A stretch of DNA of 64,000 nt, taken from Patescibacteria group bacterium (lineage in GTDB: Bacteria; Patescibacteriota; Saccharimonadia; UBA4664). The notes below the pieces were generated by a model, which was given only the letters and a program-made list of their open reading frames with translations, was not told the DNA's origin and did no database searches. Positions 1 through 64,000 of this stretch are shown one piece after another (within the stretch, counting starts at the first letter, position 1; each line of letters starts with the position of its first letter). Where the stretch lies: assembly GCA_028288925.1 (NCBI GenBank), contig JAQGHG010000012.1:13762-77761 (forward strand), given 5' to 3'. The translations under genes were made by a program, and so were the position numbers.

Positions 1-655
1 GGGGCTCGCCGTCGTGCAGCATGGCAATGAGCTTTTCGGGGAATACTCTCACGACTTTTCGTCCCAGAATGATGGCATTCGCGAGCTCCAATTCGTTCAG
101 TATCTTGCCGGCCGTTTCCCGGGATAGACGCACTGAGCTGGCGAATTCCTGCTGAGTTTGGCGCAGATCAATAACCACGAAGCCATTCTTGTGGTCGTCC
201 GCCTTGCTCGCGAACCGCTCGGACAACACCAGCAGGCGATGAATAACCCTCTCTCTGGCTGTGTCTAGATTCAGGTTATGGACACGGGCATAGGCCGCCA
301 AGAGCTTTGGGATAACACCCGCGATCGCTCCTGGGTGGGTATTAATAAATTGATTGAATCTTTCGAGAGACTGTAGCCTTAAACGGGTGTCACCCATGGC
401 CGCGTATGACGCGCATATAGGCATATCTCCAAGGGCCCAGCCAATGGGGAAGAGATCGCCCTCTTTGAGTATTAGGTCAATACGCTCTTCGCCGGTGCCT
501 GTTACAGACACAACTTTGATACGGCCGGAGTAAACCAGATACACTCCTTTTGGTGTTTCGTCGATCGCGACCACTACTTCATTCCTGCCTAGCACCACGT
601 CTTTTCCAGACTCAAAGAATCTGCTCAGGGCGGCGGCTGGCTTGATAAAGTCCAA
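1..655 (-). CDS. Crp/Fnr family transcriptional regulator (partial, C-terminus runs off window)
   Basis: Minus-strand translation shows a cNMP-binding-like beta-barrel followed by a Crp-type HTH (…RQTQQEFASSVRLSRETAGKILNELE…). Likely TTG start near 655; no stop inside the window. Confidence 0.55.
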   Translation of the reverse strand, partial: MDFIKPAAALSRFFESGKDVVLGRNEVVVAIDETPKGVYLVYSGRIKVVSVTGTGEERIDLILKEGDLFPIGWALGDMPICASYAAMGDTRLRLQSLERFNQFINTHPGAIAGVIPKLLAAYARVHNLNLDTARERVIHRLLVLSERFASKADDHKNGFVVIDLRQTQQEFASSVRLSRETAGKILNELELANAIILGRKVVRVFPEKLIAMLHDGEP

Positions 656-923
656 AAGAGTTCACCTCGCGATGGTTGGGGTGGCGGAACCACGGCCCGA
701 TCCAACGTAATTATGGGTTGCACGGGATCTACTACCTTCATTTATACCCGCCATGTGGATAGATTACATCGGCTAATACTCCTATATTGGCTCCTTGTCT
801 ACGACGTAGTCCACAAGAAACGATTCAGCCACACGAACCGAGTCGGCGACACCAGTCGGATAATCTCTTCATGCCGCGCAAGTCGCGGACGCGAACATCG
901 ATTCCAAGTAGTGTGCTTTATGC

Positions 924-1565
924 ATGAGCTATCGAAATAAGTCGCGGCCAATACATGAGAAACTGCTGTGCGCCGTTATTTTGTCGGTAGGATTGGCCGC
1001 GGGCTTGGTAGTATTCTTTGCCGCCCCCAAGACCCCGGCGCCAACTAGAATACCTGTATTTGTGCAAACTGCCACATCTCATCAAAAAAATGCTATCGCG
1101 AAACGGCAATCGGCAAAGTACGGCCTGCCCGCTCGTCTCAGCATCCCGGCAATACAGGTCGGGGCGGCCATCGAGCCATTGGGCCTGACACCTGACGGAG
1201 TCATGGCCGCGCCAACAACTCCGGACGGGCTGGCTTGGTATAAATTAGGACCACGCCCTGGCGAGGCAGGTAATGCCGTCATCGCGGGCCACTTTGGCCA
1301 GTGGCCGAGTGGCCAAGGCTCAGTGTTCGACAACTTATTCGAGCTGCGCCGGGGGGACCTACTGTACGCAGAAGATGATGCCGGGGTTATCACCCGGTTT
1401 ATGGTGCGCGAAAGCCGAAGTTATGACCCCGAAGCTGATGCATCGGACGTTTTTGATTCGCACGACGGCGGGCAGCACCTTAATCTGATTACCTGTATGG
1501 GTACTTGGAATAAGGCTCTGGGAAGCTATCCTCGACGGCTGGTAGTGTTTGCGGATATCGATTAG
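924..1565 (+). CDS. sortase family transpeptidase (N-terminal TM anchor)
   Basis: The 213 aa ORF has LSIPAI…, a conserved His (AGH), the LITC active-site motif and a C-terminal Arg. Confidence 0.8.
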   Translation: MSYRNKSRPIHEKLLCAVILSVGLAAGLVVFFAAPKTPAPTRIPVFVQTATSHQKNAIAKRQSAKYGLPARLSIPAIQVGAAIEPLGLTPDGVMAAPTTPDGLAWYKLGPRPGEAGNAVIAGHFGQWPSGQGSVFDNLFELRRGDLLYAEDDAGVITRFMVRESRSYDPEADASDVFDSHDGGQHLNLITCMGTWNKALGSYPRRLVVFADID

Positions 1566-1654
1566 TCCACCGTAATTACATCCAAGAGCCGGTGGAAAGC
1601 ACGATGCCCGCCCAGGAATAATTCGCAAAATAACGACTCTACAGAGCCGTTATT

Positions 1655-2485
1655 TTGTTACGTACTTATTACTCCAAGAGCGAGCTAGAACTGCGATATA
1701 CTTCATGTATGGTAATACAGCGGCCCGACCGACCAGAGCCTACATTTGATGATGCCATTAACTTTACTTTGGATAAGGAAGAATCATTGCACGGGAATAT
1801 TGAGCACGAGAAGACCGAGAAAGAGCATCCGCTGCGCATTGCTATCGACGGACCCGCTGGTACCGGTAAATCTACGGTCGCGAAATTAGTTGCCGAACGG
1901 CTGGGAATACCTTCGCTAAATTCCGGCCAACTATATCGCTCAGTCGCGTATCTTATGCGGGCCCGAGGCGAGGACCTTGATGACCCAAACCGTGCCGCTG
2001 AGATAGCTGCGTCCATGGAGCCCATAATCGAAGCCGGCGCGGTTACAAAGCTTGGCAATTTTGACGTCTCGGGAATCTTAGGTTCCGATATAATCAGTGC
2101 GGCCACTCCCCGTGTTGCGAAACATCCGGGAGTACGTCAGGTCGTCTCAGACATACAGCAAGAGTACGCGACTCACCACGGAGCCGTTATGGAGGGAAGG
2201 GCGATTGGGACTGCGGTAATGCCGGACGCGGATATAAAAGTTTACCTCACTTGCGACCCGCAGGAGCGCGTTCGGAGGAGGAAGCAAGATGGGAATAATG
2301 AAACCATCGAGGAGTTGCTCGAGCGTGACCGTCTGGATTCGGAGCGCGAAAACGCACCACTCCGGAAGCCTGATGACGCCATAGAAATTGACACTACAAG
2401 CCTCACAACCGATGAGGTGGTAAATATGATTGTCGGTATGGCCAAAAAGATTACCAGCTCCAGCGACGAGCCCGAGAACTTGTAA
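1655..2485 (+). CDS. cmk: cytidylate kinase
   Basis: IAIDGPAGTGKSTVAK P-loop plus the SGQLYR motif typical of Cmk. The true start may lie downstream of 1655. Confidence 0.85.
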   Translation: MLRTYYSKSELELRYTSCMVIQRPDRPEPTFDDAINFTLDKEESLHGNIEHEKTEKEHPLRIAIDGPAGTGKSTVAKLVAERLGIPSLNSGQLYRSVAYLMRARGEDLDDPNRAAEIAASMEPIIEAGAVTKLGNFDVSGILGSDIISAATPRVAKHPGVRQVVSDIQQEYATHHGAVMEGRAIGTAVMPDADIKVYLTCDPQERVRRRKQDGNNETIEELLERDRLDSERENAPLRKPDDAIEIDTTSLTTDEVVNMIVGMAKKITSSSDEPENL

Positions 2486-2612
2486 TTAGAACCTTGTGGC
2501 CATAAGCGCGGTTCTAACGACTTCGACGATGGCCCCTCATAACATTATTTCAAAAGGTATCCTCGGGTCGTCTTCGTTGCTATGCGGAGAAATTTTTTGT
2601 TACAATCTACCA

Positions 2613-2999
2613 ATGGAAATGAAATTAGAACTTGTACCCCTACCCGTCAGCGACGTTGATCAGAGCTTGGCATTTTATAAAGACAAAGTCGGATTCAATC
2701 TGGACCACGACGTGCGGCCGGGCAACGGGATGAGAATTGTACAGCTTACTCCGCCTGGTTCAGCTTGCTCAATCGTGATTGGCACCGGGATGGAGGATGA
2801 TTCAGACAGGATCGGCTCAATCAAGAACTTACATTTAGTAGTAAAAGACATTGATGCCGCCCGGGCGGATCTCGTCGGCCGCGATGTTGACGTGAGTGAC
2901 GTGAATGATATGGGCGGGGTAAAATACGCCTATTTTGAAGACCCCGACGGCAACTCCTGGGCATTGCAAGAGATTAATAAAGCGGCTCGACCCAACTAG
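2613..2999 (+). CDS. VOC/glyoxalase-bleomycin resistance family protein
   Basis: 128 aa, MEMKLELVPLPVSDVDQSLAFYKDKVGF…, VOC fold signature. Start chosen at the ATG inside the longer track ORF. Confidence 0.7.
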   Translation: MEMKLELVPLPVSDVDQSLAFYKDKVGFNLDHDVRPGNGMRIVQLTPPGSACSIVIGTGMEDDSDRIGSIKNLHLVVKDIDAARADLVGRDVDVSDVNDMGGVKYAYFEDPDGNSWALQEINKAARPN

Positions 3000-3016
3000 C
3001 GGTCGGCGGGTAGCCC

Positions 3017-3577
3017 TTACTTCCGGTCGTCCATCTTCTCAAGTAGCTTCAGCAACTTTGTTGTCGTGTTCCAGCTGCGGATGGTCATGGATTTGTAGGC
3101 CGGTGTGCCGACGATTTTGCCGAGACGGCTTTTGGTGCGCTCGGCACTGAGGCGCTGGGAGTAGATTACGCCATCGCCCGGCCAGACCTTGTCGACGCCC
3201 TCCCGGGGAGCGAACACGGCCATAGCCTGGGCCGAATCAATACCCATCAAGAAGACCGCATCGCTATGATAATTCTCCGGCTGCTCACCGAAACCCTTAG
3301 GCTTGTCGTCGATGACGGCCTGGAGCTGACCCCGGGTTAACACCAAGACTTTGATAAGCTCGCTATCGAGTTTGAAGCTCTTAGTCAGATCCACTTCAAT
3401 CTGAGCTTGTATCTCGTCGGCAGACTTGGCGGATTCTAAAATCACATTACCGCTGGCGATATAGGTTGAGATATTGGAAAACCCCAATTCCTCTAGGCAG
3501 GTTCTCAAGCCCGCCATCGGTACGCTGTTTTTGCCGCCGACATTGATGCCGCGCAGAAGTATCACATAGGTGTTCAT
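3017..3577 (-). CDS. DUF1697 family protein
   Basis: MNTYVILLRGINVGGKN…, the characteristic DUF1697 N-terminus. The track ORF 3017..4081 is an antisense-driven over-extension. Confidence 0.65.
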   Translation of the reverse strand: MNTYVILLRGINVGGKNSVPMAGLRTCLEELGFSNISTYIASGNVILESAKSADEIQAQIEVDLTKSFKLDSELIKVLVLTRGQLQAVIDDKPKGFGEQPENYHSDAVFLMGIDSAQAMAVFAPREGVDKVWPGDGVIYSQRLSAERTKSRLGKIVGTPAYKSMTIRSWNTTTKLLKLLEKMDDRK

Positions 3578-3671
3578 TGCCTCATTGTACCTGAAAGATA
3601 CCTCTTGCCGCTGGGAACCTATGGCGCTTAAGACTTGATAATACTTATGCTTAAACGTACAGTCAGTAAGA

Positions 3672-4865
3672 ATGACAACCAAACCAAGACCCAAGAGACA
3701 GAGACGTAGAGGCGGCACCACAGTAAGCCGGCTTAAACGACTTCGGCAAAAAATATACCGGAAAGAACTCTTGCTTCTGTTTTCGGCCGCCCTACTGCTT
3801 CTGATCGGAGTGTTGACGCGAATGACGAAACCGCTCGACGACTCCAGCATCGCCAATACGGCGGATATAACGGTCCGGTCATCTATCTCCAAGGACATAC
3901 GCGGTAAGCTGTTGGCCGCGAGAGACCAGATTAGGACGCTGGAAGACGCGCAGGCCAAAGCCGGCGTGAGCGCGGTGCCGGACGCGATGGTCCAGGCCGA
4001 AATATCGGCCGTAAGTCTTGACCTCCAGGGCCAAAAACTGAAAAAAGCCCACAAGGATTTGGACCATCTCAGAAGCCACATACCCGGCTGGCAGAAACAG
4101 GTAGCCGATGCGATTACGCAAAAACAGCGACAAGAAGCGGCTCAACAAGCGGCGGCCCAACAAGCTCAGCAGCGAGCGGCGGCTGCCGGCACGGCGCCGG
4201 GGCAGCCCTACTGGCAGATACCCATTCTGATATACCACGACACGCCCGCGGACTTCGAGAGCCAGCTCCAGACATTAGTAGCGAAAGGCTATCACGCCAT
4301 CGACTTGGATCAGCTGCACTCGGCTATTACGGCCGGAGGCCCGTTACCGGGCAAGCCCGTCGTCATTACCTTTGATGACGGCTTTTCCGACCAAATGACG
4401 GCCTTTAGCTTGCTCAAAAAGTACGGCATGAAAGCCACCTTCTACATCATAAATGCGGGCGATGCCAGCAATTGGTGCATCGGCGCCGGCCGGCAGTACG
4501 GCTTGCCCACACAGCCGGCGGGTGGGTGCGGCGACCAATACATGAGTTGGGATCAGGTAAGGGAACTCGACCGGAGCGGCCTCATCACCATTGGGTCGCA
4601 TACGCTTGATCATTTAAGCCTGCCCAGCCTCCCCCTCGACCAGGAACGCCTCGAAATCATACAGGCGAAGGCCGAGCTAGAGGCGCAGCTAGGGCATGCG
4701 GTACGCCACTTCGCATATCCGTACGGCAGCTACAACGCCACGACCATCGCGATCGTGCAGGGCGCCGGCTTCTTAACGGCGGTCAGCACTATACCCGGCA
4801 CCGTTCAGACCAAGTCTAATCTGTATAGCCTCCACCGGGTGAGAAATGCCTACCTTTTGCCGTAG
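3672..4865 (+). CDS. polysaccharide deacetylase (NodB homology domain) with basic N-terminus, TM and coiled-coil region
   Basis: VVITFDDGF…, HTLDH and FAYPYG NodB motifs. Paralog of 51561..52649. Confidence 0.8.
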   Translation: MTTKPRPKRQRRRGGTTVSRLKRLRQKIYRKELLLLFSAALLLLIGVLTRMTKPLDDSSIANTADITVRSSISKDIRGKLLAARDQIRTLEDAQAKAGVSAVPDAMVQAEISAVSLDLQGQKLKKAHKDLDHLRSHIPGWQKQVADAITQKQRQEAAQQAAAQQAQQRAAAAGTAPGQPYWQIPILIYHDTPADFESQLQTLVAKGYHAIDLDQLHSAITAGGPLPGKPVVITFDDGFSDQMTAFSLLKKYGMKATFYIINAGDASNWCIGAGRQYGLPTQPAGGCGDQYMSWDQVRELDRSGLITIGSHTLDHLSLPSLPLDQERLEIIQAKAELEAQLGHAVRHFAYPYGSYNATTIAIVQGAGFLTAVSTIPGTVQTKSNLYSLHRVRNAYLLP

Positions 4866-4934
4866 AGGTTCTTTACTCAACAAGCCGGTTCGACCTGGGA
4901 TATACTGAAAGCTAAGTACTGTTTTGGAGCCGCG

Positions 4935-5321
4935 ATGAAAGAACTCACACTCAGAATCAAAATCGCGCGCACGCCGGAAGACGTGTTTGAATTCACGACC
5001 AATCCCGCCAATACCCCGAAGTGGATAGACTTTATCACGGAAGAGCAGACCAATGAGTGGCCGCCAAAGGTTGGAACAATCTACCGAAATCATTCCGGCG
5101 ACGGCCAATGGTCGGAGCTGGAAGTCACGAGCTACGCCGAGAACTATACCTTCACGATGTCGCGCAAAGACGGCTCGTTCCACGTCACGTACACCGTCAA
5201 GCCTCTTGGCGAGAATCTGACCGAACTGGAATTTCACGAACGAGTAGAGGAGGGCGAGCTAGGAGACCAGTTTACCCAGGCTACTCTCGAAAAGCTCAAG
5301 CGAGTAATGGAGGCTACATAA
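4935..5321 (+). CDS. SRPBCC (START/Bet v1-like) family protein
   Basis: 128 aa; size and pattern fit the polyketide-cyclase/AHSA1-like fold; RBS GGAG upstream. Confidence 0.5.
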   Translation: MKELTLRIKIARTPEDVFEFTTNPANTPKWIDFITEEQTNEWPPKVGTIYRNHSGDGQWSELEVTSYAENYTFTMSRKDGSFHVTYTVKPLGENLTELEFHERVEEGELGDQFTQATLEKLKRVMEAT

Positions 5322-5322
5322 C

Positions 5323-6006
5323 ATGAAGCTTAAACTTATAAATAAAGAAAACCTCACCGACAACATCTGGGCGTTCCGCTTCGAGCCTGATGAAAAGCAA
5401 AGCTGGATCCCCGGCCAGTTTATCCGCGTCGAAATTCCTCACGAACAGCCGGACGAGGAAGGAGCCAAGCGCTGGTTTACCGTGTCGTCCGCGCCGTACG
5501 AGGGGCTCATGCAGATCACCACCCGCGTCACCGGCACCACCTTCAAGCGGGCTCTGGCCGCCGTTCCCGTGGGCGCCGAAATCGATATGCTCGAAGCCCC
5601 GGACGGCGACTTTGTCTGGCCGGATTCGGAACTGCCGCTCATCTTCATCGCCGGCGGCATCGGTGCCACGCCGTTCTACAGCATGCTCAAGCAGCGCTTT
5701 CACGACCACCAACCACTCGGCGTCATGCTGGTCTATGGTGGCCGCACCGCCGACCTGCCGTTCCGCGCCGAATTCGACCAGTGGGCCGCCGCCGACCCTC
5801 GCTTCAAAATCCACTACGTCATCGGCGAACCGCTCACGCCCGCCGGCCTCACCGCGCTCGAACCCAAGCTCAACGACTCGCTCGTCTATCTGTCCGGCCC
5901 CGAGCCCATGGTTGAGTCGCTCGGTGACCAGCTCAAGGCGTCCGGTCTGCCCGAAGCCCAGCTCAGGCAAGATTTCTTCCCGAATTATACCGAAGCCAAT
6001 TACTAG
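5323..6006 (+). CDS. FAD/NAD(P)-binding oxidoreductase (ferredoxin-reductase-like)
   Basis: RxFTVSS-like FAD motif (RWFTVSS), a GGIGATP NAD-binding motif and a C-terminal aromatic residue. Confidence 0.75.
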   Translation: MKLKLINKENLTDNIWAFRFEPDEKQSWIPGQFIRVEIPHEQPDEEGAKRWFTVSSAPYEGLMQITTRVTGTTFKRALAAVPVGAEIDMLEAPDGDFVWPDSELPLIFIAGGIGATPFYSMLKQRFHDHQPLGVMLVYGGRTADLPFRAEFDQWAAADPRFKIHYVIGEPLTPAGLTALEPKLNDSLVYLSGPEPMVESLGDQLKASGLPEAQLRQDFFPNYTEANY

Positions 6007-6015
6007 GCCGGCCGC

Positions 6016-6642
6016 ATGGTAGAAATACACATTCGCCACGGCCAAGCCTCCGCCGAAACCGGCTGGGGGTTGACCAAAGAAGGCAAACGCCAAGCCCAAG
6101 CCGTCGCCGCGTACCTGCAAACACACTATCCCGAGGCCTTCACTATCGGCGTCCACTCCGGATCGCGCCGGGCCATGGAGACCGCGCAGCTACTCGGCCT
6201 GCCTGACATCGAATGGGCCAATGACGCGCGTTTGCGCGAAGCCGACTGGCAAGGCAACCCCGAGCCGCGGAAATTCGAACCATGGCAAGAAATGTATGCC
6301 CAAGTGGCGGCCGCGTGTCGGGATTGGGATACCCAGAGCGCTGGGAAGAACCGGGTCGTTGTGTCTCATGGCGGCACGATGCGGATGGTTCGCGCTTATC
6401 GCGAAGGCCTTACTGGATCGCGGTTCCATCTACTCTTCGAAGAGCCGTACAAATACTTTACGAATTGCCAGATACTTATCTATACCAATGAAAGCCCAAA
6501 AAACGGGACGATCGATCCCGAAAAGTTGTGGGTCAAGTCGGTCTGCCCATGGGATGAGGGCCGTTTCGGCCACGACTGGGTCCGCTCTGCAACCTTTCTG
6601 CCATTCCGGCGTCCGTCGAACGGGCCAAGACCGATCCGCTAG
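6016..6642 (+). CDS. histidine phosphatase (phosphoglycerate mutase-like) family protein
   Basis: IRHGQ catalytic motif near the N-terminus and a later SHGGT motif. Confidence 0.7.
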   Translation: MVEIHIRHGQASAETGWGLTKEGKRQAQAVAAYLQTHYPEAFTIGVHSGSRRAMETAQLLGLPDIEWANDARLREADWQGNPEPRKFEPWQEMYAQVAAACRDWDTQSAGKNRVVVSHGGTMRMVRAYREGLTGSRFHLLFEEPYKYFTNCQILIYTNESPKNGTIDPEKLWVKSVCPWDEGRFGHDWVRSATFLPFRRPSNGPRPIR

Positions 6643-6831
6643 CCTTCGGTCAGCTGTACGATCGCTACTACCTCAGGATATCACCTCGGATGCCTTCTTT
6701 AAGGCTATGGGTAGCCTTCCCGGCTTTGAGTGGCGCGGATTCCCGTTCTCTGCCTGGGCGGTAGCATTTCTTCGCACTGTATTTTAGGGGATCTGCGGCA
6801 ATCCTCCATAGTTCCATAGTATAGTTAAACC

Positions 6832-7245
6832 ATGGCGAATAAAAAGAAAGTCGCGCCCGCTAAATGGCCGCCACGCCGGCTCATGGCGGTTTATATAGCG
6901 GTGATGCTAGGGCTAATTCCCTGGACTATTAGTCTGGTCTATACTCTGCCCGCCCAGCATTTTGCACCCCACTGGAACGTAACATGGGTAGGGTTTGATC
7001 TGGTGCTCCTCACTACGCTGGCGACAACCGTCTTCCTGAGCTATCGGCGCTCGGTTTGGGTTATTCTGCCGGCTATGGCCCTGGGCGTCCTGCTGCTCGT
7101 GGACGCCTGGCTCGACATCACGACGGCCGCGCCGGGGAACGAGCTCACGTGGGCGCTCATCACCGGCTTGGCGGCCGAGATACCGCTGGCCGCGGCATCA
7201 TTCTGGCTAGCGGTGAAGACGATTTTGGTATACTTAAAACCATGA
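6832..7245 (+). CDS. hypothetical membrane protein
   Basis: 137 aa with 3-4 predicted TM helices; no recognised family. Confidence 0.45.
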   Translation: MANKKKVAPAKWPPRRLMAVYIAVMLGLIPWTISLVYTLPAQHFAPHWNVTWVGFDLVLLTTLATTVFLSYRRSVWVILPAMALGVLLLVDAWLDITTAAPGNELTWALITGLAAEIPLAAASFWLAVKTILVYLKP

Positions 7246-7751
7246 CAAAAAGCCGCGAAATCAGCACGAGCGACCTGGAACAACGAATTGAATTGCTAAA
7301 AGAGCGCATTTACGCCACCCTGGCGCTACTGGCCATCCTGCTCACCATCGACACAGCCCACACATCCACTGCCAAGGCCGCCGTAATCGTCGGCGGCACC
7401 GCGCTATCGCTGTGGGCGGCTAGCTTGGTAGCATCGCGCATGGCGTATCGGATCATCACGCAGGCGCGATCAGACACGGCGGTGCTCGACAAACAATTTG
7501 TGCGCCATTCGCCGCTCCTGGTAGCGGCAATCTTCCCGCTATTCACCATCTTTTTGTCATTCATCGGAGCAATCAGTCTAGCGGTCGCTATCGACATCGC
7601 AACCGGCGCGTCGCTGCTGCTGATCCTCGGGTGGTCGTTGCTCTCGGCGCGAGCCATGAAGGCCGGAAAACTATCTACCTTAATCCTGACCGCGGGGCAC
7701 CTAGCCATTGGGCTTGCGATCGTCAGCTTAAAGATAGCCGTGGGCCACTAA
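7242..7751 (+). CDS. hypothetical membrane protein
   Basis: ATGA-type 4-nt overlap with the previous gene; multi-TM. The track ORF 7056.. is over-extended. Confidence 0.45.
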   Translation: MTKSREISTSDLEQRIELLKERIYATLALLAILLTIDTAHTSTAKAAVIVGGTALSLWAASLVASRMAYRIITQARSDTAVLDKQFVRHSPLLVAAIFPLFTIFLSFIGAISLAVAIDIATGASLLLILGWSLLSARAMKAGKLSTLILTAGHLAIGLAIVSLKIAVGH

Positions 7752-7859
7752 CGCCGGGGTATTCGTTGGTTAAAGTAGGGGACCTACGATTACTATCACA
7801 CACCATATCGGCCAACTGGTAAATAGTATGGTTCGGATCTTTTTTGTTACTATGTTGGT

Positions 7860-8213
7860 ATGGATAAAGCCACCGAAGATTCAAAGAAGCGGATTAAGCA
7901 GACAGTGCTTGTCCTGGAAGAGCTGTTGAGTGGCTTGCCGCTCGTTAGTATGAGCAGAAAGTTTAATAACACCAACTTCACCGTAGGAGGGAAAGTCTTT
8001 GCATTCACCAAAAATGAGGGTTTAACACTTAAGCTACCCGCGGAAATGACCGACGCCCTAATCAAGCATGGCCGCGCCGAACGCCTCGTCATGGGCGGCC
8101 GGGCGATGAAGGAGTGGGTAACTATTACTCACACCAACCCCAAAAAATATGAGGCCGACATCGAACTGATTAACGCGGCGATTAAGTTTACGAAAGGGAC
8201 GGATGAGTCATGA
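7860..8213 (+). CDS. MmcQ/YjbR-like small protein (tentative)
   Basis: FTVGGKVFAF…LTLKLP…W pattern resembles the YjbR/TfoX-N fold; the assignment is weak. Confidence 0.4.
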   Translation: MDKATEDSKKRIKQTVLVLEELLSGLPLVSMSRKFNNTNFTVGGKVFAFTKNEGLTLKLPAEMTDALIKHGRAERLVMGGRAMKEWVTITHTNPKKYEADIELINAAIKFTKGTDES

Positions 8214-8614
8214 ATAATAAAATCATCATCGCCATTGTCGCGGGAGTCGTAGTGGTAGGAGGCGCAATCTTCGCGGTCTCCCAGCGCCCGTCCGGTACAC
8301 CGGCGGCTACGCCAAGCCCGGCGCCCAACACTCAGAATGCCCAAGCGGCGGCCACCATTACGTATTCCGCCAATGGGTTCTCACCCGCGACCACAACCAT
8401 TAAGTCCGGCCAGTCGGTGACGTTTAAAAATACCTCGTCCAGCGAAGTCCAGGTTGACTCCGATCCGCATCCCATCCATACCGACAACGAAGATCTAAAC
8501 GTAGGGACTATCGCCCCCGGTCAGAGCAAGACCGTCGTGCTCACCAAGAAAGGCGCCTTCGGCCTTCACAACCACCTTAACCCCGGTAACACGGCCCATA
8601 TTACTATCCAATAG
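8210..8614 (+). CDS. secreted cupredoxin-like domain protein (no Cys ligand)
   Basis: Signal/TM, Pro/Ala/Thr linker, then a plastocyanin-like beta-sandwich pattern (TIKSGQSVTFKN…HN) but no cysteine. Confidence 0.5.
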   Translation: MNNKIIIAIVAGVVVVGGAIFAVSQRPSGTPAATPSPAPNTQNAQAAATITYSANGFSPATTTIKSGQSVTFKNTSSSEVQVDSDPHPIHTDNEDLNVGTIAPGQSKTVVLTKKGAFGLHNHLNPGNTAHITIQ

Positions 8615-8658
8615 CCGGGAAGCGGTTGTATAATGCTTATGTATAGGGAAGGAAATAT

Positions 8659-9423
8659 ATGTTCATTCCGATCACCGCCATCACGACACTTGTAGGCGTT
8701 CTAGTCATGTTTGGCGCCTGGGTCTTTGTCGGCAGCCGCATCCGGCAGGCTCATACGGCAACGCTGCGCCCCGTACTGTTGCTGCACAAATTCTTTTTGC
8801 ATATGGCTATCTTCTTCCTCCTCATGTGGGCGCCGCACCTGTGGATTACGTTTGATCCAATCAATTTTTCCCTGCCTATGGCGATCGGCTATACGTTCGG
8901 CCATATCTTCCTTTACCTGGCGTTTATTGATATCGCCCAGATGACCTGCGTGATCGTGCCGAAGTTGGCATCCAAGGAGCGCTTGGCCACCCTCGTGGGC
9001 TACGCCTTGTGCGTCGTGATTACGACCATTAACGCCATTACCATGATCTGGGGCAAGCAGCCGACGTTTGACTACGCCAACAACGTAACCCTCTTCAACG
9101 CCCACCCGATTGTCGGCGCCTCCATCGGCATCTTGGCTGCCGTCTCGGTGTTACCCGCGGCGGTGCTGTTCATCATCAACGCCTTCAAGAGCCACAGTAC
9201 CCGCCGAGTCCGCTCTTTGCTATTGGGCACGGGCTTCTTCTTGCTCATGACGGCGGGTCCGCTCCACGACGTCGCCCGCACGAGCCAGCTCTACTTGATA
9301 GCCGATATTTTCTCGATGGTTAGCATCGTTCTGGTGGGGATCGGCGTGGTCTACCGCTTGGAGCAAAGCTTGTCGCTATCCAGCCCGGCTTCGGCCAAGG
9401 CGCCGGCCCCCAACGCTATTTAG
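8659..9423 (+). CDS. integral membrane protein (7-8 TM)
   Basis: Hydrophobic throughout; no family recognised. Confidence 0.5.
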   Translation: MFIPITAITTLVGVLVMFGAWVFVGSRIRQAHTATLRPVLLLHKFFLHMAIFFLLMWAPHLWITFDPINFSLPMAIGYTFGHIFLYLAFIDIAQMTCVIVPKLASKERLATLVGYALCVVITTINAITMIWGKQPTFDYANNVTLFNAHPIVGASIGILAAVSVLPAAVLFIINAFKSHSTRRVRSLLLGTGFFLLMTAGPLHDVARTSQLYLIADIFSMVSIVLVGIGVVYRLEQSLSLSSPASAKAPAPNAI

Positions 9424-9427
9424 CGGT

Positions 9428-11090
9428 TCAGAGTTGGTCGATGAGCGTCGAAACCTCGGCCTCGACCACCTTGGCGTGATCGCGCTGGAGCCGGCTAAAC
9501 GGCGGCACCTCCAGGTAAAAGGTAGAGCCATGATTGAGCGTGCTTTTGCACCAGACTCTGCCATTGATCCGCTCGGCCAGCTCGAGGCAAAGATACAGCC
9601 CCAAGCCGGTGCCACCCGTCTCGCGGGTGCGGTAATTCTCCGAGCGGTAAAACTTAGTGAATAAGTGCCGCTGGTCGCCGGCCGAAATACCAATGCCGCT
9701 ATCTTGGATAGCGAAGACCACGCCGCCGTTACGGCCCGGCTCAGCCTTTAGCTGAACGCCGCCTTCCTTTGTGTACTTCAAGGCGTTGCTAATGTAATTT
9801 TGCAAAATTTCATGGATATGGTGTTCGGTAGAGAGTACGCTCGGCGTATCGGGCATCAGGAGCCTGGTAAATGACAGGCCTTTACCTTTGGCCTGCGGCG
9901 TGAAATCCTTCACCAGCTGATCGAGCAACGTCCGGGGATTCACCGGGGCCAACTGTATCGGGATATTGTCATTTTGGGCTTGGGAAAGGGTGGTAAGGTC
10001 CTTTACGATGCCCGCCAAAAAGACAGTGTTGCGGTGAGCTTGGTCTAGCATGGTTGTGATGGGGGGCGAAAAAGACGCCCTGGAAAGGAGCGCGGTCGAG
10101 AGGGCGGCCTCCACGATAGTGAGTGGGGTGCGCAATTCGTGCGAAGCTATGGCGATAAACTCTTCGCGCTGCTGGTCTAGAGACTTTTCTTTCGTAATAT
10201 CATTACAAACGATTATATAGTTGGTGTCTTTGAGATTCTTGATCGGGGTTATGGTAATGTCCAGGTCCAGATCCCGGCCGTCCACGCCGGCCATGGTCAA
10301 GTCGCGCCGACGCTGCGGCGTGGAGCTGTCCTTCAGGATACTCAGAAACTGAACGCGGCCTCGGGCCCGGTGGCGCACCGGCAGCAGGCGGGAGATATCC
10401 CGGCCGTGAAGGTTGCCCTGCGCGCCGGACAGTTCCTGAGCGGCGGCGTTCGAGAGCACCACCCGGCCCTTGGCGTCGACTACCAAAATGGCGTCGTGGA
10501 GACTGTTGACGAGCGCCAGGAGCTGGTCCCGCTCGGTCTGGTTCTCGTCGCTCAGCGACTCAAAGGCCAGACGCTCGTGCCGCTCCACATGTGTCAGGCG
10601 CTCTACCAGCAGGCCGATGGCCAAAAGTATCAGCGCGCTCAGGGCCGCGACGCGCGACGGGCCCAGCACGAGCGGTTGGAAAGGGTGGACTACCGAGATG
10701 CCGGCCACCACTAGAGCCTGGCTCACGAGCACCACGAGCATACCCCGAATGCCAAACCAGTAGGTGGCGGCAATCAGCATCAGAATCAAAAGGCCGGAGT
10801 AGGGGGTGCTGGCTTGGCCTACCAAGAGCAAAAAGATCGCCACGACGACATTATCGAGCGTGAGCATCATCACCCGCGAGGCGTAGAGCCGCGTCCGGAT
10901 CAGGGCGGGCATGTAGCGGCTAAGGTTGTAGAGGGCCGTCAGGACCAAAAATCCATAGACCAGGAGGCTCTGCGGCTGATTTAGCGGAAAGGTTACGAAA
11001 ATAATAACAATCGCCAGCCAACGAATCTGCCGGGTAATCTGCTCATAATCAGCCTCCCGGCGAGCAAGTTCGTGGTGGGCGGTGTGCTTC
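9428..11090 (-). CDS. sensor histidine kinase (multi-TM + PAS + HisKA + HATPase_c)
   Basis: ASHELRTPLT H-box and N/G1/G2 boxes (GGTGLGL). Start set at MKHTAHH (ATG 11088-11090). Confidence 0.85.
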
Positions 11091-11102
11091 ATCGGATAGG
11101 CG

Positions 11103-11513
11103 CTAGTCGGCTGCTTCGGTGGCTGGATTAGGCGGCAAGTTAAGCAGCCGGCGAATGCGCGACACGACATCCGCGATCACGACCTGCGACTTTACGAGAT
11201 AATCATCGGCGCCTAGATCCTTGGCGCGCTGCTGGTCGGAAGGTTGGCTCAAAGCCGACATCACTATAATCTTAATCTTCCGGGTCTCGGTAGTATTGCG
11301 CAATATATCCAGTACATCGAAGCCGTTCAGGCGGGGCATCATGATATCTAGCAGGATAAGCTGGGGCTTAAAATCCTTGGCGGCTTGCAGCGCGGCCTCG
11401 CCACTATCACAGTAGCGGACCTCAAAACCTTCGGCTTCCAAACGCGTCTGATAAACGCTGGCAACTGTCATATCATCCTCAACTAAGAGGATACGGGGTA
11501 AAGCTTGAGTCAT
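11103..11513 (-). CDS. response regulator, receiver domain only
   Basis: LLVEDD…LILLDIMMP…K; no output domain; immediately upstream of the kinase. Confidence 0.85.
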   Translation of the reverse strand: MTQALPRILLVEDDMTVASVYQTRLEAEGFEVRYCDSGEAALQAAKDFKPQLILLDIMMPRLNGFDVLDILRNTTETRKIKIIVMSALSQPSDQQRAKDLGADDYLVKSQVVIADVVSRIRRLLNLPPNPATEAAD

Positions 11514-11596
11514 AAGCGTATTCTAGCACCATCCTGTAAACTTGCCCAAATCATCACGGCCATACTCTTCGTAAAATAACCCCAGGGGATTTTACT

Positions 11597-12349
11597 ATGG
11601 CAAAGAAGAGCATCAAAGACAAAGTAGTCATCATTACGGGTGCCACTTCGGGCATCGGCGAGGCCACCGCCAGAGTCTTGGCCCAGGCTGGCGCCATCGT
11701 CGTCCTGGCCGGCCGGCGGCGGGAACGGCTAGAAAAGCTGCTGGCAGACATCGAAAAGAGCGGGGGACAAGCGCTAGCCGTGCCTACTGACGTCACTAAG
11801 TACGACAGCGTGCGCGGCATGGTAGACGCGGTCCAGCAAAAATATGGCAAAATCGACATATTGTTCAACAACGCCGGCGTCATGCTGCTGGGCCCGGTGA
11901 TAAACGCCGATATCACCGACTGGCAGCGCATGATCGGCACCAACCTCTACGGGCTCATCTGGTGCACCCACGCCGTTCTACCGCAGATGGTTAAGCAGGG
12001 GAGTGGCCACATCGTGCAGACCTCATCGGTGGCCGGCCGCACCGCCAAAGAAGGTAGCGCCGTGTACAACCTCACCAAGTGGGGTGTCAACGGCTTCACC
12101 GAAGGCCTACGGCAAGAGCTCGTGGAGCACAAAATTCGCACCACGCTCATAGAGCCGGGCCTGGTAGCTACGGAGCTGCGCGACCACATCACCCACCAGC
12201 CGTCTAAGCGGCAGGTGAACGAATGGGCCGGTACGGTGCGCCAGCTCCAATCCGAAGACATCGCCGAGGCGGTGCTCTACGCCGTCACCCAGCCCGACCA
12301 TGTCGACGTGAACGAGATCCTTATCCGCCCGACCGACCAGCAAGGGTAG
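11597..12349 (+). CDS. SDR family oxidoreductase
   Basis: TGATSGIGEA glycine motif, NNAG, and S…Y…K catalytic residues. Confidence 0.85.
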   Translation: MAKKSIKDKVVIITGATSGIGEATARVLAQAGAIVVLAGRRRERLEKLLADIEKSGGQALAVPTDVTKYDSVRGMVDAVQQKYGKIDILFNNAGVMLLGPVINADITDWQRMIGTNLYGLIWCTHAVLPQMVKQGSGHIVQTSSVAGRTAKEGSAVYNLTKWGVNGFTEGLRQELVEHKIRTTLIEPGLVATELRDHITHQPSKRQVNEWAGTVRQLQSEDIAEAVLYAVTQPDHVDVNEILIRPTDQQG

Positions 12350-12398
12350 GCCGGCGGGTCAGTTCGGCGTAGCGCGATAACAATTACTACGGCCCGTC

Positions 12399-12887
12399 TC
12401 AGTCTTCGTAGACCTTGCCGCTCAGCCCCTCCAATGCCTTGAGTACGCCTTCGGCGCCGGGATTCACGCCCACCGGCGAAATATAGCTCCAGGCGATAAG
12501 ACCATCCTTGTCAATCACGTACAGGGCACGCTCGGCCTCACCTTCGCTCTCGCGGTAGCTCTGGTAGCGCCGGGCCACTTCGCCTTTAGGGTGGAAGTCG
12601 GCCAACAAAGGGAAACGCAAATTATTCTCGCGGGCGAACGCCAAGTGGCACCACGCGCTATCTACTGATATACCGAGCAATTGCGCGGCATGTTTTTGCA
12701 GCTCGGGGAGGATCTCATTGAATAGCGAGACCTCGCTGCCACAAATAGGGCTGAAGTCCGCCGGGTAAAACATCAAAACTACCGGACGTCCCCGCAGTTC
12801 CTTAAGCGATACATCCTGGTCCGGCGTATCTCGTAGTTTAAAGCCGGGCGCTTCAGCCCCGGATGCTAAAGGGGTGTTCGTACTCAT
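12399..12887 (-). CDS. peroxiredoxin (AhpC/TSA/Bcp family)
   Basis: FYPADFSPIC peroxidatic-Cys motif in a thioredoxin fold. Confidence 0.8.
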   Translation of the reverse strand: MSTNTPLASGAEAPGFKLRDTPDQDVSLKELRGRPVVLMFYPADFSPICGSEVSLFNEILPELQKHAAQLLGISVDSAWCHLAFARENNLRFPLLADFHPKGEVARRYQSYRESEGEAERALYVIDKDGLIAWSYISPVGVNPGAEGVLKALEGLSGKVYED

Positions 12888-12893
12888 AATCCG

Positions 12894-13430
12894 CTAGCTC
12901 CTCATCACCCCGGCCGCGGCATAGACGGCCTCTCGCAGCGCCCCGTACTGGTACCATTGGTCATGCCGGTGGTCATTAACGAAGAACGTCGGTGTGCCGT
13001 TCACGCCGCTGCGCACGCCACTCATAAAGTCTTCGCGCACCCGCCGCTCGGCTTTGCCCGATTCCGTATCGTGGATAAACCTCTCCACGTCCAGTTCCAG
13101 CAACGTCGCGTAAGTAACGAGGTGGTCCGTACCCAGGGCGCCTTGGTGCTCAAACAAGACATCGTGCATGGGCCAAAATGCTCCCTGAAATCCAGCCGCT
13201 TCAGCCGCCAGGGCAGCCCGTAGCGCGTGAGGATGAACTTGAGCCAAAGGAAAGTTACGAAACACAAACCGTAGTTCATCTCCCAATTCTGCTTGCAGCC
13301 GCTTCACAATGACATACGCCTGTCCGCAGTAGGGGCATTCATAATCACCATACTCCAACAGCGTCACGGGCGCGTACGCGCTGCCCTGAGCGTGATCCCT
13401 AACGCCCACCGGCATGACCAATTCACTCAT
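12894..13430 (-). CDS. DsbA-like thiol:disulfide oxidoreductase
   Basis: CPYC active site in a thioredoxin-like fold. Confidence 0.75.
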   Translation of the reverse strand: MSELVMPVGVRDHAQGSAYAPVTLLEYGDYECPYCGQAYVIVKRLQAELGDELRFVFRNFPLAQVHPHALRAALAAEAAGFQGAFWPMHDVLFEHQGALGTDHLVTYATLLELDVERFIHDTESGKAERRVREDFMSGVRSGVNGTPTFFVNDHRHDQWYQYGALREAVYAAAGVMRS

Positions 13431-13598
13431 AACTACCCCTCGCTACGCATCCAATATTTCAATGGTACGCCCATGGCGAGTCCATACTAGGCGCAAACTC
13501 CCACAACTCAAGCACACATTAAAAGTAATTCCGTTAGTTTAGCCGATGCAACGGAGCCGCCGGAGAGATACGCTTTTCGCATGCTAGGGGAACACATC

Positions 13599-14057
13599 AT
13601 GCAACTATTATCATGGAATCCATTACGAGAACTCGCCCGCGAGCAGGACCGCCTCGACCGTTTACTCAATGATAGTTTCGGCAGCGGCGCCTTGAGTCAA
13701 GTCAGCCTGCCCGCCACCGACGTCTATGAGCAGGGCGGCAGATTAATCGTTGAGGTGTCATTGCCCAACTTTGACCAAAAAGACATCGAAGTGAACCTCA
13801 GCGACCGGGGCCTGGAAATCAAAGCCGAACGCGGCACCGACAACGAGGTTCAAAAGCGCAAATACCTGGTGCGCGAAAGCTCGTATGGCAGCTTCTATCG
13901 GTTCATTACGCTACCTGCCGACGCCGACCGGGACAAGGCCGTCTCTTCGTTTGACCAAGGCATTTTGAGGGTCGAGATTCCCCTCAACGAGCGGTCCCAA
14001 CCCAAGCGGCTCTCCATTTCCGGTGGCAAAGATTCAAACAAGCGCTCCGAATATTAG
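13599..14057 (+). CDS. Hsp20/alpha-crystallin family small heat-shock protein
   Basis: ACD domain pattern (…GILRVEIP…) with an N-terminal WNP motif. Confidence 0.85.
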   Translation: MQLLSWNPLRELAREQDRLDRLLNDSFGSGALSQVSLPATDVYEQGGRLIVEVSLPNFDQKDIEVNLSDRGLEIKAERGTDNEVQKRKYLVRESSYGSFYRFITLPADADRDKAVSSFDQGILRVEIPLNERSQPKRLSISGGKDSNKRSEY

Positions 14058-14125
14058 CGACAAAAGGGGTAAATTACTTCCTATTTTTAAGCCAGAGAGC
14101 GCAATCTCACATTTTTTGTTATCAT

Positions 14126-14959
14126 ATGGCCATGATTAGAGCCATAATTTCAGATGCAGACGGCACACTTGTCAATACTGTGTATCTTATCCGCCACGGG
14201 CAATACGAAGTAGCCGTAGAGTATCTCATCGGTCGCGGCATACCCCACCACGACATCCCAAGCTACGAGATCTATGAAAGCTTCATCAACAAGGCGGTGG
14301 GAGGGAGTACGCGGGAAACCTTCGAAAAGACTATTCGCCTTCTCTTCAGCCGGACCCACGAGCGCCACCTCGACAAGATAGACTTTGATGAGCTCGATAA
14401 GCGGCTGGCGCCCGTCCAGGACAGAATCGCACCGCTCTACGTCCACCCCTTCCACGGTCTGACCGAATTATTCACCTGGCTTGGCTCCAGCAAGACGAGT
14501 TTAGGTATCTTTACTAGTGGAGACCGCCGCATGATTATCCGTAATTTTGGGGTAAGTCTGCCGGTTATGGGCTATACCAACCTTTTCAAAGCGGACGAAA
14601 CCGATGTAGGCGAAAGACTCAACGCTTTCATCGCGCGCGCCAAGGCAGTTTATGGGATGCCCCATCTCACCGTGGTGACATGCGAAGATGTCACCAAGAC
14701 TAAGCCCGATCCAGAGGGAATTCTCACACTCATGAGTCAGATGGAGCTTGCCGCCGATGAAGTCATCGTCCTCGGAGACCATGCCGTAGATATGCAAGCC
14801 GCGGCAGCGGCCGGCGTCCCCGGTATTGGTATATCGCATGGCTTTGGAACACCGGCCGAGCTCAAAGAAGCCGGTGCCATCCGCGTAGTGGACGACATCG
14901 CTTCGCTACCCCGAATGATCGAAGCCCACAATAGCGGCCAGAAGCTGCTCTTTTCTTAA
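14126..14959 (+). CDS. HAD-superfamily hydrolase
   Basis: IISDADGTL motif I and the later K/DD motifs. Confidence 0.8.
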   Translation: MAMIRAIISDADGTLVNTVYLIRHGQYEVAVEYLIGRGIPHHDIPSYEIYESFINKAVGGSTRETFEKTIRLLFSRTHERHLDKIDFDELDKRLAPVQDRIAPLYVHPFHGLTELFTWLGSSKTSLGIFTSGDRRMIIRNFGVSLPVMGYTNLFKADETDVGERLNAFIARAKAVYGMPHLTVVTCEDVTKTKPDPEGILTLMSQMELAADEVIVLGDHAVDMQAAAAAGVPGIGISHGFGTPAELKEAGAIRVVDDIASLPRMIEAHNSGQKLLFS

Positions 14960-15540
14960 GCAGTCTTACCGGCTAGCAGCTCGACCCCGAATTCCTTCAA
15001 CAACACCGACAATCGGCACAAGGGGAGCCCCACCACTGTCAGATAGTCTCCCTCGACCCGTTCGATAAATACGGCGGCGGTAGACTGAATACCGTAGCCT
15101 CCCGCCAGGCCCTGCCAGTCAGCCGTGTCGGCGTAGCGTTCGATCTCTGCCGCCTCCAACTGACGGAAAAACACCTTGGTCTCCAGGCTCTCGGTGACGA
15201 CACGGTCACCCTCGATAATCGCCAGGCCCGAAAAAGCCGAATGCGAGCGGCCGCTCAGAGCCGTGAGCGTCTCGATCAGCTCGGCCCGGTCCGTTTGCTT
15301 GCCGATCACCCGGCCGTCGAGCGCTATGAGCGTATCGGACCCGATAACCACAGCTTCCGGATGCTTGTCGGCCACCCACTGGGCTTTCCCCAGCGCTAGC
15401 TGTGCCACGAGCTCGCCCGGCGGCAAGTCGATCGAATTATCTTCTTCAAACTCACTGGCGATTACTTCAAACGGCGCACCGGTCAGAGCGAGGAGCTCTT
15501 TGCGGCGCGGAGAGGAGGAGGCGAGAATGAGATGTTTCAT
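14956..15540 (-). CDS. maf: Maf-like nucleotide pyrophosphatase
   Basis: MKHLILASSSPRRKELL…; start at ATG 15538-15540. The track ORF is extended 72 aa upstream. Confidence 0.85.
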   Translation of the reverse strand: MKHLILASSSPRRKELLALTGAPFEVIASEFEEDNSIDLPPGELVAQLALGKAQWVADKHPEAVVIGSDTLIALDGRVIGKQTDRAELIETLTALSGRSHSAFSGLAIIEGDRVVTESLETKVFFRQLEAAEIERYADTADWQGLAGGYGIQSTAAVFIERVEGDYLTVVGLPLCRLSVLLKEFGVELLAGKTA

Positions 15541-15743
15541 GCCCCCATAGTAACATTTCGGCCTCCCTAACGTGCTCTCCAAACCCACGATTAGGAAAAA
15601 TCCCAGAAGTCTGGTATAATAAAGCCAATCTAGAAACAAGCACCCTGCTTGTCGATTTCGTTTAAAGCCGTGGTACCTCGAGCGGCTCACACTCAATCTT
15701 ATTCCAGAGCAACTAATTACAAGCTTTCGGGTAAGGAGAAAAT

Positions 15744-16040
15744 ATGGCTGCAAACAAGCTATTTATCGGTTCATTAGGATTTAACGTAACAGAAGACCAG
15801 CTCAGGGAGCTGTTTGAGACCGCCGGCACCGTCACCAGCGCCAGCATCATCAAAGACCGCGACACTGACCGCTCCAAGGGCTTCGGCTTCGTAGAGATGG
15901 GTTCAGACGACGAGGCTCAGGCCGCTATCAGCAGCCTGAACGGCAAAGAGCTCGAAGGCCGCGCGATCATCGTAAACATCGCCAAGCCCAAGGAAGACCG
16001 CTCGAGCCGTCCCAGCTTTGGTGGACCTCGCCGCTACTAA
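15744..16040 (+). CDS. RRM-domain RNA-binding protein
   Basis: RNP2 (LFIGSL) and RNP1 (KGFGFVEM) motifs followed by a Gly/Arg tail. Confidence 0.85.
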   Translation: MAANKLFIGSLGFNVTEDQLRELFETAGTVTSASIIKDRDTDRSKGFGFVEMGSDDEAQAAISSLNGKELEGRAIIVNIAKPKEDRSSRPSFGGPRRY

Positions 16041-16058
16041 TAGCCGGCGAAACCACTA

Positions 16059-16382
16059 ATGCGATTCTTCCTCCCTCACACCGGCAAAGGTGAAGCCGAG
16101 GCGGCCTATCAAGAGATCAAAAAATCTCTGAGCAGCCAATTCCGCCTCCCTCTGCTGGAAAGCCGGATATTCAGCCTTAGCTATACCAATAGCAAGAAGA
16201 AGTGGTATGCCGAAGTGGGACAACTGGAAGAGCAAGAGGGCCAATACGAGATCCTGGCCATCTTCGAGTCAAAGCAGTACATCGTCTTCACCCGCACCAA
16301 GCAGGGAGGCGCCGGCCCCATCATCGTGGTGGACAAAGCCGAAGTCACAGACATCGAAAATTTCGAAATGGTTGCGAGCTAG
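16059..16382 (+). CDS. hypothetical protein
   Basis: 107 aa ORF followed by a strong terminator. Confidence 0.45.
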   Translation: MRFFLPHTGKGEAEAAYQEIKKSLSSQFRLPLLESRIFSLSYTNSKKKWYAEVGQLEEQEGQYEILAIFESKQYIVFTRTKQGGAGPIIVVDKAEVTDIENFEMVAS

Positions 16383-16402
16383 GCCAGCCCGCATCCCGAC
16401 GG

Positions 16403-16440
16403 AACCAAAAAAAGAGACCACCCGGTCTCTTTTTTTGGTT
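16403..16440. terminator. bidirectional intrinsic terminator (17-bp perfect stem, A-tract/T-tract)
   Basis: aaccaaaaaaagagacc-accc-ggtctctttttttggtt, between convergent genes. Confidence 0.8.
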
Positions 16441-16591
16441 CTATGGGCAAGAATATAGGCCCGCACACTCAGTGTACAGGCCTTTATACGTTGCGTTATG
16501 TGCAGAAATCTCATCGAGATATTACTTTCGGCCGAATACGGCCAACCAATCGAGCCTTGCCCGGTAACTCTTCTTTCACCGGCGTCAAGCC

Positions 16592-17470
16592 TTACAGGCG
16601 CTTAAATGACCGCCCGTCCAGTACGATCTCCGAGTGAGGCGGCAGGTTTAGTACCCGCTCGTCGCTCTCGATACCGAGGAACGGATGATCCCGCTCGACG
16701 ACAAACCCGATCCCTTGGTACGCGAACGGCGAGGCCGAAGGGTCGTCTCCGTAGCAATCGTCGACGTCGGTCCATCCCTCGAGCTCCGCGCAGACTTGGG
16801 GGTACAGTGCGACATCGCGGACGATCTCGCACTCGAGGCGCGGGTCGTTTACGATGGGGCGCTCGACAGTGACGGAGGCGAGGAGAACCGGCTGGTTGTG
16901 TCGGAACTCGATGCTTCCATCGGCCGGATATGCCCGGTTCTTGAGCCACGAGACCGTCCAGCTCTGCCTGGGAGTGGCCCAGATCTCGTAGATGGAGAGG
17001 TTCGCTCCCGGAACGTCGCTGTAGAGCGATTTCGTGCGCCTGTTACTCACTTCGATCGTCTCCAGCCGACCGAAGAACGGCGACTGATTGACGGCCGAGG
17101 CGATCAACGCGACGGTGCCCATCCAGCCCGAGTGCATGACCTGCTCGCTTCCTCGTTTCCCGCCTTGCGGGTTGAGAGGGTCGCGAAAGGTCAGACAGAC
17201 CGAGCGGATGAAGTTGCCATCCATGAGCTCGAAGCTCGCGAGCGGCCGCAGGCCCTTGACGGCCGAGCGGAGGTACAGGTACAGCCCTGTAGTGGGGTAG
17301 TACACCGTACTGCGGGGCGGGTCCAACGCGACGAAGTCGCGCTTGCCCTTGAACTGCCCGATTTCGTGGAGTAGAGCCACGACTCGGCAGAATGACCGAC
17401 GTTCTATGGCCCCGAAATAGGGATCGGTCGCTACGTGCGGCCAGATCCACGGGGGCAGCGCAGAAGACAC
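16592..17470 (-). CDS. hypothetical protein (high-GC, foreign-looking)
   Basis: 292 aa; GTG start preceded by AGGAGG; about 63% GC versus about 52% for neighbours; no family recognised. Confidence 0.5.
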   Translation of the reverse strand: MSSALPPWIWPHVATDPYFGAIERRSFCRVVALLHEIGQFKGKRDFVALDPPRSTVYYPTTGLYLYLRSAVKGLRPLASFELMDGNFIRSVCLTFRDPLNPQGGKRGSEQVMHSGWMGTVALIASAVNQSPFFGRLETIEVSNRRTKSLYSDVPGANLSIYEIWATPRQSWTVSWLKNRAYPADGSIEFRHNQPVLLASVTVERPIVNDPRLECEIVRDVALYPQVCAELEGWTDVDDCYGDDPSASPFAYQGIGFVVERDHPFLGIESDERVLNLPPHSEIVLDGRSFKRL

Positions 17471-17597
17471 GGGTCCTCCTGGGAGATTGAACGTACACCA
17501 CGACGAGTGTCGCAGATTTCTTAACTATAACATAAATGCTAGAATTATACAATCTTATGGCGCCCTACCCTCTATGTTTTCAAAATGCAGCCCAAAC

Positions 17598-17724
17598 CTA
17601 CGGGTGGCAGCCCAGGAATATCTCCCCGAGGAAGCGAGTGCGGGTACTGATACCGGTAACACCGAAGAGAAGGATAGCGTTCGCTCGCCCGAGGGGAGGT
17701 ATTCCTGGGCTGACAGGACCCGTA
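17598..17724. repeat. intergenic imperfect-palindromic repeat element, copy A (full length)
   Basis: 5' TACGGGTGGCAG, a 17-bp internal stem (cccaggaatatctcccc/ggggaggtattcctggg), core ataccgg..acaccgaagaga.gatagcgttc, 3' CTGACAGGACCCGTA. Confidence 0.7.
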
Positions 17725-17738
17725 TCCCGAGCGCGGCG

Positions 17739-19484
17739 TTATTCCTTCACCCGTCCATCCGCCAGACACCGCGCATCCGCCGGCTTCCCACTCAGCCGCC
17801 CGGTGATGTCCACAAACGTCATTGGGTTCTCGCGCCCGTCGGCATAGGCGTAGTAGCAATCGGGCAGGTAGGGGAGACTGGTCCCGAAGTAACTGTTGAG
17901 CACCAGCCGAAACACGTTCGCCGAGTCCGCCGCGCCCGCGTCCTTGCTCCAGTCTACCGCCGGAATATGATAGGCCGCCAGATTCCCAAACTTCATTTGC
18001 AGGTCGGCGTCCGTCCATTTGCGCATATCACCGGCCCGTAGCTCACCCTCTACTCTGTCGACGTCGAATTGCTCATGGTTGAGCTGCATTGGGTAGGGCC
18101 CCTCGTCTGCCTGCAGCACCACTATTGATTTGCCCTGGCCGGAGCGGTCAATCTCGCTTAGGATGTCCTTCATTTGGCTATTAATGAACTGCACCTGGCC
18201 CAGATACTTCTGCTTGATCGGCTTGCCGTTATTATCATCACCCGGGTTGGCCGAGACCGAGCCGTCGGCGTTAAAGTTGTAGGGATCGTGCGGCACCAAG
18301 ATATGCGCGAATACAAACCGCCCACCCGCCGGCTTGGCTGCTTCTTGCCGGAGTGTTTGGAGTTGGTAATGGGCCATATCCACGTCGCCCATATTGGCGT
18401 AGCTAAAAGCCGTAAACCCGCCCAGGCCCAGACCCGGCTGCACAAACCGCCACCAGGGGCTCTCGGTCAAAATATTCTTCGAGAAGTTATTCAAAATTAC
18501 ATCAGCATTCATAATGGTCATCCGCCCTGTGCCCTGGTACACCCGGTCGGCCACATCTGACTTATTGGAGGTCTCGTACCAGTTGCCGATCATATCGTAT
18601 GAGTAACCCAGCGATTTCAGCTTTTGGGCGATGGCCGAATTGCGGATGGTCTCATTAAACGGCACAATTGTCTGCCGCGGCGAGGTCCCAAACCGCCCGA
18701 CCAGATCGTTCAAATAATCGGCGTTCATGGTAGAGGCAATCGACATCGTGGTGTAGGGGTAATTATTATGCGCCGACGGGTTCACATAGTAATCCCGGTC
18801 TTTTAAGAAATTCAAGAAGTCCGAATTATCAAAATGAAACTGTTGATTCAGCACGTCCTCGCTGGCGTAGCGGTCAAGCACGATGTAATAAATATCCGGC
18901 GAATCAGCCATCGTCGGCTTGGCGGTAGCCTGGGCCGCGATGTGCGGCGGCTTGTAGAAAAACTGCGGCCATTCCACGGCCAGATCCCACGCTAGCGGGA
19001 CGGCCTTAAAGCCAAACGTCGCGACAATCATAATGAGCAGCGCGATCTGGACATCGCGCTGTTTGCCGACCCAGCGCCGCGCCGCGCCGGCCGCCACCCG
19101 GCCCAACCAGTAGGCGCCAATGCAGGTGAGGCCGATCATCAGCAGGCTGCCTACCACGCCTACCATTCCCACGGGTTCCTTGGGTAAGAAGAGCCAGCCA
19201 TGAATCCACTGGTAGACCGTGTCGAAACGATCGTCGTACTCACCCGAAAGCACCAAGGCTACAAGCACCGCCGCTACGTAACCGCCGAGCTGGTCCCGGC
19301 GCCACACACGGTAAAACCCGGCGCTGATAGCCGTGGCCGTAAGCAGAGTCAAAATTACAGGCACCACCAGGTCTTGGGCGGTTACTTGGTAGCGGTTGCC
19401 CAAGAATGTCGAGATAGGCGACAGCAGCGCCACCATCGCCACCGGCGCCCACAGCTTTAGGCCGGCTGGGAGTCTAAACTTCAT
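17739..19484 (-). CDS. LTA-synthase/sulfatase (alkaline-phosphatase superfamily) membrane protein
   Basis: 5 N-terminal TM helices plus a large extracytoplasmic sulfatase-like domain. Confidence 0.6.
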   Translation of the reverse strand: MKFRLPAGLKLWAPVAMVALLSPISTFLGNRYQVTAQDLVVPVILTLLTATAISAGFYRVWRRDQLGGYVAAVLVALVLSGEYDDRFDTVYQWIHGWLFLPKEPVGMVGVVGSLLMIGLTCIGAYWLGRVAAGAARRWVGKQRDVQIALLIMIVATFGFKAVPLAWDLAVEWPQFFYKPPHIAAQATAKPTMADSPDIYYIVLDRYASEDVLNQQFHFDNSDFLNFLKDRDYYVNPSAHNNYPYTTMSIASTMNADYLNDLVGRFGTSPRQTIVPFNETIRNSAIAQKLKSLGYSYDMIGNWYETSNKSDVADRVYQGTGRMTIMNADVILNNFSKNILTESPWWRFVQPGLGLGGFTAFSYANMGDVDMAHYQLQTLRQEAAKPAGGRFVFAHILVPHDPYNFNADGSVSANPGDDNNGKPIKQKYLGQVQFINSQMKDILSEIDRSGQGKSIVVLQADEGPYPMQLNHEQFDVDRVEGELRAGDMRKWTDADLQMKFGNLAAYHIPAVDWSKDAGAADSANVFRLVLNSYFGTSLPYLPDCYYAYADGRENPMTFVDITGRLSGKPADARCLADGRVKE

Positions 19485-20865
19485 CGCGCTTACGGCGCAT
19501 CAAATACAGCATGCGCGCCGAACCGGTCACGGCCTGTTTCCGCACAATCTCGAAATACCGGCCAAACGCCGCTTCGAAGCCTTCCGGGGTGTAGTCCGGG
19601 AAGATATCCTCGCGCGTCGCCAGTAGCCGTTGCACCTGCGAGTCCGACTTGGGCACAAACTCGATCACCAAGTGCGGCGCCAGGCTCGCGAAATACTCGG
19701 CCACATGCCCCAAGGGGACATTACTCGCGATTGCCAAGTGGTGGATGAGCGCCAACGCCAGCGCCGCGTCAGCCTTGGCCCGCGCCGAAAAACTCTGCCG
19801 CTCATGGTTGGCCCAGCCCAGCGCCGGGCTCGGGTTCGTCAGATCCACCAGCAGCGGAATCAGTTTGGTCTCGTGGCGGGCCTTCATTTGTAAATAATTG
19901 CTCTCCACCGCCAATGGATCGATATCCGAGCTCATCACGAGCGCGCCCTGGCCGGCCGCGATCCGGCTGAATGAGCCGTCGTTCGCGCCCAAGTCGAGCA
20001 CTCGTTTGGGCTTTACCTGAGCCAAAAAGTCACTCACGAGCGAGCGCTTCTGATCCAGCGACGAGTCGCTGTAGTTGGTGTTGTCATAATAATCCCCCCA
20101 CTCCGTCTTGGTCTTGGGCAGCTTGAGCGCCTTCACCGTTCGCTCAAGACTGTCTATCAGGCCCTGGAGTGAAGTGACGTTCATCGCCGCTTTGGGCTTC
20201 TCGGCGGTGCCTTCGTGCTGGCGCTGAAACTTGGCGTGCAAGCTGATATGCGTGGCCATGCCGAAGTTGAGCCGGTCCTTGAGCGGCAGTAGCCTGGCCG
20301 CCAATGGCAAAGGAATGCCGTCGATATGCACCTGCAAGAGCCGCGAAAGTCCCAGATCGACCCGGCTCATCAGCGCTAACGGCGCCAAAAAGTGCTGACA
20401 AAACTGCCGGTAGGCCACCCACGGCTCGCCTTCGCGGTACGGCTCAAATGATAGCGTATCGATGAATACCGGCCGCCCTTCCGCGAACTGGATGTTATAG
20501 GCGCTGGCGTCCCGCAGACTCATGCCGTGCTTCATGGCCAGTTTCTGGATCCGGAGCGTGGTCAGCGCCGCGTCCTTGAGCTGCGAAAATGCCCATTCGT
20601 AGGGATACGTCACCCAGTCCAATAGCTCCGGCTTCAACACTACCACGGCGCCGTCGCCCGCGGGCTCTCCGGCCTCCTCGTGCTTCACCAGTAGGCCGCG
20701 CTGTGTCAGCGCTTCGTACAGGCCGCCCGTCATGAGCTTCCGGTAAGCCTCCCCACCCGCTTCGTTTACCTGGCGGTAAATCTGGCCGTTCTTCCAAAAC
20801 ACAAAGCCCCAGTCATCCCGAAACGATGAACTGTCGCGACCGCCCGCCGGGCTATTCAATGTCAT
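19474..20865 (-). CDS. class I SAM-dependent methyltransferase with about 190-aa N-terminal domain
   Basis: VLDLGANDGSF motif I; 11-nt overlap with the downstream sulfatase-like gene. Confidence 0.7.
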   Translation of the reverse strand: MTLNSPAGGRDSSSFRDDWGFVFWKNGQIYRQVNEAGGEAYRKLMTGGLYEALTQRGLLVKHEEAGEPAGDGAVVVLKPELLDWVTYPYEWAFSQLKDAALTTLRIQKLAMKHGMSLRDASAYNIQFAEGRPVFIDTLSFEPYREGEPWVAYRQFCQHFLAPLALMSRVDLGLSRLLQVHIDGIPLPLAARLLPLKDRLNFGMATHISLHAKFQRQHEGTAEKPKAAMNVTSLQGLIDSLERTVKALKLPKTKTEWGDYYDNTNYSDSSLDQKRSLVSDFLAQVKPKRVLDLGANDGSFSRIAAGQGALVMSSDIDPLAVESNYLQMKARHETKLIPLLVDLTNPSPALGWANHERQSFSARAKADAALALALIHHLAIASNVPLGHVAEYFASLAPHLVIEFVPKSDSQVQRLLATREDIFPDYTPEGFEAAFGRYFEIVRKQAVTGSARMLYLMRRKRDEV

Positions 20866-21016
20866 TAGGTTTTCCAGGCCGTGGCTTCCTGAACTTACTA
20901 ATGAATCCTTTTACATGGTTGCGCACCATGAACGACACGCCCATCACCGCGCCAACCGCCGCCTGCAGTGCGAAACTCCCGGTGCTGGGGTCCACGTAGG
21001 CTATAAACCTTATCAT
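20852..21016 (-). CDS. small hydrophobic peptide (54 aa), upstream ORF overlapping the methyltransferase start
   Basis: RBS GAAGGAG 7 nt before the ATG; one TM; its stop lies 12 nt past the methyltransferase ATG. Confidence 0.35.
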   Translation of the reverse strand: MIRFIAYVDPSTGSFALQAAVGAVMGVSFMVRNHVKGFISKFRKPRPGKPNDIE

Positions 21017-21529
21017 TCCAAAACTCCTTCTAGCATTACACTCAATATATAATCATTACTCTTAAAATAAGCTGAAGACTTTCCATCTTCAGCTTCCGAG
21101 TATGCGATACGCTCAATTATAACGCTACCACGTGAGATCATGGAATCTGTTTTAAGAATCGAGATTTTTATGGCAGCTCCACATTTTATGCGATTCGACG
21201 ATCAGACGATCAGCAAGGGGGATGTTGGACCCGTTACGCACCAAATCGTCACAGCCTTCAGCGCCCTCATTCAATAACAATAGGCAATACTTACAATAAC
21301 TCGCTCCCGTCCGGCCCCGCAGTCGACGAATTGACCAAAGGTATCGTGTGCTCAGGCTCATACAATACCCTCATGGCGATATAAACGGAATCTCATGATT
21401 AGGGTGGAGATATCCATCCAAAAACGACCAAAACGCTATTGGTCACAGCTTACTTATGTTTCCGAACATGAGAGCTTTTGTTTATGAATATAAATCTGTA
21501 TCATAGTTAGTGACAACGAAGGGACAACA

Positions 21530-21931
21530 GTGTCAAAAATCCTTATCATCGAAGACGATGCCTTGCTCTCCCGCATGTATCAAACCATCTTCAAAACAAC
21601 CGGGTACGAGGTAGATGTCGCGGTCGACGGCGAAGAAGGTCTGGAGAAGACGCGAAAGTTTAACCCCACACTCATCCTTCTCGACATCATGATGCCCAAG
21701 CTCAACGGCTTGGAGGTGCTGGAACGCCTTAAATCTGATCCCGAACTCAAAAAAATCCCGGTGGTCATTCTTACCAACCTAGCCGGCAACAACGATGTCC
21801 AAACCGCTCTCAAACTCGGCGCTGTTCGCTACATCATCAAGAGTGAAAACCGGCCTAAGCAAGTCGAGGAGATTGTGCGCGGCATCCTGGACGGTTACAG
21901 TCGCGGGGACGTACCCCACGCCGCCCAGTAG
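21530..21931 (+). CDS. response regulator, receiver domain only
   Basis: IIEDD…LILLDIMMPKLNG…K. Confidence 0.85.
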   Translation: MSKILIIEDDALLSRMYQTIFKTTGYEVDVAVDGEEGLEKTRKFNPTLILLDIMMPKLNGLEVLERLKSDPELKKIPVVILTNLAGNNDVQTALKLGAVRYIIKSENRPKQVEEIVRGILDGYSRGDVPHAAQ

Positions 21932-22028
21932 CTTTCCCTTGCAAATAGTCGCTCCGCCAAGTAAAATTTCCCTTTGAAAGTAACTGCCCTCTTGTAGTGG
22001 TGTTTCCAGCGGACAAGAGAAGGGGAAG

Positions 22029-22754
22029 ATGCTAGACGATAAGGCCCTCTGGCGGGCGTATTCCAAAGTCTACGATGAGCTGCTCAAAGTAATTCCGTAC
22101 CGAAACCTACTGCTCGAAGTCGTTGATCGCGCCAAAATTACTCATAACTCTACCGTTCTCGACGTTTGCAGCGGAACGGGCAATCTTCTGTGGGCGCTCG
22201 ACCAGCGGGGAATAAAATGCCGGGTAACCGGCCTAGACTATTCCAAGCCGATGCTTGCCATCGCCGCCGGCAAAATCCAGACATTCGGCGCTACCGCCGA
22301 CTTTCGCCAAGTAGACGTGAATGAGCCTCTAAGCTCCCGAAAGATCCCGGAGAAGTTCGACCGGATCATCCTTAATAATTGTCTTTTTATCGTTGATAAG
22401 CCCGCCGGCCTCCTGGCCAACCTAGCAAACGTGGGACAGCCCGGAGCAGTCCTGGTGGCGACACTGCCCCGGCCGAACCCCAGCGTTCATGAAATCCTCG
22501 AGGAACACCTCTGGCTGGCCGAGGCCGGCGGGCAAAAGCGCGAGGCGGCCCTGCAATACCTCATGCCCCTCCTTCAGCCCCTCTTCAAAATCAACAAAAC
22601 CCTGCTCGAGCGCTACGGCGCGAACGGGCACTTCCCCAGCGAGACCGGCCTTCGCGAGTGGTTCAGCCAGTCCGGCTGGGAAATAAAAGAACTCCGCACC
22701 ACCTACGCCAACCAAAACTGGCTAATTATAGCCGAGAAGCCCACAACGTCTTAA
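22029..22754 (+). CDS. class I SAM-dependent methyltransferase
   Basis: VLDVCSGTGN motif I; 241 aa. Confidence 0.75.
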   Translation: MLDDKALWRAYSKVYDELLKVIPYRNLLLEVVDRAKITHNSTVLDVCSGTGNLLWALDQRGIKCRVTGLDYSKPMLAIAAGKIQTFGATADFRQVDVNEPLSSRKIPEKFDRIILNNCLFIVDKPAGLLANLANVGQPGAVLVATLPRPNPSVHEILEEHLWLAEAGGQKREAALQYLMPLLQPLFKINKTLLERYGANGHFPSETGLREWFSQSGWEIKELRTTYANQNWLIIAEKPTTS

Positions 22755-22815
22755 AATAAAAGTGGCAGAAAACGTTTCTGCTGGTTGACATCAAAGATGG
22801 ACTGGGAGGGATGCC

Positions 22816-23553
22816 ATGATCACCCGCGGCGTCGACACCACCACAGCCACCGAGGCAGAGACCTGGGCTGGCTACGCGCAAGAGTATTCCAAGCTCAGGT
22901 CGCTCGATCCGTACATGATGCACGCCAGCCAGGTAGTCGACATGGCGTGCATCGAGGAAACGAGCCGGGTCCTCATCCCGTTCTGTGGCGGAGGTATCGA
23001 ACTCGACACGCTACAGAGGCGCGGGTTCAGACCCCGCGACGTGATCGGCCTGGACGGCTCGCGGCCCATGCTGAGCCTGGTCGGCTCGGATTACGGCTTC
23101 CCCGTGGAGCTCATTCAGGCCGACCTCAACGAGCCGCACGCCAAGTGGGGCATCAGGTGCGAGCCCGATCGCTTCATCTGTAGCAATGGCCTCTACGCTC
23201 TCAGGGATCCCGCGGCCTTCCTGGGAAGGCTGGCCGCACTGGCGGCGCCCGGCGCCATCCTGGTAGTGTCGACACCCAAGCCCGACCCCGACCCCTTCGC
23301 TGTGCTCAGGGAGCACCTGGATGGGGTGAGGCTCAGAGGCGGCGACCCCGACGCCGAAAAGGCGCGCCTGCTGGACCTTTTCGGCGCGGTCCTCGCCTGG
23401 AACGAGCGTCTCCGGGAGCTGTACGGGCTCGGATATCAGCCCGACAAGGATGAACTCTACCGGCTGTTCGACGCCTCGCCCTGGGAGATCCAGTGGTACA
23501 GCGAGGCCTACGCCGGCCAGAACCACGCCATCAGGGCCGTACTCCAAACGTAG
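22816..23553 (+). CDS. class I SAM-dependent methyltransferase (high-GC paralog of 22029..22754)
   Basis: Alignable with the previous gene (W..Y..Y…PY, GLD.S.PML, NEP, PWEI, Y.GQN); about 66% GC. Confidence 0.7.
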   Translation: MITRGVDTTTATEAETWAGYAQEYSKLRSLDPYMMHASQVVDMACIEETSRVLIPFCGGGIELDTLQRRGFRPRDVIGLDGSRPMLSLVGSDYGFPVELIQADLNEPHAKWGIRCEPDRFICSNGLYALRDPAAFLGRLAALAAPGAILVVSTPKPDPDPFAVLREHLDGVRLRGGDPDAEKARLLDLFGAVLAWNERLRELYGLGYQPDKDELYRLFDASPWEIQWYSEAYAGQNHAIRAVLQT

Positions 23554-23575
23554 CCCGAAAAGAGGCATCAGTAAG

Positions 23576-24328
23576 ATGAGCAAGAAGATCCGGATCCTGA
23601 AGGGTTATGGGGCTAAAAAGACAAGCCTCAAGATCCGCCACGAGATCTTCTGCGTGGGTCACGATGGTCTTCCGCCTCTGATGGAATGCCCCGTGCCCGG
23701 TACACCCGGCGCTCCCCATGATCCCTTCGACCGCCCCACCGGCACGAGTTTCTACGCCGCTATATGCGGCGCACAGGGACTGGCCACGGCGCGAGTGATC
23801 CGCGGCCCCGACACACCGGTCTCTGAGGTGTATCGCAAGCTGGGCCTGAGTCCACCCGTTCCCTTCGACGAAGTAGAAGAGCCCTCGAAGTATGGGGTAA
23901 ACCCGGACATCGAAGACAAGCGGCTGAGCCGGGAGGGCTTCCTCCGGCTGGTCGGCGCTACCTTGGTGGACGCCCAGTGCAAGTGGTGGGTCATCGCAGC
24001 GCTGCCTGGTCTGGCGTACTCCCTCAGCTGGATGCCGTGGGAGATCCACGCAACCATCAACTGGCCGGCTCCGGCTGGAGGACCGCAGCAGCTCAGTCCG
24101 GTTTTCTTGCTCCACCTGCCCATCTGGGAAGTTGGGCCCGCTACCAAGATTCTCAAACCCGAGCTCTACGACCTGATGTTCCCCAACGGGGAGCCGCAGG
24201 TCGGCGGAGGCAGGGTCAGGCCGGAGGAGGAGCTCGCCGAGCTGAGGGCTCACAACCTTCACAGGCTCAAGGTCGACTTGGCCGCCTGGAAGGCAGACAC
24301 GCTCAACGCACCGAGAGTTCCTGCTTAG
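23576..24328 (+). CDS. hypothetical protein (high-GC)
   Basis: RBS AAGAGG; 250 aa; no family recognised; inside the GC-rich block. Confidence 0.45.
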   Translation: MSKKIRILKGYGAKKTSLKIRHEIFCVGHDGLPPLMECPVPGTPGAPHDPFDRPTGTSFYAAICGAQGLATARVIRGPDTPVSEVYRKLGLSPPVPFDEVEEPSKYGVNPDIEDKRLSREGFLRLVGATLVDAQCKWWVIAALPGLAYSLSWMPWEIHATINWPAPAGGPQQLSPVFLLHLPIWEVGPATKILKPELYDLMFPNGEPQVGGGRVRPEEELAELRAHNLHRLKVDLAAWKADTLNAPRVPA

Positions 24329-24347
24329 GCGGGCTTAGTGGCCCACA

Positions 24348-24378
24348 GAGGCCGCCGGGAGCACTCCCCGGCGGCCTC
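24348..24378. terminator. GC-rich 12-bp perfect hairpin at the end of the high-GC block
   Basis: gaggccgccggg-agcactc-cccggcggcctc; no clear U-tract. Confidence 0.4.
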
Positions 24379-24416
24379 AAAACCCCGTTTAGGCCCATGA
24401 TATAGTAACCACAAGC

Positions 24417-26579
24417 ATGATGTATTACTTAGCTCTCTTATCGCTAATGATTGTCGTCACCGCCGACGCCCTCCTGGGACTTGTCGTATGGCTGCAGGCC
24501 CCGCGCCGCCGGTTAAACCGCATATTTGCCCTCCTCACCGCCTCCTTTATGCTCTGGAGCGCGACCAGCTTCTATGATCAGACCGCGGCCGGACCCGAGA
24601 AGCTATCCCTCCTGATGGCCAATATTCCTTTTGTATTCGCGGCCTCCATCTCACTCTTTATGGTTTTATTCTCGCTCTACTTTCCGGAAAACCATCCGAG
24701 CTCCAACATCACCAGGACAAGAGTCACCTGGGGCCTGGCCTTCACTACACCGCCGCTCCTTGTCATGGCCTTTACTAACCTTCTGGTGTCGGGCACCACT
24801 AGCTCGCCCACGCTAGGCAACAACATTGTCCCTGGACCGCTACTGGGTGTATTCTCAATCTATTTCTTGGGCTGGTTAGGATTCGCGTTAGGCAATCTCT
24901 TCTACAAATTTCGTAAAGCCCGAAGTTCGGCCGATCGTTTGCAGCTCAACTATGTCTTTCTGGGCTTCATGCTTACCACGGTCATAGCGTTCACCACCAA
25001 TGTAATCGTTCCTGTGGCCACGCGTAACCCGACTCTAGTACGCTTCGGATTCCTCTCTACGCTCTTTCTCATTGGCTTCATCGGGTATACCATCGCCGCT
25101 CACCGGCTCTTTAATATCCGGCTGTTGGTAGCCCGCTCGGTAGCCTACATTCTCTTGCTCTCCACGCTCACCGCCGTTTACGGTACGGGAATATTTGCGG
25201 TCAGCCGGCTCCTGTTCCCCGATACTGCCATTACCACCGTGGAAAGCAGCCTGTTTGTGGCTCTGGCTATCCTCATCGCCATCACTTACCAGCCGCTACG
25301 CCGGTTCTTCGAAAAAACCACCGACCGCGCGTTCTTCCGCGACCATTACGATGCCCAAATTGTGCTCGACCAGACCGGCAGCATTTTAGCCTCCGAGCTA
25401 TTATTGAAACCCCTGCTCTCCAAGGCTCTTGAGCAAATCTGCCGGCCCATGCGCCTAAGGAACGGACAATTCCTCGTGCTTGACCACGACAAGCTCTACA
25501 CGCGAACCCATTACGGTCCATTGCTCAAGGACGACGTCACGACCGAGCTCATGCAGCGCCTCAAGCAGCCGCTCATCGTCACCGACGAGCTCCAGCCGGG
25601 AGAGCTCAAGGATGCCCTGGGGCGCCTGGGTATCCGCGTCTCGCTGGTGCTCAAGACTCACGATGAACTAGTCGGATATCTATTTCTGGGGGACAAACTC
25701 AGTGGGGAAATCTATTCAAACCAAGATTTGGCCTTGCTCGAAATCCTCCGCAAAGAGCTGGCCGTAGCTATCGCCAATGCCAAAGCTTACGAGGAAATCG
25801 CCCGCTTCAATATGACACTCCAAGAACGTATCAAGCAGGCTACGGCCCGCCTCAGCTCGGCCAACCGCAACCTCAAGGTGCTCGACAAAGCCAAAGACGA
25901 CTTCATCTCCATGGCCTCGCACCAGCTGGGCACGCCGCTGACCGCCATCACCGGTTACCTCTCCATGTCTCTCGACGAAGACAAAGACAATATGACCATT
26001 GCCCAGCGCGAGTACATCACCTTCGCGCTCGAGGCTTCCGAGCGGATGGTGGCCATGTCCGGTGATCTCCTAAATGTATCGCGCCTGAGCTCCGGCCGCT
26101 TCACGATACAGCGCCAACAAGTCGACTTGAACCATCTGGCCGAGCAAGAGGTAAAACTACTTCAGGCGGCGGCCAAGCGCAAAAACCTCACCCTCACCTT
26201 TACCCCCAGCCCCGGCCTCCCCCAGCTCGACATCGACGAGAGCAAGACTCGCCAGGTCATCATGAATTACGTCGACAATGCCATTTATTACACGCCCAGC
26301 GGCAGCATTCACGTAGAGGTGAAGCAAGAAAACGGCTGGGCCGTCTTTACCGTCACCGACACCGGTATGGGCGTGCCGGAGGCCGAACAGGCCAAGCTGT
26401 TTGCCAAGTTCTACCGCGCCGAAAACGCCCGGGCCTCCCGCCCCGACGGCACCGGCCTCGGCCTCTACCTGGCCAAACGCGTTATCGAGGAGCACGGCGG
26501 CGCCATTATCTTCGCCTCCAAAGCCGGCAAGGGGAGTACCTTCGGTTTTAGCCTACCGCTCAAGGCCAACGCCCCGTAG
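24417..26579 (+). CDS. sensor histidine kinase with 7TM receptor-like N-terminus (GAF-like + HisKA + HATPase_c)
   Basis: ASHQLGTPLT H-box and GTGLGL; paralog of 48734..50902. Confidence 0.85.
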   Translation: MMYYLALLSLMIVVTADALLGLVVWLQAPRRRLNRIFALLTASFMLWSATSFYDQTAAGPEKLSLLMANIPFVFAASISLFMVLFSLYFPENHPSSNITRTRVTWGLAFTTPPLLVMAFTNLLVSGTTSSPTLGNNIVPGPLLGVFSIYFLGWLGFALGNLFYKFRKARSSADRLQLNYVFLGFMLTTVIAFTTNVIVPVATRNPTLVRFGFLSTLFLIGFIGYTIAAHRLFNIRLLVARSVAYILLLSTLTAVYGTGIFAVSRLLFPDTAITTVESSLFVALAILIAITYQPLRRFFEKTTDRAFFRDHYDAQIVLDQTGSILASELLLKPLLSKALEQICRPMRLRNGQFLVLDHDKLYTRTHYGPLLKDDVTTELMQRLKQPLIVTDELQPGELKDALGRLGIRVSLVLKTHDELVGYLFLGDKLSGEIYSNQDLALLEILRKELAVAIANAKAYEEIARFNMTLQERIKQATARLSSANRNLKVLDKAKDDFISMASHQLGTPLTAITGYLSMSLDEDKDNMTIAQREYITFALEASERMVAMSGDLLNVSRLSSGRFTIQRQQVDLNHLAEQEVKLLQAAAKRKNLTLTFTPSPGLPQLDIDESKTRQVIMNYVDNAIYYTPSGSIHVEVKQENGWAVFTVTDTGMGVPEAEQAKLFAKFYRAENARASRPDGTGLGLYLAKRVIEEHGGAIIFASKAGKGSTFGFSLPLKANAP

Positions 26580-26656
26580 GTACGGGTGGCAGCCCAGGAA
26601 GAAGGGTAACGTTCGCCGGCCAGAGAAGGAATATTCCGCGGCTGCCAAGACCCGTA
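26572..26656. repeat. repeat element copy C (short form)
   Basis: cccgTAGgtacgggtggcagcc…ggctgccaagacccgta; the kinase stop codon TAG lies inside the element. Confidence 0.65.
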
Positions 26657-26683
26657 ATCCCGAAGTTAAGCTATACTAAAGCT

Positions 26684-27544
26684 ATGACACCCGAAGAAGC
26701 CCTCGAACTCATCAACGCCTCCGAACATACCACCTACACGCTCAATGCCCGCTACTCCGGTGGCGAAGACCAGGGAGCCTTCCAAGTAATAGGCGGTGAC
26801 GGCGCCCCCGCTGTACTCAAGACGAGCCGCAATCCCCAGTGGATCAGCCAAATCCAGCGTGCCCAAGCCGCCGGTAAGCACCTCGCCACGCTCAACTACC
26901 CCGCTCCCACCTACACCGTCGTCGGCTCCACCGACCGCGGCACCTATTGGCTCGAAAACGAAATGCCGGGCGGACCTGCCATCGGCGCGCCGACTGCCGG
27001 GCAAATCACCGACCTGCTGCGCCTCATCGAACTCCAAAAAGGCCAGCTCATCTCCGAAGTCCAAGGCCAGGACTGGTGTTGGTACCTCGCCAACGTCGTC
27101 TTCCGTGGCGAAGACGGCCACGTGCGCGTACTCATGAAATTCTCGCCGCAGACCTCCGCCCTCGTGGCAAGCATCGAAGGCCTAGTGGCCGGCCTCGACG
27201 GCAAAATCCTACCCAAAACCGACCTCGTCCACGGCGAGATGGGCATCGGGCAGGTGCTCTTCACAGGCCAGAGCGTCTCGGCCGTGCTCGACTGGGACCA
27301 GGTCGGCTACGGCGACCGTACCATTGACCTGGTCGGGCTGTGGTACTCGCTCATCGACGCGCCCGAGCCGCGCGACCTCGTTATGAAGCAGCTCCTGGCG
27401 ATCTCCGATCCCCAGGCCATCAAAATCTGCGCCGCCGCCAAGATGCTTGCCGTAGTCGCCTGGCACATCAACAAAGTCGGCGGCGATGTGGACGCGGTGG
27501 TGGCACAATCCAGCACCGCCATCGAGCTACTCCGCCAGATCTAA
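26684..27544 (+). CDS. phosphotransferase (APH/choline-kinase-like) family protein with variant catalytic motif
   Basis: Kinase-like fold; HGEMGIGQ where HGD….N is expected; a DWD motif is present. Confidence 0.6.
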   Translation: MTPEEALELINASEHTTYTLNARYSGGEDQGAFQVIGGDGAPAVLKTSRNPQWISQIQRAQAAGKHLATLNYPAPTYTVVGSTDRGTYWLENEMPGGPAIGAPTAGQITDLLRLIELQKGQLISEVQGQDWCWYLANVVFRGEDGHVRVLMKFSPQTSALVASIEGLVAGLDGKILPKTDLVHGEMGIGQVLFTGQSVSAVLDWDQVGYGDRTIDLVGLWYSLIDAPEPRDLVMKQLLAISDPQAIKICAAAKMLAVVAWHINKVGGDVDAVVAQSSTAIELLRQI

Positions 27545-27655
27545 TCTCCGCCGCGCTAGCCCGATTCCCACCGGCACCAACCCCACGTACATCAGCCCCG
27601 ACGGCGACACCAAATGTGACCCAGCAACACCATGGCAAACATCCTCCCGGAACCG

Positions 27656-28522
27656 TTATGGCAATAATATATCAATCGAAATCATCGCGCTGAACCCGAG
27701 CAGTACGATCAGCGAAAACCGAAAGAGCCCCCGCGCCCACACCGCGTCGTCCTTGGCGCGGAAGCCTTTTATGGCTCGCTGTAGCCACATCGCACTCAGC
27801 ACCAGCATTACCGCCAGGTAGGTATAGCCGGTGTAGCCGGCCACCGTCAGCGCCGCCACCGCCGCCATGAAGGCCACGATATACACCAAGATCTGAATCT
27901 TCGCGGCGCGCGGGCCGTACTTCACCGGCAGCACCGGCAAGCCCGCCGCCGTGTAATCCTTGAGCCGGTACATGGCGATGGCGTAGAAATGCGGCATCTG
28001 CCACAGGGTCAAAATCACAAACAAGAGCAGCGCGCCGCCGTCAAACTGGCCCGTCACCGCGCAGTAGCCCACCACCGGCGGCACCGCGCCCGAGATGCTG
28101 CCCACCAGCGTCCCGTGCACCGAACGGCGCTTAGCCAGGCCGTAGAGGACCACGTACACCACGAACCCCACCAGCGCCACACCCACCGTCAGCATATTCG
28201 TCCATAGCGCCAACAACCCAAAACCCAGCAAGCCCAGCACGCTCGCGTAAATCAAAGCATTACGCCCCGGGATCGAACCCTTCGCCAGCGACCGGTCCTT
28301 GGTCCGGGCCATCTTCCGGTCCAGGCCCCGGTCAATGTAATTATTAAAGACACATGCCCCGGCCATCACCAGCGATATACCCGCCAACATGCCCACCAAT
28401 AGCCCCGCGCTAATATGCCCGCGCGAAGCCAACAAAAACCCGGCCGCCGCCGTAATGGCATTGCCGTAAATAATCCCCGGCTTGGTCAGCCGGTAGTACC
28501 GTTGGATTGTCTTAGGGATCAC
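27656..28522 (-). CDS. cyoE: protoheme IX farnesyltransferase (heme O synthase)
   Basis: UbiA-family motifs; last gene of the cyo operon. Confidence 0.85.
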   Translation of the reverse strand: MIPKTIQRYYRLTKPGIIYGNAITAAAGFLLASRGHISAGLLVGMLAGISLVMAGACVFNNYIDRGLDRKMARTKDRSLAKGSIPGRNALIYASVLGLLGFGLLALWTNMLTVGVALVGFVVYVVLYGLAKRRSVHGTLVGSISGAVPPVVGYCAVTGQFDGGALLLFVILTLWQMPHFYAIAMYRLKDYTAAGLPVLPVKYGPRAAKIQILVYIVAFMAAVAALTVAGYTGYTYLAVMLVLSAMWLQRAIKGFRAKDDAVWARGLFRFSLIVLLGFSAMISIDILLP

Positions 28523-28884
28523 TTATGCACACCCTCGTCCTTAATGATGAACGTATCAGTCTTATCCGGCGACATCATGTGGTAGTCCAAATTCTTCATG
28601 ATCCACAGTGAGCCGCCCACCACGATCGTCACCACCATCAGCGCGAACAAAAACACCGTCAGATTCCAGCGCGGCTTCGACTCCCGGCCCAGATGCAGGA
28701 AGAAAAACAATTGCACCATCAGCTGGATTACCGCCAGACCCACCACCGCCCCGATCAGCACGCGGTGCGACAGCCAGGGGTGTTCACCGGGAAGGTGCTG
28801 CGCCACAACAAAATATGCCCCCAGCGTCAGCAGTACCGACAAGACAAACCCCACCACATACGAAGTCCGCGTGCCCGTGTTCAT
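28519..28884 (-). CDS. cyoD: cytochrome o ubiquinol oxidase subunit IV
   Basis: [13 protein letters not shown]…; 3 TM; ATGA overlap with cyoC; RBS GGGAG. Confidence 0.75.
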
Positions 28885-29450
28885 ACCTGTATTGCTCCCA
28901 TCAAGTACACAATTGTGAAGATAAAGATCCAGATGACATCCAGGAAGTGCCAAAACAAGCTCAGCAATGTCAGCCGCCGGACCGTAGCGGTCCCCAGGCC
29001 GCGGCGCAGCACCTGGATCATCAGCACGGTCATCCATAGCAGGCCGGTAGCGATATGCAGACCGTGCGTGCCCACCAGCGTAAAGAACGCCGAGAGGAAT
29101 CCGCTGCGTTGCCAGCTATTGCCCTCGGCAGCCAGGTGGGAGAATTCCGTGATCTCCATGGTGAGGAACGCGACGCCCAGCAAGAACGTCAGGCTGAGCC
29201 ACGTCAGCACTTGGTTGCGCTTGCCTTGGTGGGTGGCCAGTATCGCCAGGCCGGCGGTGAAGCTGCTGGTGAGCAGGATCAGCGTCTCGGCCAGTACAAA
29301 CGGCATGCTGAACAGCTCATGAGCGCCCGGTCCGCCAAACGTGTTGTTGTGCAATACCGCGTAAGTCGCGAAGAGGCTCGCGAACAATACGCAGTCGGTC
29401 ATAAGATATATCCAGAAACCCAGTGTTACTTTTGAATCTGGCTCTGTCAC
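28881..29450 (-). CDS. cyoC: cytochrome o ubiquinol oxidase subunit III
   Basis: Typical CyoC sequence (…[14 protein letters not shown]…). Confidence 0.9.
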
Positions 29451-31441
29451 GCGGCTTCCTCCACCTTAGCGGCGGGGATCGTATATTCACTGTCGTCCGT
29501 GGAAGTCCGAATGATGATAGTGGCGATCACCCCCAATAGTCCCACCACTGCCAACCACCAAATGTGCCAGATCACGGCGAACCCAAGGACAAACGCGAAA
29601 CCGGCCAAGATAATACCCATCGCCGAATTCTTGGGCAGCGCGATGTCGGTATAATGCGGTTTTCGCCCTCCCGAAGCCTTCTTTTGTTTACTTGCCCAAA
29701 ACGCGTCCCGCTCAGTCACGGCGTCCAGCGTGGCGAAGTTGTACACCGGCGGCGGAGAAGTAGTAGACCACTCCAGTGTCCGCCCGCCCCACGGGTCGCC
29801 GGTCATGTCCAGGTTCTCCTTGCGTCTCCATACGCTCACGATCATTTGCAAAATCTGGAACCCGATACCGAGGCCGATCACACACACTCCCACGCCCGCC
29901 ACGATAAATAGTCCCCGCCAGCCCGTAGACGGCTCATAGTGGTCCAGCCGCCGCGTCGCGCCCATCATTCCTAGGATATACAACGGTACGAACGCCAGCA
30001 AAAACCCGGTCAGCCAGCACCAAAAGGCGTACCGGCCCAGCCGCTCATTGAGCCGGAAGCCAAAAATCTTGGGGAACCAGTAAGTGATCCCGGCGAACAG
30101 CCCAAATATCACGCCGCCGACGATCATGGTATGAAAGTGCGCCACCAAGAACAGACTATTATGCAGCTGGAAGTCCACCGACGGTACCGCCATCAACACG
30201 CCGGCCATGCCCCCAAGGGTAAACGTCACTACGAAGCCCAAAAACCACAGCATCGGCGTGGTAAAACGGATTCGCCCCCGGTACATCGTAAACAGCCAGT
30301 TAAACACCTTCACGCCTGTCGGAATCGCGATTACCATCGTCATAATGCCGAAGAAGGCGTTCACATTGGCCCCGGCGCCCATCGTGAAGAAGTGGTGCAG
30401 CCAGACCAAGAACGACAAAAAGGTAATCGAACCCAGCGCCCACACCATCGACTTGTAGCCAAACAGCCGCTTGCTCGAGAACGTCGCTACCACCTCCGAA
30501 AACACCCCAAAGGCTGGCAAAATCAGAATGTAGACCTCCGGGTGCCCCCACGCCCAGATCAAGTTGACGTACATCATAGGATTGCCCCCGAAGCCGGAGG
30601 TGAAGAAGTGCATCCCCAGAGTCCGGTCCAGCGCCAGCATCGCCAGCGTAGCCGTCAAGATCGGGAAAGCAAAGACCACCAGCACCATGGCGTTGAGCAC
30701 CGACCACACAAACATCGGCATCTTCATCATGGTCATGCCCGGCCGCCGCAGCTTCAGGATCGTCACCAGGAAATTGACACCCGAGAGCAAGCTTCCCACG
30801 CCCGCGATCTGTAGACTCCAGATCCAATAATCCACCCCCACACCGGGGCTATACCGCAGCTCCGATAGCGGCGGGTACGCCAGCCAGCCGGTGGCCGCGA
30901 ATTCACCCACCACCAGTGACACATTCATGAGCACGGCACCCGCGACGTACAGCCAAAAACTAGCCGAGTTCATAAAAGGGAACGCCACATCCCGGGCGCC
31001 GATCTGTAGCGGCACCACCAGGTTGATCAGGCCAAACATCAGCCCCATCGCCACGAAGAAAATCATAATCGTGCCGTGCGCCGAGAAAACCTGCTGGAAC
31101 GTATCGGCCGACAGCACGCCGTGAGACTGGCCCACCGATAACACCTGCTGCGCCCGCATCATGGCGGCATCGGTCGCGCCGCGCAGCAGCATCAAGAACG
31201 CCACGGCGATGTACATCACACCGATCTTCTTGGGGTCGAGCGAGGTCAGCCACTCACGCCACAGCCACTTCGCGCGGCCCAGGATCCAGCCCCAGCGCTT
31301 GAAGTATGTGAGGGCCGCCACCGCCAGCAAACCACCCAGAGCCCCCATTACGGCGGTCGCGAGCAGCATCACGCCGGTAAAACCGTCATGTTTCAGCGCG
31401 TTAAGCGTCAATAAGCCCAGTGCGTTGCCAAGAAAGATCAT
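29447..31441 (-). CDS. cyoB: cytochrome o ubiquinol oxidase subunit I
   Basis: Heme-copper oxidase subunit I, 664 aa, with conserved His ligands. Confidence 0.9.
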
Positions 31442-32328
31442 CGCGTTACCATTCCGGGCATCGGCGTCATATAATTCATCACCACCTCATCATACAGACC
31501 TTCGGTTACGAATGAGTAATAGCTGGGCGGATTATTTTGGCTAGGCTTGGCCAAAGCCTGGTACGCGCCGTGGTCCAGATGGTGGGGCGACCGCTCGACC
31601 GACTTCGTCCAAACATCAAATTCGGCCCGTGGCACCGACTTGGCCGTAAACTTCATCCCCGCGAACCCCGCCCCGCTCAAGTTGGCCGACGAGCCGTCAA
31701 AGCTGCCGGGGGAGTCTGCCATCAGGTGCAGGTGAGTCGTCATGCCGCTCATCGCATAAATCTGGCCGCCCAGCTGGGGAATCCAAAATGAGTTCATCGG
31801 CGCGTCAGACGTGATCTCAAAATTAACCGGCGTACCCTCGGGAAACTCCACCATGTTCACGCTCGCGATATGCTGCTCCGGATAAATAAACAGCCATTTC
31901 CACTGCAGCGCCACTACCTGGATCGTTATGGGCTTCTTGTCGGACGCCAGAGGTTTGTAGGGGTCCAGCTCGTGGGAACTTTGCCAAGTAATGACCGCTA
32001 GCCCCACGATAATGGCGGTAGGAACGGCCCACCAAGTAAATTCCAGAACCCGGTGGTGGTCCCAGTCCGGCGCGTACTTCGCCTTAGTGTTACCGGCCCG
32101 GTACCGCCAAGAAATCACGAATGTCAGGATGAACACCGGGATCACCACGATCAGCATCAGCAGTGTGGCGGTTATCATGAGGCTACGCTCTTTGAAGGCT
32201 ATCAGGCCACGTGGATTAAGCACGGCTATGTCGTGGCCGTGCAGCAACTTCACGAGTAACACCGCCACTCCGAGACCGAGCAGAATCACAAGACCAAGCT
32301 TGAGCAATTTATTCATCAGATAAGGCAA
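31438..32328 (-). CDS. cyoA: cytochrome o ubiquinol oxidase subunit II
   Basis: Quinol-oxidase subunit II fold with 2 TM and a periplasmic domain. Confidence 0.85.
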
Positions 32329-32355
32329 GGGTGGACGTTAAGGATCATCACACTT

Positions 32356-33573
32356 ATGATTATATCTGACATGACTCCCAACTCACAGCGAAAAGCCCAT
32401 GTACTCGTTATCGGCGGGGGATTTGGTGGTATCCGGGCCGCCCAAAAGCTCGCCCGGCAGCGAGGCGTGAGCGTTACGCTCATCTCCGCCGAAGACAGCT
32501 TCGCCTACTACCCGCAGTTGTACCACGCGGCCACCGGCGGTGTGCACACCGAGTCGGCTATTTCGCTGACCGAGTTGCTGGGTGGCCGCGGCATCGAGGT
32601 GGTGCGCGACACCATTACGGCGCTCGATCCCGAAGCCCGCACCGTCACCGGCGCCGGCGGCGAAGCCTACCATTATGATGAGCTTATCCTGGCGCTCGGC
32701 AGCGTCACCAATTACTTCGGTATCGATGGTCTCGAAAAATTCGCCTACAACATCAAATCCATTGATGGGGCCGAGCGCTTCAAACAGCACTTGCACAAAC
32801 AGCTCGTGGAAGACCACCAGGCCGACCCCAACTATGTCGTGGTAGGCGGCGGTCCCACCGGCGTCGAGCTGGCAGCCGCTCTGGGCCAATACCTACGGCG
32901 CATCATCAAGCTGCACGGACTGGCCAAGCCCAATTTTCAGATTGAACTCATCGAAGCCGCCCCGCGCCTACTACCGCGCTCGCCCGAATCGATGAGTGCC
33001 CGGGTACAGCGCCGCCTCGAAAGCCTGGGCGTGAAGGTCATGACGGGCGCCACCGTCCAGGCCGAGACCGCCGGCGCTCTCCAGGTCAACGGCCGGCCCA
33101 TCAATACCCATACCGTCGTCTGGACCGCTGGAGTAGCCAATAATCCCTTCTTCAAAGCCAACGCCGCCCACTTCAAACTCGCCAAAAATGGCAAAGCCGA
33201 GGTCGACAACCACCTCCAAAGCCAACCCCACATCTACGTGATCGGCGACAACGCCGCCACACCCTACACCGGCATGGCCCAGACCGCCCTCAACGACGCC
33301 GATTACGTCGCCGCCGACATCGTCCGCGCCCTCCACGGCCACGACCGCCCGGCCTACCATCCCGCGGCGCCCATCAGCGTCATCCCGGTGGGGGAAAACT
33401 GGGCCGCAGCGGAATGGGGGCGCGTCTTGCTCTACGGCTACATCGGCTACGTCCTGCGCCGCTTCGCCGACCTCATCGGCTACGCCGACGTCGAAAGCTG
33501 GCCCCGAGCCTTCAAGATTTGGATCCAAGACACCCGCCGCGAAGACAACTGCCTGATCTGCGAACCCAAATAG
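32356..33573 (+). CDS. ndh: type II NADH:quinone oxidoreductase (NDH-2)
   Basis: Two GxGxxG dinucleotide folds (VIGGGFGG, VVGGGPTG); 405 aa. Confidence 0.8.
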   Translation: MIISDMTPNSQRKAHVLVIGGGFGGIRAAQKLARQRGVSVTLISAEDSFAYYPQLYHAATGGVHTESAISLTELLGGRGIEVVRDTITALDPEARTVTGAGGEAYHYDELILALGSVTNYFGIDGLEKFAYNIKSIDGAERFKQHLHKQLVEDHQADPNYVVVGGGPTGVELAAALGQYLRRIIKLHGLAKPNFQIELIEAAPRLLPRSPESMSARVQRRLESLGVKVMTGATVQAETAGALQVNGRPINTHTVVWTAGVANNPFFKANAAHFKLAKNGKAEVDNHLQSQPHIYVIGDNAATPYTGMAQTALNDADYVAADIVRALHGHDRPAYHPAAPISVIPVGENWAAAEWGRVLLYGYIGYVLRRFADLIGYADVESWPRAFKIWIQDTRREDNCLICEPK

Positions 33574-33596
33574 CTAAGCCATCTAGGCCCAATAAT

Positions 33597-33628
33597 AAAG
33601 CCCCTGCTCGAAAGCAAGGGGCTTTATT
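33597..33628 (+). terminator. intrinsic terminator after ndh
   Basis: aaagcccc-tgctcgaaagca-ggggcttt followed by a T-rich stretch. Confidence 0.65.
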
Positions 33629-33639
33629 GAATAATTCCA

Positions 33640-33656
33640 GTGTGCCCGTGGCACAC
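33640..33656 (-). terminator. hairpin downstream of minus-strand gene 33710..34396
   Basis: gtgtgcc-cgt-ggcacac perfect palindrome, with further hairpins up to about 33700. Confidence 0.4.
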
Positions 33657-33709
33657 GCGAGAGGTGAGTCTCGGGTGTGCCACGGATGAACCCGGGAGCC
33701 GTGAGGCTC

Positions 33710-34396
33710 TCAGGATCTGTTGTGCTTGACCGCGTGGGGCAGATCGGCGCCTGGGCGCGTTCCCTGCATACCACATTTGCCGCGGAAAATGCGGCTCCCA
33801 CCCCTCTTGAGGGGAATGACCAGGAAGTCACTCTCCCCTGGGTGGGGGTAGGGGGCGTAGCCCGGCCTAGGCGGGGTGTTGCGATGTGTTCCAGGAACCA
33901 TGTAGTTGGTCCACCATCCCGGCGGGATGGCACGGCGGACCACGCTAGGGTGACGCCAGTCTCCCAACTTACGCAGGAGATCCAGCGCCTTCGCGTGGCG
34001 CGCCGGAGAAATGACCCCATAGGGGCTCTGGTTCGGGTCGAACCAGGCGGCCGTTACGACCGCCAGGATCGGGTCCTCACAGAGCCAGACCCAGAACGTG
34101 CGTACGCCCTCCTCGGGATGAGTCGGGCTCAGGTCTACGCCCCGGCCGGCCGCGTTGGGACCTTCCTTCCCGCGCTGGTTGGCTCGGTAGATAGGCGGCC
34201 CCATCGGTCCACCACCTGCGAGGCAGGCGGTGGGGTCGGTGGGGTCGGTGGGGGCGGTCGCGGTCGGAGCCTGCTTTGTGGCAGCGGGCGGCGACTTCAC
34301 CGGCGTGGCCGATACGACCATACTGGTGAGGAAAACGAAGCCCCCCAGAGAGAGGACCAACGCCGCCATGACGAGTCCAGCTATGCGCTGTCGCAT
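33710..34396 (-). CDS. hypothetical secreted protein (signal/TM, Pro-Thr-Ala linker)
   Basis: RBS GGAGGTG before ATG 34394-34396; 228 aa; about 68% GC; 1-nt gap from the upstream gene's stop. Confidence 0.5.
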   Translation of the reverse strand: MRQRIAGLVMAALVLSLGGFVFLTSMVVSATPVKSPPAATKQAPTATAPTDPTDPTACLAGGGPMGPPIYRANQRGKEGPNAAGRGVDLSPTHPEEGVRTFWVWLCEDPILAVVTAAWFDPNQSPYGVISPARHAKALDLLRKLGDWRHPSVVRRAIPPGWWTNYMVPGTHRNTPPRPGYAPYPHPGESDFLVIPLKRGGSRIFRGKCGMQGTRPGADLPHAVKHNRS

Positions 34397-34397
34397 G

Positions 34398-35075
34398 TCA
34401 CACCTCCGGACGAACCGTGCGGTGAGCGAAGAACCACCCCACGGCAGCCCCTGCGACCACCCCGAGGACGACGCCGAACACGCCGACCAACGGGTTGGAC
34501 AGGATGAACCACGGATGCGGGTCGTTGCCGACCAGCGCGTGGTTGTTGTGCACCAGGCTGGCGAGGCCTCCGAGGAGGAACCCGCCGACGATCGCGCCGA
34601 CGGCGACGATACCCCAGCGCGTCTTGGTCTCGACGGGCCCGCAGCTGTGCGTACAAGCCGCAGGAGCCGAGGGCTGCGCCTCCAGGTCGGTGATCCGTCC
34701 TGAGAGGGACACCAACGCGATCGCGTGGGTGTCGAGGCGCTCATGCGCCCGGTCGGTCTCATGCTCAGTACCGGCGACACGCCCGTAGAGACGGCCGATA
34801 CGACCGCCCTCCCAGGTGACGCGGTCATTGAGGTCATCGAGACGGTCAGCGTGCCCGTCGAGACGTCCGTCCGTCATTGTGCACTGGTGGGTGCAGCGCC
34901 AGTCGCATTGACTCGCCCAGCCACCGTCGCAGCACACGAGGTGCTGGTGGTTGCAGGCGGGCTGGGCCGGGCTGGGGTCTCGCGTGACGATCAACGCCAC
35001 GATGCCCCCGAAAACGAGGGCCATGAACATGAAACCGAGCGAGCCCAACAGGGCCGCGAGGACGATTCCGGACAT
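34398..35075 (-). CDS. hypothetical Cys-rich membrane protein (N-terminal TM, CC/CxxxC cluster, coiled-coil, 2 C-terminal TM)
   Basis: RBS AAGGAGG 7 nt before ATG 35073-35075; 226 aa; about 68% GC. Confidence 0.5.
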   Translation of the reverse strand: MSGIVLAALLGSLGFMFMALVFGGIVALIVTRDPSPAQPACNHQHLVCCDGGWASQCDWRCTHQCTMTDGRLDGHADRLDDLNDRVTWEGGRIGRLYGRVAGTEHETDRAHERLDTHAIALVSLSGRITDLEAQPSAPAACTHSCGPVETKTRWGIVAVGAIVGGFLLGGLASLVHNNHALVGNDPHPWFILSNPLVGVFGVVLGVVAGAAVGWFFAHRTVRPEV

Positions 35076-35225
35076 TTTTGTGCCTCCTTGGAGCTTCCTT
35101 GTAGCATGGTTGTCTGGCATGACACCGCAAAGGAACCGACGACTGTCCTGGCAGCCCAGAGTGCCTCGCACCGCGCCGCGCCGCAAGGCACTCTGGGCTC
35201 CGCCCAACCGCCCACTTTTAAAAAC

Positions 35226-35288
35226 ATGGCCCCAATGGCCACCAAACCTCCGGCGCCTCCCCGCTTTCTAGGGGTGGGTAGTGGGTGA
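35226..35288 (+). promoter_or_regulatory. candidate Pro-rich leader peptide uORF (MAPMATKPPAPPRFLGVGSG) upstream of P-type ATPase
   Basis: 20-codon ORF in the 410-nt leader, followed at about 35385-35430 by an imperfect hairpin and ctttcttttct U-tract; speculative. Confidence 0.25.
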
Positions 35289-35484
35289 CGGCCCGGAGGG
35301 CCCAGGGCGCGGGCCTCGCTCGAATAAAGTCGGTACAGGCGGCATATTCGCGCGAGGCCCCCCTGGGTCTCCTACGGGGCTCTGCCCTTCTTAACCGTCC
35401 TGCACTCGTGCGGGGCGGCCTTTCTTTTCTAAGACCACATACATTGGCCCGGCTGCTCGCATCGGCTTATAATTAACCATAAGC

Positions 35485-37908
35485 ATGAATACCGATACCA
35501 CCGGCCTCACCAGCCGCGAAGCCGCCAAACGCCTCAAGCACTACGGCCCCAACACCCTCGCCGAGGTCAAACGCCGCCCGGCTGTCTTGGCGTTCCTCTC
35601 GCGCTTTACCAACCCGCTCGTCATCATCCTGATGCTGGCCGCCACGCTCTCGGCCTTCCTCGGCGACCGGCTGAGTTTCATTATTATCATCGCCATCGTG
35701 CTCGTGAGCACCGTGCTCGATTTCTTCAACACCTTCCGCTCCGAGAAGGCCGCCGAGGCCCTCAAAGAGCGCGTGCGGGTAGAGGCCGAGGTGTTGCGCG
35801 ACCACAAGTGGGTGGCACTACCGCTCCGGGCGCTCGTGCCGGGCGACATCGTCAAGCTCCAGGCCGGCAAGCTCATTCCGGCCGACGGCGTCGTCGCCGA
35901 GGGCAAGGACCTCTATGCCAACGAATCCTCGCTCACCGGCGAGTCCTTTCCGCAGCCCAAGCCCCCGGCCGCCCCGCTGTATCTGGGCGCCAGCATCACC
36001 AGCGGCTCGGGCACCATGCGCGTCACCCATACCGGCCACGCCACCAAATTCTCCCACCTCGCGCATGCCCTCTCCGCTCAAGACCAGCCCACCGAGTTTG
36101 ACCGCGAGATCAAAGACTTCAGCCTGCTCATCATCAAGATCACCACCTTCCTGGTGATCGTCATCTTCACCTTCAATCTCTTCTTCCGGCACGATCTGCT
36201 GTCGTCATTGCTCTTTAGTGTGGCGCTGGCCGTGGGCCTCACGCCCGAGCTTCTGCCGCTCATCATCACCCTCAACCTCACCAAGGGCTCTCTGGCCATG
36301 GCCAAGCACGGCGTCATCGTCAAACAGCTCTCGTCCATCCAAAACCTCGGTTCCATGGACGTGCTCTGCACCGACAAAACCGGCACGCTCACCGAGGACC
36401 ACATCGCCCTCATCCGCCATGTCGACGGCTTCGGCGCCGAGTCCAGCAAGGTTCTGCTCTACGGCTACCTGGCCAGCGTCTACACCACCGGCTTCGAAAA
36501 CCCGCTCGACAAGGCCGTCCGCACCTTCAAGACCGTCAACATCAAAGGCTACCGCAAGCTCGACGAGATCCCCTACGACTTCGAGCGCAAACGCGAATCC
36601 GTGGTGGTGGCGCACGGCGACAGCCGCCTGCTCATCAGCAAGGGCGCGCCCGAGGAGATCATGCGCATCAGCCACCGCTACGCCGACGGCCGGCCCTTCG
36701 AGGCCGTCAAAGCCGAAGTCCAGGCCGAATACGACTCCCTCAGCGCCGAAGGCTTCCGCGTGCTGGCCGTCGCCATCCACCATGTGCCGCCCACCCATGG
36801 CACCTATGAGCCCGGCATCGAGCACGATCTCACCTTCGTCGGCTTCATGGCCTTCCTGGATCCGGCCAAGCAATCCGTCCGCTCCACACTCGAGCGCATC
36901 CTCGAGTACGGCATACAGGTCAAGATCGTTACCGGCGACAACGCCCTCGTCACCCGCAAGATCGCCAACGACATCAACCTCGAAGTCACCGGCATTCTCA
37001 CCGGCCCGGAAATCGAGCGTATGAGCCAGACCAAACTCCGCGAGGCCGTTGAGCGTACCACCATCTTCGCCCGCGTCAATCCCGAGCAAAAGCTGCGTAT
37101 CATCGAGACGCTCCGCCACAACCATCACGTCGTGGGCTACCTCGGCGACGGCATCAACGACGCCCCCGCCCTCAAGGCCGCCGACGTCGGCATATCCGTC
37201 AACAACGCCGTCGATGTCGCCCGCGCCACCGCCGACCTCATCCTGCTGCGCAAATCGCTCGACAGCCTCATCGAGGGCGTCATCGAAGGCCGCCGCACCT
37301 ACGCCAACACCCTCAAATACCTCATGATGTCGCTCGGCTCCAACTTCGGCAATATGTTTAGCATGGCCGGCGGTTCGCTGTTTTTGCCCTTCCTGCCCAT
37401 GCAAGCCACCCAAATCCTCCTCACCAACCTGCTCTACGACAGCTCGCAATTCGCCCTGCCCCTCGACGGCGTCGACGCCGACAGCCTCAAGCGCCCTCGC
37501 CGGCTCAACATCGCCACCCTCAAGAAGGCTATGTGGGTCTTCGGCCCCCTCAGTTCCATCTTCGACTTCGCCACCTTCGGCGTGCTTATCCTCGTGTTTC
37601 ACCTCAACGCCGCGTCCTTCCAAACCGGCTGGTTCCTCGAATCCGTCGCCACCCAAACCTTCGTGGTCTACATTATCCGCACGCGCCTCATACCGTTCTT
37701 CCAGAGCCGTCCCAGCCCCTATCTGGTGCTGAGCACTCTCGCCACCGTCGCCCTGGGTTACTACCTGGCGCTCAGCCCGCTGGGCAGCTACTTCCACTTC
37801 GGGCCGCTTCCCCTGAGCGCCTTCCTGGCCATCCTCGGCATCGTCGTGGCCTACCTCTTCTCCGCCGAGATCGTAAAGCGCCAATTCTTCCGCCGCGTCG
37901 ATCTGTAG
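35485..37908 (+). CDS. cation-transporting P-type ATPase (MgtA/PMCA-like, P2/P3 type)
   Basis: DKTGTLT phosphorylation motif, a TGES-like motif, and GDGINDAPALKAADVGI. Confidence 0.85.
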   Translation: MNTDTTGLTSREAAKRLKHYGPNTLAEVKRRPAVLAFLSRFTNPLVIILMLAATLSAFLGDRLSFIIIIAIVLVSTVLDFFNTFRSEKAAEALKERVRVEAEVLRDHKWVALPLRALVPGDIVKLQAGKLIPADGVVAEGKDLYANESSLTGESFPQPKPPAAPLYLGASITSGSGTMRVTHTGHATKFSHLAHALSAQDQPTEFDREIKDFSLLIIKITTFLVIVIFTFNLFFRHDLLSSLLFSVALAVGLTPELLPLIITLNLTKGSLAMAKHGVIVKQLSSIQNLGSMDVLCTDKTGTLTEDHIALIRHVDGFGAESSKVLLYGYLASVYTTGFENPLDKAVRTFKTVNIKGYRKLDEIPYDFERKRESVVVAHGDSRLLISKGAPEEIMRISHRYADGRPFEAVKAEVQAEYDSLSAEGFRVLAVAIHHVPPTHGTYEPGIEHDLTFVGFMAFLDPAKQSVRSTLERILEYGIQVKIVTGDNALVTRKIANDINLEVTGILTGPEIERMSQTKLREAVERTTIFARVNPEQKLRIIETLRHNHHVVGYLGDGINDAPALKAADVGISVNNAVDVARATADLILLRKSLDSLIEGVIEGRRTYANTLKYLMMSLGSNFGNMFSMAGGSLFLPFLPMQATQILLTNLLYDSSQFALPLDGVDADSLKRPRRLNIATLKKAMWVFGPLSSIFDFATFGVLILVFHLNAASFQTGWFLESVATQTFVVYIIRTRLIPFFQSRPSPYLVLSTLATVALGYYLALSPLGSYFHFGPLPLSAFLAILGIVVAYLFSAEIVKRQFFRRVDL

Positions 37909-37917
37909 CCGGAGCCT

Positions 37918-37946
37918 AGAGAGCCTACGGCTGACAGGACCCGTCC
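37918..37946. repeat. repeat element copy E (minimal form: termini only)
   Basis: cctagagagcctacgg directly joined to ctgacaggacccgt; 10 nt after the ATPase stop. Confidence 0.55.
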
Positions 37947-38050
37947 TCATTGGCCATTCTTCCAGCTAAATACGCTCCTTGCAGAGCAATCTTCCGCCGC
38001 TTAGCCGTTGCTACGGCCGCACTTTTCCGCCATGCTTCGTATATTAAGAA

Positions 38051-39412
38051 GTGAGTATTACTACCGTGCGTGTCGGGGAATTTAGTCAGTACTCAAATTA
38101 CAAAATCTTCATCGCGCTCGGTGGCATGATAGCCCTGGCGCTTGTAGGCACCATCACCGCTATCTTGGCTATGACCCAGATGCTCCAGGTGCGCGAAGTC
38201 AGTCAGCATCACAACGACGCTCGCTTTCAGATGGAAAATCTCCTGACTAACCTTGAGACAGCCGAGACGAGTCAGCGCGGCTACCTTCTTACCGGCGATC
38301 AGGTCTACCTCACTCCCTATCACCAGACCACAATAAATGCCAATCGTCAATTGCAGACGCTCGGTCAGCAATCAAATGGCGCGCCCTATCACACCGACAT
38401 TCTCCGGCTCCAGAGCCTGGTCCATAGCCGCCTCGCTATGCTCGATCAGGGCATCGCGCTATACAGCGCCGGCGATATTGAGGGGTCCGTCGCCAGCCTC
38501 AAATCCGGGCAGGAGAGCGTAATATCCGGGCAGATCCGCCGCTCTGTCTCCGGTATTGAGGAGGCTCAGGCTGGGCTACTAAACCAAGGCCGGCTGAGTG
38601 TTGAATCCTTCGCCGGTCTCGCCCGGGGCGTTAGCCTAGCGACCTTGGGGCTCACGTTGCTGCTGGCTTCATTGGTGTACTACCTGTACGTGAAGGCCAT
38701 CCAAGCCGAACGTGAGCTCGACTACGCCAAGGACGAGTTTGTCTCCCTCGCATCGCATCAGCTGCGCACGCCGGCCACCGGCATCAAGTCGATCCTGGCC
38801 ATGCTGGTAGCCGGCGATCTCGGCCCGCTTGGCCAGCAGCAGAAATATTTCGTCTCCAAGGCGTTGGAGAGCAACGAGCGCGAGATCCGCATTATAGACG
38901 AGCTACTCAATGTGGCCCGGGCCGACGCCGGTCGGCTAGTCCTACGCGCCTCCGAGCTCGAGCTGGGGGCTCTCGTCGCGGCCGTTATAGCCGAGCAGCG
39001 CACAGCCATCGAGAGCAAAAAGATCACCCTTCGCTTCAAGCCAGCCGCCCGTCCCATCCATCTCGAAGCCGACGAAGAAAAACTCTTTATGGCCGTCAGC
39101 AACCTCCTAGACAACGCCCGCAAATACACCCCAGAAAAAGGCAAAATCACGGTCGCCGTTCACGAAAAACGGGGCAGCGCGTCCGTCGAAGTCACCGACA
39201 CCGGCATCGGCATCGACGAAACCGAGATGAGCCATATCTTTGACCGTTTTCAGCGAGCCCGCAATGTGTTGGGCGGCAACATCGAAGGCACCGGATTGGG
39301 TTTATACCTTGCTCGGCGCATCATGGAGTTGCATAATGGGACTATAGAAGTGAGTTCTAAGAAAGATCACGGAACAAAGTTTGTAATGACACTCCCTCAA
39401 AGGAGAACGTAA
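38051..39412 (+). CDS. sensor histidine kinase with CHASE3-like extracytoplasmic domain
   Basis: RGYLLTGD…YL.PY CHASE3 signature, H-box ASHQLRTP, GTGLGL. Confidence 0.8.
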   Translation: MSITTVRVGEFSQYSNYKIFIALGGMIALALVGTITAILAMTQMLQVREVSQHHNDARFQMENLLTNLETAETSQRGYLLTGDQVYLTPYHQTTINANRQLQTLGQQSNGAPYHTDILRLQSLVHSRLAMLDQGIALYSAGDIEGSVASLKSGQESVISGQIRRSVSGIEEAQAGLLNQGRLSVESFAGLARGVSLATLGLTLLLASLVYYLYVKAIQAERELDYAKDEFVSLASHQLRTPATGIKSILAMLVAGDLGPLGQQQKYFVSKALESNEREIRIIDELLNVARADAGRLVLRASELELGALVAAVIAEQRTAIESKKITLRFKPAARPIHLEADEEKLFMAVSNLLDNARKYTPEKGKITVAVHEKRGSASVEVTDTGIGIDETEMSHIFDRFQRARNVLGGNIEGTGLGLYLARRIMELHNGTIEVSSKKDHGTKFVMTLPQRRT

Positions 39413-39825
39413 TGTTACCCAGAGTCTTGCTAGTAGAAGATGATGATGTCATTCGCGAGATCTACGCCATGAAGTTTGAGTTGGAGGGATTTCCCACGGC
39501 CGTCGCCGAAAACGGCCAAGTCGCCCTGGAGATGGTCTCCCAGTTTCAGCCCCAAGTCGTACTACTGGACATGATGATGCCCGTTATGGGTGGGCTCGAA
39601 TTTATGGAGCGCCTCGATAAAACCGACAAGAAGAATACTCCTGACATTATTATCTTTAGCAACATCTCTGCCGCCGCCCAAATGCAGAGCGTCATGAAGC
39701 TAGGCGCCACCGACTATTGGGTAAAGTCCGACTATACGCCCGAGCGGGTTGCCGACGAGGTAGCCAAGCTCTGGAAGCACCGGCAAGTCGATGGGTTGGC
39801 CCAAGAGTCGCCCGCTGACGCCTAG
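39412..39825 (+). CDS. response regulator, receiver domain only
   Basis: LLVEDDD…VLLDMMMP…K; start overlaps the kinase stop. Confidence 0.85.
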   Translation: MLPRVLLVEDDDVIREIYAMKFELEGFPTAVAENGQVALEMVSQFQPQVVLLDMMMPVMGGLEFMERLDKTDKKNTPDIIIFSNISAAAQMQSVMKLGATDYWVKSDYTPERVADEVAKLWKHRQVDGLAQESPADA

Positions 39826-39852
39826 GCGTATTTATGGTATGGTAACTCGGTT

Positions 39853-40626
39853 ATGAAACTCCTCGACGGCCGGGACATCGCCCAATTTATTCAGCAGCGC
39901 CACCAGCAAATGGTCGCTGGTTTAGCGAATCAGCCCCGCCTGGCCATCATCCGCTCGGCCGACAACGAAGGCGCCAAGCGCTATCTCAAGCTCAAATCTC
40001 AGTACGGTGAGGAAATTGGCGCCGCCGTGGACGTTTACGCTGAGCAGCCCGGGACACTGCTTGGGCGTATTCGCCAGCTCAACGCCGACCCGCGCGTCAC
40101 CGGCATCATCATCCAGCTGCCCCTGCCCAGCGCGGAACTCACCGCCCAGGCCGTCAAGGCCGTCGACCCGGCCAAGGACGTCGACGGTCTAGGCCCGCAC
40201 AGCTCCTTCGAGACAGCCACGCCCAAGGCCGCGCTCTGGCTGCTGGCCTCCCACAACGTCGACTTGCGCGGCCGCATCGTGATAGTGGGGCAGGGGAGGC
40301 TCGTCGGCAAACCGCTCGCCGACCGCCTCGAAGCCAGCGGCCACGAGGTCGTGCGCGTCGACATCAACACCAAAGACCTCCGCGCTGAAACCATCCAGGC
40401 CGACATGATCTTTACCGGCACCGGCCGCCCCGGCCTTATCAAGCCCAATATGGTCAAAGAAGGCGCCGTCGTGGTCGATACCGGCGCGCCCCTCGGCGAG
40501 CTCGACCCCGCGCTCTACGACCGCGACGACCTCACCATCACGCCCAATCCTGGCGGCGTGGGCCCCATGACTGTCGCCAGCCTGTTCGACAACCTGCTCA
40601 TCGCGGCGCAGCAAAGAGCTAAGTAA
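39853..40626 (+). CDS. folD: bifunctional 5,10-methylene-THF dehydrogenase/cyclohydrolase
   Basis: MKLLDGRDIAQ…YLKLK…GIIIQLPLP…PGGVGPMTVA. Confidence 0.8.
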   Translation: MKLLDGRDIAQFIQQRHQQMVAGLANQPRLAIIRSADNEGAKRYLKLKSQYGEEIGAAVDVYAEQPGTLLGRIRQLNADPRVTGIIIQLPLPSAELTAQAVKAVDPAKDVDGLGPHSSFETATPKAALWLLASHNVDLRGRIVIVGQGRLVGKPLADRLEASGHEVVRVDINTKDLRAETIQADMIFTGTGRPGLIKPNMVKEGAVVVDTGAPLGELDPALYDRDDLTITPNPGGVGPMTVASLFDNLLIAAQQRAK

Positions 40627-40762
40627 GGAGGCTCCTTGGCTCAGGAGGCTCCTCGGGCCGGGAGCCTCCTCGCATTGTTAATATTCATTATAGACAAAGA
40701 CGGTTTCATCTGGTAATATCGTTCCGGTCCGCAGTTCCTCGAAATGAAGGGAAAAACGGCTC

Positions 40763-42445
40763 ATGCCGCGCAAACCCGCAAGACCAAGACCCAGAGGACC
40801 CCTGGCAACGCTCTCGAGCGTGATGCTGGGGCTCCTCCTCCTGATCGGCATCACGGCGAGCACGACGAGTCCCGCGCGGGCCGCCACCCTCTCCGCGTAT
40901 GCCTTCACGGATAGCCTAGGCATTGCCATCAGGCATGCCGACGGCACCTATGCCCAGCTCACGACCGGGACTACTCCCGATCGCAGTACCTGGGATGACC
41001 AACCCGCCATCTCGCCCAGCGGCAACAAGGTGGCCTTCACGCGCGGCCACACTCTGGCTGACGGCGTCAATCGAACCGAGATCTACACGGTGCCGATCGG
41101 AGGCGGCGCGCCTGTTCAGGTAACGAGCCTCGGTTCGTACTTCGAACGGCCCAGCTGGCTGTCCGAGACCGAGCTGATCGCGCCCTGGCTCAATCAGGGT
41201 GTCGCCTACGGCCAGGCCTATCGCATCTCGTTGAGCGATGGTTCGACCGTCAAGCTCACCGATGCCATCTGGGTCCTTTCGGCGGCAGCCTGTCACGACG
41301 GCCGGATGGCGTACGACACTGTCTCTCAGGGCGACACACATGATCTGCACGTGGCCAGCGCTACCGACGGAAGCGGTGATGTCCAGCTCACCAGCGGCAT
41401 CACGGTAAACCGAGTGGCATGGACGCCAGACTGCCGATACATCTTGTTCGACGTCTGGGATCCCGCTACCGGCCATGTGAACATGTTCACGCTGTCTGCC
41501 GCGGCCAAGCTAGGCGACAAGCCCATCCAGCTCACGACTGGCAACTACGACACCCAGGGCTCAGTCGGCAACGACTGGGTGATGGCCTATGTCCACGGCG
41601 AGACCGGGAGCGACATCTACACGCTTCCACTCGGCACCGGCAGCCAGCCGACCGCCCAGTCCAACTACCAAGGTGGAAACGAGTGGCCGGCCTTCGCAGC
41701 CGGCGATGGCAGCGTTCCGGCCCCAGCCGACTTCCCGCCGGGTAGTAGCACGCCACCGCCGAGCAAGTGCCCGACACTTCAGATCGTCGGGGTGAGAGGC
41801 TCAGGCGAAACGGCAGCGATGAATGATGGGCTAGGGCCCACAGTCGCTGCTGTGAAGACGACGATCGCTTCGAAGGTCGCCGGAACAGGCTTCCAGGCGA
41901 TCAACTATCCTGCCGTCAAGGTAAATCTGGGGGATATCCACTACGGCCCCAACTACCTCGTCAGCGTAGACAAAGGCAGGGCGGCGCTGAGCAAGTTCCT
42001 GTTCAAGTTCTTCGCGTCCTGCCCCGCGACCTATGTCGTCATCGTGGGTTATAGCCAGGGTGCTCAGGTGGCCCTTGATGCCGCCGCGGTACTGACTTCG
42101 ATGCAGCAAAAACACATTGCTGCGCTTATCGGACTCGGCGACCCCCGATTCAGCCCGAAGCAGACAGTCATCGACGACGGTGACTATGACACGAAGCTGT
42201 CGGGGTCTTACCTGAAGTTCGATTCCAAGCTTCGAGGTATTTCGGGAACACTGGCTCCTCGAACGCACAGCTACTGCACGGTAGGGGACCCGGTCTGTAG
42301 CCTGTCTTCCAAGAACCTGGCAGTCTGCGCGGCCAAGCTGGCACAAAACAAGTGCGCTCACCAGCTTTATATAGCGCGCAACTGGACTAGCCTGGCTGCT
42401 CTATGGGCGGTCAAGCATTGGAGGGGGCTGCCGAAGCTCAAGTAG
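40763..42445 (+). CDS. secreted fusion protein: TolB-like beta-propeller + C-terminal cutinase-family serine esterase
   Basis: Signal peptide; WD40-like/TolB repeats; GYSQGA nucleophile-elbow, and conserved Cys pairs (CP…C, C…VGDPVC) of the cutinase fold; about 62% GC. Confidence 0.65.
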   Translation: MPRKPARPRPRGPLATLSSVMLGLLLLIGITASTTSPARAATLSAYAFTDSLGIAIRHADGTYAQLTTGTTPDRSTWDDQPAISPSGNKVAFTRGHTLADGVNRTEIYTVPIGGGAPVQVTSLGSYFERPSWLSETELIAPWLNQGVAYGQAYRISLSDGSTVKLTDAIWVLSAAACHDGRMAYDTVSQGDTHDLHVASATDGSGDVQLTSGITVNRVAWTPDCRYILFDVWDPATGHVNMFTLSAAAKLGDKPIQLTTGNYDTQGSVGNDWVMAYVHGETGSDIYTLPLGTGSQPTAQSNYQGGNEWPAFAAGDGSVPAPADFPPGSSTPPPSKCPTLQIVGVRGSGETAAMNDGLGPTVAAVKTTIASKVAGTGFQAINYPAVKVNLGDIHYGPNYLVSVDKGRAALSKFLFKFFASCPATYVVIVGYSQGAQVALDAAAVLTSMQQKHIAALIGLGDPRFSPKQTVIDDGDYDTKLSGSYLKFDSKLRGISGTLAPRTHSYCTVGDPVCSLSSKNLAVCAAKLAQNKCAHQLYIARNWTSLAALWAVKHWRGLPKLK

Positions 42446-42460
42446 AGCGACGCACACAAC

Positions 42461-42495
42461 AATGCTGGGGGCGCATCGCGCCCCCAGCATTTATC
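42461..42495 (+). terminator. intrinsic terminator (14-bp perfect stem)
   Basis: aatgctgggggcgc-atc-gcgcccccagcatt followed by ttatcatttgt. Confidence 0.75.
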
Positions 42496-42518
42496 ATTTG
42501 TGCAGGAAAGATCGCATC

Positions 42519-42995
42519 TTACCGCTTACGTATAGTCAAAAGAATAGCAACAGGGAGAACCGACCAGAAAGCAAGCAATAGTACAGCAAGGGCAGTAATC
42601 TCACTAAACGCCGGGACTGAAGCCACACAAGATGAGCCACAATCAAGGTGCGAATATGATTCAATTATATAACTCAGCCCACTTGCGGCTAACCCACTTA
42701 CAGCTGTAATAATTAGAATGAGTTTAACGCCGCGTCCCGTCATAAGGAGGGATCCTAAAAGAGCCGGAAGAATCGACCACCCTAGGAGCGATCGAACAAA
42801 CTCATACCATTGGCGGGGTTGATCTTGTTGAACAGCGCTCAAAGCATCTCGTTGCGGAAAAGGGCCAAAAGTAAATACGACAAACAAAACCAAACAAATT
42901 AGAGAGAACCCAATGAAACCTTGGACAAACTTAGAGTACCTCTTCTCGACCATAGCCGTTATTTTAGCGCCTTCAACGACAACCGGCAACCACAC
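42519..42995 (-). CDS. hypothetical membrane protein
   Basis: 158 aa, 4 TM, low GC. Confidence 0.45.
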   Translation of the reverse strand: MWLPVVVEGAKITAMVEKRYSKFVQGFIGFSLICLVLFVVFTFGPFPQRDALSAVQQDQPRQWYEFVRSLLGWSILPALLGSLLMTGRGVKLILIITAVSGLAASGLSYIIESYSHLDCGSSCVASVPAFSEITALAVLLLAFWSVLPVAILLTIRKR

Positions 42996-43033
42996 GCCTT
43001 CTTACTAGAACTAACTATAATAAACCGTAAGAG

Positions 43034-43358
43034 ATGATATTCAACCAGGAGGATTCATCATCGCCGGGGGTTTTTAGACTGCGATCCTCGGTTCAACCCT
43101 CAAGTATCTTTTAATATCAAGGCGAAGGTCGCTCCAGGAGCCGAGGTCCTCATCAACGAGTACCCACGTTTCTTCAAGATCAAGCCCACGGCCGCGTGCA
43201 AGGCGGGCGGCATTACGTTCGACAAGTCCGACCAGATCTGGATCAACGGTGCCATCCTTCGGCTAAACCAGGTCATATCGAAGGCGGCGCACAAGGCCGG
43301 TGTAACTCCGGTTGATACACATGTATGTATAATATGCTCATGGTTATTCAAACTCTAA
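43034..43358 (+). pseudogene. small gene split by a frameshift at a G5T5 homopolymer (candidate phase-variable gene or pseudogene)
   Basis: An ATG at 43034 opens a 26-codon ORF. A 107-codon ORF (43038..43358) in the next frame has no canonical start. The junction falls in ccgggggttttt at 43066-43075. Confidence 0.3.
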
Positions 43359-43582
43359 ATTATATCTACAATAGCTTTTGGAACCCTATTATCGGGTATA
43401 CCCTACTCGCATCTCTTGTTGGAGGCCTGATACTAGCACTTTATACGGTCGTCATATTCGCAAAAAGAAAGCCCGGCGATAGATCGAAAAAATATCTTAT
43501 ATATTGGTTAATCGCATGCGCGCTGCTCTTATTTAGTTATTTCCAATTCACCCTCATGCTAGGGTCGAGTATCATGTGGTGA
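43325..43582 (+). CDS. small hydrophobic protein (2 TM)
   Basis: 85 aa, low GC, no RBS evident. Confidence 0.3.
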   Translation: MYNMLMVIQTLNYIYNSFWNPIIGYTLLASLVGGLILALYTVVIFAKRKPGDRSKKYLIYWLIACALLLFSYFQFTLMLGSSIMW

Positions 43583-43698
43583 ATTCCGGGGTGCCTATTA
43601 ATTCTTTCTGCGCTAGCGTCGATCGCAAGTGGGCCGAAAGCGACGCGCTGTAGGTGGTAATATACTCGCTTTATACTTACGCTTAAGGAAGGCGTTAA

Positions 43699-43923
43699 AT
43701 GTTTCAGACCGTATACGATCTTTACATAACCCCACTCATGCCGATTATTTGGCCCTCATTACTCGTTCTTGGTCTATTCCTGGCACCATTTGGGTTTATT
43801 TCCAGCTTTGTCGTTAAGAACCGGAAAGCTAAAACGATTCTGCGGATTGCAGGTGCTGCGGGCCTCGGCTGTCTCCTTGTGCTGGGCATTCTATTTGTCA
43901 TCAACTTCAATGTACCTTGGTAG
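43699..43923 (+). CDS. small hydrophobic protein (2 TM)
   Basis: RBS AAGGAAGG before the ATG; 74 aa. Confidence 0.4.
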   Translation: MFQTVYDLYITPLMPIIWPSLLVLGLFLAPFGFISSFVVKNRKAKTILRIAGAAGLGCLLVLGILFVINFNVPW

Positions 43924-44061
43924 GGGCAACTAACCATTTTGAAAAACGTACGACTACTACCGAGTTTAATTAGAACTACTGTTTTTATAACCCCCGTATT
44001 GCTGGGCCTGGTTCTTGTAAAAACCGGGCGATAGCTTCTCTGGATGTACTTTTCTTAACGC

Positions 44062-44451
44062 TTAACTCGCGCTCTTCGCCAACAGCGCCTTCACCCGCTC
44101 GGCCACCTGCTTCGGTGTCATCTCGGCCTTCACGATGTAGTCGTCGGCGGCCATCTTGTAGACCTTGGTAGCGGTTTCGGTGTCGCCCATGTTAGTCAGC
44201 ACCACCACTTTGGCATCGCGCCCGGCCGGCTGGCTGCGCAGGCGCTGGAGCATGTCCAGGCCGTTCATATTTGGCATCATTAAATCTAGCAAAATAATAT
44301 CGGGCGTATACGTGTCTATTAATTCTAGCCCGCTCACACCATCCGGAGCGGTCGCTACATCGTAGCCCTCGTTCTCAAACTTGGTCCGATACATTTGTAC
44401 GATCGCGATATCATCTTCGATGATGGCGACTTTGACTTTTTTAGTGCTCAT
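44062..44451 (-). CDS. response regulator, receiver domain only (orphan)
   Basis: VAIIEDD…IILLDLMMPNMNG…K; no adjacent kinase. Confidence 0.85.
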   Translation of the reverse strand: MSTKKVKVAIIEDDIAIVQMYRTKFENEGYDVATAPDGVSGLELIDTYTPDIILLDLMMPNMNGLDMLQRLRSQPAGRDAKVVVLTNMGDTETATKVYKMAADDYIVKAEMTPKQVAERVKALLAKSAS

Positions 44452-44729
44452 GCTCCAAGTATAGACACGAGTTTCCAGATAGCGCAAGCATATATTGTGA
44501 GTCATGCTCTGTAATTATCAGGTACATGAGTGAGTATTCAGATCCGAGTTCAAAATGTCAAGAATGTTCGACAATAGTGGGGTCATTATCGTCAAAAAGC
44601 TCGGCAATCCCGAACGATTGCTTATCGCGTCCCATCTTCAACAGCACAGAATTGTACCGCAGTACTTTCCAAATATTCTCTTCGGTTAGCTCCGATATTC
44701 CTCGAGATCGTTCACATCCACCTTGCGAC

Positions 44730-45845
44730 CTACTCTGCGAACTCTTTCATCATGGTGCGTAAAATCTTGAGTCCCTTCACTAGGGTAGTGTGCTTGGTAG
44801 CAAAAGCAATGCGGATGTAATCCTGACGTTTCGAGAAAGCCCGCGACGGCAGCACAATTAGGCTGCGCTTGGCCGCTTCCTCGCAAAACTCCAAATCCGT
44901 CATCCCGGACGGTAGCTGCACAAACGCGTAAAAAGCGCCGTGGGAGCCATAGATATCGAACATCGGCTCTAGATAGCGCAGTACCATATCGCGCTTCGCC
45001 CGATATTTTTTAATCAGACGCTGCGGGCTATGGGACAGCGCCGCCAGAGCCGCTTTCTCGGCAATCGAAGAATTGGAGAACACCACATACTGCTGTAGTT
45101 GATTAACCGCCTGGATAAACTCTTCGGGCCCGGCCAAGTAACCCACCCGCCAGCCCGTCATAGCATATGCCTTGGAAAACCCATTAAGCGTAACCGTGTT
45201 TTTATATACGCTTCCAATACTGAAATGCGGGGTGTTATAGGAGAAATACTCGTAAATCTCGTCAGACAAAATGGTGATATTGTGCTCTTTGGCCATTCGG
45301 GCGATTCGGCGCAACTCACGCTCCGGATAAACCGCCCCCGAGGGATTGTTAGGAGAATTAATTAGCAAGACCTTGGTCTTGGGTGTAATATGCTGCTCCA
45401 CCAATCGGGCCGTTAGCTGAAAACTTGGGTACGTATCAATCGCCACCGGCACCGCGCCGAGCATCCGCGCCAGATCAAAATAGGGAGGGAAATACGGATC
45501 AGGTATTAGAACCTCATCACCCGGGTCAAGCAAAGCTAGATAACTCAGCAAAATTCCGGTAGTAACACCAGGCGTTACCGTTACCAGATCTGGCGTTACT
45601 TTAATTTTATTTTCGCGGGTAAGCTTCTCCGCTATTGCCGCGCGGAGCTCAAAGATGCCGTTAGAGGGTGTATAACGGGTAAAATCCTGGGAAATTGCCC
45701 GAATCCCGGCGGCCTTAATATAGTCCGGAGTCGCATCTTCGGGAAATCCAATGCTTAAGTCGATAGGGTCGGGAATTTCACGCACCCGGCTAAATGCTTT
45801 ACGTATATGGCTACTATCGAATTGGGCGATGCGCTTGGCGATCAT
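44730..45845 (-). CDS. pyridoxal-phosphate-dependent aminotransferase class I/II
   Basis: NSPNNPSG motif and the GFSKAYAMTGWRVGY lysine motif. Confidence 0.85.
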   Translation of the reverse strand: MIAKRIAQFDSSHIRKAFSRVREIPDPIDLSIGFPEDATPDYIKAAGIRAISQDFTRYTPSNGIFELRAAIAEKLTRENKIKVTPDLVTVTPGVTTGILLSYLALLDPGDEVLIPDPYFPPYFDLARMLGAVPVAIDTYPSFQLTARLVEQHITPKTKVLLINSPNNPSGAVYPERELRRIARMAKEHNITILSDEIYEYFSYNTPHFSIGSVYKNTVTLNGFSKAYAMTGWRVGYLAGPEEFIQAVNQLQQYVVFSNSSIAEKAALAALSHSPQRLIKKYRAKRDMVLRYLEPMFDIYGSHGAFYAFVQLPSGMTDLEFCEEAAKRSLIVLPSRAFSKRQDYIRIAFATKHTTLVKGLKILRTMMKEFAE

Positions 45846-45965
45846 TCATTTACTATAGCCTAATTTCCAGACCCGAACCAAGCGTCTATTCGCGGTATGT
45901 GGGAGATAATCTAACTTATTAGGCTATTTTTTGTTATTATGCCTATTGTAATAGCCATACTATAA

Positions 45966-47516
45966 ATGACAGTTTCGTCAATCAAGGTTAGCAAAACCCC
46001 CTCCTTTCCGGCGTTATCAGCTCAAGCCCACCCGCTTGAGCTTCTCCGGCATCTTCGGCATGAGCCGGAGGAATACTGGCTGGCTCGGGGCGCCGAAAAG
46101 GCCATTAAGCTATTCCATGACGCGGCGGATCACGTGCCAGCCTACCGGAAATATCTCAAGGCTCAAGGCTTTAATCCCGCACTTGTGCATGATATTGGCG
46201 ATTTGGTACTTATCCCAACCACGAGCAAAGCCGGTTACCTACGGCGTTATTCGCGCCCAGAGCTATGCTGGAACGGTGATTTTCGTTCCGTCCGTTGGAC
46301 TATCTCGACCACATCTGGCTCCACCGGCGAGCCTTTTTACTTTCCCCGCACCGCCGAGCAAGACAAGCAATATGCCCTTTTGGCGGAGCTTTATTTGCGC
46401 ACAAATTTCCGTATTCATGAGCGCAGTACACTCTACATTGTGGCGTTTCCTATGGGTGCTTGGATCGGTGGACTGTTTACGTATGAAGCCGTCCGCCGGG
46501 TAGGGGAGAGTGGTGATTATGCGCTGAGTATCATCACTCCCGGGATCAATAAGTTGGAAGTAATTAAGGCGGTGCAAAATATCGGACATGATTTTGACCA
46601 GGTAATCATCGGGTCGTATGCGCCCTTTCTCAAAGACATCATCGATGACGGCCGGCGAGCTGGGCTAAACTGGGCCGATTACAATCTGGGCTTCATTTTT
46701 TCGGCCGAAGGTTTCAGCGAAACCTTCCGCGATTATGTTGCGGAAAAGACCGGTTTAACCAATATCTATACCGACACACTCAACCATTACGGCACAGTCG
46801 ATCTCGGCACCATGGCTTACGAAACACCGGTGTCGATTCTGATCCGGCGCATGGCCTTGGACCGGCCGGCTCTCTATGAAACTATCTTCAGGCAGACGGC
46901 CAAATTGCCCACCCTGGCACAATATCTGCCCGAGCAATTTTACTTTGAAGAAAGCAATGGTCAGCTCTACTGCACGGCCTCAAGCGGTTTGCCGCTCGTG
47001 CGTTACGATCTTCAAGATCTCGGCGGTGTCATCACGTACGGGCAAATGGAGCGGCACTTTGCCGACCATGGCCTAGACCTAAACGCCGAGATCCAGGCTG
47101 CCGGTCTGACCGACCTCAGCTGGAACCTGCCATTTGTCTACGTCCATGAGCGCAGTGATTTCTCGGTCTCGTTCTTTGCTTTCCAAATCCATCCTCAAAC
47201 CGTACGAAATGCCTTGGCGGGCGGCCAGCTCGCCGAAGAACTCACAGGCAAATTTACCATGACCGTGGAATACGATCTCGAAGGCCAGCAGCATCTGCAC
47301 ACCCATGTAGAGCTTAAAATCGACACGCCCGAGTCGCCCGAGCTTCACGACCGGGTGCAGCTGGCTATTGTGGAGCGGCTGCTGGCCGAAAGTTCAGAGT
47401 ATCGCCGTACCTTTGAAGAATACGGCGAGCGCGTCTATCCGCTCTTAACCTTCTGGCCCTATGAGGATCCTATCTACTTTAAACCGGGGACGAAACAGAA
47501 ATGGACGATAAAATAA
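45966..47516 (+). CDS. adenylate-forming enzyme, PaaK/coenzyme-F390-synthetase/CapK-like (ANL superfamily)
   Basis: TSGSTGEP AMP-binding P-loop; 516 aa; overlaps the next gene by 16 nt. Confidence 0.7.
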   Translation: MTVSSIKVSKTPSFPALSAQAHPLELLRHLRHEPEEYWLARGAEKAIKLFHDAADHVPAYRKYLKAQGFNPALVHDIGDLVLIPTTSKAGYLRRYSRPELCWNGDFRSVRWTISTTSGSTGEPFYFPRTAEQDKQYALLAELYLRTNFRIHERSTLYIVAFPMGAWIGGLFTYEAVRRVGESGDYALSIITPGINKLEVIKAVQNIGHDFDQVIIGSYAPFLKDIIDDGRRAGLNWADYNLGFIFSAEGFSETFRDYVAEKTGLTNIYTDTLNHYGTVDLGTMAYETPVSILIRRMALDRPALYETIFRQTAKLPTLAQYLPEQFYFEESNGQLYCTASSGLPLVRYDLQDLGGVITYGQMERHFADHGLDLNAEIQAAGLTDLSWNLPFVYVHERSDFSVSFFAFQIHPQTVRNALAGGQLAEELTGKFTMTVEYDLEGQQHLHTHVELKIDTPESPELHDRVQLAIVERLLAESSEYRRTFEEYGERVYPLLTFWPYEDPIYFKPGTKQKWTIK

Positions 47517-48679
47517 TGAAAGGAATACACAACAACATGACCGCTCCCATAATTCTGCTTGAAGGCCACTACACAGAGACCGAGCTAAGCCAACTCAAAA
47601 ACGAAAAAATCTGGAATTTCAAAGACATATATCAACCTCAACTCACTGAGCTCTTTGAAATCTTAAACGCCCAGCTGATCGGTATGCCGGAGTTTGAGGG
47701 CAAGCTCAAAGAGTTTATCGCCGAGAGATCAGTCCCCAAGTCGGAACTAAGAGGGAATTACGTCTATTACCCGTGGTCGGGTCTTTTGCTCCACATGGTC
47801 AACGAAGAGGAATTAAATATCCTTCGCACAAACCGTACAAATAACCTGATTACCCGCGACGAGCAAAAGAAACTGGCCAAGTTTAGCGCCGGAGTAGCCG
47901 GCTTGTCGTTCGGTAACGGCATTGCTCTCTCTCTAGTGTATAGTGGCATCGCTAACACCATTAAAATCGCCGACCGCGACATCTTCGAAACCACTAACCT
48001 GAACCGAGTTCGAGTCGGCCTTCCGAGCGTGAATGAATCTAAGCCGGTCGTAACTGCCCGGGAGATCTATGAAATCAATCCTTATGCCGACATTTCCATA
48101 TATTCCGATGGGATAACCACCGAAAACATTGATTCCTTCATTGGGGGAGACACAAAGCTAAACGTTGTTTTCGATGTGGTCGACAGCTTCGCCATGAAAG
48201 TACGGTTGCGGCTGGCAGCCAAGCAGGCCAAAGTTCCAGTGATTATGCTCACCAGCCTGGAAGATAGCATTCTCGTTGACGTGGAGCGCTTCGATCTCGA
48301 TCCTTCTGCCGAAATATTTCATGGATTACTCGGCGGCGTGACAGATGACCTATTGACAAAAGAAATGACCGAGCAGGACAAGGCCAAATATGCAATGGCA
48401 ATTGTCGGTCCAGAACACGTTTCCTACCGTAATCTCTTGTCGCTCTCGAACATTGGTAAAAGCCTGGTTTCGCGCCCCCACCTGTACGGAACAGTCAGCA
48501 TTGTTTGCGGCTTAGCCTCTTATATTGTAAAAAGAATCGCCCTCGGCGAAGACATGCCGAGCATGCGAACCCATGTGGCATTCAATGAAGTACTCGGTAT
48601 TTTGCCTAATAAAGACGACACGCCTCAGGCTAGAGAAACCATATTGTCCCAATTGATGCGGAATTCAGCCAAAAATTAG
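47501..48679 (+). CDS. ThiF/MoeB/E1-like adenylyltransferase with about 125-aa N-terminal extension
   Basis: Gly-rich loop AGLSFGNG, DRDIFETTNLNRV (matches DxDxVxxSNLNRQ) and VFDVVDS; no CxxC motifs. Confidence 0.7.
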   Translation: MDDKIMKGIHNNMTAPIILLEGHYTETELSQLKNEKIWNFKDIYQPQLTELFEILNAQLIGMPEFEGKLKEFIAERSVPKSELRGNYVYYPWSGLLLHMVNEEELNILRTNRTNNLITRDEQKKLAKFSAGVAGLSFGNGIALSLVYSGIANTIKIADRDIFETTNLNRVRVGLPSVNESKPVVTAREIYEINPYADISIYSDGITTENIDSFIGGDTKLNVVFDVVDSFAMKVRLRLAAKQAKVPVIMLTSLEDSILVDVERFDLDPSAEIFHGLLGGVTDDLLTKEMTEQDKAKYAMAIVGPEHVSYRNLLSLSNIGKSLVSRPHLYGTVSIVCGLASYIVKRIALGEDMPSMRTHVAFNEVLGILPNKDDTPQARETILSQLMRNSAKN

Positions 48680-48733
48680 TTCCCATGCTGCCCCCTGATA
48701 GCGCTTCTGCTATAGTTAAAGCATAAGCAAGTT

Positions 48734-50902
48734 GTGAGCATGATCGAACTTATTGGAGTTGTAGTAAGCATTTTAGCCACTCTTATGGTAGGTGGTCTTG
48801 CGTATCTCAAAAACAAAAATAGCGCGACAAACCGGCTATTTGGGCTATTGTGTGTAGCGATGGCTGGTTGGACGGGCTTCAACTATCTGTCCGTCCACCT
48901 CAGCTTAGGTCAGCTTAATCTCATCCGCTTAATTATGTTCTTTGTTGTGTTGATGAACACGTCCTTTTTCTTTTTTGTTCAAAACTTTCCCTCTCCAAAA
49001 ATGAAAATCAATCGCTGGGCTGTCATTGGTATCATCTACGCCACCCTTGTGTTAGCCGATGCGCTTTCGCCTTTTCTGTTCTCTAGGCTGTTGGTCGAGA
49101 ACGGGAGCGTTTCGCCGGTGCCCGGGCCGGGGATCATTCTGTTTCTCATTCATGCGGTTATTTTTGCCGGTGGAGGAGTAGTCTGGCTCATTCGCCGTTA
49201 TTGGTTGAGCGCCGGATTGCTACGCGCCCAGCTGCGGTATGTCCTCATCGGTACGGTGCTTTTTATGACCCTCCTACCCTTGACCAATTTCATCCTGCCG
49301 CTGGCGGCTCATATATCATCACTAATTATTCTAAGCCCGTTCTATACAGCTTTTTTTGCCTTTGCCACCGGCTACGCTGTGCTTCGTCACCGCCTGTTTG
49401 ATGTACGGGCGATTGTCGCTCGGTCACTTACCTACGCGCTTCTCCTTCTGACCTTGGCCGGGCTGTTTGGGCTCATCTTCCTGAGTACGCAAAAACTTCT
49501 CATCCACGGCGTAGTTGGTAGCGGTGGTCAAAGCATCTTAAGTGCGACTCTGGCCATTTCTTTGGCTCTCACCTTCCAGCCATTGCGCCGGTTCTTCGAG
49601 CGCATCACCAATCGGGTATTTTATCGTGACAACTACGACTCTCAAGTAGTGCTCAGCAAATTCTCCAAAGTCCTCGTCTCCGAGCTCGAGCTCAACCGCA
49701 TCCTCAAAAAAACCCTCACTCAGCTCTGCGAAGACCTGCATATTCAATTTGGCCAGATCATCGTCTTCAATAACGACCGCGTCTACCGCATCGGCCACTA
49801 TGGCGAGCTGCCCAAGCGCCTGATGATCGCGCCGGAGCTGGCCAAATTCAACAAGCCCATGATTGTGGCCGACGAACTCGACGGGGGGGAACGCAAATCC
49901 ATCATGGACAAGCACAGTATCCGAGTGGCGCTCAACCTCCGCACGCGCGAAGAGTTCGTGGGCTACTTGCTGCTCGGCGACAAGCTTTCAGGTGATATTT
50001 ATTCGGGTCAGGACCTCGAGCTACTCGAGATTGTCGGCAAGGAGCTGGCCGTGGCCATTCTCAACGCCAAGGCCTACGCCGAGATCCAGGATTTCAACCT
50101 CACGCTCCAGGCGCGGGTGGACCACGCCACCAATCGCTTGCGCGTCGCCAACCGCCACCTCAAGGAACTCGACCATGCCAAGGACGAGTTCATCAGCATG
50201 GCCTCGCACCAGTTGCGCACGCCGCTTACTACCATCAAGGGCTACCTCTCCATGCTGCTCGAAGGCGACGCCGGCAAACTCACCAAACCTCAGAAAGAGT
50301 TTGTGGATTACGCTTTTGGTTCCAGCGAGCGCATGGTCAACCTCATCTCGGACCTGCTCAATGTGTCGCGCCTCTCGGCCGGCCGGTTCTTGATACAGAC
50401 CAAACCCACCGATATGGTGCAAATGATCGCCGACGAAGTCCGCCAGCTCGGCTCGCACGCCAAGGCCAAAGGTATTCAGCTGGTCTTCGACAAGCCCGCC
50501 GAGCCCCTGCCGCCCGCCGAGATCGACGACAACAAAACCCGCCAGGTCATCATGAACTTCATCGACAACGCCATCTATTACACGCAAAAAGGCGAGGTGC
50601 GCGTCACCCTTGAGCAATCCGGCGATTCGGTGCGTCTGGAAGTGCGCGACACCGGCATCGGCGTGCCCGAGAAAGCCAAGCGCAAGCTCTTCAGCAAATT
50701 CTTCCGCGCCGACAACGCCCAGATCGTCCGCCCCGACGGCACTGGCCTTGGCCTCTACCTGGCCAAACGTGTAATCGAGGATCAGGGTGGTACAATAATC
50801 TTCAGCAGCATAGAAGGCAAAGGTTCGACCTTTGGTTTCGAGCTGCCCTTTAAGCACCCCAAGCCCAAACACGAGGACACCCATGGCCGATCCAAAACCT
50901 GA
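48734..50902 (+). CDS. sensor histidine kinase with 7TM receptor-like N-terminus
   Basis: Paralog of 24417..26579; ASHQLRTPLT, GTGLGL. Confidence 0.85.
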   Translation: MSMIELIGVVVSILATLMVGGLAYLKNKNSATNRLFGLLCVAMAGWTGFNYLSVHLSLGQLNLIRLIMFFVVLMNTSFFFFVQNFPSPKMKINRWAVIGIIYATLVLADALSPFLFSRLLVENGSVSPVPGPGIILFLIHAVIFAGGGVVWLIRRYWLSAGLLRAQLRYVLIGTVLFMTLLPLTNFILPLAAHISSLIILSPFYTAFFAFATGYAVLRHRLFDVRAIVARSLTYALLLLTLAGLFGLIFLSTQKLLIHGVVGSGGQSILSATLAISLALTFQPLRRFFERITNRVFYRDNYDSQVVLSKFSKVLVSELELNRILKKTLTQLCEDLHIQFGQIIVFNNDRVYRIGHYGELPKRLMIAPELAKFNKPMIVADELDGGERKSIMDKHSIRVALNLRTREEFVGYLLLGDKLSGDIYSGQDLELLEIVGKELAVAILNAKAYAEIQDFNLTLQARVDHATNRLRVANRHLKELDHAKDEFISMASHQLRTPLTTIKGYLSMLLEGDAGKLTKPQKEFVDYAFGSSERMVNLISDLLNVSRLSAGRFLIQTKPTDMVQMIADEVRQLGSHAKAKGIQLVFDKPAEPLPPAEIDDNKTRQVIMNFIDNAIYYTQKGEVRVTLEQSGDSVRLEVRDTGIGVPEKAKRKLFSKFFRADNAQIVRPDGTGLGLYLAKRVIEDQGGTIIFSSIEGKGSTFGFELPFKHPKPKHEDTHGRSKT

Positions 50903-51293
50903 TAACAAACTCATCCTCATCGCCGAAGACGATCCGTTCATCTCGCGCATGTACCAGATCAAGCTCGAAAGCGGCGGCTACCGCGTGATCGTCAAGAATA
51001 ATGGCCGCGATGCCTTCGAAGCCATCAAGGGCGAGCACCCGGATCTGGCCGTCCTCGACATCAACATGCCTGAGCTTTCGGGCCTAGAAGTGCTGGCCGC
51101 GCTCCAAACTGACGGGTTCGACTTCGATTCCATGCCCGTCATCGTACTCACCAACTCCTCCGAGCTGTCCGATCGCAACAAGGCCCATTCCTTCGGCGCC
51201 GAATACCTGGTGAAGGCCGAGCTCACCCCGCGCGAGGTCCTCAACCTCATCGGCGCCAAGCTTAACCCCGCTCCCGAAGCCGAAAATGCCTAA
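50883..51293 (+). CDS. response regulator, receiver domain only
   Basis: LIAEDD…AVLDINMP…K; 20-nt overlap with the kinase. Confidence 0.85.
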   Translation: MADPKPDNKLILIAEDDPFISRMYQIKLESGGYRVIVKNNGRDAFEAIKGEHPDLAVLDINMPELSGLEVLAALQTDGFDFDSMPVIVLTNSSELSDRNKAHSFGAEYLVKAELTPREVLNLIGAKLNPAPEAENA

Positions 51294-51474
51294 ATTTATC
51301 GAACCAATCCTGGTGGCGGCGCTGGTATTTACCGGTACCTTCTTGGGACTGCGCGCGATCGAGTGGCTCTACCATCGCCTGCGCCACACGCCGGATTGGT
51401 CGCCACACTGGGGATCGTGGCTGTTCGCGCTGCTGCTGGCGGTGTACGCGCTCGTCAACAACCTCGGCCGTTAA
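51286..51474 (+). CDS. small membrane protein (62 aa, 2 TM)
   Basis: 8-nt overlap with the response-regulator stop. Confidence 0.35.
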   Translation: MPKFIEPILVAALVFTGTFLGLRAIEWLYHRLRHTPDWSPHWGSWLFALLLAVYALVNNLGR

Positions 51475-51485
51475 TAATTGACTTA

Positions 51486-51565
51486 TACCGAAGACTCCAT
51501 CCCGGCGGGACATGGAGCTGCCAGGACCCGTGCGATTCGAAAACGGCCAAGATCCGTTCCCTACG
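51486..51565. repeat. repeat element copy F (inverted orientation, rearranged)
   Basis: ataccgaagact…gctgccaggacccgtg…cctacgg; the deacetylase stop (cta at 51561-63) lies inside cctacgg. Confidence 0.5.
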
Positions 51566-52649
51566 GCAATATTAGCGCGTCCCGCACCCGCCGCAGCGTA
51601 AACTCCGAGCCCGGATTCTGGTACGATCCCGGCTGCACCGTCACCGCCGTTTGGTAGCCGGCGTCCCGCGCGATCTGAATGCTCGTGGCATTGTAGGCGC
51701 CGTAGGGATAGGCGAAATGGCGTATGGTGTGGCCCAGCTTGTCTTCTAGCGCCCGCTTGCCGTCGGCGATCTCAAACCGTTGCTCATCGGCCGGTAAGGT
51801 CGCCAAGTTGCGGTGGTTCACCGTGTGGCCGCCGATCTCGATCAGCCCGCTGTGGTCCAGCTCTCGCACCTGGCTCCAGTTCATATAGGCGTCACCGCAG
51901 CCACCCGGCGGCTGCAGTGGGTCGTTGTACCGCCGCCCCGATCCGATACACCATTGGCTGGCCGCGCCGCTGGTGATGATATAAAACGTCGCCTTCATAT
52001 TATGCCGCCGCAATATCTCAAAGGCCTGCATTTGATTCGCAAAGCCGTCATCATAAGTAATCACCACCGGCTTGGCGGGGAGTGAGCCACCGTTGAGGCC
52101 GGACAGCGCCTCATCCATGGTGATGGTGGTATAGCCCCGCGTCTGCAGATGCGACAATTGCTGTTCGAAATTGGCCGGTGTGTAGTGATAGAGCAAAATC
52201 GGAATGGTAAGCCCGCCCGACAGATTACGCGCGGAATTATCAGCTGAGACCGGCTTGGAGGCCGCGACCGTACCGCCCTTTAGCTCGAAGTTCCAATTGG
52301 CCAGCGACACCCGTAAGTTTTTGATGTCAGCCTTGGCGCGATGAAACTGGCCACTGGCGGCGTCCAATTGCACCCGCGAAAGCTGGCTTTCCATCTCGTG
52401 CTCGCTCACGATCTGAGCCCCGGCGCGTCTCTGCGCGCGCTTAAACTCACCCACCGACTGTACCAGCGAAGCATACTGCGACCGGAGCTCGGGAGGATAA
52501 TTTACGTTATGAGAAAAACCGGCCGACGCCTGAGGAAGAGCCGCCACCACGGCCAACCCGCTAGCCACGAAAACCGCCAAAACCCCCGCGAACACCGAAA
52601 AACGCAAAGCCTTAGTATTACCAAAGCCCTTATCTATCCATTTCTTCAT
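51561..52649 (-). CDS. polysaccharide deacetylase (NodB domain) with TM and coiled-coil N-terminus
   Basis: Paralog of 3672..4865 (VVITYDDGF, HTVNH, FAYPYG). Confidence 0.8.
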   Translation of the reverse strand: MKKWIDKGFGNTKALRFSVFAGVLAVFVASGLAVVAALPQASAGFSHNVNYPPELRSQYASLVQSVGEFKRAQRRAGAQIVSEHEMESQLSRVQLDAASGQFHRAKADIKNLRVSLANWNFELKGGTVAASKPVSADNSARNLSGGLTIPILLYHYTPANFEQQLSHLQTRGYTTITMDEALSGLNGGSLPAKPVVITYDDGFANQMQAFEILRRHNMKATFYIITSGAASQWCIGSGRRYNDPLQPPGGCGDAYMNWSQVRELDHSGLIEIGGHTVNHRNLATLPADEQRFEIADGKRALEDKLGHTIRHFAYPYGAYNATSIQIARDAGYQTAVTVQPGSYQNPGSEFTLRRVRDALILP

Positions 52650-52725
52650 TACGCTCCATTATAACTTAAATTGACCTGAATGGGTCGTCATGCGCTATAA
52701 TACTTATGCTTAAATGTGAGCTTAT

Positions 52726-53412
52726 ATGCCTCAACCTGCCCTCATCGAACTCAAGTCCGTCAGCAAAGACTACACGATCGGCGACGAGACCCTGCACGCG
52801 CTCGCCAACGTTAGCCTAAGTATTAAACCGGGCGAATTTATCGCCATCACCGGGCCGTCCGGCTCGGGCAAATCTACCCTCGCCAACATCATCGGCGGCC
52901 TCGACAAGCCCGATTCGGGCTCCGTGGAAGTCGAGGGCGCCGACCTGGCCAAAGCCGGCGACCGTCAGCTATCCGTCTACCGCAACAAACATATCGGCTT
53001 CGTCTTCCAGGCCTTCAACCTCCAGCCCACCTACACGGCGCTGGAAAACGTGATGCTGCCGCTCGTACTCGCGGGCGCCGGCGGCAAGGAGCGCAAAGCC
53101 CGCGCCCAGGAATGCCTCAACGATGTCGGCCTGGCCGACCGCATGAGCCACCGGCCCACCCAGCTCTCCGGCGGCCAGCGGCAGCGCGTCAGCATCGCCC
53201 GGGCGCTCGCCAACAAGCCTAGCATTATCATCGCCGACGAGCCCACCGGCAACCTCGACAGCGCCAAAGGCCGCGAAATCATGACGCTGCTGGCCGGCCT
53301 CAACAAGCAGGGGATTACGCTCATTATCATTACGCACGATATGGAAGTAGCCAAACAGGCGAGCCGCGTACTCTCCATCCACGACGGCGCGGTAAAGGAG
53401 GGCCGGTCATGA
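52726..53412 (+). CDS. ABC transporter ATP-binding protein (MacB/LolD/FtsE-like)
   Basis: Walker [18 protein letters not shown] signature, Walker [13 protein letters not shown]. Confidence 0.9.
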
Positions 53413-54851
53413 AATTCACCGACATCATCATCCAGGCGCTCAAGAATCTCAAGCGCCAAAAGCTCCGCTCCGCCCTCACCATCTTTGCCGTTATGATCGG
53501 CGCCACCAGTGTTACCATCATGCTGGCGCTCGTGACCGGCGCCCAAAGCTTCTTCGTCAGCCAATTCTCGGCCAACGGCACGCTCCAGCAAATCGCCATC
53601 TCGTCCCAGACCGACCTCGCCAAGTTTGACCAAGGCAATAACGGCGGCGGGAGTTGCGACTCCTGCGTCAAGCTCACCGACGCGCTCGTTACCAAGATCA
53701 AAGCCGTGCCGCACGTCATCGGTGTGGCCCGCCGCGTCTCCGGTGGCTCGCTGGAGTCCGTCACCTACAACGGCACCAAGCTCCGCCTTCAGCAGGTCGA
53801 AGGCTACGACGCCAACGGCATCCTTACGAACACCATGCTAGCCGGCCGCGACATCGCCGAGGCCGACAAAGACGGCGTCATCACCATCACCTCGGATTAC
53901 GCCGACAAGTGGGGTTTCAAGGGCCACTACTCCGACCTCCTCAATAAGCCCGTCCAAATGCTCACCCGCAACGGCTACTCCGGCGTCGGCGCCACCATCG
54001 CGCTGCCCCCGCAGCAGGGTCCCGACGGCGGTGGCGGTGGTAATGACCCGCAGCAACAGCCGCCCACCACGCTCACCGCCACCATCGTGGGTATCGTCGA
54101 CGGCGGTGACCGCGGCGAAACCGTCCGCGCGCCCCTGGCCTGGGTCAACGGCATGAACACCCAGCGCATGTACCAAATGACCGACGCCGACCGCAAAGCC
54201 CAAGACGCCGCCAACCGCGCCTGCCAAAACAACCATACTCCTTGCCAGCCGGGCCAGCCCAAAATGACGCTCGTATCCCAAGATTTCCTGACCCAAAACG
54301 GCTACAACGGCTTCACCGCCAAGGTCGACGACGTCAAAAACGCCGCCACCACCACGGCCGCCATCAAGAAGCTCGGCGTCGGCGCGGCCGATGCCCAGAG
54401 CCTCATCAAGCAGCAGCTCCAGATCTTTAACATCATCAGCCTCGTGCTGGGCGGCATCGGCGGCATCGCGCTGCTGGTGGCGGCCATCGGTGTCGTCAAC
54501 ACCATGGTGATGGCCATCCTGGAGCGCACGCGCGAGATCGGTGTGCTGCGGGCCTGCGGCGCCACCCGCGCCACCATTCGCAGCCTCTTTACTATCGAAG
54601 CCTCAGCGCTCGGCTTCCTGGGCGGCGCTGCCGGTGTAGCGGCGGGCTATGGCCTCACGCTGGTGGCCAACCGCATCATCAATGCCCAGCTCGGTGGCTC
54701 GGGCCTGGCCGCGCACAATATCATCACGCTACCGCTCTGGCTCATCGCGTCAGTCATCGGCATCGCCACGCTCATCGGCATGCTGGCCGGCCTCTACCCG
54801 GCCTTCCGCGCCTCGCGCCTCAATCCCATCGACGCCCTGCGCTACGAGTAG
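53409..54851 (+). CDS. ABC transporter permease (FtsX/MacB-like)
   Basis: N-terminal TM, large periplasmic domain, 3 C-terminal TM (FtsX fold). Confidence 0.85.
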
Positions 54852-54871
54852 CTTCATAGTATAATCCGGGG

Positions 54872-55717
54872 ATGAAGATCCTCCTCACCGGCCCGGCTCG
54901 CGTCGGCAAAACTACCCTCTTCCGAGAACTCACTCTGGCGGCTCCCCAGGCCTTCTGGGTCGTAACCGAGCGCACTCACGACGCGCAGGGGATCCGCACC
55001 GGCTTTAAGGCCGTCAACTCACTGGGTGGCGAGGAAATTATCGACCGGCGCGAAGACCTCAAACCCGATGTGCCCATGGGCAATCACCACGTCGACGTCG
55101 CGGCTATCGACCGGCTCTTCTCGACACCCATCCAGAAGGCGCTCAAAAACCACGCGCCCCTGCTGCTCATCGACGAAATCGGCCGCATCGAGCGCTATTC
55201 GCCGCGCTTTATCGAAGCAATCGACCAAGTCTTTACCAGCCCTGTCCACATTATTGCCGTCATTCATCTCAGCGATGATTGGGCGGAACTCTACAAATCC
55301 CATCCCGACGCCCTTACGCTCACACTCTCGGCCGGAAACCGCGACCAAATCCATGACGCCCTCACTTCCATCGTGGCCGCGCTGCCGCTCTTTGATCAGC
55401 TATCTGCCAAGGACCAGGCCGGCGTTCAACACTTCGCCCAATCATATGCCCAAAATAGCCAATTTATTCTACTCAAAAAGCTTTTCAAAAACGCCGTTAC
55501 GTATCTGGCCGATGGCCGGCTCCATCAGGTCGACGACCGGCATTACGCCCTCCAGGGGCTTACCAATAGCCACCACATCGAGCTGTTGCCGGATCATACA
55601 TGGGCCTGCGATTGCGACCTTTTCCATGGCCGGGGCAAGTTTGCCGGGCAGGCGGGGGAGTGCTCTCATATTCAAACGATTAAGGTTTCTGCCGGCCTGT
55701 TCGAGTTCGGCGACTAG
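54872..55717 (+). CDS. P-loop NTPase (THEP1-like) fused to C-terminal SWIM zinc finger
   Basis: MKILLTGPARVGKTT Walker A, LIDEIG Walker B, C-terminal WACDCD…(17)…CSH (CxCxnCxH). Confidence 0.6.
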   Translation: MKILLTGPARVGKTTLFRELTLAAPQAFWVVTERTHDAQGIRTGFKAVNSLGGEEIIDRREDLKPDVPMGNHHVDVAAIDRLFSTPIQKALKNHAPLLLIDEIGRIERYSPRFIEAIDQVFTSPVHIIAVIHLSDDWAELYKSHPDALTLTLSAGNRDQIHDALTSIVAALPLFDQLSAKDQAGVQHFAQSYAQNSQFILLKKLFKNAVTYLADGRLHQVDDRHYALQGLTNSHHIELLPDHTWACDCDLFHGRGKFAGQAGECSHIQTIKVSAGLFEFGD

Positions 55718-55782
55718 AGCCTACGGGTGGCAACACCGAAGAGACGGATAGCGTTCACCACTCGCTATCCGTCTACCATCTG
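55716..55782. repeat. repeat element copy D (5' half + core with its own hairpin)
   Basis: ctagagcctacgggtggcaacaccgaagagacggatagcgttcaccactcgctatccgtct. Confidence 0.6.
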
Positions 55783-55826
55783 TGTCAAGATAACAAAGAC
55801 AACCTAAGTGGATAGGAGAGCGGCAC

Positions 55827-56540
55827 ATGCCAGCGGAATCCCCCGTCATTAGCGGGCGCGACATCATTAAGACCTACGGCAAAGGCGACGGCCAGTTTAC
55901 GGCTCTGCGCGGCGTGTCGCTCGACGTTAAAGCCGGCGAGAGCATCGCCATCATCGGCAAGAGCGGCTCGGGCAAGTCCACCCTCATGCACTTGCTGGCC
56001 TTGCTCGACAAGCCCTCGACCGGTACCGTCAGTATCGACGGCCAAGACGCCGGCCGGCTGCCGGGCCGCACCCTCAATACCCTGCGCAACAAGAAATTCG
56101 GCTTCGTCTTCCAGCAATTCTTCCTCAACGGCGGTGCTAGCGTGCTCGAGAATGTCATTTTGCCGCTCAAGATCGCCGGCGTTCATGGCCGCGAACGCCG
56201 CCGCCGTGGGCTCGAAGCTCTGCGCCAAGTCGAGCTCGAAGACAAAGCCAAGAACAAGGCCAAGGACCTCAGCGGCGGCCAAAAACAGCGCGCCGTCATC
56301 GCCCGGGCGCTCATCAATGAGCCCCAGATCATCTTCGCCGACGAGCCCACCGGCAACCTCGACAGCGCCACCGGCGCCCACATCGAGAATCTCCTCTTCA
56401 ACCTCAACAAACGCCACGGCATCACCCTTATCATCGTCACCCACGATGAAGATCTGGCCCGGCGCTGTGACCGTCAGCTCCATATCAAAGACGGCGTCAT
56501 CGACGTAGCGCCCCGTCCCCGCAGGGGAGTCCGGCTATGA
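55827..56540 (+). CDS. ABC transporter ATP-binding protein (MacB-like)
   Basis: GKSGSGKST Walker A, LSGGQKQR signature, [11 protein letters not shown] Walker B. Confidence 0.9.
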   Translation: MPAESPVISGRDIIKTYGKGDGQFTALRGVSLDVKAGESIAIIGKSGSGKSTLMHLLALLDKPSTGTVSIDGQDAGRLPGRTLNTLRNKKFGFVFQQFFLNGGASVLENVILPLKIAGVHGRERRRRGLEALRQVELEDKAKNKAKDLSGGQKQRAVIARALINEPQIIFADEPTGNLDSATGAHIENLLFNLNKRHGITLIIVTHDEDLARRCDRQLHIKDGVIDVAPRPRRGVRL

Positions 56541-57823
56541 GGCTCATCGACATCTTCACCACCGCCAGCGGCAATATGTTCCGCAGCAAGCTTCGCACCA
56601 CGCTCACCATCGTAGCGATCTTCATCGGCTCGTTTACCCTCACCCTCACCAGCGGGCTGGGTACCGGTATCTCGAGCTATATCGATAAGCAAGTCGGCAA
56701 CCTCGGCGGCAAAGACGTGCTCATAGTTCAACCTATCGGCCAAGGTCCGGGCAGCGATAGCGGCCCCAAGGCCTACGACCCCGCCAAGAAAACCTCCGCC
56801 ACCGCCTTCGGCACCACTACCACCGCCCTCACCGACTCCGACATCACCAAGATCAAGAGCGTGTCCGGTATCAGGAGCGTCGAGCCCAACTTCGTAGTCG
56901 TCACGGATTACATCGTGGGCCCTAACGGTAAAAAATACCAAGTATCGGCCAATCCCTATGTCTCGGGCACCAAGGTGGAGCTCGCGACGGGGGATCAAGT
57001 CTCGAACGACGTCTCCGAGCGCCAAGCCCTCCTCCCGGTAGATTACGTGCCGGCTCTAGGCTTCGCCAATAATGAAGCCGTGGTAGGCAAGAGTGTCACC
57101 CTCGGCGTCACCGACGGCAATGGTAAGCAGCACCAGATCACGGCCGCGCTCAAAGGCGTGCAGCAAAAAGGTCTGACTAATTCCGGCGGTATGAACACCA
57201 ATGAAGCCCTCACTCAGGAAATCTACCGCACCCAAAGCCTCGGCCTGCCCAAAGCTGTCACCAACAACTATCAAGCGCTCCTCGCCAAATTCGATGCCAA
57301 CGCCTCTCCGGGCCAGATCACGCATCTCAAAGATGAGCTCAAAAAGAAAGGCTACGCCGCCAAAACCATCGAAGACCAGATCGGCACCTTCAAGGCGGTC
57401 ATTAGCGGCATCATCGCGGTGCTCAACGCCTTCGCCGTCATCGCACTCTTGGCGGCCAGCTTCGGTATCATCAACACCCTGCTGATGTCGGTGCAAGAGC
57501 GCACCAAAGAAATCGGCCTGATGAAGGCCATGGGCATGGGCGGCGGCCGCATCTTCCTGCTCTTCAGCACCGAGGCAGTCCTGCTTGGCTTCTGGGGCAG
57601 CCTCATCGGCGTTGGCGTGGCCGAAGTGGTCGGACGCGTCGCCAACCACATCGTCACTACCACCTTCCTCAAGGACCTGCCCGGTCTGCAGCTTCTGACC
57701 TTCCCGCCCATCTCGATTCTGGCGATCATGGGCCTCGTCATGGGCATCGCTCTCCTGGCCGGCACGCTACCCGCCACCCGCGCCGCCCGCCAGAGTCCCA
57801 TCGATTCGCTGCGCTACGAATAA
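56537..57823 (+). CDS. ABC transporter permease (FtsX/MacB-like)
   Basis: FtsX topology; 4-nt overlap with the ATPase. Confidence 0.85.
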   Translation: MRLIDIFTTASGNMFRSKLRTTLTIVAIFIGSFTLTLTSGLGTGISSYIDKQVGNLGGKDVLIVQPIGQGPGSDSGPKAYDPAKKTSATAFGTTTTALTDSDITKIKSVSGIRSVEPNFVVVTDYIVGPNGKKYQVSANPYVSGTKVELATGDQVSNDVSERQALLPVDYVPALGFANNEAVVGKSVTLGVTDGNGKQHQITAALKGVQQKGLTNSGGMNTNEALTQEIYRTQSLGLPKAVTNNYQALLAKFDANASPGQITHLKDELKKKGYAAKTIEDQIGTFKAVISGIIAVLNAFAVIALLAASFGIINTLLMSVQERTKEIGLMKAMGMGGGRIFLLFSTEAVLLGFWGSLIGVGVAEVVGRVANHIVTTTFLKDLPGLQLLTFPPISILAIMGLVMGIALLAGTLPATRAARQSPIDSLRYE

Positions 57824-57854
57824 GGTATGAGAGGTTTACGCTCTAGCTTTGTGT

Positions 57855-57990
57855 GACCCGTAGGTACGGGTGGCAGGAGTGAAATATATCTCCGAACAAG
57901 CGGACGCTGGTGCAGATACCGGCTACACCGAAGAGACGGGTAGCGTTCGGACGCGTGAGGAGATATGTTGCACGCCTGACAGGACCCGTG
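57855..57990. repeat. repeat element copy B (full length)
   Basis: gacccgtaggtacgggtggcag…gtgaaatatatctcc…ataccggctacaccgaagagacgggtagcgttc…ggagatatgttgcac…ctgacaggacccgtg. Confidence 0.7.
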
Positions 57991-57993
57991 CAA

Positions 57994-59100
57994 TTAAGCC
58001 AGCTTGCCCCAAAACGCAGACCCCTGGCTCGCCTCGTGCGGGAACTTTCGTTCAATCCGTCCCCGCAGATCCTCCCGCGTAAACGTCCGCAGCGGCTCCT
58101 TCTCCACTAGGTACGCTTCGAGCTTCAAATATACCTGGGCCAGCGCTTCCTGGTTTTGCGCGGATAGCGACCCGCCCGGCGTCATCCCGGCGCTCACTTG
58201 GCGCACGGTGTCCATGATCGGGTTAATCGCTCCGCGGTTCGTCGCCAGGCTGGCCGCGTAGATCACCACGTCCAAAGGCGACGAGCTTTTAGCCGCTCTC
58301 ACTGGAGCCGTCACCTTCCAAAATTCATAACCCGCCTTCACTAGCAGCAGCCCCACGACAGCCAGCGGCACCGTCTCCAGGCTGTTGCGGCCGTACCAGT
58401 TGTCGTACCCGGTAGCCTGCAACACCGCGAAATGCAGGTGTGTCAGGGTGTAGCTGAAGAACGCTACAAACAGCCATGTCATCGCGCTTTGGTACGTTCC
58501 GCCCATGGTTTGCCGGATGCGCCAGGCGTTCCAGCCCGCCAGCCCGTCCAGCACCAGCTCCCAAATAACAATCGCCGTAAACGTGTGGTGCGCCACCGCC
58601 GTCGGCATGATCGAAGACAAATGCACCGGCAAAAAGAACGATACGGCTATCAAGGCAAAGATGGCCGGCAATACGAACCGGAACTTCGTCAGCGCGTCCT
58701 TAATCCCCACCGCCTGAGCAAAGGTCCGCAGCGCCCAGTACGCCAGAAAACTCGATAGCACGTAGGGGAGCGCGACCAGCCCGGTCGTAGTCCACCATTC
58801 CAGCCCGGTAATGGTCGTGACGGGCACTTGGATCTGAGCGATCGCGAACATAATGATGGCCGCGCACAGTATCAAATACGCCTTTCGCAGGCCGCCCTTA
58901 AAGCCCTTCAGTCCCGCCCAAAACAACACGACGGCCTCGATACTCAGCACCAAATAGAGCGACGCCACCATCAGTGTAAGTCTCTGCCCAAACACCGTGC
59001 CGCTAATACCACCCGGCGTTATGGGCTCAAAGTAAGCTAGACCGGCCAACACCACTCCTAGCGCTACGCCCAAAAGCGCAACAACTTTGATCTTGTTCAT
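57994..59100 (-). CDS. hypothetical integral membrane protein (about 10 TM)
   Basis: 368 aa, hydrophobic; no family recognised. Confidence 0.5.
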   Translation of the reverse strand: MNKIKVVALLGVALGVVLAGLAYFEPITPGGISGTVFGQRLTLMVASLYLVLSIEAVVLFWAGLKGFKGGLRKAYLILCAAIIMFAIAQIQVPVTTITGLEWWTTTGLVALPYVLSSFLAYWALRTFAQAVGIKDALTKFRFVLPAIFALIAVSFFLPVHLSSIMPTAVAHHTFTAIVIWELVLDGLAGWNAWRIRQTMGGTYQSAMTWLFVAFFSYTLTHLHFAVLQATGYDNWYGRNSLETVPLAVVGLLLVKAGYEFWKVTAPVRAAKSSSPLDVVIYAASLATNRGAINPIMDTVRQVSAGMTPGGSLSAQNQEALAQVYLKLEAYLVEKEPLRTFTREDLRGRIERKFPHEASQGSAFWGKLA

Positions 59101-59131
59101 GCTCTCACCTTACCACGACGGGCGTCGTACC

Positions 59132-59653
59132 TTAATCTTCTTTAAATGCCCATAGCTTATACAGCGTAAAGTTCCAAATCGCGCTACCAATCACGCCCAT
59201 GCCAAACGCCACCGTCTTAATCACGAAGGCCTCGGTCAAAATGCTTGGCAATAGTCCTGTCAGGCCCAGCGCCGAAGCTGCGCCAAACCAAAGAGTGCCA
59301 AAACCCCGGCCGGCCGCCGTCCCCGAAAACAAAAACACCATCGTCGGCTGGATAGCGTATACCGACACGAGCGTAGCCAGCACAAACCGCACGCTCGACC
59401 GGCCGACATGCGCCCGGCTGACAAACACCCAGCGGCGATTCCAATAAAAGCTATTAATCATGGCCGCCGTTCCCGAGAAGAACTTGACCACAAATACCCG
59501 GTCCAATGGCACATTCAACAGCTTGGTCAGGGTGATATACAGCGTAAAATCGATCAGTGTATTGGAGATCCCCACCAACCCGAACTTCGCACCCTGCTTG
59601 ATAATACTGGGCTTAGACGCGGCTACTGGCTTCTTTTTCTTTACAGCGGGCAT
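59132..59653 (-). CDS. GtrA-family membrane protein (polysaccharide synthesis)
   Basis: Lys-rich N-terminus and 4 TM, with GLVGISNTLIDF…Y..N..W.F. Confidence 0.65.
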   Translation of the reverse strand: MPAVKKKKPVAASKPSIIKQGAKFGLVGISNTLIDFTLYITLTKLLNVPLDRVFVVKFFSGTAAMINSFYWNRRWVFVSRAHVGRSSVRFVLATLVSVYAIQPTMVFLFSGTAAGRGFGTLWFGAASALGLTGLLPSILTEAFVIKTVAFGMGVIGSAIWNFTLYKLWAFKED

Positions 59654-59803
59654 AATGTAAGCATAACTACTTTATATTCTTAATTTACACCCAATGACCC
59701 TGTATATCAAAAGCATGGACCAACGCGCCAAAATTGAGGGAGCAGCGCATCTTCGCGCCGACAAGAAGAAACCTTAGCCCTAGGTATTTGCTACAATACA
59801 TCC

Positions 59804-60583
59804 ATGCACCAACCATCACGCGCGCGCCCTATCATCGGCCTTACATCCGGAGAAATCCACAACATCGCCGAACCATGGTCGCCGGTCGCGTTCGGCCAGA
59901 GCCGCACCTACGTCGATAGCATCATCCAGGCCGGCGGCACACCGCTGATCTTGCCGCTGTCCGCCGACGAGGCCGTGCTTCGCCCCCTCTACGAGCTCCT
60001 CGACGGCCTCTGCCTGGCGGGCGGCAATGATCTGGACCCGGCACTCTACGGCCAGGAGCCCTACACCGGTGCCAGCGATCATTCCGCTCTCCGCGATACC
60101 ACCGAGCAAATGCTGTTGCGCTGGGCACTCCAAGACCGCAAGCCCCTGCTGGGCATCTGCCGCGGCATGCAATTATTAAACGTCGAGTCCGGCGGCACGC
60201 TACACCAAGAAATCGCCCAAGACCTTCCCGGCACTCTCGACCACAATGCCTCGACCAAGCTTAAATCCCTGGAAGACCTGTCGCACACACTGCGCCTCGG
60301 GCCAGATTCCAAACTGGCCAATATTCTCGCCGCCGGTCCCATCGGCACCAACGCCCATCACCACCAGGCCATCGACAAACTCGGCGCCGGCGTCAAGGCC
60401 ACGGCCTGGACCAGCGACGACGTCATCGAGGCCATCGAGCTGATCAACTATCCCTACGCCATCGGCATCCAGGCTCACCCCGAATCGCTCACGTCGGTGG
60501 AGCCTAGGTGGGCCAAGCTCTTTGAGTCATTTGTGGCCGCTACCCGCGAGCAGACCCTCCAACCGCGCGGCAACCTTCTCTAG
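59804..60583 (+). CDS. class I glutamine amidotransferase-like / gamma-glutamyl hydrolase (peptidase C26)
   Basis: GICRGMQLLNV catalytic Cys and the H…E (IQAHPE) of the triad. Confidence 0.8.
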   Translation: MHQPSRARPIIGLTSGEIHNIAEPWSPVAFGQSRTYVDSIIQAGGTPLILPLSADEAVLRPLYELLDGLCLAGGNDLDPALYGQEPYTGASDHSALRDTTEQMLLRWALQDRKPLLGICRGMQLLNVESGGTLHQEIAQDLPGTLDHNASTKLKSLEDLSHTLRLGPDSKLANILAAGPIGTNAHHHQAIDKLGAGVKATAWTSDDVIEAIELINYPYAIGIQAHPESLTSVEPRWAKLFESFVAATREQTLQPRGNLL

Positions 60584-60725
60584 CTGCCGCGCCGCGTAGG
60601 GCTCTTGGTCAAAAATATCGTCTGAAAACACTCGCGACCGCAGTTTCCGCGGGGTTCCATCAAGTGCTACAATAAGCGGTTAGTAGTGTTCACAGACAAG
60701 ATGGAAGGCGGCGGATGGCCGACAA

Positions 60726-61241
60726 TTGTTCTATACTAGCCCCATGAAGAAATTGTTTACCGACGAAGCCGCCGCCGCTCTTGTGGATTGCGCAGCCACT
60801 CTAGCAAAGACCACCGCCACCGATCAAAAAGGCCCGCAGCCCCTCGCCATCTGTTGTATGGTCGCCCAGTCCGATGTGCTAGCCGTGCCGACCGCTCTCC
60901 GGCGCATGGACGGCGCCAAGGCCGTAAGCGTTATCTTCGCCACCCACAAAGCCTTTACTGTTTTGGCATACCAGGCCGACTCAATCAAACACGCCGACCG
61001 CATCAAAAACCACCTCTGGAGTGAAGCCGATATGGTGCTGCTCCAAAGTAGCGTACCGCAATTTACACCCTGGGACGGTGGCATCATGGTCATGGACGAA
61101 TCCGGCGAGCTGCTCTGTAGCCTGGCCGCCGCCGGCCGCACATCGGAAGGGGACCGCCGCGCCATGGTGCTCGCCGCGCACCAGATGGGGTATAGGACCA
61201 ACTTCGATGAGAAAGGCGAACCTTTGCCCGAACACCGGTAA
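60726..61241 (+). CDS. GlcG/HbpS-like (DUF336) protein
   Basis: …AVPTALRRMDGA… DUF336 pattern. Confidence 0.6.
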   Translation: MFYTSPMKKLFTDEAAAALVDCAATLAKTTATDQKGPQPLAICCMVAQSDVLAVPTALRRMDGAKAVSVIFATHKAFTVLAYQADSIKHADRIKNHLWSEADMVLLQSSVPQFTPWDGGIMVMDESGELLCSLAAAGRTSEGDRRAMVLAAHQMGYRTNFDEKGEPLPEHR

Positions 61242-61275
61242 TATAATAAAGAAGCATTTAAAAAAGGCACCAATC

Positions 61276-61776
61276 ATGGCATCAGTCCAAAAAATCACAC
61301 CCAGTCTCTGGTTCGGCTCCAACTGCGAGGAGGCGATGAATTACTACGTCTCGGTCTTCCCCGACTCCAAAATTGTGACGACCAAGTACTATCCCGAAGG
61401 CATCACCGAAGGTCCCATGAAAGGCATGGAAGGCAAGGTGCTCACCGGCGTCTTCGAGCTGGCCGGCCAGCGCTTCATCGCGCTCGACGGCGGGCCGCTC
61501 TTTAAGTTCAACGAATCAATTTCCTTCACCGTGAGCTGCGAGACGCAGGACGAGATCGATCACTACTGGGACAGCCTCTCGGCGGTGCCCGAATCCGAGC
61601 AATGCGGCTGGTGCAAGGACAAATTCGGCGTCTCGTGGCAGATTGTCCCCACTGCCCTTGGCGCGATGATGATGGACGAAGCCCCCGGGAAAGCCGCGCG
61701 TGTCACTGAAGTCGTTATGAGCTCGAAGAAGTTCGATATCGCCCAGCTCAAAGCCGCGTACGAGGGGAAGAACTAA
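61276..61776 (+). CDS. PhnB-like VOC family protein
   Basis: MASVQKITPSLWF…; the 3-demethylubiquinone-MT-like/PhnB fold. The track ORF 61021.. is over-extended. Confidence 0.65.
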   Translation: MASVQKITPSLWFGSNCEEAMNYYVSVFPDSKIVTTKYYPEGITEGPMKGMEGKVLTGVFELAGQRFIALDGGPLFKFNESISFTVSCETQDEIDHYWDSLSAVPESEQCGWCKDKFGVSWQIVPTALGAMMMDEAPGKAARVTEVVMSSKKFDIAQLKAAYEGKN

Positions 61777-63170
61777 GCGCGGGCGTAGCAAGCCACCCAG
61801 TCAAGGTCGAGTTGAGCGTAGGCTCCGGCCTTGGCGTAGGGTCCCATGATCGAAGATTCGTTTTGGAGGATCCAAGACATCGGGATATTCGGTACCTTCT
61901 TGGTGGTAGTCCCGATCAACTTTCCGTCCATAAAGAACTTAATCGTACCAGGGGTCCACTCGATAGCCGTAGTATGCCAGCTTGTCCACTTGGCCGAGCT
62001 CGTGAAGTTAGCCTCGCCGGGGTGGGTGTAGGCGCTAATCCTCTGGGCGTAGTCATTCTCGGGGTAGTCCACCTCAAACCCGCCGTCGTAGAACAAGTGG
62101 GCGCTCTTAAACCCAGGGTCGGCGTGCACCACCTTGAACCGCTCCACGTATCGGCCGTACTTGTGGGCCATACACTTGATGGGCGCCACTGTGGCGACAT
62201 GGTTGTCCTTGCCGGTCTTCGGGCGATACATGCGGATGTGCATCGCGCCGTTGTTTACCGATACGGTGTCTTCGGGGTGGTAGACGCCGCCATAGGGCGC
62301 GCCCTTGTTGCCGTCGGCTCCCGATTTCGCGGTGTCCGGCCAGGTATTGGGGTAGGCCCACCAGTTGCCGTAGTAGCTGCCGTATTTCTTCAGGCCGCCG
62401 CAGTAAGGATACGCGGTGTTGGTATTGTGGTCGCAGTCGCTAAAGGCGCCCTTGGGGACAGTGGCGGTGAAGTTATCGGCGAAGATCTGCTTCCAGCCTG
62501 TCAGGTTGCCGACAGGCATAGCCTGACCGCCGGGTGTGGCAGTTGAGGTGCCGCCACCGGTACTGCTACCACCGCCGGCCCTGGCCGGGAAAGTTTGGGC
62601 GGTCCACTTCTGAGCATCCGTGCCATTGCAGGCCCAGATCCAAACGGTGTTGCCCTCAGCGCTACTAGAATATTGGTCATCTAAGCACAGCTTCGATCTG
62701 ACATGAACGATAGTCCCGTCGGCTGGATTAACTTTCCACTGTTGGAGAGCTCCCGCCGGGTCCGTGGTCTTGGCGGCGCATGGCTGCAAGACCGCTAGTG
62801 TCTTGGCCGTTACCGACCCACTGTCCACATCGAGGCAGTAACCGCTGGCGTTGGTGATCGTGCCGTTACTGTTGATCTTCCACGCCTGGGCGTTCGACGA
62901 GCCGCAGGTGTTGAGCTGGATAAGGGTGTTGCCGTTCACCTTAACCTGGTCGTTATCATTGAGACATTTGCCGGCAATACCCACGAAGGCGGTGTAAGAG
63001 CTAGCCGCCTGCGTCATCAGCTGATAGCTAACGCCAAAGATTACCAGCGCGAAGACGGCGCCCCACAAAAACTTAGTCCGAAAACTCAGCCGGCTGAGCA
63101 TCGTCTTGGGGCGTTTCGATTTTACGGCCGTTGATTTGGTTTTGCGGGCGGGTGTTTTTTTGTTTGGCAT
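61773..63170 (-). CDS. secreted protein: ricin-B-like beta-trefoil lectin + GH16/ConA-like glucanase domain
   Basis: N-terminal TM/signal, three Q.W repeats with conserved Cys (QAWK, QQWK, QKWT), C-terminal EVDYPE catalytic-like motif. Confidence 0.6.
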   Translation of the reverse strand: MPNKKTPARKTKSTAVKSKRPKTMLSRLSFRTKFLWGAVFALVIFGVSYQLMTQAASSYTAFVGIAGKCLNDNDQVKVNGNTLIQLNTCGSSNAQAWKINSNGTITNASGYCLDVDSGSVTAKTLAVLQPCAAKTTDPAGALQQWKVNPADGTIVHVRSKLCLDDQYSSSAEGNTVWIWACNGTDAQKWTAQTFPARAGGGSSTGGGTSTATPGGQAMPVGNLTGWKQIFADNFTATVPKGAFSDCDHNTNTAYPYCGGLKKYGSYYGNWWAYPNTWPDTAKSGADGNKGAPYGGVYHPEDTVSVNNGAMHIRMYRPKTGKDNHVATVAPIKCMAHKYGRYVERFKVVHADPGFKSAHLFYDGGFEVDYPENDYAQRISAYTHPGEANFTSSAKWTSWHTTAIEWTPGTIKFFMDGKLIGTTTKKVPNIPMSWILQNESSIMGPYAKAGAYAQLDLDWVACYARA

Positions 63171-63233
63171 ATACCTATTGGGTGCTAATACTTACCATTA
63201 CTTATACTTCTTATGCTTGGTTAGGTCAAATTT

Positions 63234-63467
63234 TTGTATAATTGCTTTGGGAGCTCCGCCTTTTACATGCGGAGCTCCCTTCAAACTAGTCGCAGTTACT
63301 TGGACGGCTTACTTATGCTGGATCGCCTAGAAAAAGCCAATCTAATCACCCGAAAACCAAACCCGAAGGACGGACGCGGCGTGCTGATCGAAGCCAACAA
63401 GAACCTGGCGGAAACACTTGGACCAACATTCGCAGGTATTCAAAAAGTACAAATTGAGCACCAATAA
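63234..63467 (+). pseudogene. MarR-family regulator remnant (C-terminal wing only)
   Basis: LDRLEKANLITRKPNPKDGRGVLIEA… matches the MarR wing/helix; no N-terminal HTH. An 11-bp perfect hairpin lies inside the putative 5' end. Confidence 0.3.
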
Positions 63468-63573
63468 TGAAAGACTCTGAATTAAAAACCACCCTCAGCG
63501 AGGACGCGGAAAACTATCATAATTATCGACCGCGTTACCCCAGGCTCTTTTTTGAAACGATGTGATAATTGCA

Positions 63574-63648
63574 TGGTGATCCCACGGAGAATCGAACTCC
63601 GGTTGCCGGGATGAAAACCCGGTGTCCTAACCGCTAGACGATGGGACC
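63574..63648 (-). tRNA. tRNA-Glu (anticodon UUC), CCA encoded
   Basis: Manual fold: acceptor ggtccca/tgggatc, D-stem, anticodon stem ccggg/cccgg with loop tTTTCat, T-stem cggag/ctccg with loop ttcgatt, 3' ACCA. Confidence 0.85.
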
Positions 63649-63753
63649 ACGAAACGAGCGAAGTGCGAGAACGTTTTTAACTGGTACATACTACCATTTT
63701 TGGCAACTTTACTCAAGATGCTACCATATCTATTAAGAAAGAAGAGGGGTGCG

Positions 63754-64000
63754 ATGAGGCGGTTCGGCGTGCTGGCGGGCGTATTAGCGGTGGGCTTGAT
63801 GCTGCGGTTGCACGCGCTTTCGCCCTACATTTTCTATCCTGACGGCTACCAGAGCCTCATGGTCGCTCGCAATCTCCAGACCGCCCATCGGGCCGTGGCC
63901 ACGATGGGGCCGGGTGGGCTGCTGTACCCGGATCTCTTCGGCTGGACCCGCCCGGCTTACTCGGCGTTGATCGCGTTGGGTAGCGGCCTGGGGCTGCGGC
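63754..64000 (+). CDS. GT39/ArnT-like glycosyltransferase family membrane protein (partial, N-terminus only)
   Basis: RBS GAAGAGGGG; MRRFGVLAGVLAVGLMLRLHAL…YPDGY pattern of PMT/ArnT-family N-termini; runs off the window. Confidence 0.5.
   Translation, partial: MRRFGVLAGVLAVGLMLRLHALSPYIFYPDGYQSLMVARNLQTAHRAVATMGPGGLLYPDLFGWTRPAYSALIALGSGLGLR

Follow-up and report, generated by a model that had tools for sequence, protein, structure and literature searches.

Six repeat loci at gene ends in the window

The window is a 64-kb stretch of DNA from a soil Saccharimonadia (Patescibacteria, candidate phyla radiation) MAG. A first-pass annotation had placed copies of one imperfect-palindromic repeat at six loci in it. 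We read the sequences at all six, and each carries the described repeat; the family is real. Two copies (A and B) are intact and four (C, D, E and F) are decayed. All six lie on the + strand, with copy number and orientation counted on this one 64-kb stretch of the source genome. The copies and their parts are listed here.

Copy A, 17598..17724, + strand: full length, 127 nt; covariance-model match of 120 bits, E = 4e-28
Copy A, + strand, terminal inverted repeat: TACGGGT 17599-17605 / ACCCGTA 17718-17724
Copy A, + strand, arms of the long stem: 17608-17627 / 17693-17712
Copy A, + strand, inner stem P2: GCGAGTG 17634-17640 / CGCTCGC 17682-17688
Copy A, + strand, conserved apical core: 17641-17681
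Copy B, 57857..57990, + strand: full-length element at 57864-57990; covariance-model match of 113.5 bits
Copy B, 57857-57864, + strand: leading 3'-end remnant, CCCGTAGG
Copy B, + strand, stem arms: 57874-57893 / 57959-57978
Copy B, 57908-57947, + strand: core
Copy C, 26573..26656, + strand: internally deleted; covariance-model match of 20.3 bits, E = 0.012
Copy D, 55714..55774, + strand: 3'-truncated; covariance-model match of 21.5 bits, E = 0.006
Copy E, 37916..37944, + strand: fused termini, from an exact 14-mer and flank comparison
Locus F, 51487..51569, + strand: composite of fragments

ORF positions and a codon-usage coding score confirmed that all six copies are 0-20 nt from a stop codon. 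Copy A is antisense to both of its neighbour genes and lies 14 nt from the stop of one of them, a sulfatase-like gene at 17739-19484 (-). Copy B sits between two convergent genes, with a gap of 3 nt to the stop of 57994-59100 (-) on one side and of 41 nt to that of the FtsX/MacB permease gene 56537-57823 (+) on the other. Copy C abuts or overlaps the end of the histidine kinase gene 24417-26579 (+), the TAG stop of which falls within the CCCGTAGG of the copy. The gaps are 4 nt for D, which adjoins the NTPase gene 54872-55717 just past its stop, 17 nt for E, beyond the stop of the P-type ATPase gene 35485-37908, and 11 nt for F, which is flanked by a small membrane ORF at 51286-51474 (+) and a convergent polysaccharide deacetylase gene at 51561-52649 (-).

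Some genes around the copies are duplicated. Two histidine kinase genes (24417-26579 and 48734-50902) are paralogous, as are two MacB-type ABC ATPase/permease pairs (52726-54851 and 55827-57823), and DNA stretches of these paralogs are 71-85% identical. Copies C, F, D and B are downstream of or between them, and a copy from another assembly (L010, see below) is inside an orthologous ABC ATPase gene. Three spurious ORFs, 17487-18041 (+), 17536-17847 (+) and 58004-58261 (+), cross A or B into the antisense of neighbouring genes. Their coding scores are negative, and they are likely to be gene-calling traps that arise from the stop-free frames of the element. Gene callers can be misled by the repeat, with spurious ORFs across A and B and with real genes extended in L010.

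A (17599), B (57865) and C (26581) carry the 5' motif of the family, TACGGGTGGCAG, without a mismatch, and D (55722) matches it at 11 of 12 positions. In E the described motif holds in part only, as TACGG is present and the rest of TACGGGTGGCAG is absent. A, B and E have a perfect 3' motif, CTGACAGGACCCGT, which C matches at 12 of 14 positions and F at 13 of 14. At two mismatches or fewer, CTGACAGGACCCGT has five matches in the window against 0.33 expected, and none of 100 shuffles reached five. The 28-nt core GG.AACACCGAAGAGA.GG.TAGCGTTC that had been noted in A and B is also found in D. A and B are just 75% identical across 125 aligned nt, and near-identical copies, which would be a sign of recent movement, were not seen. 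Every copy had been described as one long hairpin. This is true of A (-73.5 kcal/mol, z = -7.7) and B (-58.6 kcal/mol, z = -4.6), but C folds poorly (z = -1.4) and D forms a different hairpin.

The decayed copies make up a series of internal deletion (C), truncation with foldback (D), fusion of the termini (E) and a composite (F). Copy C starts with a CCCGTAGG remnant and the 5' end TACGGGTGGCAGCCCAGGAA, which is the same as in A. Of the core it keeps the 3' portion, GAAGGGTAACGTTCG, and beyond this come a degenerate arm on the 3' side and CTGCCAAGACCCGTA. It shares a 20-nt exact match with A, and its segment CGTTCGCCGGCCAGAGAAG is identical in a copy from another assembly (L009). In copy D, which nhmmer detected with the core alone (E = 1e-6), the 5' end TACGGGTGGCAA (55722-55733) is fused straight to the core piece CACCGAAGAGACGGATAGCGTTC (55734-55756), and an inverted core piece, CGCTATCCGTCT (55763-55774), creates a new 12-bp hairpin (-27 kcal/mol, z = -4.4). 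The 3' half of D is replaced, at 55742-55774, by an inverted 12-nt core duplicate (AGACGGATAGCG / CGCTATCCGTCT) that looks like the product of a template-switch or foldback repair event. Copy E, in which TACGG (37926-37930) is joined directly to CTGACAGGACCCGT (37931-37944), is read as a hairpin-deletion remnant. Locus F starts with the core piece ACCGAAGA (51487-51494) and a short hairpin, CTCCAT/ATGGAG, and goes on to the 3' end CTGCCAGGACCCGT (51518-51531), a second partial 3' end, GGCCAAGATCCGT (51545-51557), and a partial 5' end, TACGGCAA (51562-51569). F had been called inverted and rearranged; it is rearranged, being a composite of element fragments, but not inverted, as the fragments read in direct, + orientation. 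It escaped both the covariance model and nhmmer and is the weakest of the six loci.

Some bases are shared beyond the originally described ends. CCCGTAGG precedes both B and C, and CTAGAG(AG)CC precedes both D and E. Moreover, 3'-end remnants sit immediately upstream of the 5' ends in B, C and F. The covariance model run over the whole window with filters off found no additional copies; a match at 52983-53068 (-) coincides with an ABC ATPase motif and was taken as chance.

Structure and conservation of the full-length element

The full element is about 127 bp long. Its terminal inverted repeat is 7 bp and genome-specific, with TACGGGT...ACCCGTA plus CAG / CTG in the window and CGTAAAGGG / CCCTTACG in L003, a copy on a soil metagenome contig; these repeats, short as they are, vary from one genome to the next. 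Conserved bases follow at the stem foot, GGCAG / CTGACAGG in the window and G(C)AGAGG / CCGCAGC in other assemblies. Above it, a long stem of about 20-25 bp has a copy-specific sequence with its complementarity kept, and a 7-bp inner stem, GCGAGCG / CGCTCGC, covaries to GUCGGCG / CGCCGAC in L003. The apex of about 45 nt (..GCCGGTTCTGATAYCGGYTWCACCGAAGAGAYGGRTAGCGTTC..) is almost invariant across all assemblies and is the most conserved part of the element. The frame '..ASAGxDxGxTEExxSVR..' is stop-free in A, B and two copies from other assemblies (L004 and L002). In L003, an extra segment of about 24-28 nt (GAAGGGAGGTGGCGTAGCCACAT, ~958-985, - strand) with its own hairpin, GUGGC/GCCAC, lies inside the otherwise invariant apex.

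Compensatory change between the stems of A and B had been proposed, and a wider comparison bore it out. In the six full-length copies, which come from five assemblies, 15 of 35 pairs are changed at both positions, where shuffles give 7.1 +/- 1.7 (none of 500 reached 15) and slid-alignment controls 4-8, and 89% of pairing cells are paired against 78% in shuffles; these counts, like the wobble counts that follow, come from just six sequences, and the model used to align them was built on these same six. The inner helices of the apex, P3 and P4, never vary and so give no covariation support either way. In L002 the core is about 90% conserved although the stems have lost their complementarity, a possible sign that the core is under some constraint separate from the hairpin.

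The transition-type mismatches in the aligned helices are asymmetric. G·U and U·G together number 20 (14 without one invariant pair), against two for A·C and C·A, and a binomial estimate for 14 versus 2 is p ~0.004. The + strand fold is stabler than the - strand fold in all six copies. Because G·U is tolerated on the + strand and A·C is rare, pairing appears to be selected in the single-stranded + strand, as RNA or ssDNA. The orientation of the copies relative to host transcription is mixed, with A and two outside copies (L005 and L009) antisense. These antisense copies suggest that selection acts on the propagating form and not on each insertion in place.

Copies in other assemblies and insertions inside genes

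A search for further copies had been suggested, and outside the window we found seven, in other Saccharimonadia assemblies. Scanning 185,579 species genomes for the core pattern gave two matches, both in uncultured Saccharimonadales MAGs (L001, L002), and scanning JGI metagenomes gave three soil contigs (L003-L005). We then built a covariance model (R1) on six full-length copies, to which it gives 102-123 bits. C and D are weak matches to R1, and it picked up extra copies at two groEL-linked loci of relatives, L010 (63.7 bits) and L009 (31 bits). The earlier note had allowed that the window copies might be the only ones and belong to one duplicated segment; they are instead members of a family found at unrelated loci in at least seven assemblies.

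The sulfatase-like protein beside A is 100% identical to one from a Patescibacteria MAG at NCBI (tags JWN01_), and its closest relatives are only about 60% identical and annotated as Saccharimonadia. R1 found no copies in 57 kb around orthologs of the sulfatase (L006-L008). About 124 kb around groEL in relatives (L009-L015, L019, L020) holds only the L009 and L010 copies, and the groEL neighbourhoods of L013-L015, L019 and L020 are free of the element. An nhmmer search of all loci with the core alone gave nothing new. The core pattern was absent from viral contigs, and blastn of A against phages and plasmids gave no match. No Rfam 15 family reached its gathering score at the repeats, and relaxed E-values at A and L003-L005 gave noise only; the sole Rfam or ARAGORN match in the window is a tRNA-Glu (UUC) at 63574-63648 (-). 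In the literature searched, no such repeat is described for Saccharibacteria or CPR. The window has four model-detectable copies and two fragments per 64 kb, about one per 10 kb. Overall the family is patchy and rare, with an expansion in the genome of the window.

Four of the seven outside copies are within genes, and the reading frames stay open. In L002 the whole element is in-frame in the gene for LigA (NAD-dependent DNA ligase), and, compared with the 1b04 ligase structure, it adds about 56 residues between positions 100 and 108, which are 7 residues apart there. In L009 the core is antisense yet in-frame in a MutY-like glycosylase gene, with about 44 residues added relative to 8uuc. The L010 element is an in-frame C-terminal extension of an ABC ATPase that reads through the element as ..EQASAGSDSGTAEERERVRERE.. 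and makes the protein 321 aa long, against 231 aa in a 78%-identical ortholog. Compared with L013 and L015, this gene is longer by about 265 nt; the element accounts for about 120 of these, and no target-site duplication is visible. The extra segment is absent from homologs or orthologs of all three proteins. In L001, the core is in the disordered tail of a 608-aa membrane protein.

A presence/absence comparison of orthologous sites had been suggested, and one could be made at the groEL 3' site. In L005, about 130 nt including the element, in antisense, separates the groEL stop from a conserved TGTGCAGGTA and terminator. L010 and L019, with GroEL about 90% identical, have a 19-20-nt spacer only, and in L009 and L013 the terminator is preceded by 25-30 nt. 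L005 has a 5-bp TTAGG direct repeat, the sole candidate for a target-site duplication; it may belong to the element, and the empty sites are too diverged to define breakpoints. At the junctions of A-F, no shared direct repeat and no target-site duplication was evident. A Pfam search of about 50 window genes found no transposase, integrase, reverse transcriptase or HUH (IS200/RAYT-type) protein, and no autonomous element with matching ends was found.

Nature of the element and comparison with known repeats

The first-pass annotation had offered a structured RNA or a MITE/REP-like element under structural constraint. This is supported, and the in-gene copies, the empty orthologous sites and the deleted or fused remnants favour the mobile-repeat half of it. 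The repeats are probably a non-autonomous palindromic mobile repeat family of soil Saccharimonadia that resembles MITEs and, most closely in its behaviour, the Rickettsia palindromic elements (RPEs). A candidate for the mobilising enzyme is not among the about 50 window genes searched, and the element is previously undescribed.

RPEs are palindromes of about 100-150 bp that are intergenic or in-frame in unrelated housekeeping genes; their open frame encodes a conserved peptide, no transposase is known for them, and their host has a small genome (PMC10969869). Within proteins, RPE inserts are reported to form surface loops. The Saccharimonadia element is likewise a palindrome of this size, found between genes and in-frame in unrelated housekeeping genes that stay open; it has an open frame for a conserved peptide, no known transposase and a host with a small genome. 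However, the host phyla are unrelated, and the likeness seen is one of behaviour. The Saccharimonadia copies are also mostly intergenic at gene 3' ends, with four in-gene copies so far, and combine an invariant apex with copy-specific arms. ERIC, or IRU, of enterobacteria is an imperfect palindrome of about 127 bp near gene ends, with internal-deletion size variants, a copy number that varies strongly with lineage and occasional intragenic copies (PMC10969869). Our element shares the length of about 127 bp, the intergenic position near gene ends, the internal deletions, the uneven copy number between lineages and some intragenic copies. It differs in host phylum and has no sequence relationship to ERIC (blastn against plasmids and phages was empty), and whereas ERIC is fairly uniform along its whole length, the stems here differ with compensation.

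The element is also similar to MITEs (Correia/CREE, Chunjie, QMITE2), being small, non-coding, bounded by terminal inverted repeats and hairpin-forming, with multiple copies and truncated derivatives. It shares a preference for 3' untranslated regions with QMITE2 (PMC10969869). At 127 nt, with six plus seven loci and no consistent ORF, it falls within the size and dispersal of MITEs (50-500 bp, non-coding), and TACGGGT / ACCCGTA plus CAG / CTG are its terminal inverted repeats. It differs in that the inverted repeat is just 7 bp plus CAG/CTG and that no parent IS with matching ends was found; the one candidate target-site duplication is the TTAGG repeat at L005. The Saccharimonadia element is RPE-like in behaviour and has most, not all, of the features that define a MITE.

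The position at gene ends could also mean that the repeat is a host-beneficial cis-acting RNA hairpin of 3' UTRs, an exonuclease block, terminator or attenuator that is selected in place, and for REP and ERIC such a host-beneficial 3'-UTR role has been proposed. In favour of this, every window copy is within 0-20 nt of a stop codon and five of them have the same sense as the gene before them, the wobble pairs are on the + strand only and the folds are very stable. However, A is antisense to both neighbours, L005 is antisense and lies between groEL and groEL's own intrinsic terminator, and L004 is upstream of a divergent gene. No copy is followed by a U-tract, a terminator scan was empty at A and B, four copies are within coding sequence, and relatives do without the element at the same sites. 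This reading is thus unlikely. The copies might instead be independently transcribed sRNA genes with a conserved functional apex and a variable stem. Such a family would explain why an invariant apical domain is closed by covarying helices and why G·U is favoured on one strand, and convergent genes directly adjoin A, B, L003 and L005 on the 3' side. We nevertheless regard it as very unlikely, because A and B have no + strand promoter upstream, copies lie within the LigA, MutY-like and ABC ATPase genes, truncated and fused remnants exist, Rfam gives no match, and P3 and P4, being invariant, add no covariation support.

The in-gene copies raise the further idea that the core is a protein-coding module shuffled between genes, with the intergenic copies pseudogenised. 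Three of the four in-gene copies are read in the same frame, which is stop-free in the four copies named above, and some codon differences are synonymous (GCG/GCC/GCT, GGT/GGC). But the peptide profile matches no protein among 5.8 billion, L009 reads the opposite strand, second codon positions vary as often as third, the frame is broken by stops or frameshifts in L003 and L005, a start codon is missing from the intergenic copies, and coding would leave the complementary arms unexplained; a shuffled module is extremely improbable. A mobile element of another kind, a REP/REPIN-type repeat moved as an ssDNA hairpin by a RAYT (HUH Y1 transposase) encoded elsewhere in the genome, has more to recommend it. 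Like REPs, the copies are extragenic palindromes at gene ends; there is a GTAG at or beside the 5' end (CCCGTAGG / CCTACGGG), a target-site duplication is not seen, as in HUH elements, and recognition of a single-strand hairpin is likely to be a common feature. The strand-specific wobble asymmetry fits an ssDNA mechanism, as does the uniform + orientation of the six copies in a stretch of uniform GC skew. Yet conservation is reversed, as REPIN arms are conserved around a variable spacer and here the arms vary around an invariant apex. The element is a much longer, single 127-nt hairpin and not a pair of 20-40-nt REPs at high copy, its density is low at about one per 10 kb, and the window has no Y1_Tnp (RAYT) gene. 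The + strand is also C-rich, and a lagging-strand-template model under conventional skew predicts otherwise. Mobilisation by a RAYT is therefore quite unlikely.

Several other identities were considered and rejected. Integron attC sites have R''/R' sites (RYYYAAC ... GTTRRRY) and occur in promoterless cassette arrays with intI nearby. The ends TACGGGT / ACCCGTA contain no GTTRRRY, no integrase is encoded in the window, and the copies are set apart by many ordinary genes on both strands. An intrinsic terminator was rejected since neither strand has a T-run after A or B and L005 is upstream of a separate canonical terminator, and a DGR VR/TR system since the window has no reverse transcriptase and the copy differences are not adenine-specific. 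A hammerhead-like CUGAUA...CGAAG did not hold, as B has CAGA and the essential G8/A9 positions misfit. A + strand promoter of A's own was sought in TACAAT at 17548-17553, but seen from the - strand this is TTGTATAAT and most likely belongs to the gene 16592-17470 (-). The stem arms were also considered as anti-phage guides; five 20-21-mers gave one exact match and one 18-mer gave two, which is the chance level. The match of the 20-nt 5' stem arm of A is at 3250-3269 of L016 (IMGVR_UViG_3300010137_000084), without extension on either side. This 3.96-kb contig is levivirus-like and encodes coat and maturation proteins and an RdRp with the motif YGDD. Five other arm searches gave nothing above chance, so the match is probably a coincidence.

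If the repeats are a non-autonomous mobile family, the element would propagate as a hairpin folded from its single + strand, in the form of either ssDNA or RNA. A trans-acting enzyme encoded outside the window might recognise it by the invariant apex and the conserved base. The compensated stems could then result from selection on active master copies, each insertion being a snapshot of one master; this would account for why the antisense copies A and L005 still show + strand wobble. Insertions may persist mainly just past stop codons, where they would leave the promoter of the following gene intact. At gene ends or in surface linkers, the stop-free frame would keep the gene open at a cost of about 40-60 residues, more at the C-terminus of the ABC ATPase. 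A role at the host level, such as stabilising mRNA 3' ends, would be secondary. We also considered that the apex of about 45 nt is itself an active RNA or ssDNA module, enzyme-recruiting or catalytic, that drives its own copying. This is very improbable; if true, CPR would have a class of mobile hairpin not seen before, mediated by RNA or ssDNA and working without a conventional transposase, and it would offer a handle on the long-open question of how gene-inserting RPE-like elements move.

A mobile family of this kind would mean that selfish palindromic DNA persists in the small genomes of CPR/Patescibacteria. The element can lengthen essential proteins (DNA ligase, MutY-like glycosylase, ABC ATPase) apparently without breaking them, a behaviour best known from Rickettsia. 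The invariant apex, the compensated stems and the one-strand wobble are targets for finding the mobilising factor, and the element could serve to mark strains in soil Saccharimonadia.

Two further features of the window were noted. A T-rich motif resembling an extended -10, TTTTTGTTACAAT, occurs six times at two mismatches or fewer, against 0.62 expected, and 0 of 100 shuffles reached this number. Its sites are as follows.

2594-2606, + strand: TTTTTGTTACAAT site
7841-7853, + strand: TTTTTGTTACAAT site
14113-14125, + strand: TTTTTGTTACAAT site
45928-45940, + strand: TTTTTGTTACAAT site
59785-59797, + strand: TTTTTGTTACAAT site
48524-48536, - strand: TTTTTGTTACAAT site

ATG codons at 7860, 14126 and 59804 are just 6-8 nt after the motif, which suggests leaderless mRNAs made from a shared promoter type. 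The second feature is a haem-copper quinol/cytochrome oxidase set at 27656-32328 (-), with COX2 carrying COX_ARM, COX1 and COX4_pro. An ORF at 28881-29450 lies between COX1 and COX4_pro, and a UbiA-family prenyltransferase in the set may be a haem O synthase. An NADH-dehydrogenase-like Pyr_redox_2 gene (32356-33573) adjoins the set, and together they are aerobic respiratory equipment in a Saccharimonadia MAG.

Follow-up and report, generated by a model that had tools for sequence, protein, structure and literature searches.

Gene content and origin of a GC-rich block

The presence of an unusually GC-rich block between ndh and mgtA raises the question of what its two genes encode and whether they were brought in from another lineage. 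The block is located at 33640-35470 of a 64-kb stretch of DNA (the window), and its two genes, A and B, encode exact matches to JWN01_565 and JWN01_564 of a Patescibacteria MAG, with nearest relatives among the Saccharimonadia. Saccharimonadia are epibionts of other bacteria, in many cases Actinobacteria, and we know of only few molecules of the interface between them and their hosts. A first-pass annotation of this DNA had proposed a 68% GC island, horizontally acquired from a high-GC Gram-positive donor, which carries a two-gene operon for a membrane and a secreted protein of no recognizable family. The operon proved to be genuine; a recent import from a Gram-positive source is not borne out by the data, and the first reading has to be corrected in this respect. 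We favor, with moderate confidence, the reading that A and B form a translationally coupled operon and represent an undescribed envelope module of soil Saccharimonadia, which recurs as a fast-diverging accessory module.

Gene organization and structured flanking DNA

Gene A (34398..35075, minus strand) encodes 225 aa and gene B (33710..34396, minus strand) 228 aa, with a gap of 1 nt between the TGA of A and gene B. Gene A is preceded by the ribosome-binding site AAGGAGG (35083..35089, minus strand) 7 nt before the ATG. The site of gene B, GGAGGTG (34401..34407, minus strand), lies inside the 3' end of gene A. Both sites, the minus-strand pair and the 1-nt gap are seen in the sequence as first described. 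Strong Shine-Dalgarno sites of this kind are found at about four of the 42 genes of the window, two being those of A and B, and are mostly absent from the genome otherwise.

A shared terminator borders the gene pair on one side and a highly structured spacer of 409 nt on the other. The terminator is a bidirectional hairpin (AATAAAGCCCCT / AGGGGCTTTATT, 33594..33628) formed by a 12-nt perfect inverted repeat, terminator-like on the minus strand and common to the convergent genes ndh (plus strand) and B (minus strand). Just 3' of the stop codon of gene B follows a second hairpin with 17-nt arms that are 94% complementary (33646..33685, minus strand), so that the hairpin-rich sequence reported for the 33597-33700 edge of the block was recovered. 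The spacer (35076..35484) separates the divergent genes A and mgtA and was analyzed by folding z-scores, repeat searches and scans. It folds with z-scores of -5.1 (plus strand) and -3.75 (minus strand) and contains hairpins at 35153-35199 and 35311-35360, a terminator-like hairpin at 35395-35418 on the plus strand and the conserved -10 box of mgtA (TATAAT, 35468-35473). Conservation is confined to the last ~20 nt of the spacer. An 11-bp inverted repeat described at 35155-35197 does exist, its length having been underestimated: it is part of the hairpin at 35153-35199, whose 23-nt arms are 87% complementary. Rfam covariance models reached their gathering score nowhere in 33000-36000, the best score being that of Thr_leader on the terminator hairpins (25 bits vs a threshold of 55), and the same scan showed no M-box upstream of mgtA.

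Base composition and coding signal

With 66.3% GC the block 33640-35470 is the highest 1.83-kb stretch of the window (mean 57.2%, sd 4.0). The described GC maximum thus holds, the figure of 68% does not: 68.2% is reached within the flagged block by 34001-35000 only, and the neighbors ndh (62.4%) and mgtA (62.8%) are GC-high as well. GC3 amounts to 0.84 for A and 0.76 for B in comparison to 0.71 +/- 0.09 for the host and 0.88 for mgtA. Codon usage was compared with that of host genes, and the scores of A (0.21) and B (0.14) are host-like (host mean 0.137 +/- 0.118), which does not back the proposed foreign origin. The GC excess of both genes lies in codon positions 1 and 2, GC2 being 0.50 and 0.58 vs 0.435 +/- 0.05. 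Since codon position 2 is affected, the source of the excess is the amino-acid composition of proteins rich in Pro, Ala, Gly, Thr and Arg. The high GC content reflects the composition of proteins A and B and not a recent import.

In GC-rich DNA long open frames can also be spurious, and other frames of the block indeed hold several overlapping ORFs of 150-375 aa; in addition, sequence comparison alone gives no significant homolog of protein A. We nevertheless regard it as extremely unlikely that the A and B frames arose in this way. The coding pattern GC3 > GC1 > GC2 is shown by the A and B frames and not by the overlapping plus-strand ORFs, and the two genes are tightly coupled and have ribosome-binding sites and a terminator. 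Moreover, the position of an A-like partner is conserved and, as described below, the fold of B is modeled with confidence and its full-length homologs are under purifying selection. For B, a spurious origin is effectively refuted.

A rare and diverged family of B proteins

The B family is very rare, with 11 diverged members at 28-37% identity. Exhaustive HMMER searches found eight full-length homologs (E 2e-17 to 6e-6), and there are three further diverged members, P0011 and the copies B1 and B2 of the Saccharimonadia contig L084. One pair of B homologs shows a dN/dS of 0.31 for the domain and of 0.96 for the linker. A word-indexed search of 5.8 billion proteins gave only self-matches for A and B, and the profile version of this search returned five proteins. 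Two scans of JGI metagenome contigs were without match. Profiles of Pfam, NCBIfam, PHROG and PADLOC yielded nothing above curated thresholds (best E 0.05-0.25, no PHROG match better than E 0.05), the 11 B members share no common Pfam family, and PDB sequences gave nothing meaningful when searched with the B profile or with A. When the window and 89 loci were translated in six frames, the A- and B-family HMMs detected no further copy, and no remnant of the module in L001-L004. Neither protein can be assigned to a known family or to a fold that has been solved, which does not imply a new mechanism.

Protein B: linker, fold and possible relatives

At its N-terminus protein B carries a hydrophobic signal or anchor (residues 5-27), followed by a Pro/Thr/Ala linker (31-57) and then by an alpha+beta domain (about 65-225), in agreement with the secreted-type protein with such a linker that had been described. 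Within the linker, PTDPTDPTA is encoded by a direct repeat of three 9-nt tandem units (CGGTGGGGT on the plus strand) at 34228..34258 on the minus strand. Motifs of the family are YxAN, LCxDP, DW, WTxxMxPG and RxxCGxQ; C58, C106 and C208 are conserved cysteines, and the polar residues C106, D108, T163, R205, C208 and Q211 are invariant. The AlphaFold (AF2) model of the domain, with a pLDDT around 90, shows three helices followed by a six-stranded sheet, for which Foldseek found no significant match in PDB and BFVD.

The invariant Cys106-x-Asp108 directly precedes helix 109-119, and the helices pack on an antiparallel sheet bearing the invariant T163, R205, C208 and Q211. Papain-like and NlpC/P60 hydrolases share this arrangement of an invariant Cys before a helix packed on an antiparallel sheet with invariant polar residues. 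B might be an extracytoplasmic enzyme of this kind that targets the cell wall or envelope, Cys106 being the nucleophile at the helix start and A a membrane regulator or anchor; other envelope-active enzymes are encoded in the window as well, namely a cutinase-domain protein and a polysaccharide deacetylase. A Josephin-type cysteine deubiquitinase is among the top PDB matches found by Foldseek, however these lack significance (E at least 0.3, probability at most 0.06, TM 0.13-0.14). Unlike these hydrolases, B has no invariant His, since among the first nine members three (P0003, P0007, P0008) have Asp or Asn in place of His185 (the H of YPHG). None of the 11 members matches a Pfam model of NlpC/P60, peptidase or transglutaminase, and C106 could simply form a disulfide with C208 or C58. 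We consider such an enzymatic role of B unlikely.

VirB8/TcpC-type T4SS subunits and mycobacterial Mce-associated membrane proteins are bitopic envelope proteins that are anchored N-terminally, have an alpha+beta (NTF2-like) ectodomain and are encoded beside a polytopic membrane partner. B resembles them in its short charged N-terminus, the single hydrophobic helix, the linker and the helices followed by a curved antiparallel sheet, and its gene likewise adjoins that of a polytopic membrane partner. Judging from the model, the order of three helices and six strands would be compatible with an NTF2-like or VirB8-like ectodomain. Foldseek comparisons with the NTF2-like structures 3ebt, 7epn and 4j9a are, however, not significant (E 1.2-2.4, TM at most 0.25), no member of the B family matches the VirB8, SnoaL or Mce-associated Pfam models, and unlike in VirB8 and Mce-associated systems no T4SS or Mce genes are present near A and B. 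The Pam pilins of Candidatus Mycosynbacter amalyticus, Ig-like proteins that assemble by donor-strand exchange, are like A and B previously unannotated surface proteins of Saccharimonadia (bioRxiv 10.64898/2026.03.03.709456). We rejected a Pam pilus identity of the module because the fold, which is helix-plus-sheet in B, and the gene context differ.

Protein A and its predicted topology

Protein A contains three hydrophobic helices at about residues 4-30, 154-181 and 189-219. Its elements are arranged in the order TM1, Cys/His-rich segment, helical hairpin, C-T-H-S-C motif, TM2 and TM3. The Cys/His cluster (residues 41-65, CNHQHLVCCDGGWASQCDWRCTHQC; coding region 34881..34955, minus strand) shows the Cys spacing C-x6-CC-x7-C-x3-C-x3-C with three His, and two further Cys are located at 141 and 145. 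The first-pass annotation had correctly reported the TM helix, the exact Cys string, the helical middle part and the two C-terminal TM helices. As a feature of the family the Cys cluster did not stand: it is without counterpart in all A-like partners, which carry 0-1 Cys. Considered as a candidate zinc ribbon or other metal site, the segment is modeled with pLDDT < 50, and what recurs among A-like proteins is limited to the (C/H)-T-H motif ahead of TM2. The structure model of A as a whole is of low confidence (pLDDT 57). Similarity of A to the A-like proteins is marginal in BLASTP (E 0.02 and 0.49), and shuffle z-scores of 0.3-4.1 are inflated by the TM segments. All A-like proteins show K/R-rich flanks after TM1 and after the last TM. 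Judged solely from charge counts (positive-inside rule), A is predicted to have its N-terminus outside, its middle part in the cytoplasm and its C-terminus inside.

Pairing of A and B at variable sites

A-like partners with three TMs are located directly upstream of B at five loci (L082, L083/L089, L084 twice, and L090), separated from B by a gap or overlap of 0-13 nt. Their layout comprises an N-terminal TM, a helical middle part, two C-terminal TMs and an H-T-H motif. Four of the five A-B pairs are on Saccharimonadia contigs and the fifth (L090) is on a short contig without lineage assignment; no pair was found on an Actinobacteria-like contig, where B occurs alone. The mgtA of the window is 77-81% identical to that of Saccharimonadia MAGs. 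For the lineage of L082 the PDB identities of RuvA were uninformative and a look-up of 90% identity clusters was used instead; RuvA of L089 falls into such a cluster with Candidatus Saccharimonadia RuvA.

The ndh-mgtA interval has a length of 1911 nt with A and B in the window and of ~400 nt without them in the relative L003, which reveals a break in synteny at this site. In L084 two diverged modules occupy the same mgtA-ndh site. Between the window and L084, mgtA is 77% and ndh 64% identical, B only 28-36%; between L082 and L089, identity is 81% for RuvA, 41-46% for B and 26% for A. The module thus appears to diverge far faster than its flanking genes, although its distribution and this contrast in rates rest on few comparisons, given that the known B sequences number only about a dozen, most of them on short contigs. 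The low identity of B at the same site could instead result from independent insertions. When the ndh-mgtA spacer DNA was aligned, only the coding ends and ~20 nt before the mgtA ATG matched, and the edges of an insertion can therefore not be mapped.

Import and mobility

The presence or absence of A and B between conserved flanks in relatives and the local GC maximum are shared with classical genomic islands, and both genes carry strong Shine-Dalgarno sites that are otherwise scarce. B homologs also occur on contigs of 67% GC, on which other genes cluster at at least 90% with proteins labelled Streptosporangiaceae or Mycobacteriaceae, and in part this bears out the suggested link to high-GC Gram-positives. 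One of these actinobacterial-type homologs sits among integrase, transposase and AAA-ATPase genes. Even so, we hold it quite unlikely that A and B are an island recently acquired from an actinobacterial donor. Unlike classical islands, they show host-like codon usage and GC3, with the GC excess at codon position 2, and the site holds two diverged copies in the other genome, L084. There is no integrase at the block, whose neighbors are cyo, ndh, mgtA and a histidine kinase, no tRNA nearby, the only one of the window being at 63574, and no flanking, att-like direct repeat longer than chance. The occurrence of the A-B pairs on Saccharimonadia contigs argues in the same direction. Furthermore, the B of the window is equidistant from all members (28-36% identity), the actinobacterial copies (35%) being no closer than any other.

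A related possibility is that the module is cargo of mobile elements or phages, functioning in superinfection exclusion, spread or defence and hopping between the genomes of epibiont and host. Its patchy distribution, the varying copy number at a single site, the very fast divergence and the homolog embedded among mobility genes are consistent with this. We judge it very unlikely, since phage records (50,697), plasmids (72,556) and IMG/VR contigs yielded no match, a result that also speaks against an island. In detail, phages and plasmids contained no tblastn match at all to B or P0009, A, compared with phages only, gave a single match of E 0.7, and IMG/VR contained no match to B or to a sub-alignment. 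PADLOC assigned no defence family to A, B and four homologs (three A-like partners and P0009), yielding only two weak coiled-coil-type matches on the A-like partner of L082, and mobility genes adjoin no Saccharimonadia copy.

A putative surface module

For the favored envelope module, a surface or interface accessory function is our best inference. A would cross the membrane three times with a short N-terminus outside, placing the Cys/His-rich segment and the helical hairpin in the cytoplasm and the (C/H)-T-H motif just before the last two helices. B would be exported through Sec and either be tethered by its N-terminal helix or released after cleavage, the Pro/Thr-rich stalk holding out a compact domain of ~165 aa. 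A and B may form a membrane complex in which A serves as the anchor of B or passes a signal on to the cytoplasm, and B would be the surface-exposed, fast-evolving part facing outside, towards the envelope of an actinobacterial host or towards phages. The module would undergo gain, loss and duplication at variable sites and diverge far faster than its housekeeping neighbors. Conservation as a pair, surface direction, quick divergence, variation in copy number at one chromosomal site and the sharing of one half with Actinobacteria-like genomes are traits expected of a host- or phage-facing determinant, and A/B therefore represents a small, concrete target for structural and genetic work.

A more far-reaching version, which we consider distinctly improbable, would regard the B domain as a new fold on a Pro/Thr stalk that recognizes or modifies the envelope of the actinobacterial host, with A relaying the contact through the epibiont membrane via its cytoplasmic coiled coil and a metal-binding motif and with B being exchanged between epibiont and host. 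Such an exchange may have proceeded from epibiont to host, since the actinobacterial B copies form one tight branch among the more diverse copies of the Saccharimonadia.

Gene organization and expression signals

Genes A (35075..34398, 225 aa) and B (34396..33710, 228 aa) are located on the minus strand between mgtA, divergent from A, and ndh, convergent with B. They encode a membrane protein and a probably exported protein, identical to JWN01_565 and JWN01_564, two hypothetical proteins from a MAG labelled Patescibacteria group bacterium. The neighborhood comprises a cytochrome bo-type oxidase operon, NDH-2, a P-type Mg2+ ATPase, a CHASE3 histidine kinase, FolD and a cutinase-domain protein, and the nearest mgtA relatives are found in Saccharimonadia MAGs (77–81% identity). 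Ribosome-binding sites precede both start codons, AAGGAGG 7 nt before the ATG of A and GGAGGTG 5 nt before that of B, and a single nucleotide separates the TGA of A from the ATG of B. Coding-type composition (GC3 > GC1 > GC2) is restricted to the A and B frames and absent from the long plus-strand ORFs overlapping them. With coding-type frames, strong ribosome-binding sites and the 1-nt gap, A and B form a real, coupled operon, as the first-pass annotation had claimed.

Among 42 gene starts in the window only 13 are preceded by a Shine-Dalgarno match, even of four nucleotides, and about 4 by a strong one. Many genes carry a TAnnnT-like box 6–12 nt 5' of the ATG (e.g. 24417, 26684, 39853, 44730, 54872, 59804). 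Judged from these start regions leaderless initiation seems to be common in this genome, which sets the strong sites of A and B apart.

A hairpin with 17-nt arms lies 3' of B (33646–33685). Beyond it a perfect hairpin with 12-nt arms and A/T runs on its flanks (33594–33628) acts as a terminator in both directions, for B and for the convergent ndh. The 11-bp inverted repeat described earlier upstream of A is present, but it is only part of a hairpin with 23-nt arms (35153–35199).

We also compared the region upstream of mgtA. Conservation among five Saccharimonadia genomes (window, 35468–35487; L003, 9990–10004; L084, about 7398–7420 on the minus strand; also L001 and L002) is limited to a TATAAT box, AACCATAAGC after it and the mgtA ATG, and does not extend to the remainder of the spacer. 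Since only 11 nt separate the -10 box from the start codon and a Shine-Dalgarno site is absent, these signals suggest a leaderless or near-leaderless mgtA mRNA. The 409-nt spacer (35076–35484) folds far better than shuffled sequences on the plus strand (z = -5.1) and has no Rfam match. Directly before the mgtA promoter it contains a hairpin (35395–35418) that has a T-run and resembles a plus-strand terminator, with no plus-strand gene upstream of it; L003 shows a hairpin at a comparable place, near 9898–9925. Possible readings of this structured spacer are a small RNA, a remnant of an ndh terminator and the 5' UTR of A.

Base composition

The block 33640–35470 had been described as a 68% GC island. 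It is indeed the 1.83-kb segment of highest GC within the 64 kb (mean 57.2%, sd 4.0), but its GC content is 66.3% and the adjoining ndh and mgtA already reach 62–63%. Compared to 47 gene-like ORFs, GC2 is high (A 0.50, B 0.58 versus 0.435 ± 0.05), whereas GC3 (A 0.84, B 0.76, mgtA 0.88 versus 0.71 ± 0.09) and the synonymous-codon score, derived from the window's own genes (A 0.213, B 0.137 versus 0.137 ± 0.118), are not deviant. Codon usage is thus host-like, and the GC excess reflects which amino acids the two proteins use (Pro, Ala, Gly, Thr, Arg). By GC3 and codon score relative to the window genes, A and B bear no compositional mark of recent import. Composition thus lends no support to the proposed recent acquisition from a high-GC Gram-positive donor, an idea further weakened by occupation of the homologous site at L084, a related locus.

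Protein B defines a rare family

B has no match in Pfam, NCBIfam, PHROG, PADLOC or PDB sequences, in agreement with the first impression that it belongs to no recognizable family. An exhaustive HMMER search of 1.84 billion cluster representatives returned only eight relatives (238–260 aa, 30–39% identity, aligned end to end); profile search and neighboring genes added three more diverged members (P0011 and both B copies of L084). None of these 11 members matches a Pfam family. In all of them a charged N-terminus and a single hydrophobic helix are joined by a Pro/Ser/Thr/Ala linker to a domain, in which three Cys are conserved along with the motifs YxAN, LCxDP, DW, WTxxMxPG and RxxCGxQ. An AlphaFold2 model built on a 10-sequence alignment (pTM 0.70, pLDDT around 90 for residues 70–220) predicts helices at 94–107, 109–119 and 131–144 followed by six strands. 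Foldseek retrieved nothing significant with this model (PDB best E 0.3, TM 0.13; BFVD best E 0.1). B therefore represents a new, rare family whose confidently predicted fold is without a match among solved structures. Between the two closest homologs (82% identity) dN/dS is 0.31 for the domain and 0.96 for signal and linker, indicating that the domain is functional yet not tightly constrained. B probably leaves the cytoplasm and is presented on a flexible stalk. The linker part PTDPTDPTA is encoded by three 9-nt tandem units (34228–34258); slippage at such repeats can alter stalk length.

A membrane partner accompanies B

An indexed search found no sequence relatives of A. The protein has three hydrophobic helices, with a helical hairpin at 70–132, and eight Cys, six within residues 41–65 and two in C141-T-H-S-C145. 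This architecture recurs immediately upstream of B homologs wherever the contig is long enough: partners measure 227 aa (L082), 247 aa (L083/L089) and 189 aa (second L084 module), L090 retains a C-terminal fragment, and the 121-aa partner of the first L084 module, equivalent to the C-terminal half, keeps only an H-T-H motif and two TM helices. In every A-like protein a (C/H)-T-H motif stands a short way ahead of the final two helices. K/R-rich segments follow TM1 and also mark the C-terminal end in all of them; their placement predicts, by the positive-inside rule, an outside N-terminus, a cytoplasmic middle domain and an inside C-terminus. The partners of L082 and L083 are clearly related (z = 9, 26% identity); the window's A resembles the partners only marginally (E 0.02 and 0.49), and its Cys cluster has no counterpart in them. 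A membrane partner of conserved architecture hence accompanies B. The two proteins may form a complex, with the coiled coil and metal-type motif of A on the cytoplasmic side.

Distribution and divergence of the module

A synteny break at this site, raised in the first-pass annotation, was found at L003, where about 400 nt separate ndh from mgtA and nothing resembles A or B. At L084, whose mgtA, ndh and FolD are 77%, 64% and 71% identical to those of the window, two A–B modules plus further genes occupy the same interval. The presence, absence and copy number of the module therefore vary at one fixed chromosomal site. The L084 modules are arranged in tandem (7636–10404), their B copies being 34–36% identical to each other. 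In L001 about 1.5 kb without a convincing ORF lie between an ndh-like gene and mgtA (8366–9820), local GC rising to 0.69 and then falling to 0.38; HMM searches detected no trace of A or B there, and the segment could be decayed or other cargo at the same variable site.

At L082 and L089 the module is located downstream of ruvA. The L089 RuvA falls into a 90% identity cluster with Candidatus Saccharimonadia RuvA and is 81% identical to that of L082. From RuvA and mgtA relationships, four of the five paired loci belong to Saccharimonadia contigs; L090, the remaining one, measures 1.1 kb and is of unassignable lineage. Two 67% GC contigs carry B but no A-like partner: the other genes of L081 fall into clusters of at least 90% identity with Streptosporangiaceae- or Mycobacteriaceae-labelled proteins, and in L087 B sits amid integrase and transposase genes. 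Both copies group with those of Saccharimonadia loci L082 and L083 (44–46% identity), and the window's B is roughly equidistant from every member (28–36%). No copy of the module was found in phage, plasmid and viral-contig collections.

Housekeeping neighbors are 64–81% identical, compared to 28–46% for B and about 26% for A. Judging from these identities, the module either evolves at a far higher rate than the genes around it or has been replaced repeatedly. Fast divergence, patchy distribution and sharing with Actinobacteria, the phylum to which the hosts of cultured Saccharimonadia usually belong, lead us to infer that the module acts where the cell surface meets host or phages. Hypothetical membrane proteins are common in Saccharimonadia genomes; A–B is a genuine, not previously described gene pair raised above the ordinary by its conserved pairing, confident unmatched fold, contrast in rate and the presence of B across phyla. 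It is a moderately interesting candidate interface determinant of soil Saccharimonadia.

Other features of the neighborhood

A 560-aa plus-strand protein (40763–42445) ends in a cutinase domain (Pfam E 1e-24), and its GC2 is high (0.53). Cutinase-like esterases include mycolyl-arabinogalactan esterases of mycobacteriophages, and the protein may hint at an actinobacterial host with mycolic acids. The real compositional outlier of the window is on the low side, at 43000–49000 (45–51% GC, GC3 0.56–0.60). On the plus strand, a 516-aa protein without Pfam match (45966–47516) overlaps a ThiF/E1-like protein (47501–48679) matched weakly by PADLOC E1-E2 models; possibly this stretch was acquired as a ubiquitin-like or defence-type cassette. 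Four sensor histidine kinases are encoded within the 64 kb (9428–11170, 24417–26579, 38051–39412, 48734–50902), their types being PAS, unassigned N-terminus, CHASE3 and 7TM, which is many for a reduced Patescibacteria genome.

Follow-up and report, generated by a model that had tools for sequence, protein, structure and literature searches.

What would a PaaK-fold adenylating ligase and a ThiF/E1-like adenylating enzyme make together, when their genes overlap in the genome of a CPR bacterium? The question is raised by a locus of a Patescibacteria group bacterium (Saccharimonadia), studied within a stretch of 64,000 nucleotides that is referred to below as the window. The two genes, A and B, and their surroundings are as follows.

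44062..44505, minus strand: stand-alone receiver-domain response regulator, 147 aa, without output domain (Pfam Response_reg, E=9e-26)
44730..45845, minus strand: class I/II PLP aminotransferase (AT), 371 aa, divergent from A (Pfam Aminotran_1_2, E=1e-64)
45846..45965, no strand: divergent AT/A intergenic (promoter) region, 120 nt
45966..47516, plus strand: A, PaaK-fold ANL adenylating ligase, 516 aa (weak NCBIfam matches and predicted fold)
47501..48679, plus strand: B, ThiF/E1-like adenylating cyclase, homolog of the N-terminal half of Rv1355c/TrzS, start probably at 47516
48734..50902, plus strand: 7TM-receptor histidine kinase, 722 aa (Pfam HisKA_7TM, HisKA and HATPase_c)
50832..51293, plus strand: second stand-alone receiver-domain response regulator, longest ORF 153 aa (Pfam Response_reg, E=1e-20, residues 28-138)

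An ORF check of the window gave a 516-aa product for A, in which the TSGSTGEP motif announced by the sequence-only reading is present, within TTSGSTGEP at residues 115-123, and a 392-aa product for B, with ADRDIFETTNLNRV. Both are genuine genes, since homologs number in the hundreds for each, at 55-78% identity for A and 46-80% for B. The two ORFs had been said to overlap by 16 nt. They do overlap, but by this length only when B begins at ATG 47501; an alternative in-frame start, ATG 47516, overlaps the stop codon of A as TAATG. Because of this arrangement, and because most B homologs are 376-382 aa long (B itself is about 387-392 aa, depending on its start), the overlap may be of 1 nt, and B probably starts at 47516. 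A and B are tightly coupled whichever start is used. The divergent aminotransferase and the kinase/regulator pair on either side were correctly recognised. The kinase gene starts 54 nt after the stop codon of B, and its 3' part is overlapped by the second regulator gene, whose start probably lies inside the longest ORF. As for the "low-GC patch" of about 47%, GC is indeed below that of the window (0.571), but the A+B span is at 0.507 and the figure fits only B (0.473); the lower-GC patch, of GC 0.49, extends over about 42.5-49.5 kb. No Rfam match to a known RNA element was found in 44000-51500.

The cluster was compared over 81 CPR loci, and over a wider set of 87 CPR loci (1.29 Mb). It is present in Saccharimonadia, Microgenomatia and Paceibacteria, and in Doudna-, Magasanik-, Lipton-, Adler-, Kaiser- and Nomurabacteria. 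A lies beside B in about 79 of the 81 loci (78 of 80 in one count), and in some genomes the two are fused in either order (A-B, B-A), so that the pair is a genuine functional unit. AADH-A, AADH-A-B, B-FDO, FDO-ABH and B-lyase fusions were seen as well. The partners are all small-molecule enzymes, namely amino-acid dehydrogenase (AADH), ammonia-lyase, flavin oxidase (FDO) and α/β-hydrolase (ABH). Neighbourhood conservation, proposed earlier as a check, is thus confirmed for A/B, and AT and the kinase/regulator genes share the conserved neighbourhood. No paper describing the A+B pairing was found in a literature search, in line with the initial remark that no named system with it is known. The 27-42-aa ORFs in the AT/A spacer (45846..45965) are not kept among related loci, and the length of this spacer ranges from 52 to 148 nt across the closest loci. 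More generally, no conserved small ORF, precursor or Ubl, was found near the cluster among the 81 loci. The suggested search for small peptide ORFs near A/B was therefore negative, and the statement that no E2, Ubl or precursor peptide is evident stands.

Enzyme A belongs to a family of 742 representatives at E<1e-30, in which TSGSTG, HYGTVD, RYDLxD, ERSD and a C-terminal GxKQKW are invariant. A Pfam search with A returned zero matches, and PF04443 is therefore unmatched. Weak matches to PaaK/F390/FlxY NCBIfam models were obtained (E ~1e-7), with scores about 20-fold below the cutoffs of the PaaK equivalog models (27.6 bits for TIGR02155, cutoff 646.3; 31 bits for NF041878, cutoff 700). The predicted structure (AF2 pLDDT 81) matched PaaK1 (2y27) with a Foldseek E=7e-21 and a TM-score of 0.62 (query) or 0.74 (target), at 17% identity. 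The proposal of a PaaK/CapK-like ANL enzyme was thus sustained by the fold and the weak NCBIfam matches, but not by PF04443. Like members of the PaaK subfamily (FlxY of flexirubin, BT_0428, 2-hydroxyisobutyryl-CoA ligase, ClxA), A has the common fold and the ANL core motifs, but it is only 15-18% identical to them, its length exceeds theirs by about 80 aa, and it has an obligate link to a ThiF-like cyclase. Public records label A homologs "phenylacetate-CoA ligase". No paa genes were found near A in the window or in the 87 related loci, so A is not a canonical PaaK residing in a paa cluster. PaaK-fold ligases with non-CoA acceptors exist, as exemplified by ClxA.

For enzyme B, the best model was NF005901, the "Rv1355c family" (282 bits over residues 12-382, E 9e-84), the next-best ThiF family scoring 67 bits. 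As 282 bits is below the equivalog cutoff of 476, the function of B need not equal that of TrzS (Rv1355c). By BLASTP, window B is 33% identical over 282 aa to a Rhodococcus Rv1355c-family protein (E=8e-47), in an alignment that begins at the YVYYPW motif, and 82-89% of the length of CPR B-FDO fusions is covered by alignments with annotated Mycobacterium and Rhodococcus proteins of this family. B opens with a domain of about 95 aa whose topology is winged-helix-like, followed by an E1 Rossmann core and a C-terminal helical part. The core begins at the LRTNR helix, around residue 102, and Pfam ThiF at 115; the N-terminal extension, taken at first to be 125 aa long and uncharacterised, is therefore of some 95-100 aa, and is covered by the Rv1355c-family HMM (from residue 12) and by the BLASTP alignment. 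The extension does match a known E1-like protein, Rv1355c ("MoeY"), but the latter is a secondary-metabolic oxazolone synthetase and not a housekeeping E1.

The lack of a CxxC zinc motif in B was confirmed. Window B has a single Cys, which is not conserved, nor is any other Cys across the B family. Among 73 CPR B sequences, R112, G134/S136/G138, D160, N166-L-N168-R169, K181 and D228 are at least 95% conserved. D228 (window numbering) falls in the motif that holds D217 of TrzS, the two being equated by motif position and not by direct alignment to M. smegmatis TrzS; the D217A mutation kills the cyclase activity of TrzS (PMC12856293). MoeB, ThiF and SAMP-E1 models gave 24-55 bits with B (cutoffs 159-450).

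Three unrelated deaminating enzymes alternate beside A. AT orthologs adjoin it in 37 of the 81 loci, an ELFV amino-acid dehydrogenase (AADH) replaces AT in 29, and a FlxA/TAL-like aromatic ammonia-lyase fills the slot in further lineages. This alternation suggests that the acyl donor derives from an amino acid, in which case AT would supply a 2-oxo acid. The 2-oxo acid and the aryl-acrylic acid expected from a lyase are different donors, so that the argument rests on logic and not on identical chemistry. AT itself has generic Asp/aromatic-type NCBIfam matches, all below cutoff, and might be a housekeeping enzyme kept nearby by Saccharimonadia synteny.

A nitroreductase-superfamily flavin oxidase (FDO) is encoded in 59 of the 81 loci (215-253 bits against the Acg-family model NF047509, cutoff 199), and is fused to B in seven cases. 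No tblastn match to FDO was found in the 64-kb window. FDO is missing from the nine loci of the window B clade, its loss being monophyletic, and this clade carries N113T and Q327H at positions invariant in FDO-linked B; the chemistry of the window may therefore differ. A TrzA-like protein or ThiF-linked GNAT gave no tblastn match at E<=1 in the window and the 87 CPR loci, and no acyltransferase was found among the recurrent neighbour families. A methyltransferase sometimes joins the cluster, for instance in CPR loci L084 and L087.

The reading that we favour, with a probability of roughly 60%, is that a variant of the oxazolone/N-acyl-(dehydro)amino-acid pathway (OxzAB, TyzACB, TrzAS), ligase-dependent and CPR-wide, has A and B at its core. 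The findings behind it are the homologies, the fact that the genes stay linked and in places fuse, catalytic residues that are conserved, and the lack of an acyltransferase, Ubl or precursor gene. Among solved structures, the closest is AclA (9egb). One of the nearest systems is TrzA/TrzS (Rv1356c/Rv1355c), the N-acyl tryptazolone pathway of M. tuberculosis and relatives (Kleetz et al., J Biol Chem 2025, PMC12856293), in which TrzS, a ThiF-like cyclase plus FDO, converts N-acyl-Trp into an oxazolone by ATP-dependent cyclisation and O2-dependent desaturation (PMC12856293). B is homologous to the cyclase half of TrzS, including the YYPW motif just before the Rossmann core and the adenylation residues, although their identity is only about 30%. 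In most CPR relatives, the FDO adjacent or fused to B recreates the 722-aa TrzS architecture, whereas in the window the cyclase stands alone as a protein and the locus has no FDO. Signalling genes adjoin both systems, c-di-GMP enzymes in M. tuberculosis and a two-component system in CPR. In place of the TrzA-type acyl-CoA N-acyltransferase, CPR loci have the PaaK-fold ATP-dependent ligase, and the deaminating enzyme, the α/β-hydrolase and the 7TM kinase are features of the CPR cluster.

The same logic, an N-acyl aromatic amino acid submitted to ATP-dependent ThiF-type cyclisation and flavin-dependent desaturation, holds for the OxzA/OxzB oxazolone synthetase of Pseudoalteromonas rubra (de Rond, Asay and Moore, bioRxiv 10.1101/2020.06.11.147165) and for TyzA/TyzB/TyzC of M. 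tuberculosis (Grigg et al., J Biol Chem 2023, PMC10404671), OxzB and TyzB/TyzC also cyclising and desaturating to oxazolones. TyzB and TyzC are separate proteins, as are B and FDO in many CPR loci. The acyl donor is a fatty acyl-CoA in these systems, whereas in CPR it would be a deaminated amino acid activated by the ANL ligase. Clusters for N-acyl dehydrotyrosines (stieleriacines, thalassotalic and kyonggic acids) combine NasY, ThiF, a nitroreductase and a methyltransferase (Commun Chem 2025, PMC12479983). As in CPR, a ThiF cyclase and a nitroreductase-type desaturase stand beside an amide-forming enzyme, sometimes with a methyltransferase. N-acyl dehydroamino acids with an opened ring may be the end products, and the CPR α/β-hydrolase would then have a task to fulfil. 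However, the amide is made there by acyl transfer (N-acyl amino acid synthase) and not by an adenylating ligase as proposed for CPR, and no linked sensor kinase is reported. A known pairing, FlxA/FlxY (tyrosine ammonia-lyase and PaaK-like ligase), parallels the CPR variants with a lyase and A.

The pathway that we propose would run as follows; its substrates and product, amide formation by A, the sequence of steps and the part played by the kinase are all inferred. AT would strip the amino group from an amino acid, probably aromatic, to give a carboxylic acid, a task taken over elsewhere by the ELFV dehydrogenase or the aromatic ammonia-lyase; the product would be a 2-oxo acid, or an aryl-acrylic acid where the lyase acts. 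A would adenylate this acid and condense it with a second amino acid, through the amino group of the latter, so that an N-acyl amino acid is formed. B would then adenylate the free carboxylate of this intermediate, and attack by the amide oxygen would yield a 5(4H)-oxazolone. Desaturation of the product by an Acg/TyzC-type FDO would follow in most CPR lineages, and the α/β-hydrolase and/or the methyltransferase may tailor it. For the window subclade, whose locus is without FDO, a saturated oxazolone or a derivative is predicted. The co-operonic 7TM kinase and the receiver-only regulators would be tied to the pathway, the kinase possibly as receptor of the product. A would thus be an ATP-dependent N-acyl-amino-acid synthetase that occupies the slot of the missing acyl-CoA N-acyltransferase, because the carboxylate that B needs must be free, unlike that of an acyl-CoA, and because no TrzA-like/GNAT partner was found and the ANL motifs of A are complete.

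Other explanations differ in what they make of A, of B or of both. CPR genomes are poor in acyl-CoA metabolism. The same oxazolone pathway could nevertheless use A as an ordinary aryl-acid:CoA ligase (PaaK/FlxY-like), with the acyltransferase encoded elsewhere in the genome. Judged by sequence and fold, the characterised proteins nearest to A are indeed CoA ligases (PaaK, BT_0428, HCL, FlxY), and every characterised oxazolone system uses acyl-CoA and an acyltransferase. This is unlikely all the same, given the missing acyltransferase partner, the free carboxylate that B needs, and the A-B and B-A single-polypeptide fusions, which suggest that the product of A is the substrate of B. Alternatively, within the subclade that has no FDO and to which the window belongs, B could make no final oxazolone but turn the N-acyl amino acid derived from A into an acyl-adenylate or a transient azlactone, which would be passed to another nucleophile such as an envelope or peptidoglycan amine, a lipid or a protein; the system would then be one of metabolite conjugation. 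Saturated azlactones are reactive acyl donors, the loss of FDO is accompanied by fixed substitutions in B, and the Saccharimonadia cluster lies beside murD, murI and a murL-like gene. But other CPR classes do not show this mur adjacency, neither a transferase nor an acceptor gene is conserved, the saturated cyclised intermediate was detectable in the TrzS work, and FDO-less ThiF + GNAT pairs are found in Streptomyces too; we regard such a transfer as quite improbable.

The sequence-only reading had itself leaned towards Ubl-type activation, an MccB-like peptide or nucleotide conjugate, or protein conjugation; B would then adenylate a protein or peptide C-terminus, and A would add or activate a second moiety. 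TcdA (tRNA ct6A dehydratase), MccB and PaaA do follow the same outline as proposed for B, carboxylate adenylation and intramolecular attack without a Ubl thioester, and TcdA forms an oxazolone ring as well. However, their substrates are tRNA or ribosomal peptides, and the CPR locus offers no tRNA-binding or precursor-peptide context; their similarity to B is confined to the Rossmann core (E ~1e-5 to 1e-12), MccB and PaaA being at E ~1e-5 by sequence versus 9e-84 for the TrzS family. With no small ORF kept in 81 loci, no E2, JAB or transporter genes, neither CxxC nor a conserved Cys in the B family, fusion partners that act on small molecules, and an N-terminal region common to TrzS-family enzymes, which do the same, this idea is very unlikely. 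A housekeeping or catabolic pair, A as phenylacetate-CoA ligase and B as a MoeB/ThiF/TcdA-type cofactor or tRNA-modification enzyme, would agree with public annotations, which for some B homologs read "tRNA A37 threonylcarbamoyladenosine dehydratase" or "molybdopterin/thiamine biosynthesis adenylyltransferase", and with TcdA being the best PDB match of B by sequence (phmmer E=1.6e-5, Rossmann core only). It is already disfavoured, to the point of being highly improbable: A scores 28-31 bits versus PaaK cutoffs of 646-700, and B 32.4 bits for TcdA (NF011696, cutoff 304), 32 for MoeB (266) and 55 for ThiF (159); no paa, moa or thi genes are nearby; and the obligate A-B linkage and the fusions are left unexplained.

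It was only between 2020 and 2025 that oxazolone and N-acyl-dehydroamino-acid pathways came to light, the bacteria concerned being Proteobacteria, Actinomycetota and Planctomycetota. OxzB homologs are reported from Proteobacteria and Tyz/Trz from Actinomycetota (bioRxiv 10.1101/2020.06.11.147165; PMC10404671; PMC12856293), and none of the papers covered here mentions CPR bacteria. The ligase-dependent variant would place a related pathway across the major CPR classes, organisms of minimal metabolism for which very few specialised metabolites or signals are known. It departs from the known systems in three testable respects: the ATP-dependent PaaK-fold ligase in place of an acyl-CoA acyltransferase; a donor apparently drawn from a deaminated amino acid, which would suit organisms without fatty-acid synthesis; and a 7TM sensor kinase in the operon. 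It also provides functional hypotheses for two large families annotated "phenylacetate-CoA ligase", "hypothetical protein" or "tRNA threonylcarbamoyladenosine dehydratase".

The physiological role of oxazolones is acknowledged in the literature as an open question, for which the co-operonic 7TM kinase gives a concrete handle, as a sensor that may be tied to the pathway. More tentatively, and with considerable doubt, the cluster could be a CPR-wide cell-cell or symbiont-host signalling circuit, in which the deaminase, A, B and sometimes FDO would make from two scavenged amino acids a "pseudo-dipeptide" oxazolone or N-acyl-(dehydro)amino acid, the ligand of the kinase; the receiver-only regulators may then act, for example, on pili or attachment, and not on transcription. 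If so, oxazolones would gain a physiological function, and much of Patescibacteria would have a signalling chemistry in common. The adjacent kinase may also regulate the pathway instead of sensing its product. It is present in 65 of the 81 loci and in every complete sampled distant context, and in 54 loci it follows the last biosynthetic gene directly on the same strand (median gap 9 nt), its flanking synteny varying between CPR classes. The "HK> RR>" order of the window recurs in L001, L002, L005 and others. The receiver-only regulator family is found in 43 of the 81 loci, typically as "RR< AT< A>" or "RR< AADH> A>", and the regulator at 44062..44505 marks the upstream edge of the conserved cluster.

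Gene A, which encodes a PaaK-fold adenylating ligase of the ANL superfamily, and gene B, which encodes a ThiF/E1-like enzyme, lie in the window among the following genes.

Genes of the A/B pair and its immediate neighbourhood
44062..44505, - strand: second receiver-only regulator, upstream
44730..45845, - strand: class I/II aminotransferase (AT), divergent
45966..47516, + strand: A, 516 aa, containing TTSGSTGEP
47501..48679, + strand: B, 392 aa, containing ADRDIFETTNLNRV
48734..50902: 7TM histidine kinase, starting 54 nt 3' of B
50832..51293: receiver-only regulator, 3' of the kinase

The coordinates of A and B proposed in the sequence-only reading were recovered, together with the neighbours that it had named (divergent aminotransferase, 7TM kinase and regulator). 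The 16-nt overlap of the two genes holds only if B starts at ATG 47501; an alternative in-frame ATG at 47516 forms a TAATG overlap with the TAA stop of A, and B homologs are mostly 376-382 aa long. Since both possible starts overlap A, the genes are coupled under either. GC content is 0.507 over the A-B span and 0.473 for B alone, versus 0.571 for the window. Exact database matches of the pair carry locus tags JWN01_575/576, and the nearest relatives of both proteins are from other Saccharimonadia (Saccharimonadales). No known RNA element was recognised when 44000-51500 was scanned against Rfam. Scans for promoter-like sites (13 found, 7.5±2.4 expected) and for terminators (none between the genes) were judged uninformative.

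B contains a Pfam ThiF domain (residues 115-249). It scored 282 bits against NF005901, the "Rv1355c family protein" model, residues 12-382 aligning with profile positions 9-356 of 722, whereas all other ThiF, MoeB, TcdA and E1 models gave at most 67 bits. An annotated Rv1355c-family protein of Rhodococcus, whose locus has the trzAS layout and an adjacent GGDEF gene, is 33% identical to it (E=8e-47), the alignment beginning at a YVYYPW motif in the N-terminal domain. Residues R112, GxSxG (134-138), D160, NLNR (166-169), K181 and D228 are conserved in the family, so that all adenylation residues are kept; neither a conserved Cys nor a CxxC motif was found in it. B is a homolog of the TrzS-type cyclases with intact catalytic residues, and is probably a small-molecule cyclase like them. 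An apparent second ThiF paralog, "B2", proved to be a nitroreductase-family flavin oxidase of the Acg/TyzC type (FDO), drawn into the B cluster by B-FDO fusions.

TrzS (Rv1355c) converts N-acyl-tryptophan, made by the acyl-CoA N-acyltransferase TrzA (Rv1356c), to N-acyl tryptazolone by ATP-dependent cyclisation followed by O2-dependent desaturation, and its D217A mutant loses cyclisation (PMC12856293). OxzA/OxzB of Pseudoalteromonas and TyzA/TyzB/TyzC of M. tuberculosis follow the same logic, as would, by inference, the clusters of NasY, ThiF and nitroreductase, with or without a methyltransferase, for N-acyl dehydrotyrosines.

Expected Pfam matches were obtained for one member of the pair only: B has its ThiF domain, and A had no Pfam match at all. 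Among NCBIfam models, A gave only weak matches to PaaK, F390 synthetase and FlxY (E from 1e-7 to 1e-3, about 20-fold below the cutoffs). Its AlphaFold model (pLDDT 81) adopts the PaaK fold, the match to 2y27 reaching E=7e-21 and TM 0.62/0.74 at 17% identity; BT_0428, 2-hydroxyisobutyryl-CoA ligase and ClxA were further structural matches. An exhaustive HMM search (E<1e-30) collected 742 representatives of the family, throughout which the ANL core motifs and a C-terminal GxKQKW are invariant.

A scan with the A profile, using one genome per species, gave 80 loci, all of which look like CPR bacteria (the ultrasmall Patescibacteria) although several bear automatic "Gammaproteobacteria" labels. 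B is found no more than 4 kb away from A in 78 of the 80, usually directly downstream. Neighbouring ORFs were clustered, domains were then separated, and components were counted on 81 loci, window included.

Components of the cluster among 81 loci
A: 81
B: 76-79
7TM histidine kinase: 65
Acg/TyzC-type flavin oxidoreductase (FDO): 59
receiver-only regulators: 43
class I aminotransferase (AT): 37
ELFV amino-acid dehydrogenase (AADH): 29
α/β-hydrolase (ABH): 18

The FDO scored 215-253 bits on NF047509 (cutoff 199). B-FDO fusions of 722-761 aa have the full Rv1355c architecture (377 bits on NF005901, profile positions 23-646). In alignments with annotated members of the Rv1355c family from Mycobacterium and Rhodococcus, they are about 29-30% identical over 82-89% of their length. 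The HMM search of the A family also gave A-B, B-A, AADH-A and AADH-A-B (1242 aa) fusions; another A-B protein (P0069), six FDO-ABH fusions and one B-lyase fusion were found besides. From the set AADH-A, A-B, B-FDO, FDO-ABH and B-lyase, it follows that each enzyme is fused with its successor in one genome or more. In distant contexts the third type of gene beside A encodes MIO-type aromatic ammonia-lyases or aminomutases, whose best match was the flexirubin tyrosine ammonia-lyase FlxA (562 bits), sometimes with a UbiE-like methyltransferase alongside. In 54 loci the kinase gene comes immediately after the last biosynthetic gene, in the same orientation and at a median distance of 9 nt, and the genes flanking the cluster vary among CPR classes. 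A, B, the FDO, the hydrolase and the deaminating enzyme thus form one unit, and the kinase is co-operonic with it. The view that A and B are a genuine, unnamed functional unit is borne out by their linkage and fusions, and no description of the pair was found in the literature searched.

We propose, with a probability of about 0.6, that the cluster specifies a ligase-dependent pathway of the oxazolone type. The aminotransferase, replaced in other lineages by the dehydrogenase or lyase, would convert an amino acid, probably aromatic, to a 2-oxo or aryl-acrylic acid. A would adenylate this deaminated acid and join it by an amide bond to a second amino acid; B would then adenylate the free carboxylate of the resulting N-acyl amino acid, and the oxazolone ring would close. 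Where present, the FDO would desaturate the product, with tailoring by the hydrolase or methyltransferase. The window system would thus work like the oxazolone synthetase systems, from which the CPR cluster differs in lacking an acyl-CoA acyltransferase, and the window additionally in lacking an FDO. Neither a TrzA-like nor a GNAT acyltransferase turned up in a search of the window and 87 CPR loci. To our knowledge CPR bacteria have no fatty-acid synthesis, so that an ATP-activated, amino-acid-derived acyl donor would be sensible in place of a fatty acyl-CoA. FlxA/FlxY offer a precedent for an aromatic ammonia-lyase paired with a PaaK-like ligase. That the 7TM kinase senses the product is a tentative and rather doubtful suggestion.

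We infer that A is an amide-forming ligase and not a CoA ligase, because the substrate of B must retain a free carboxylate, because A/B fusions occur in both orders, and because the acyltransferase is absent from the loci searched; it is unlikely that A makes a CoA thioester for an acyltransferase encoded at an unlinked site. Conjugation of the Ubl, RiPP or MccB type, the logic suggested by the sequence-only reading, calls for partner genes that are absent. The search for small peptides in 45846-45965 and 48680-48733, extended to the 81 loci, gave no conserved small ORF, and therefore no Ubl or precursor peptide: recurrent "peptides" were only translated tRNA genes, and the similarity of orf35 merely reflected its overlap with the AT coding sequence. 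With no conserved Cys, scores far below thresholds and fusion partners of a contrary nature, this explanation is very improbable. Housekeeping functions of the PaaK, MoeB, ThiF or TcdA kind, against which the same four points speak, are more improbable still.

The window B groups with those of eight other loci (L002, L021, L031, L039, L044, L048, L062 and L076). All nine lack an FDO, none being found within the 64-kb window, and wherever the contig is long enough they share the order AT (divergent), A, B, kinase. Five substitutions are fixed in B of this clade at invariant or near-invariant positions of the FDO-linked proteins (N113T, Q327H, V137F, E226V and G254E), N113 and Q327 being 100% conserved in the latter. 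From the FDO absence and these substitutions, the predicted product of the window is a saturated oxazolone or a derivative thereof. Another possibility is an FDO gene at an unlinked site of the genome. There is also a small chance that B of this clade activates an N-acyl amino acid for transfer onto another acceptor.

The literature searched described no ligase-dependent form, no CPR member and no sensor-kinase link of the oxazolone pathway, and no paper tying CPR to oxazolones or ThiF. Nothing was found in it on AclA (PDB 9egb), and a Saccharibacteria Tn-seq paper does not mention the cluster genes.

Related genes were seen in two actinomycetes. A plasmid of Streptomyces sp. NBC_01426 (6878-8652) encodes a stand-alone B-like ThiF protein (WP_329448365, 390 aa, N-terminal domain present) whose gene shares 4 nt with a GNAT gene (WP_329448366), with no FDO nearby. 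The pair is analogous to A and B of the window, so minimal modules of acylating enzyme and cyclase exist elsewhere. In cultured Nonomuraea gerenzanensis (NZ_LT559118.1, 6699-10347), a full-length A homolog (34% identity) has no B or FDO nearby and is therefore uninformative on the A-B pairing. Genes for a kinase (HisKA_3) and a response regulator (LuxR type) immediately precede it, with a hybrid kinase near, so the link of the A family to two-component systems may extend outside CPR.

A 62-aa hydrophobic ORF (MPKFIEPILVAALVF...HRLRHTPDWSPHWGSWLFALL; 51286-51474, + strand) just 3' of the downstream response regulator is kept in locus L005 (14162-14347), and may be a small membrane protein of the cluster. 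At 42519-43923, where the window has its lowest GC content (0.455), a series of short ORFs encoding strongly hydrophobic proteins (158, 85 and 74 aa), none with a Pfam match, lies just upstream of the response regulator of the cluster.

In L051, L061 and L077, a FAD-dependent aromatic-ring monooxygenase of 409-412 aa (PF01494; VioC/UbiH-like matches) is inserted between AT and A, which fits an aromatic substrate hydroxylated in those lineages. The cluster of a complete Saccharibacteria genome (CP064992.1, about 6000-13000) looks fragmented (AT 193 aa, B 295 aa, FDO 251 aa, kinase split into 291 + 426 aa), suggesting pseudogenisation in this lineage or sequencing frameshifts. Several TPA_asm MAGs with the cluster (among L004, L013, L020, L028, L034, L038, L045, L057, L058 and L064) are recorded as "uncultured Gammaproteobacteria" or "Polyangiaceae"; in gene content, and in a chromosome of 0.94 Mb (OZ246401.1), they resemble CPR, and the public labels are probably wrong. 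A link to peptidoglycan, suggested by the upstream murD, murI and murL-like genes, was discarded as lineage-specific Saccharimonadia synteny. In L037, L046, L047, L050 and L063, the MurL-like gene lies upstream of the cluster beside murD, sometimes with murI; it scored 363 bits on NF041275 (UDP-MurNAc-L-Ala-L-Glu epimerase), below the cutoff of 700, and hints at a MurD2/MurL-type route to peptidoglycan D-Glu in some CPR bacteria.
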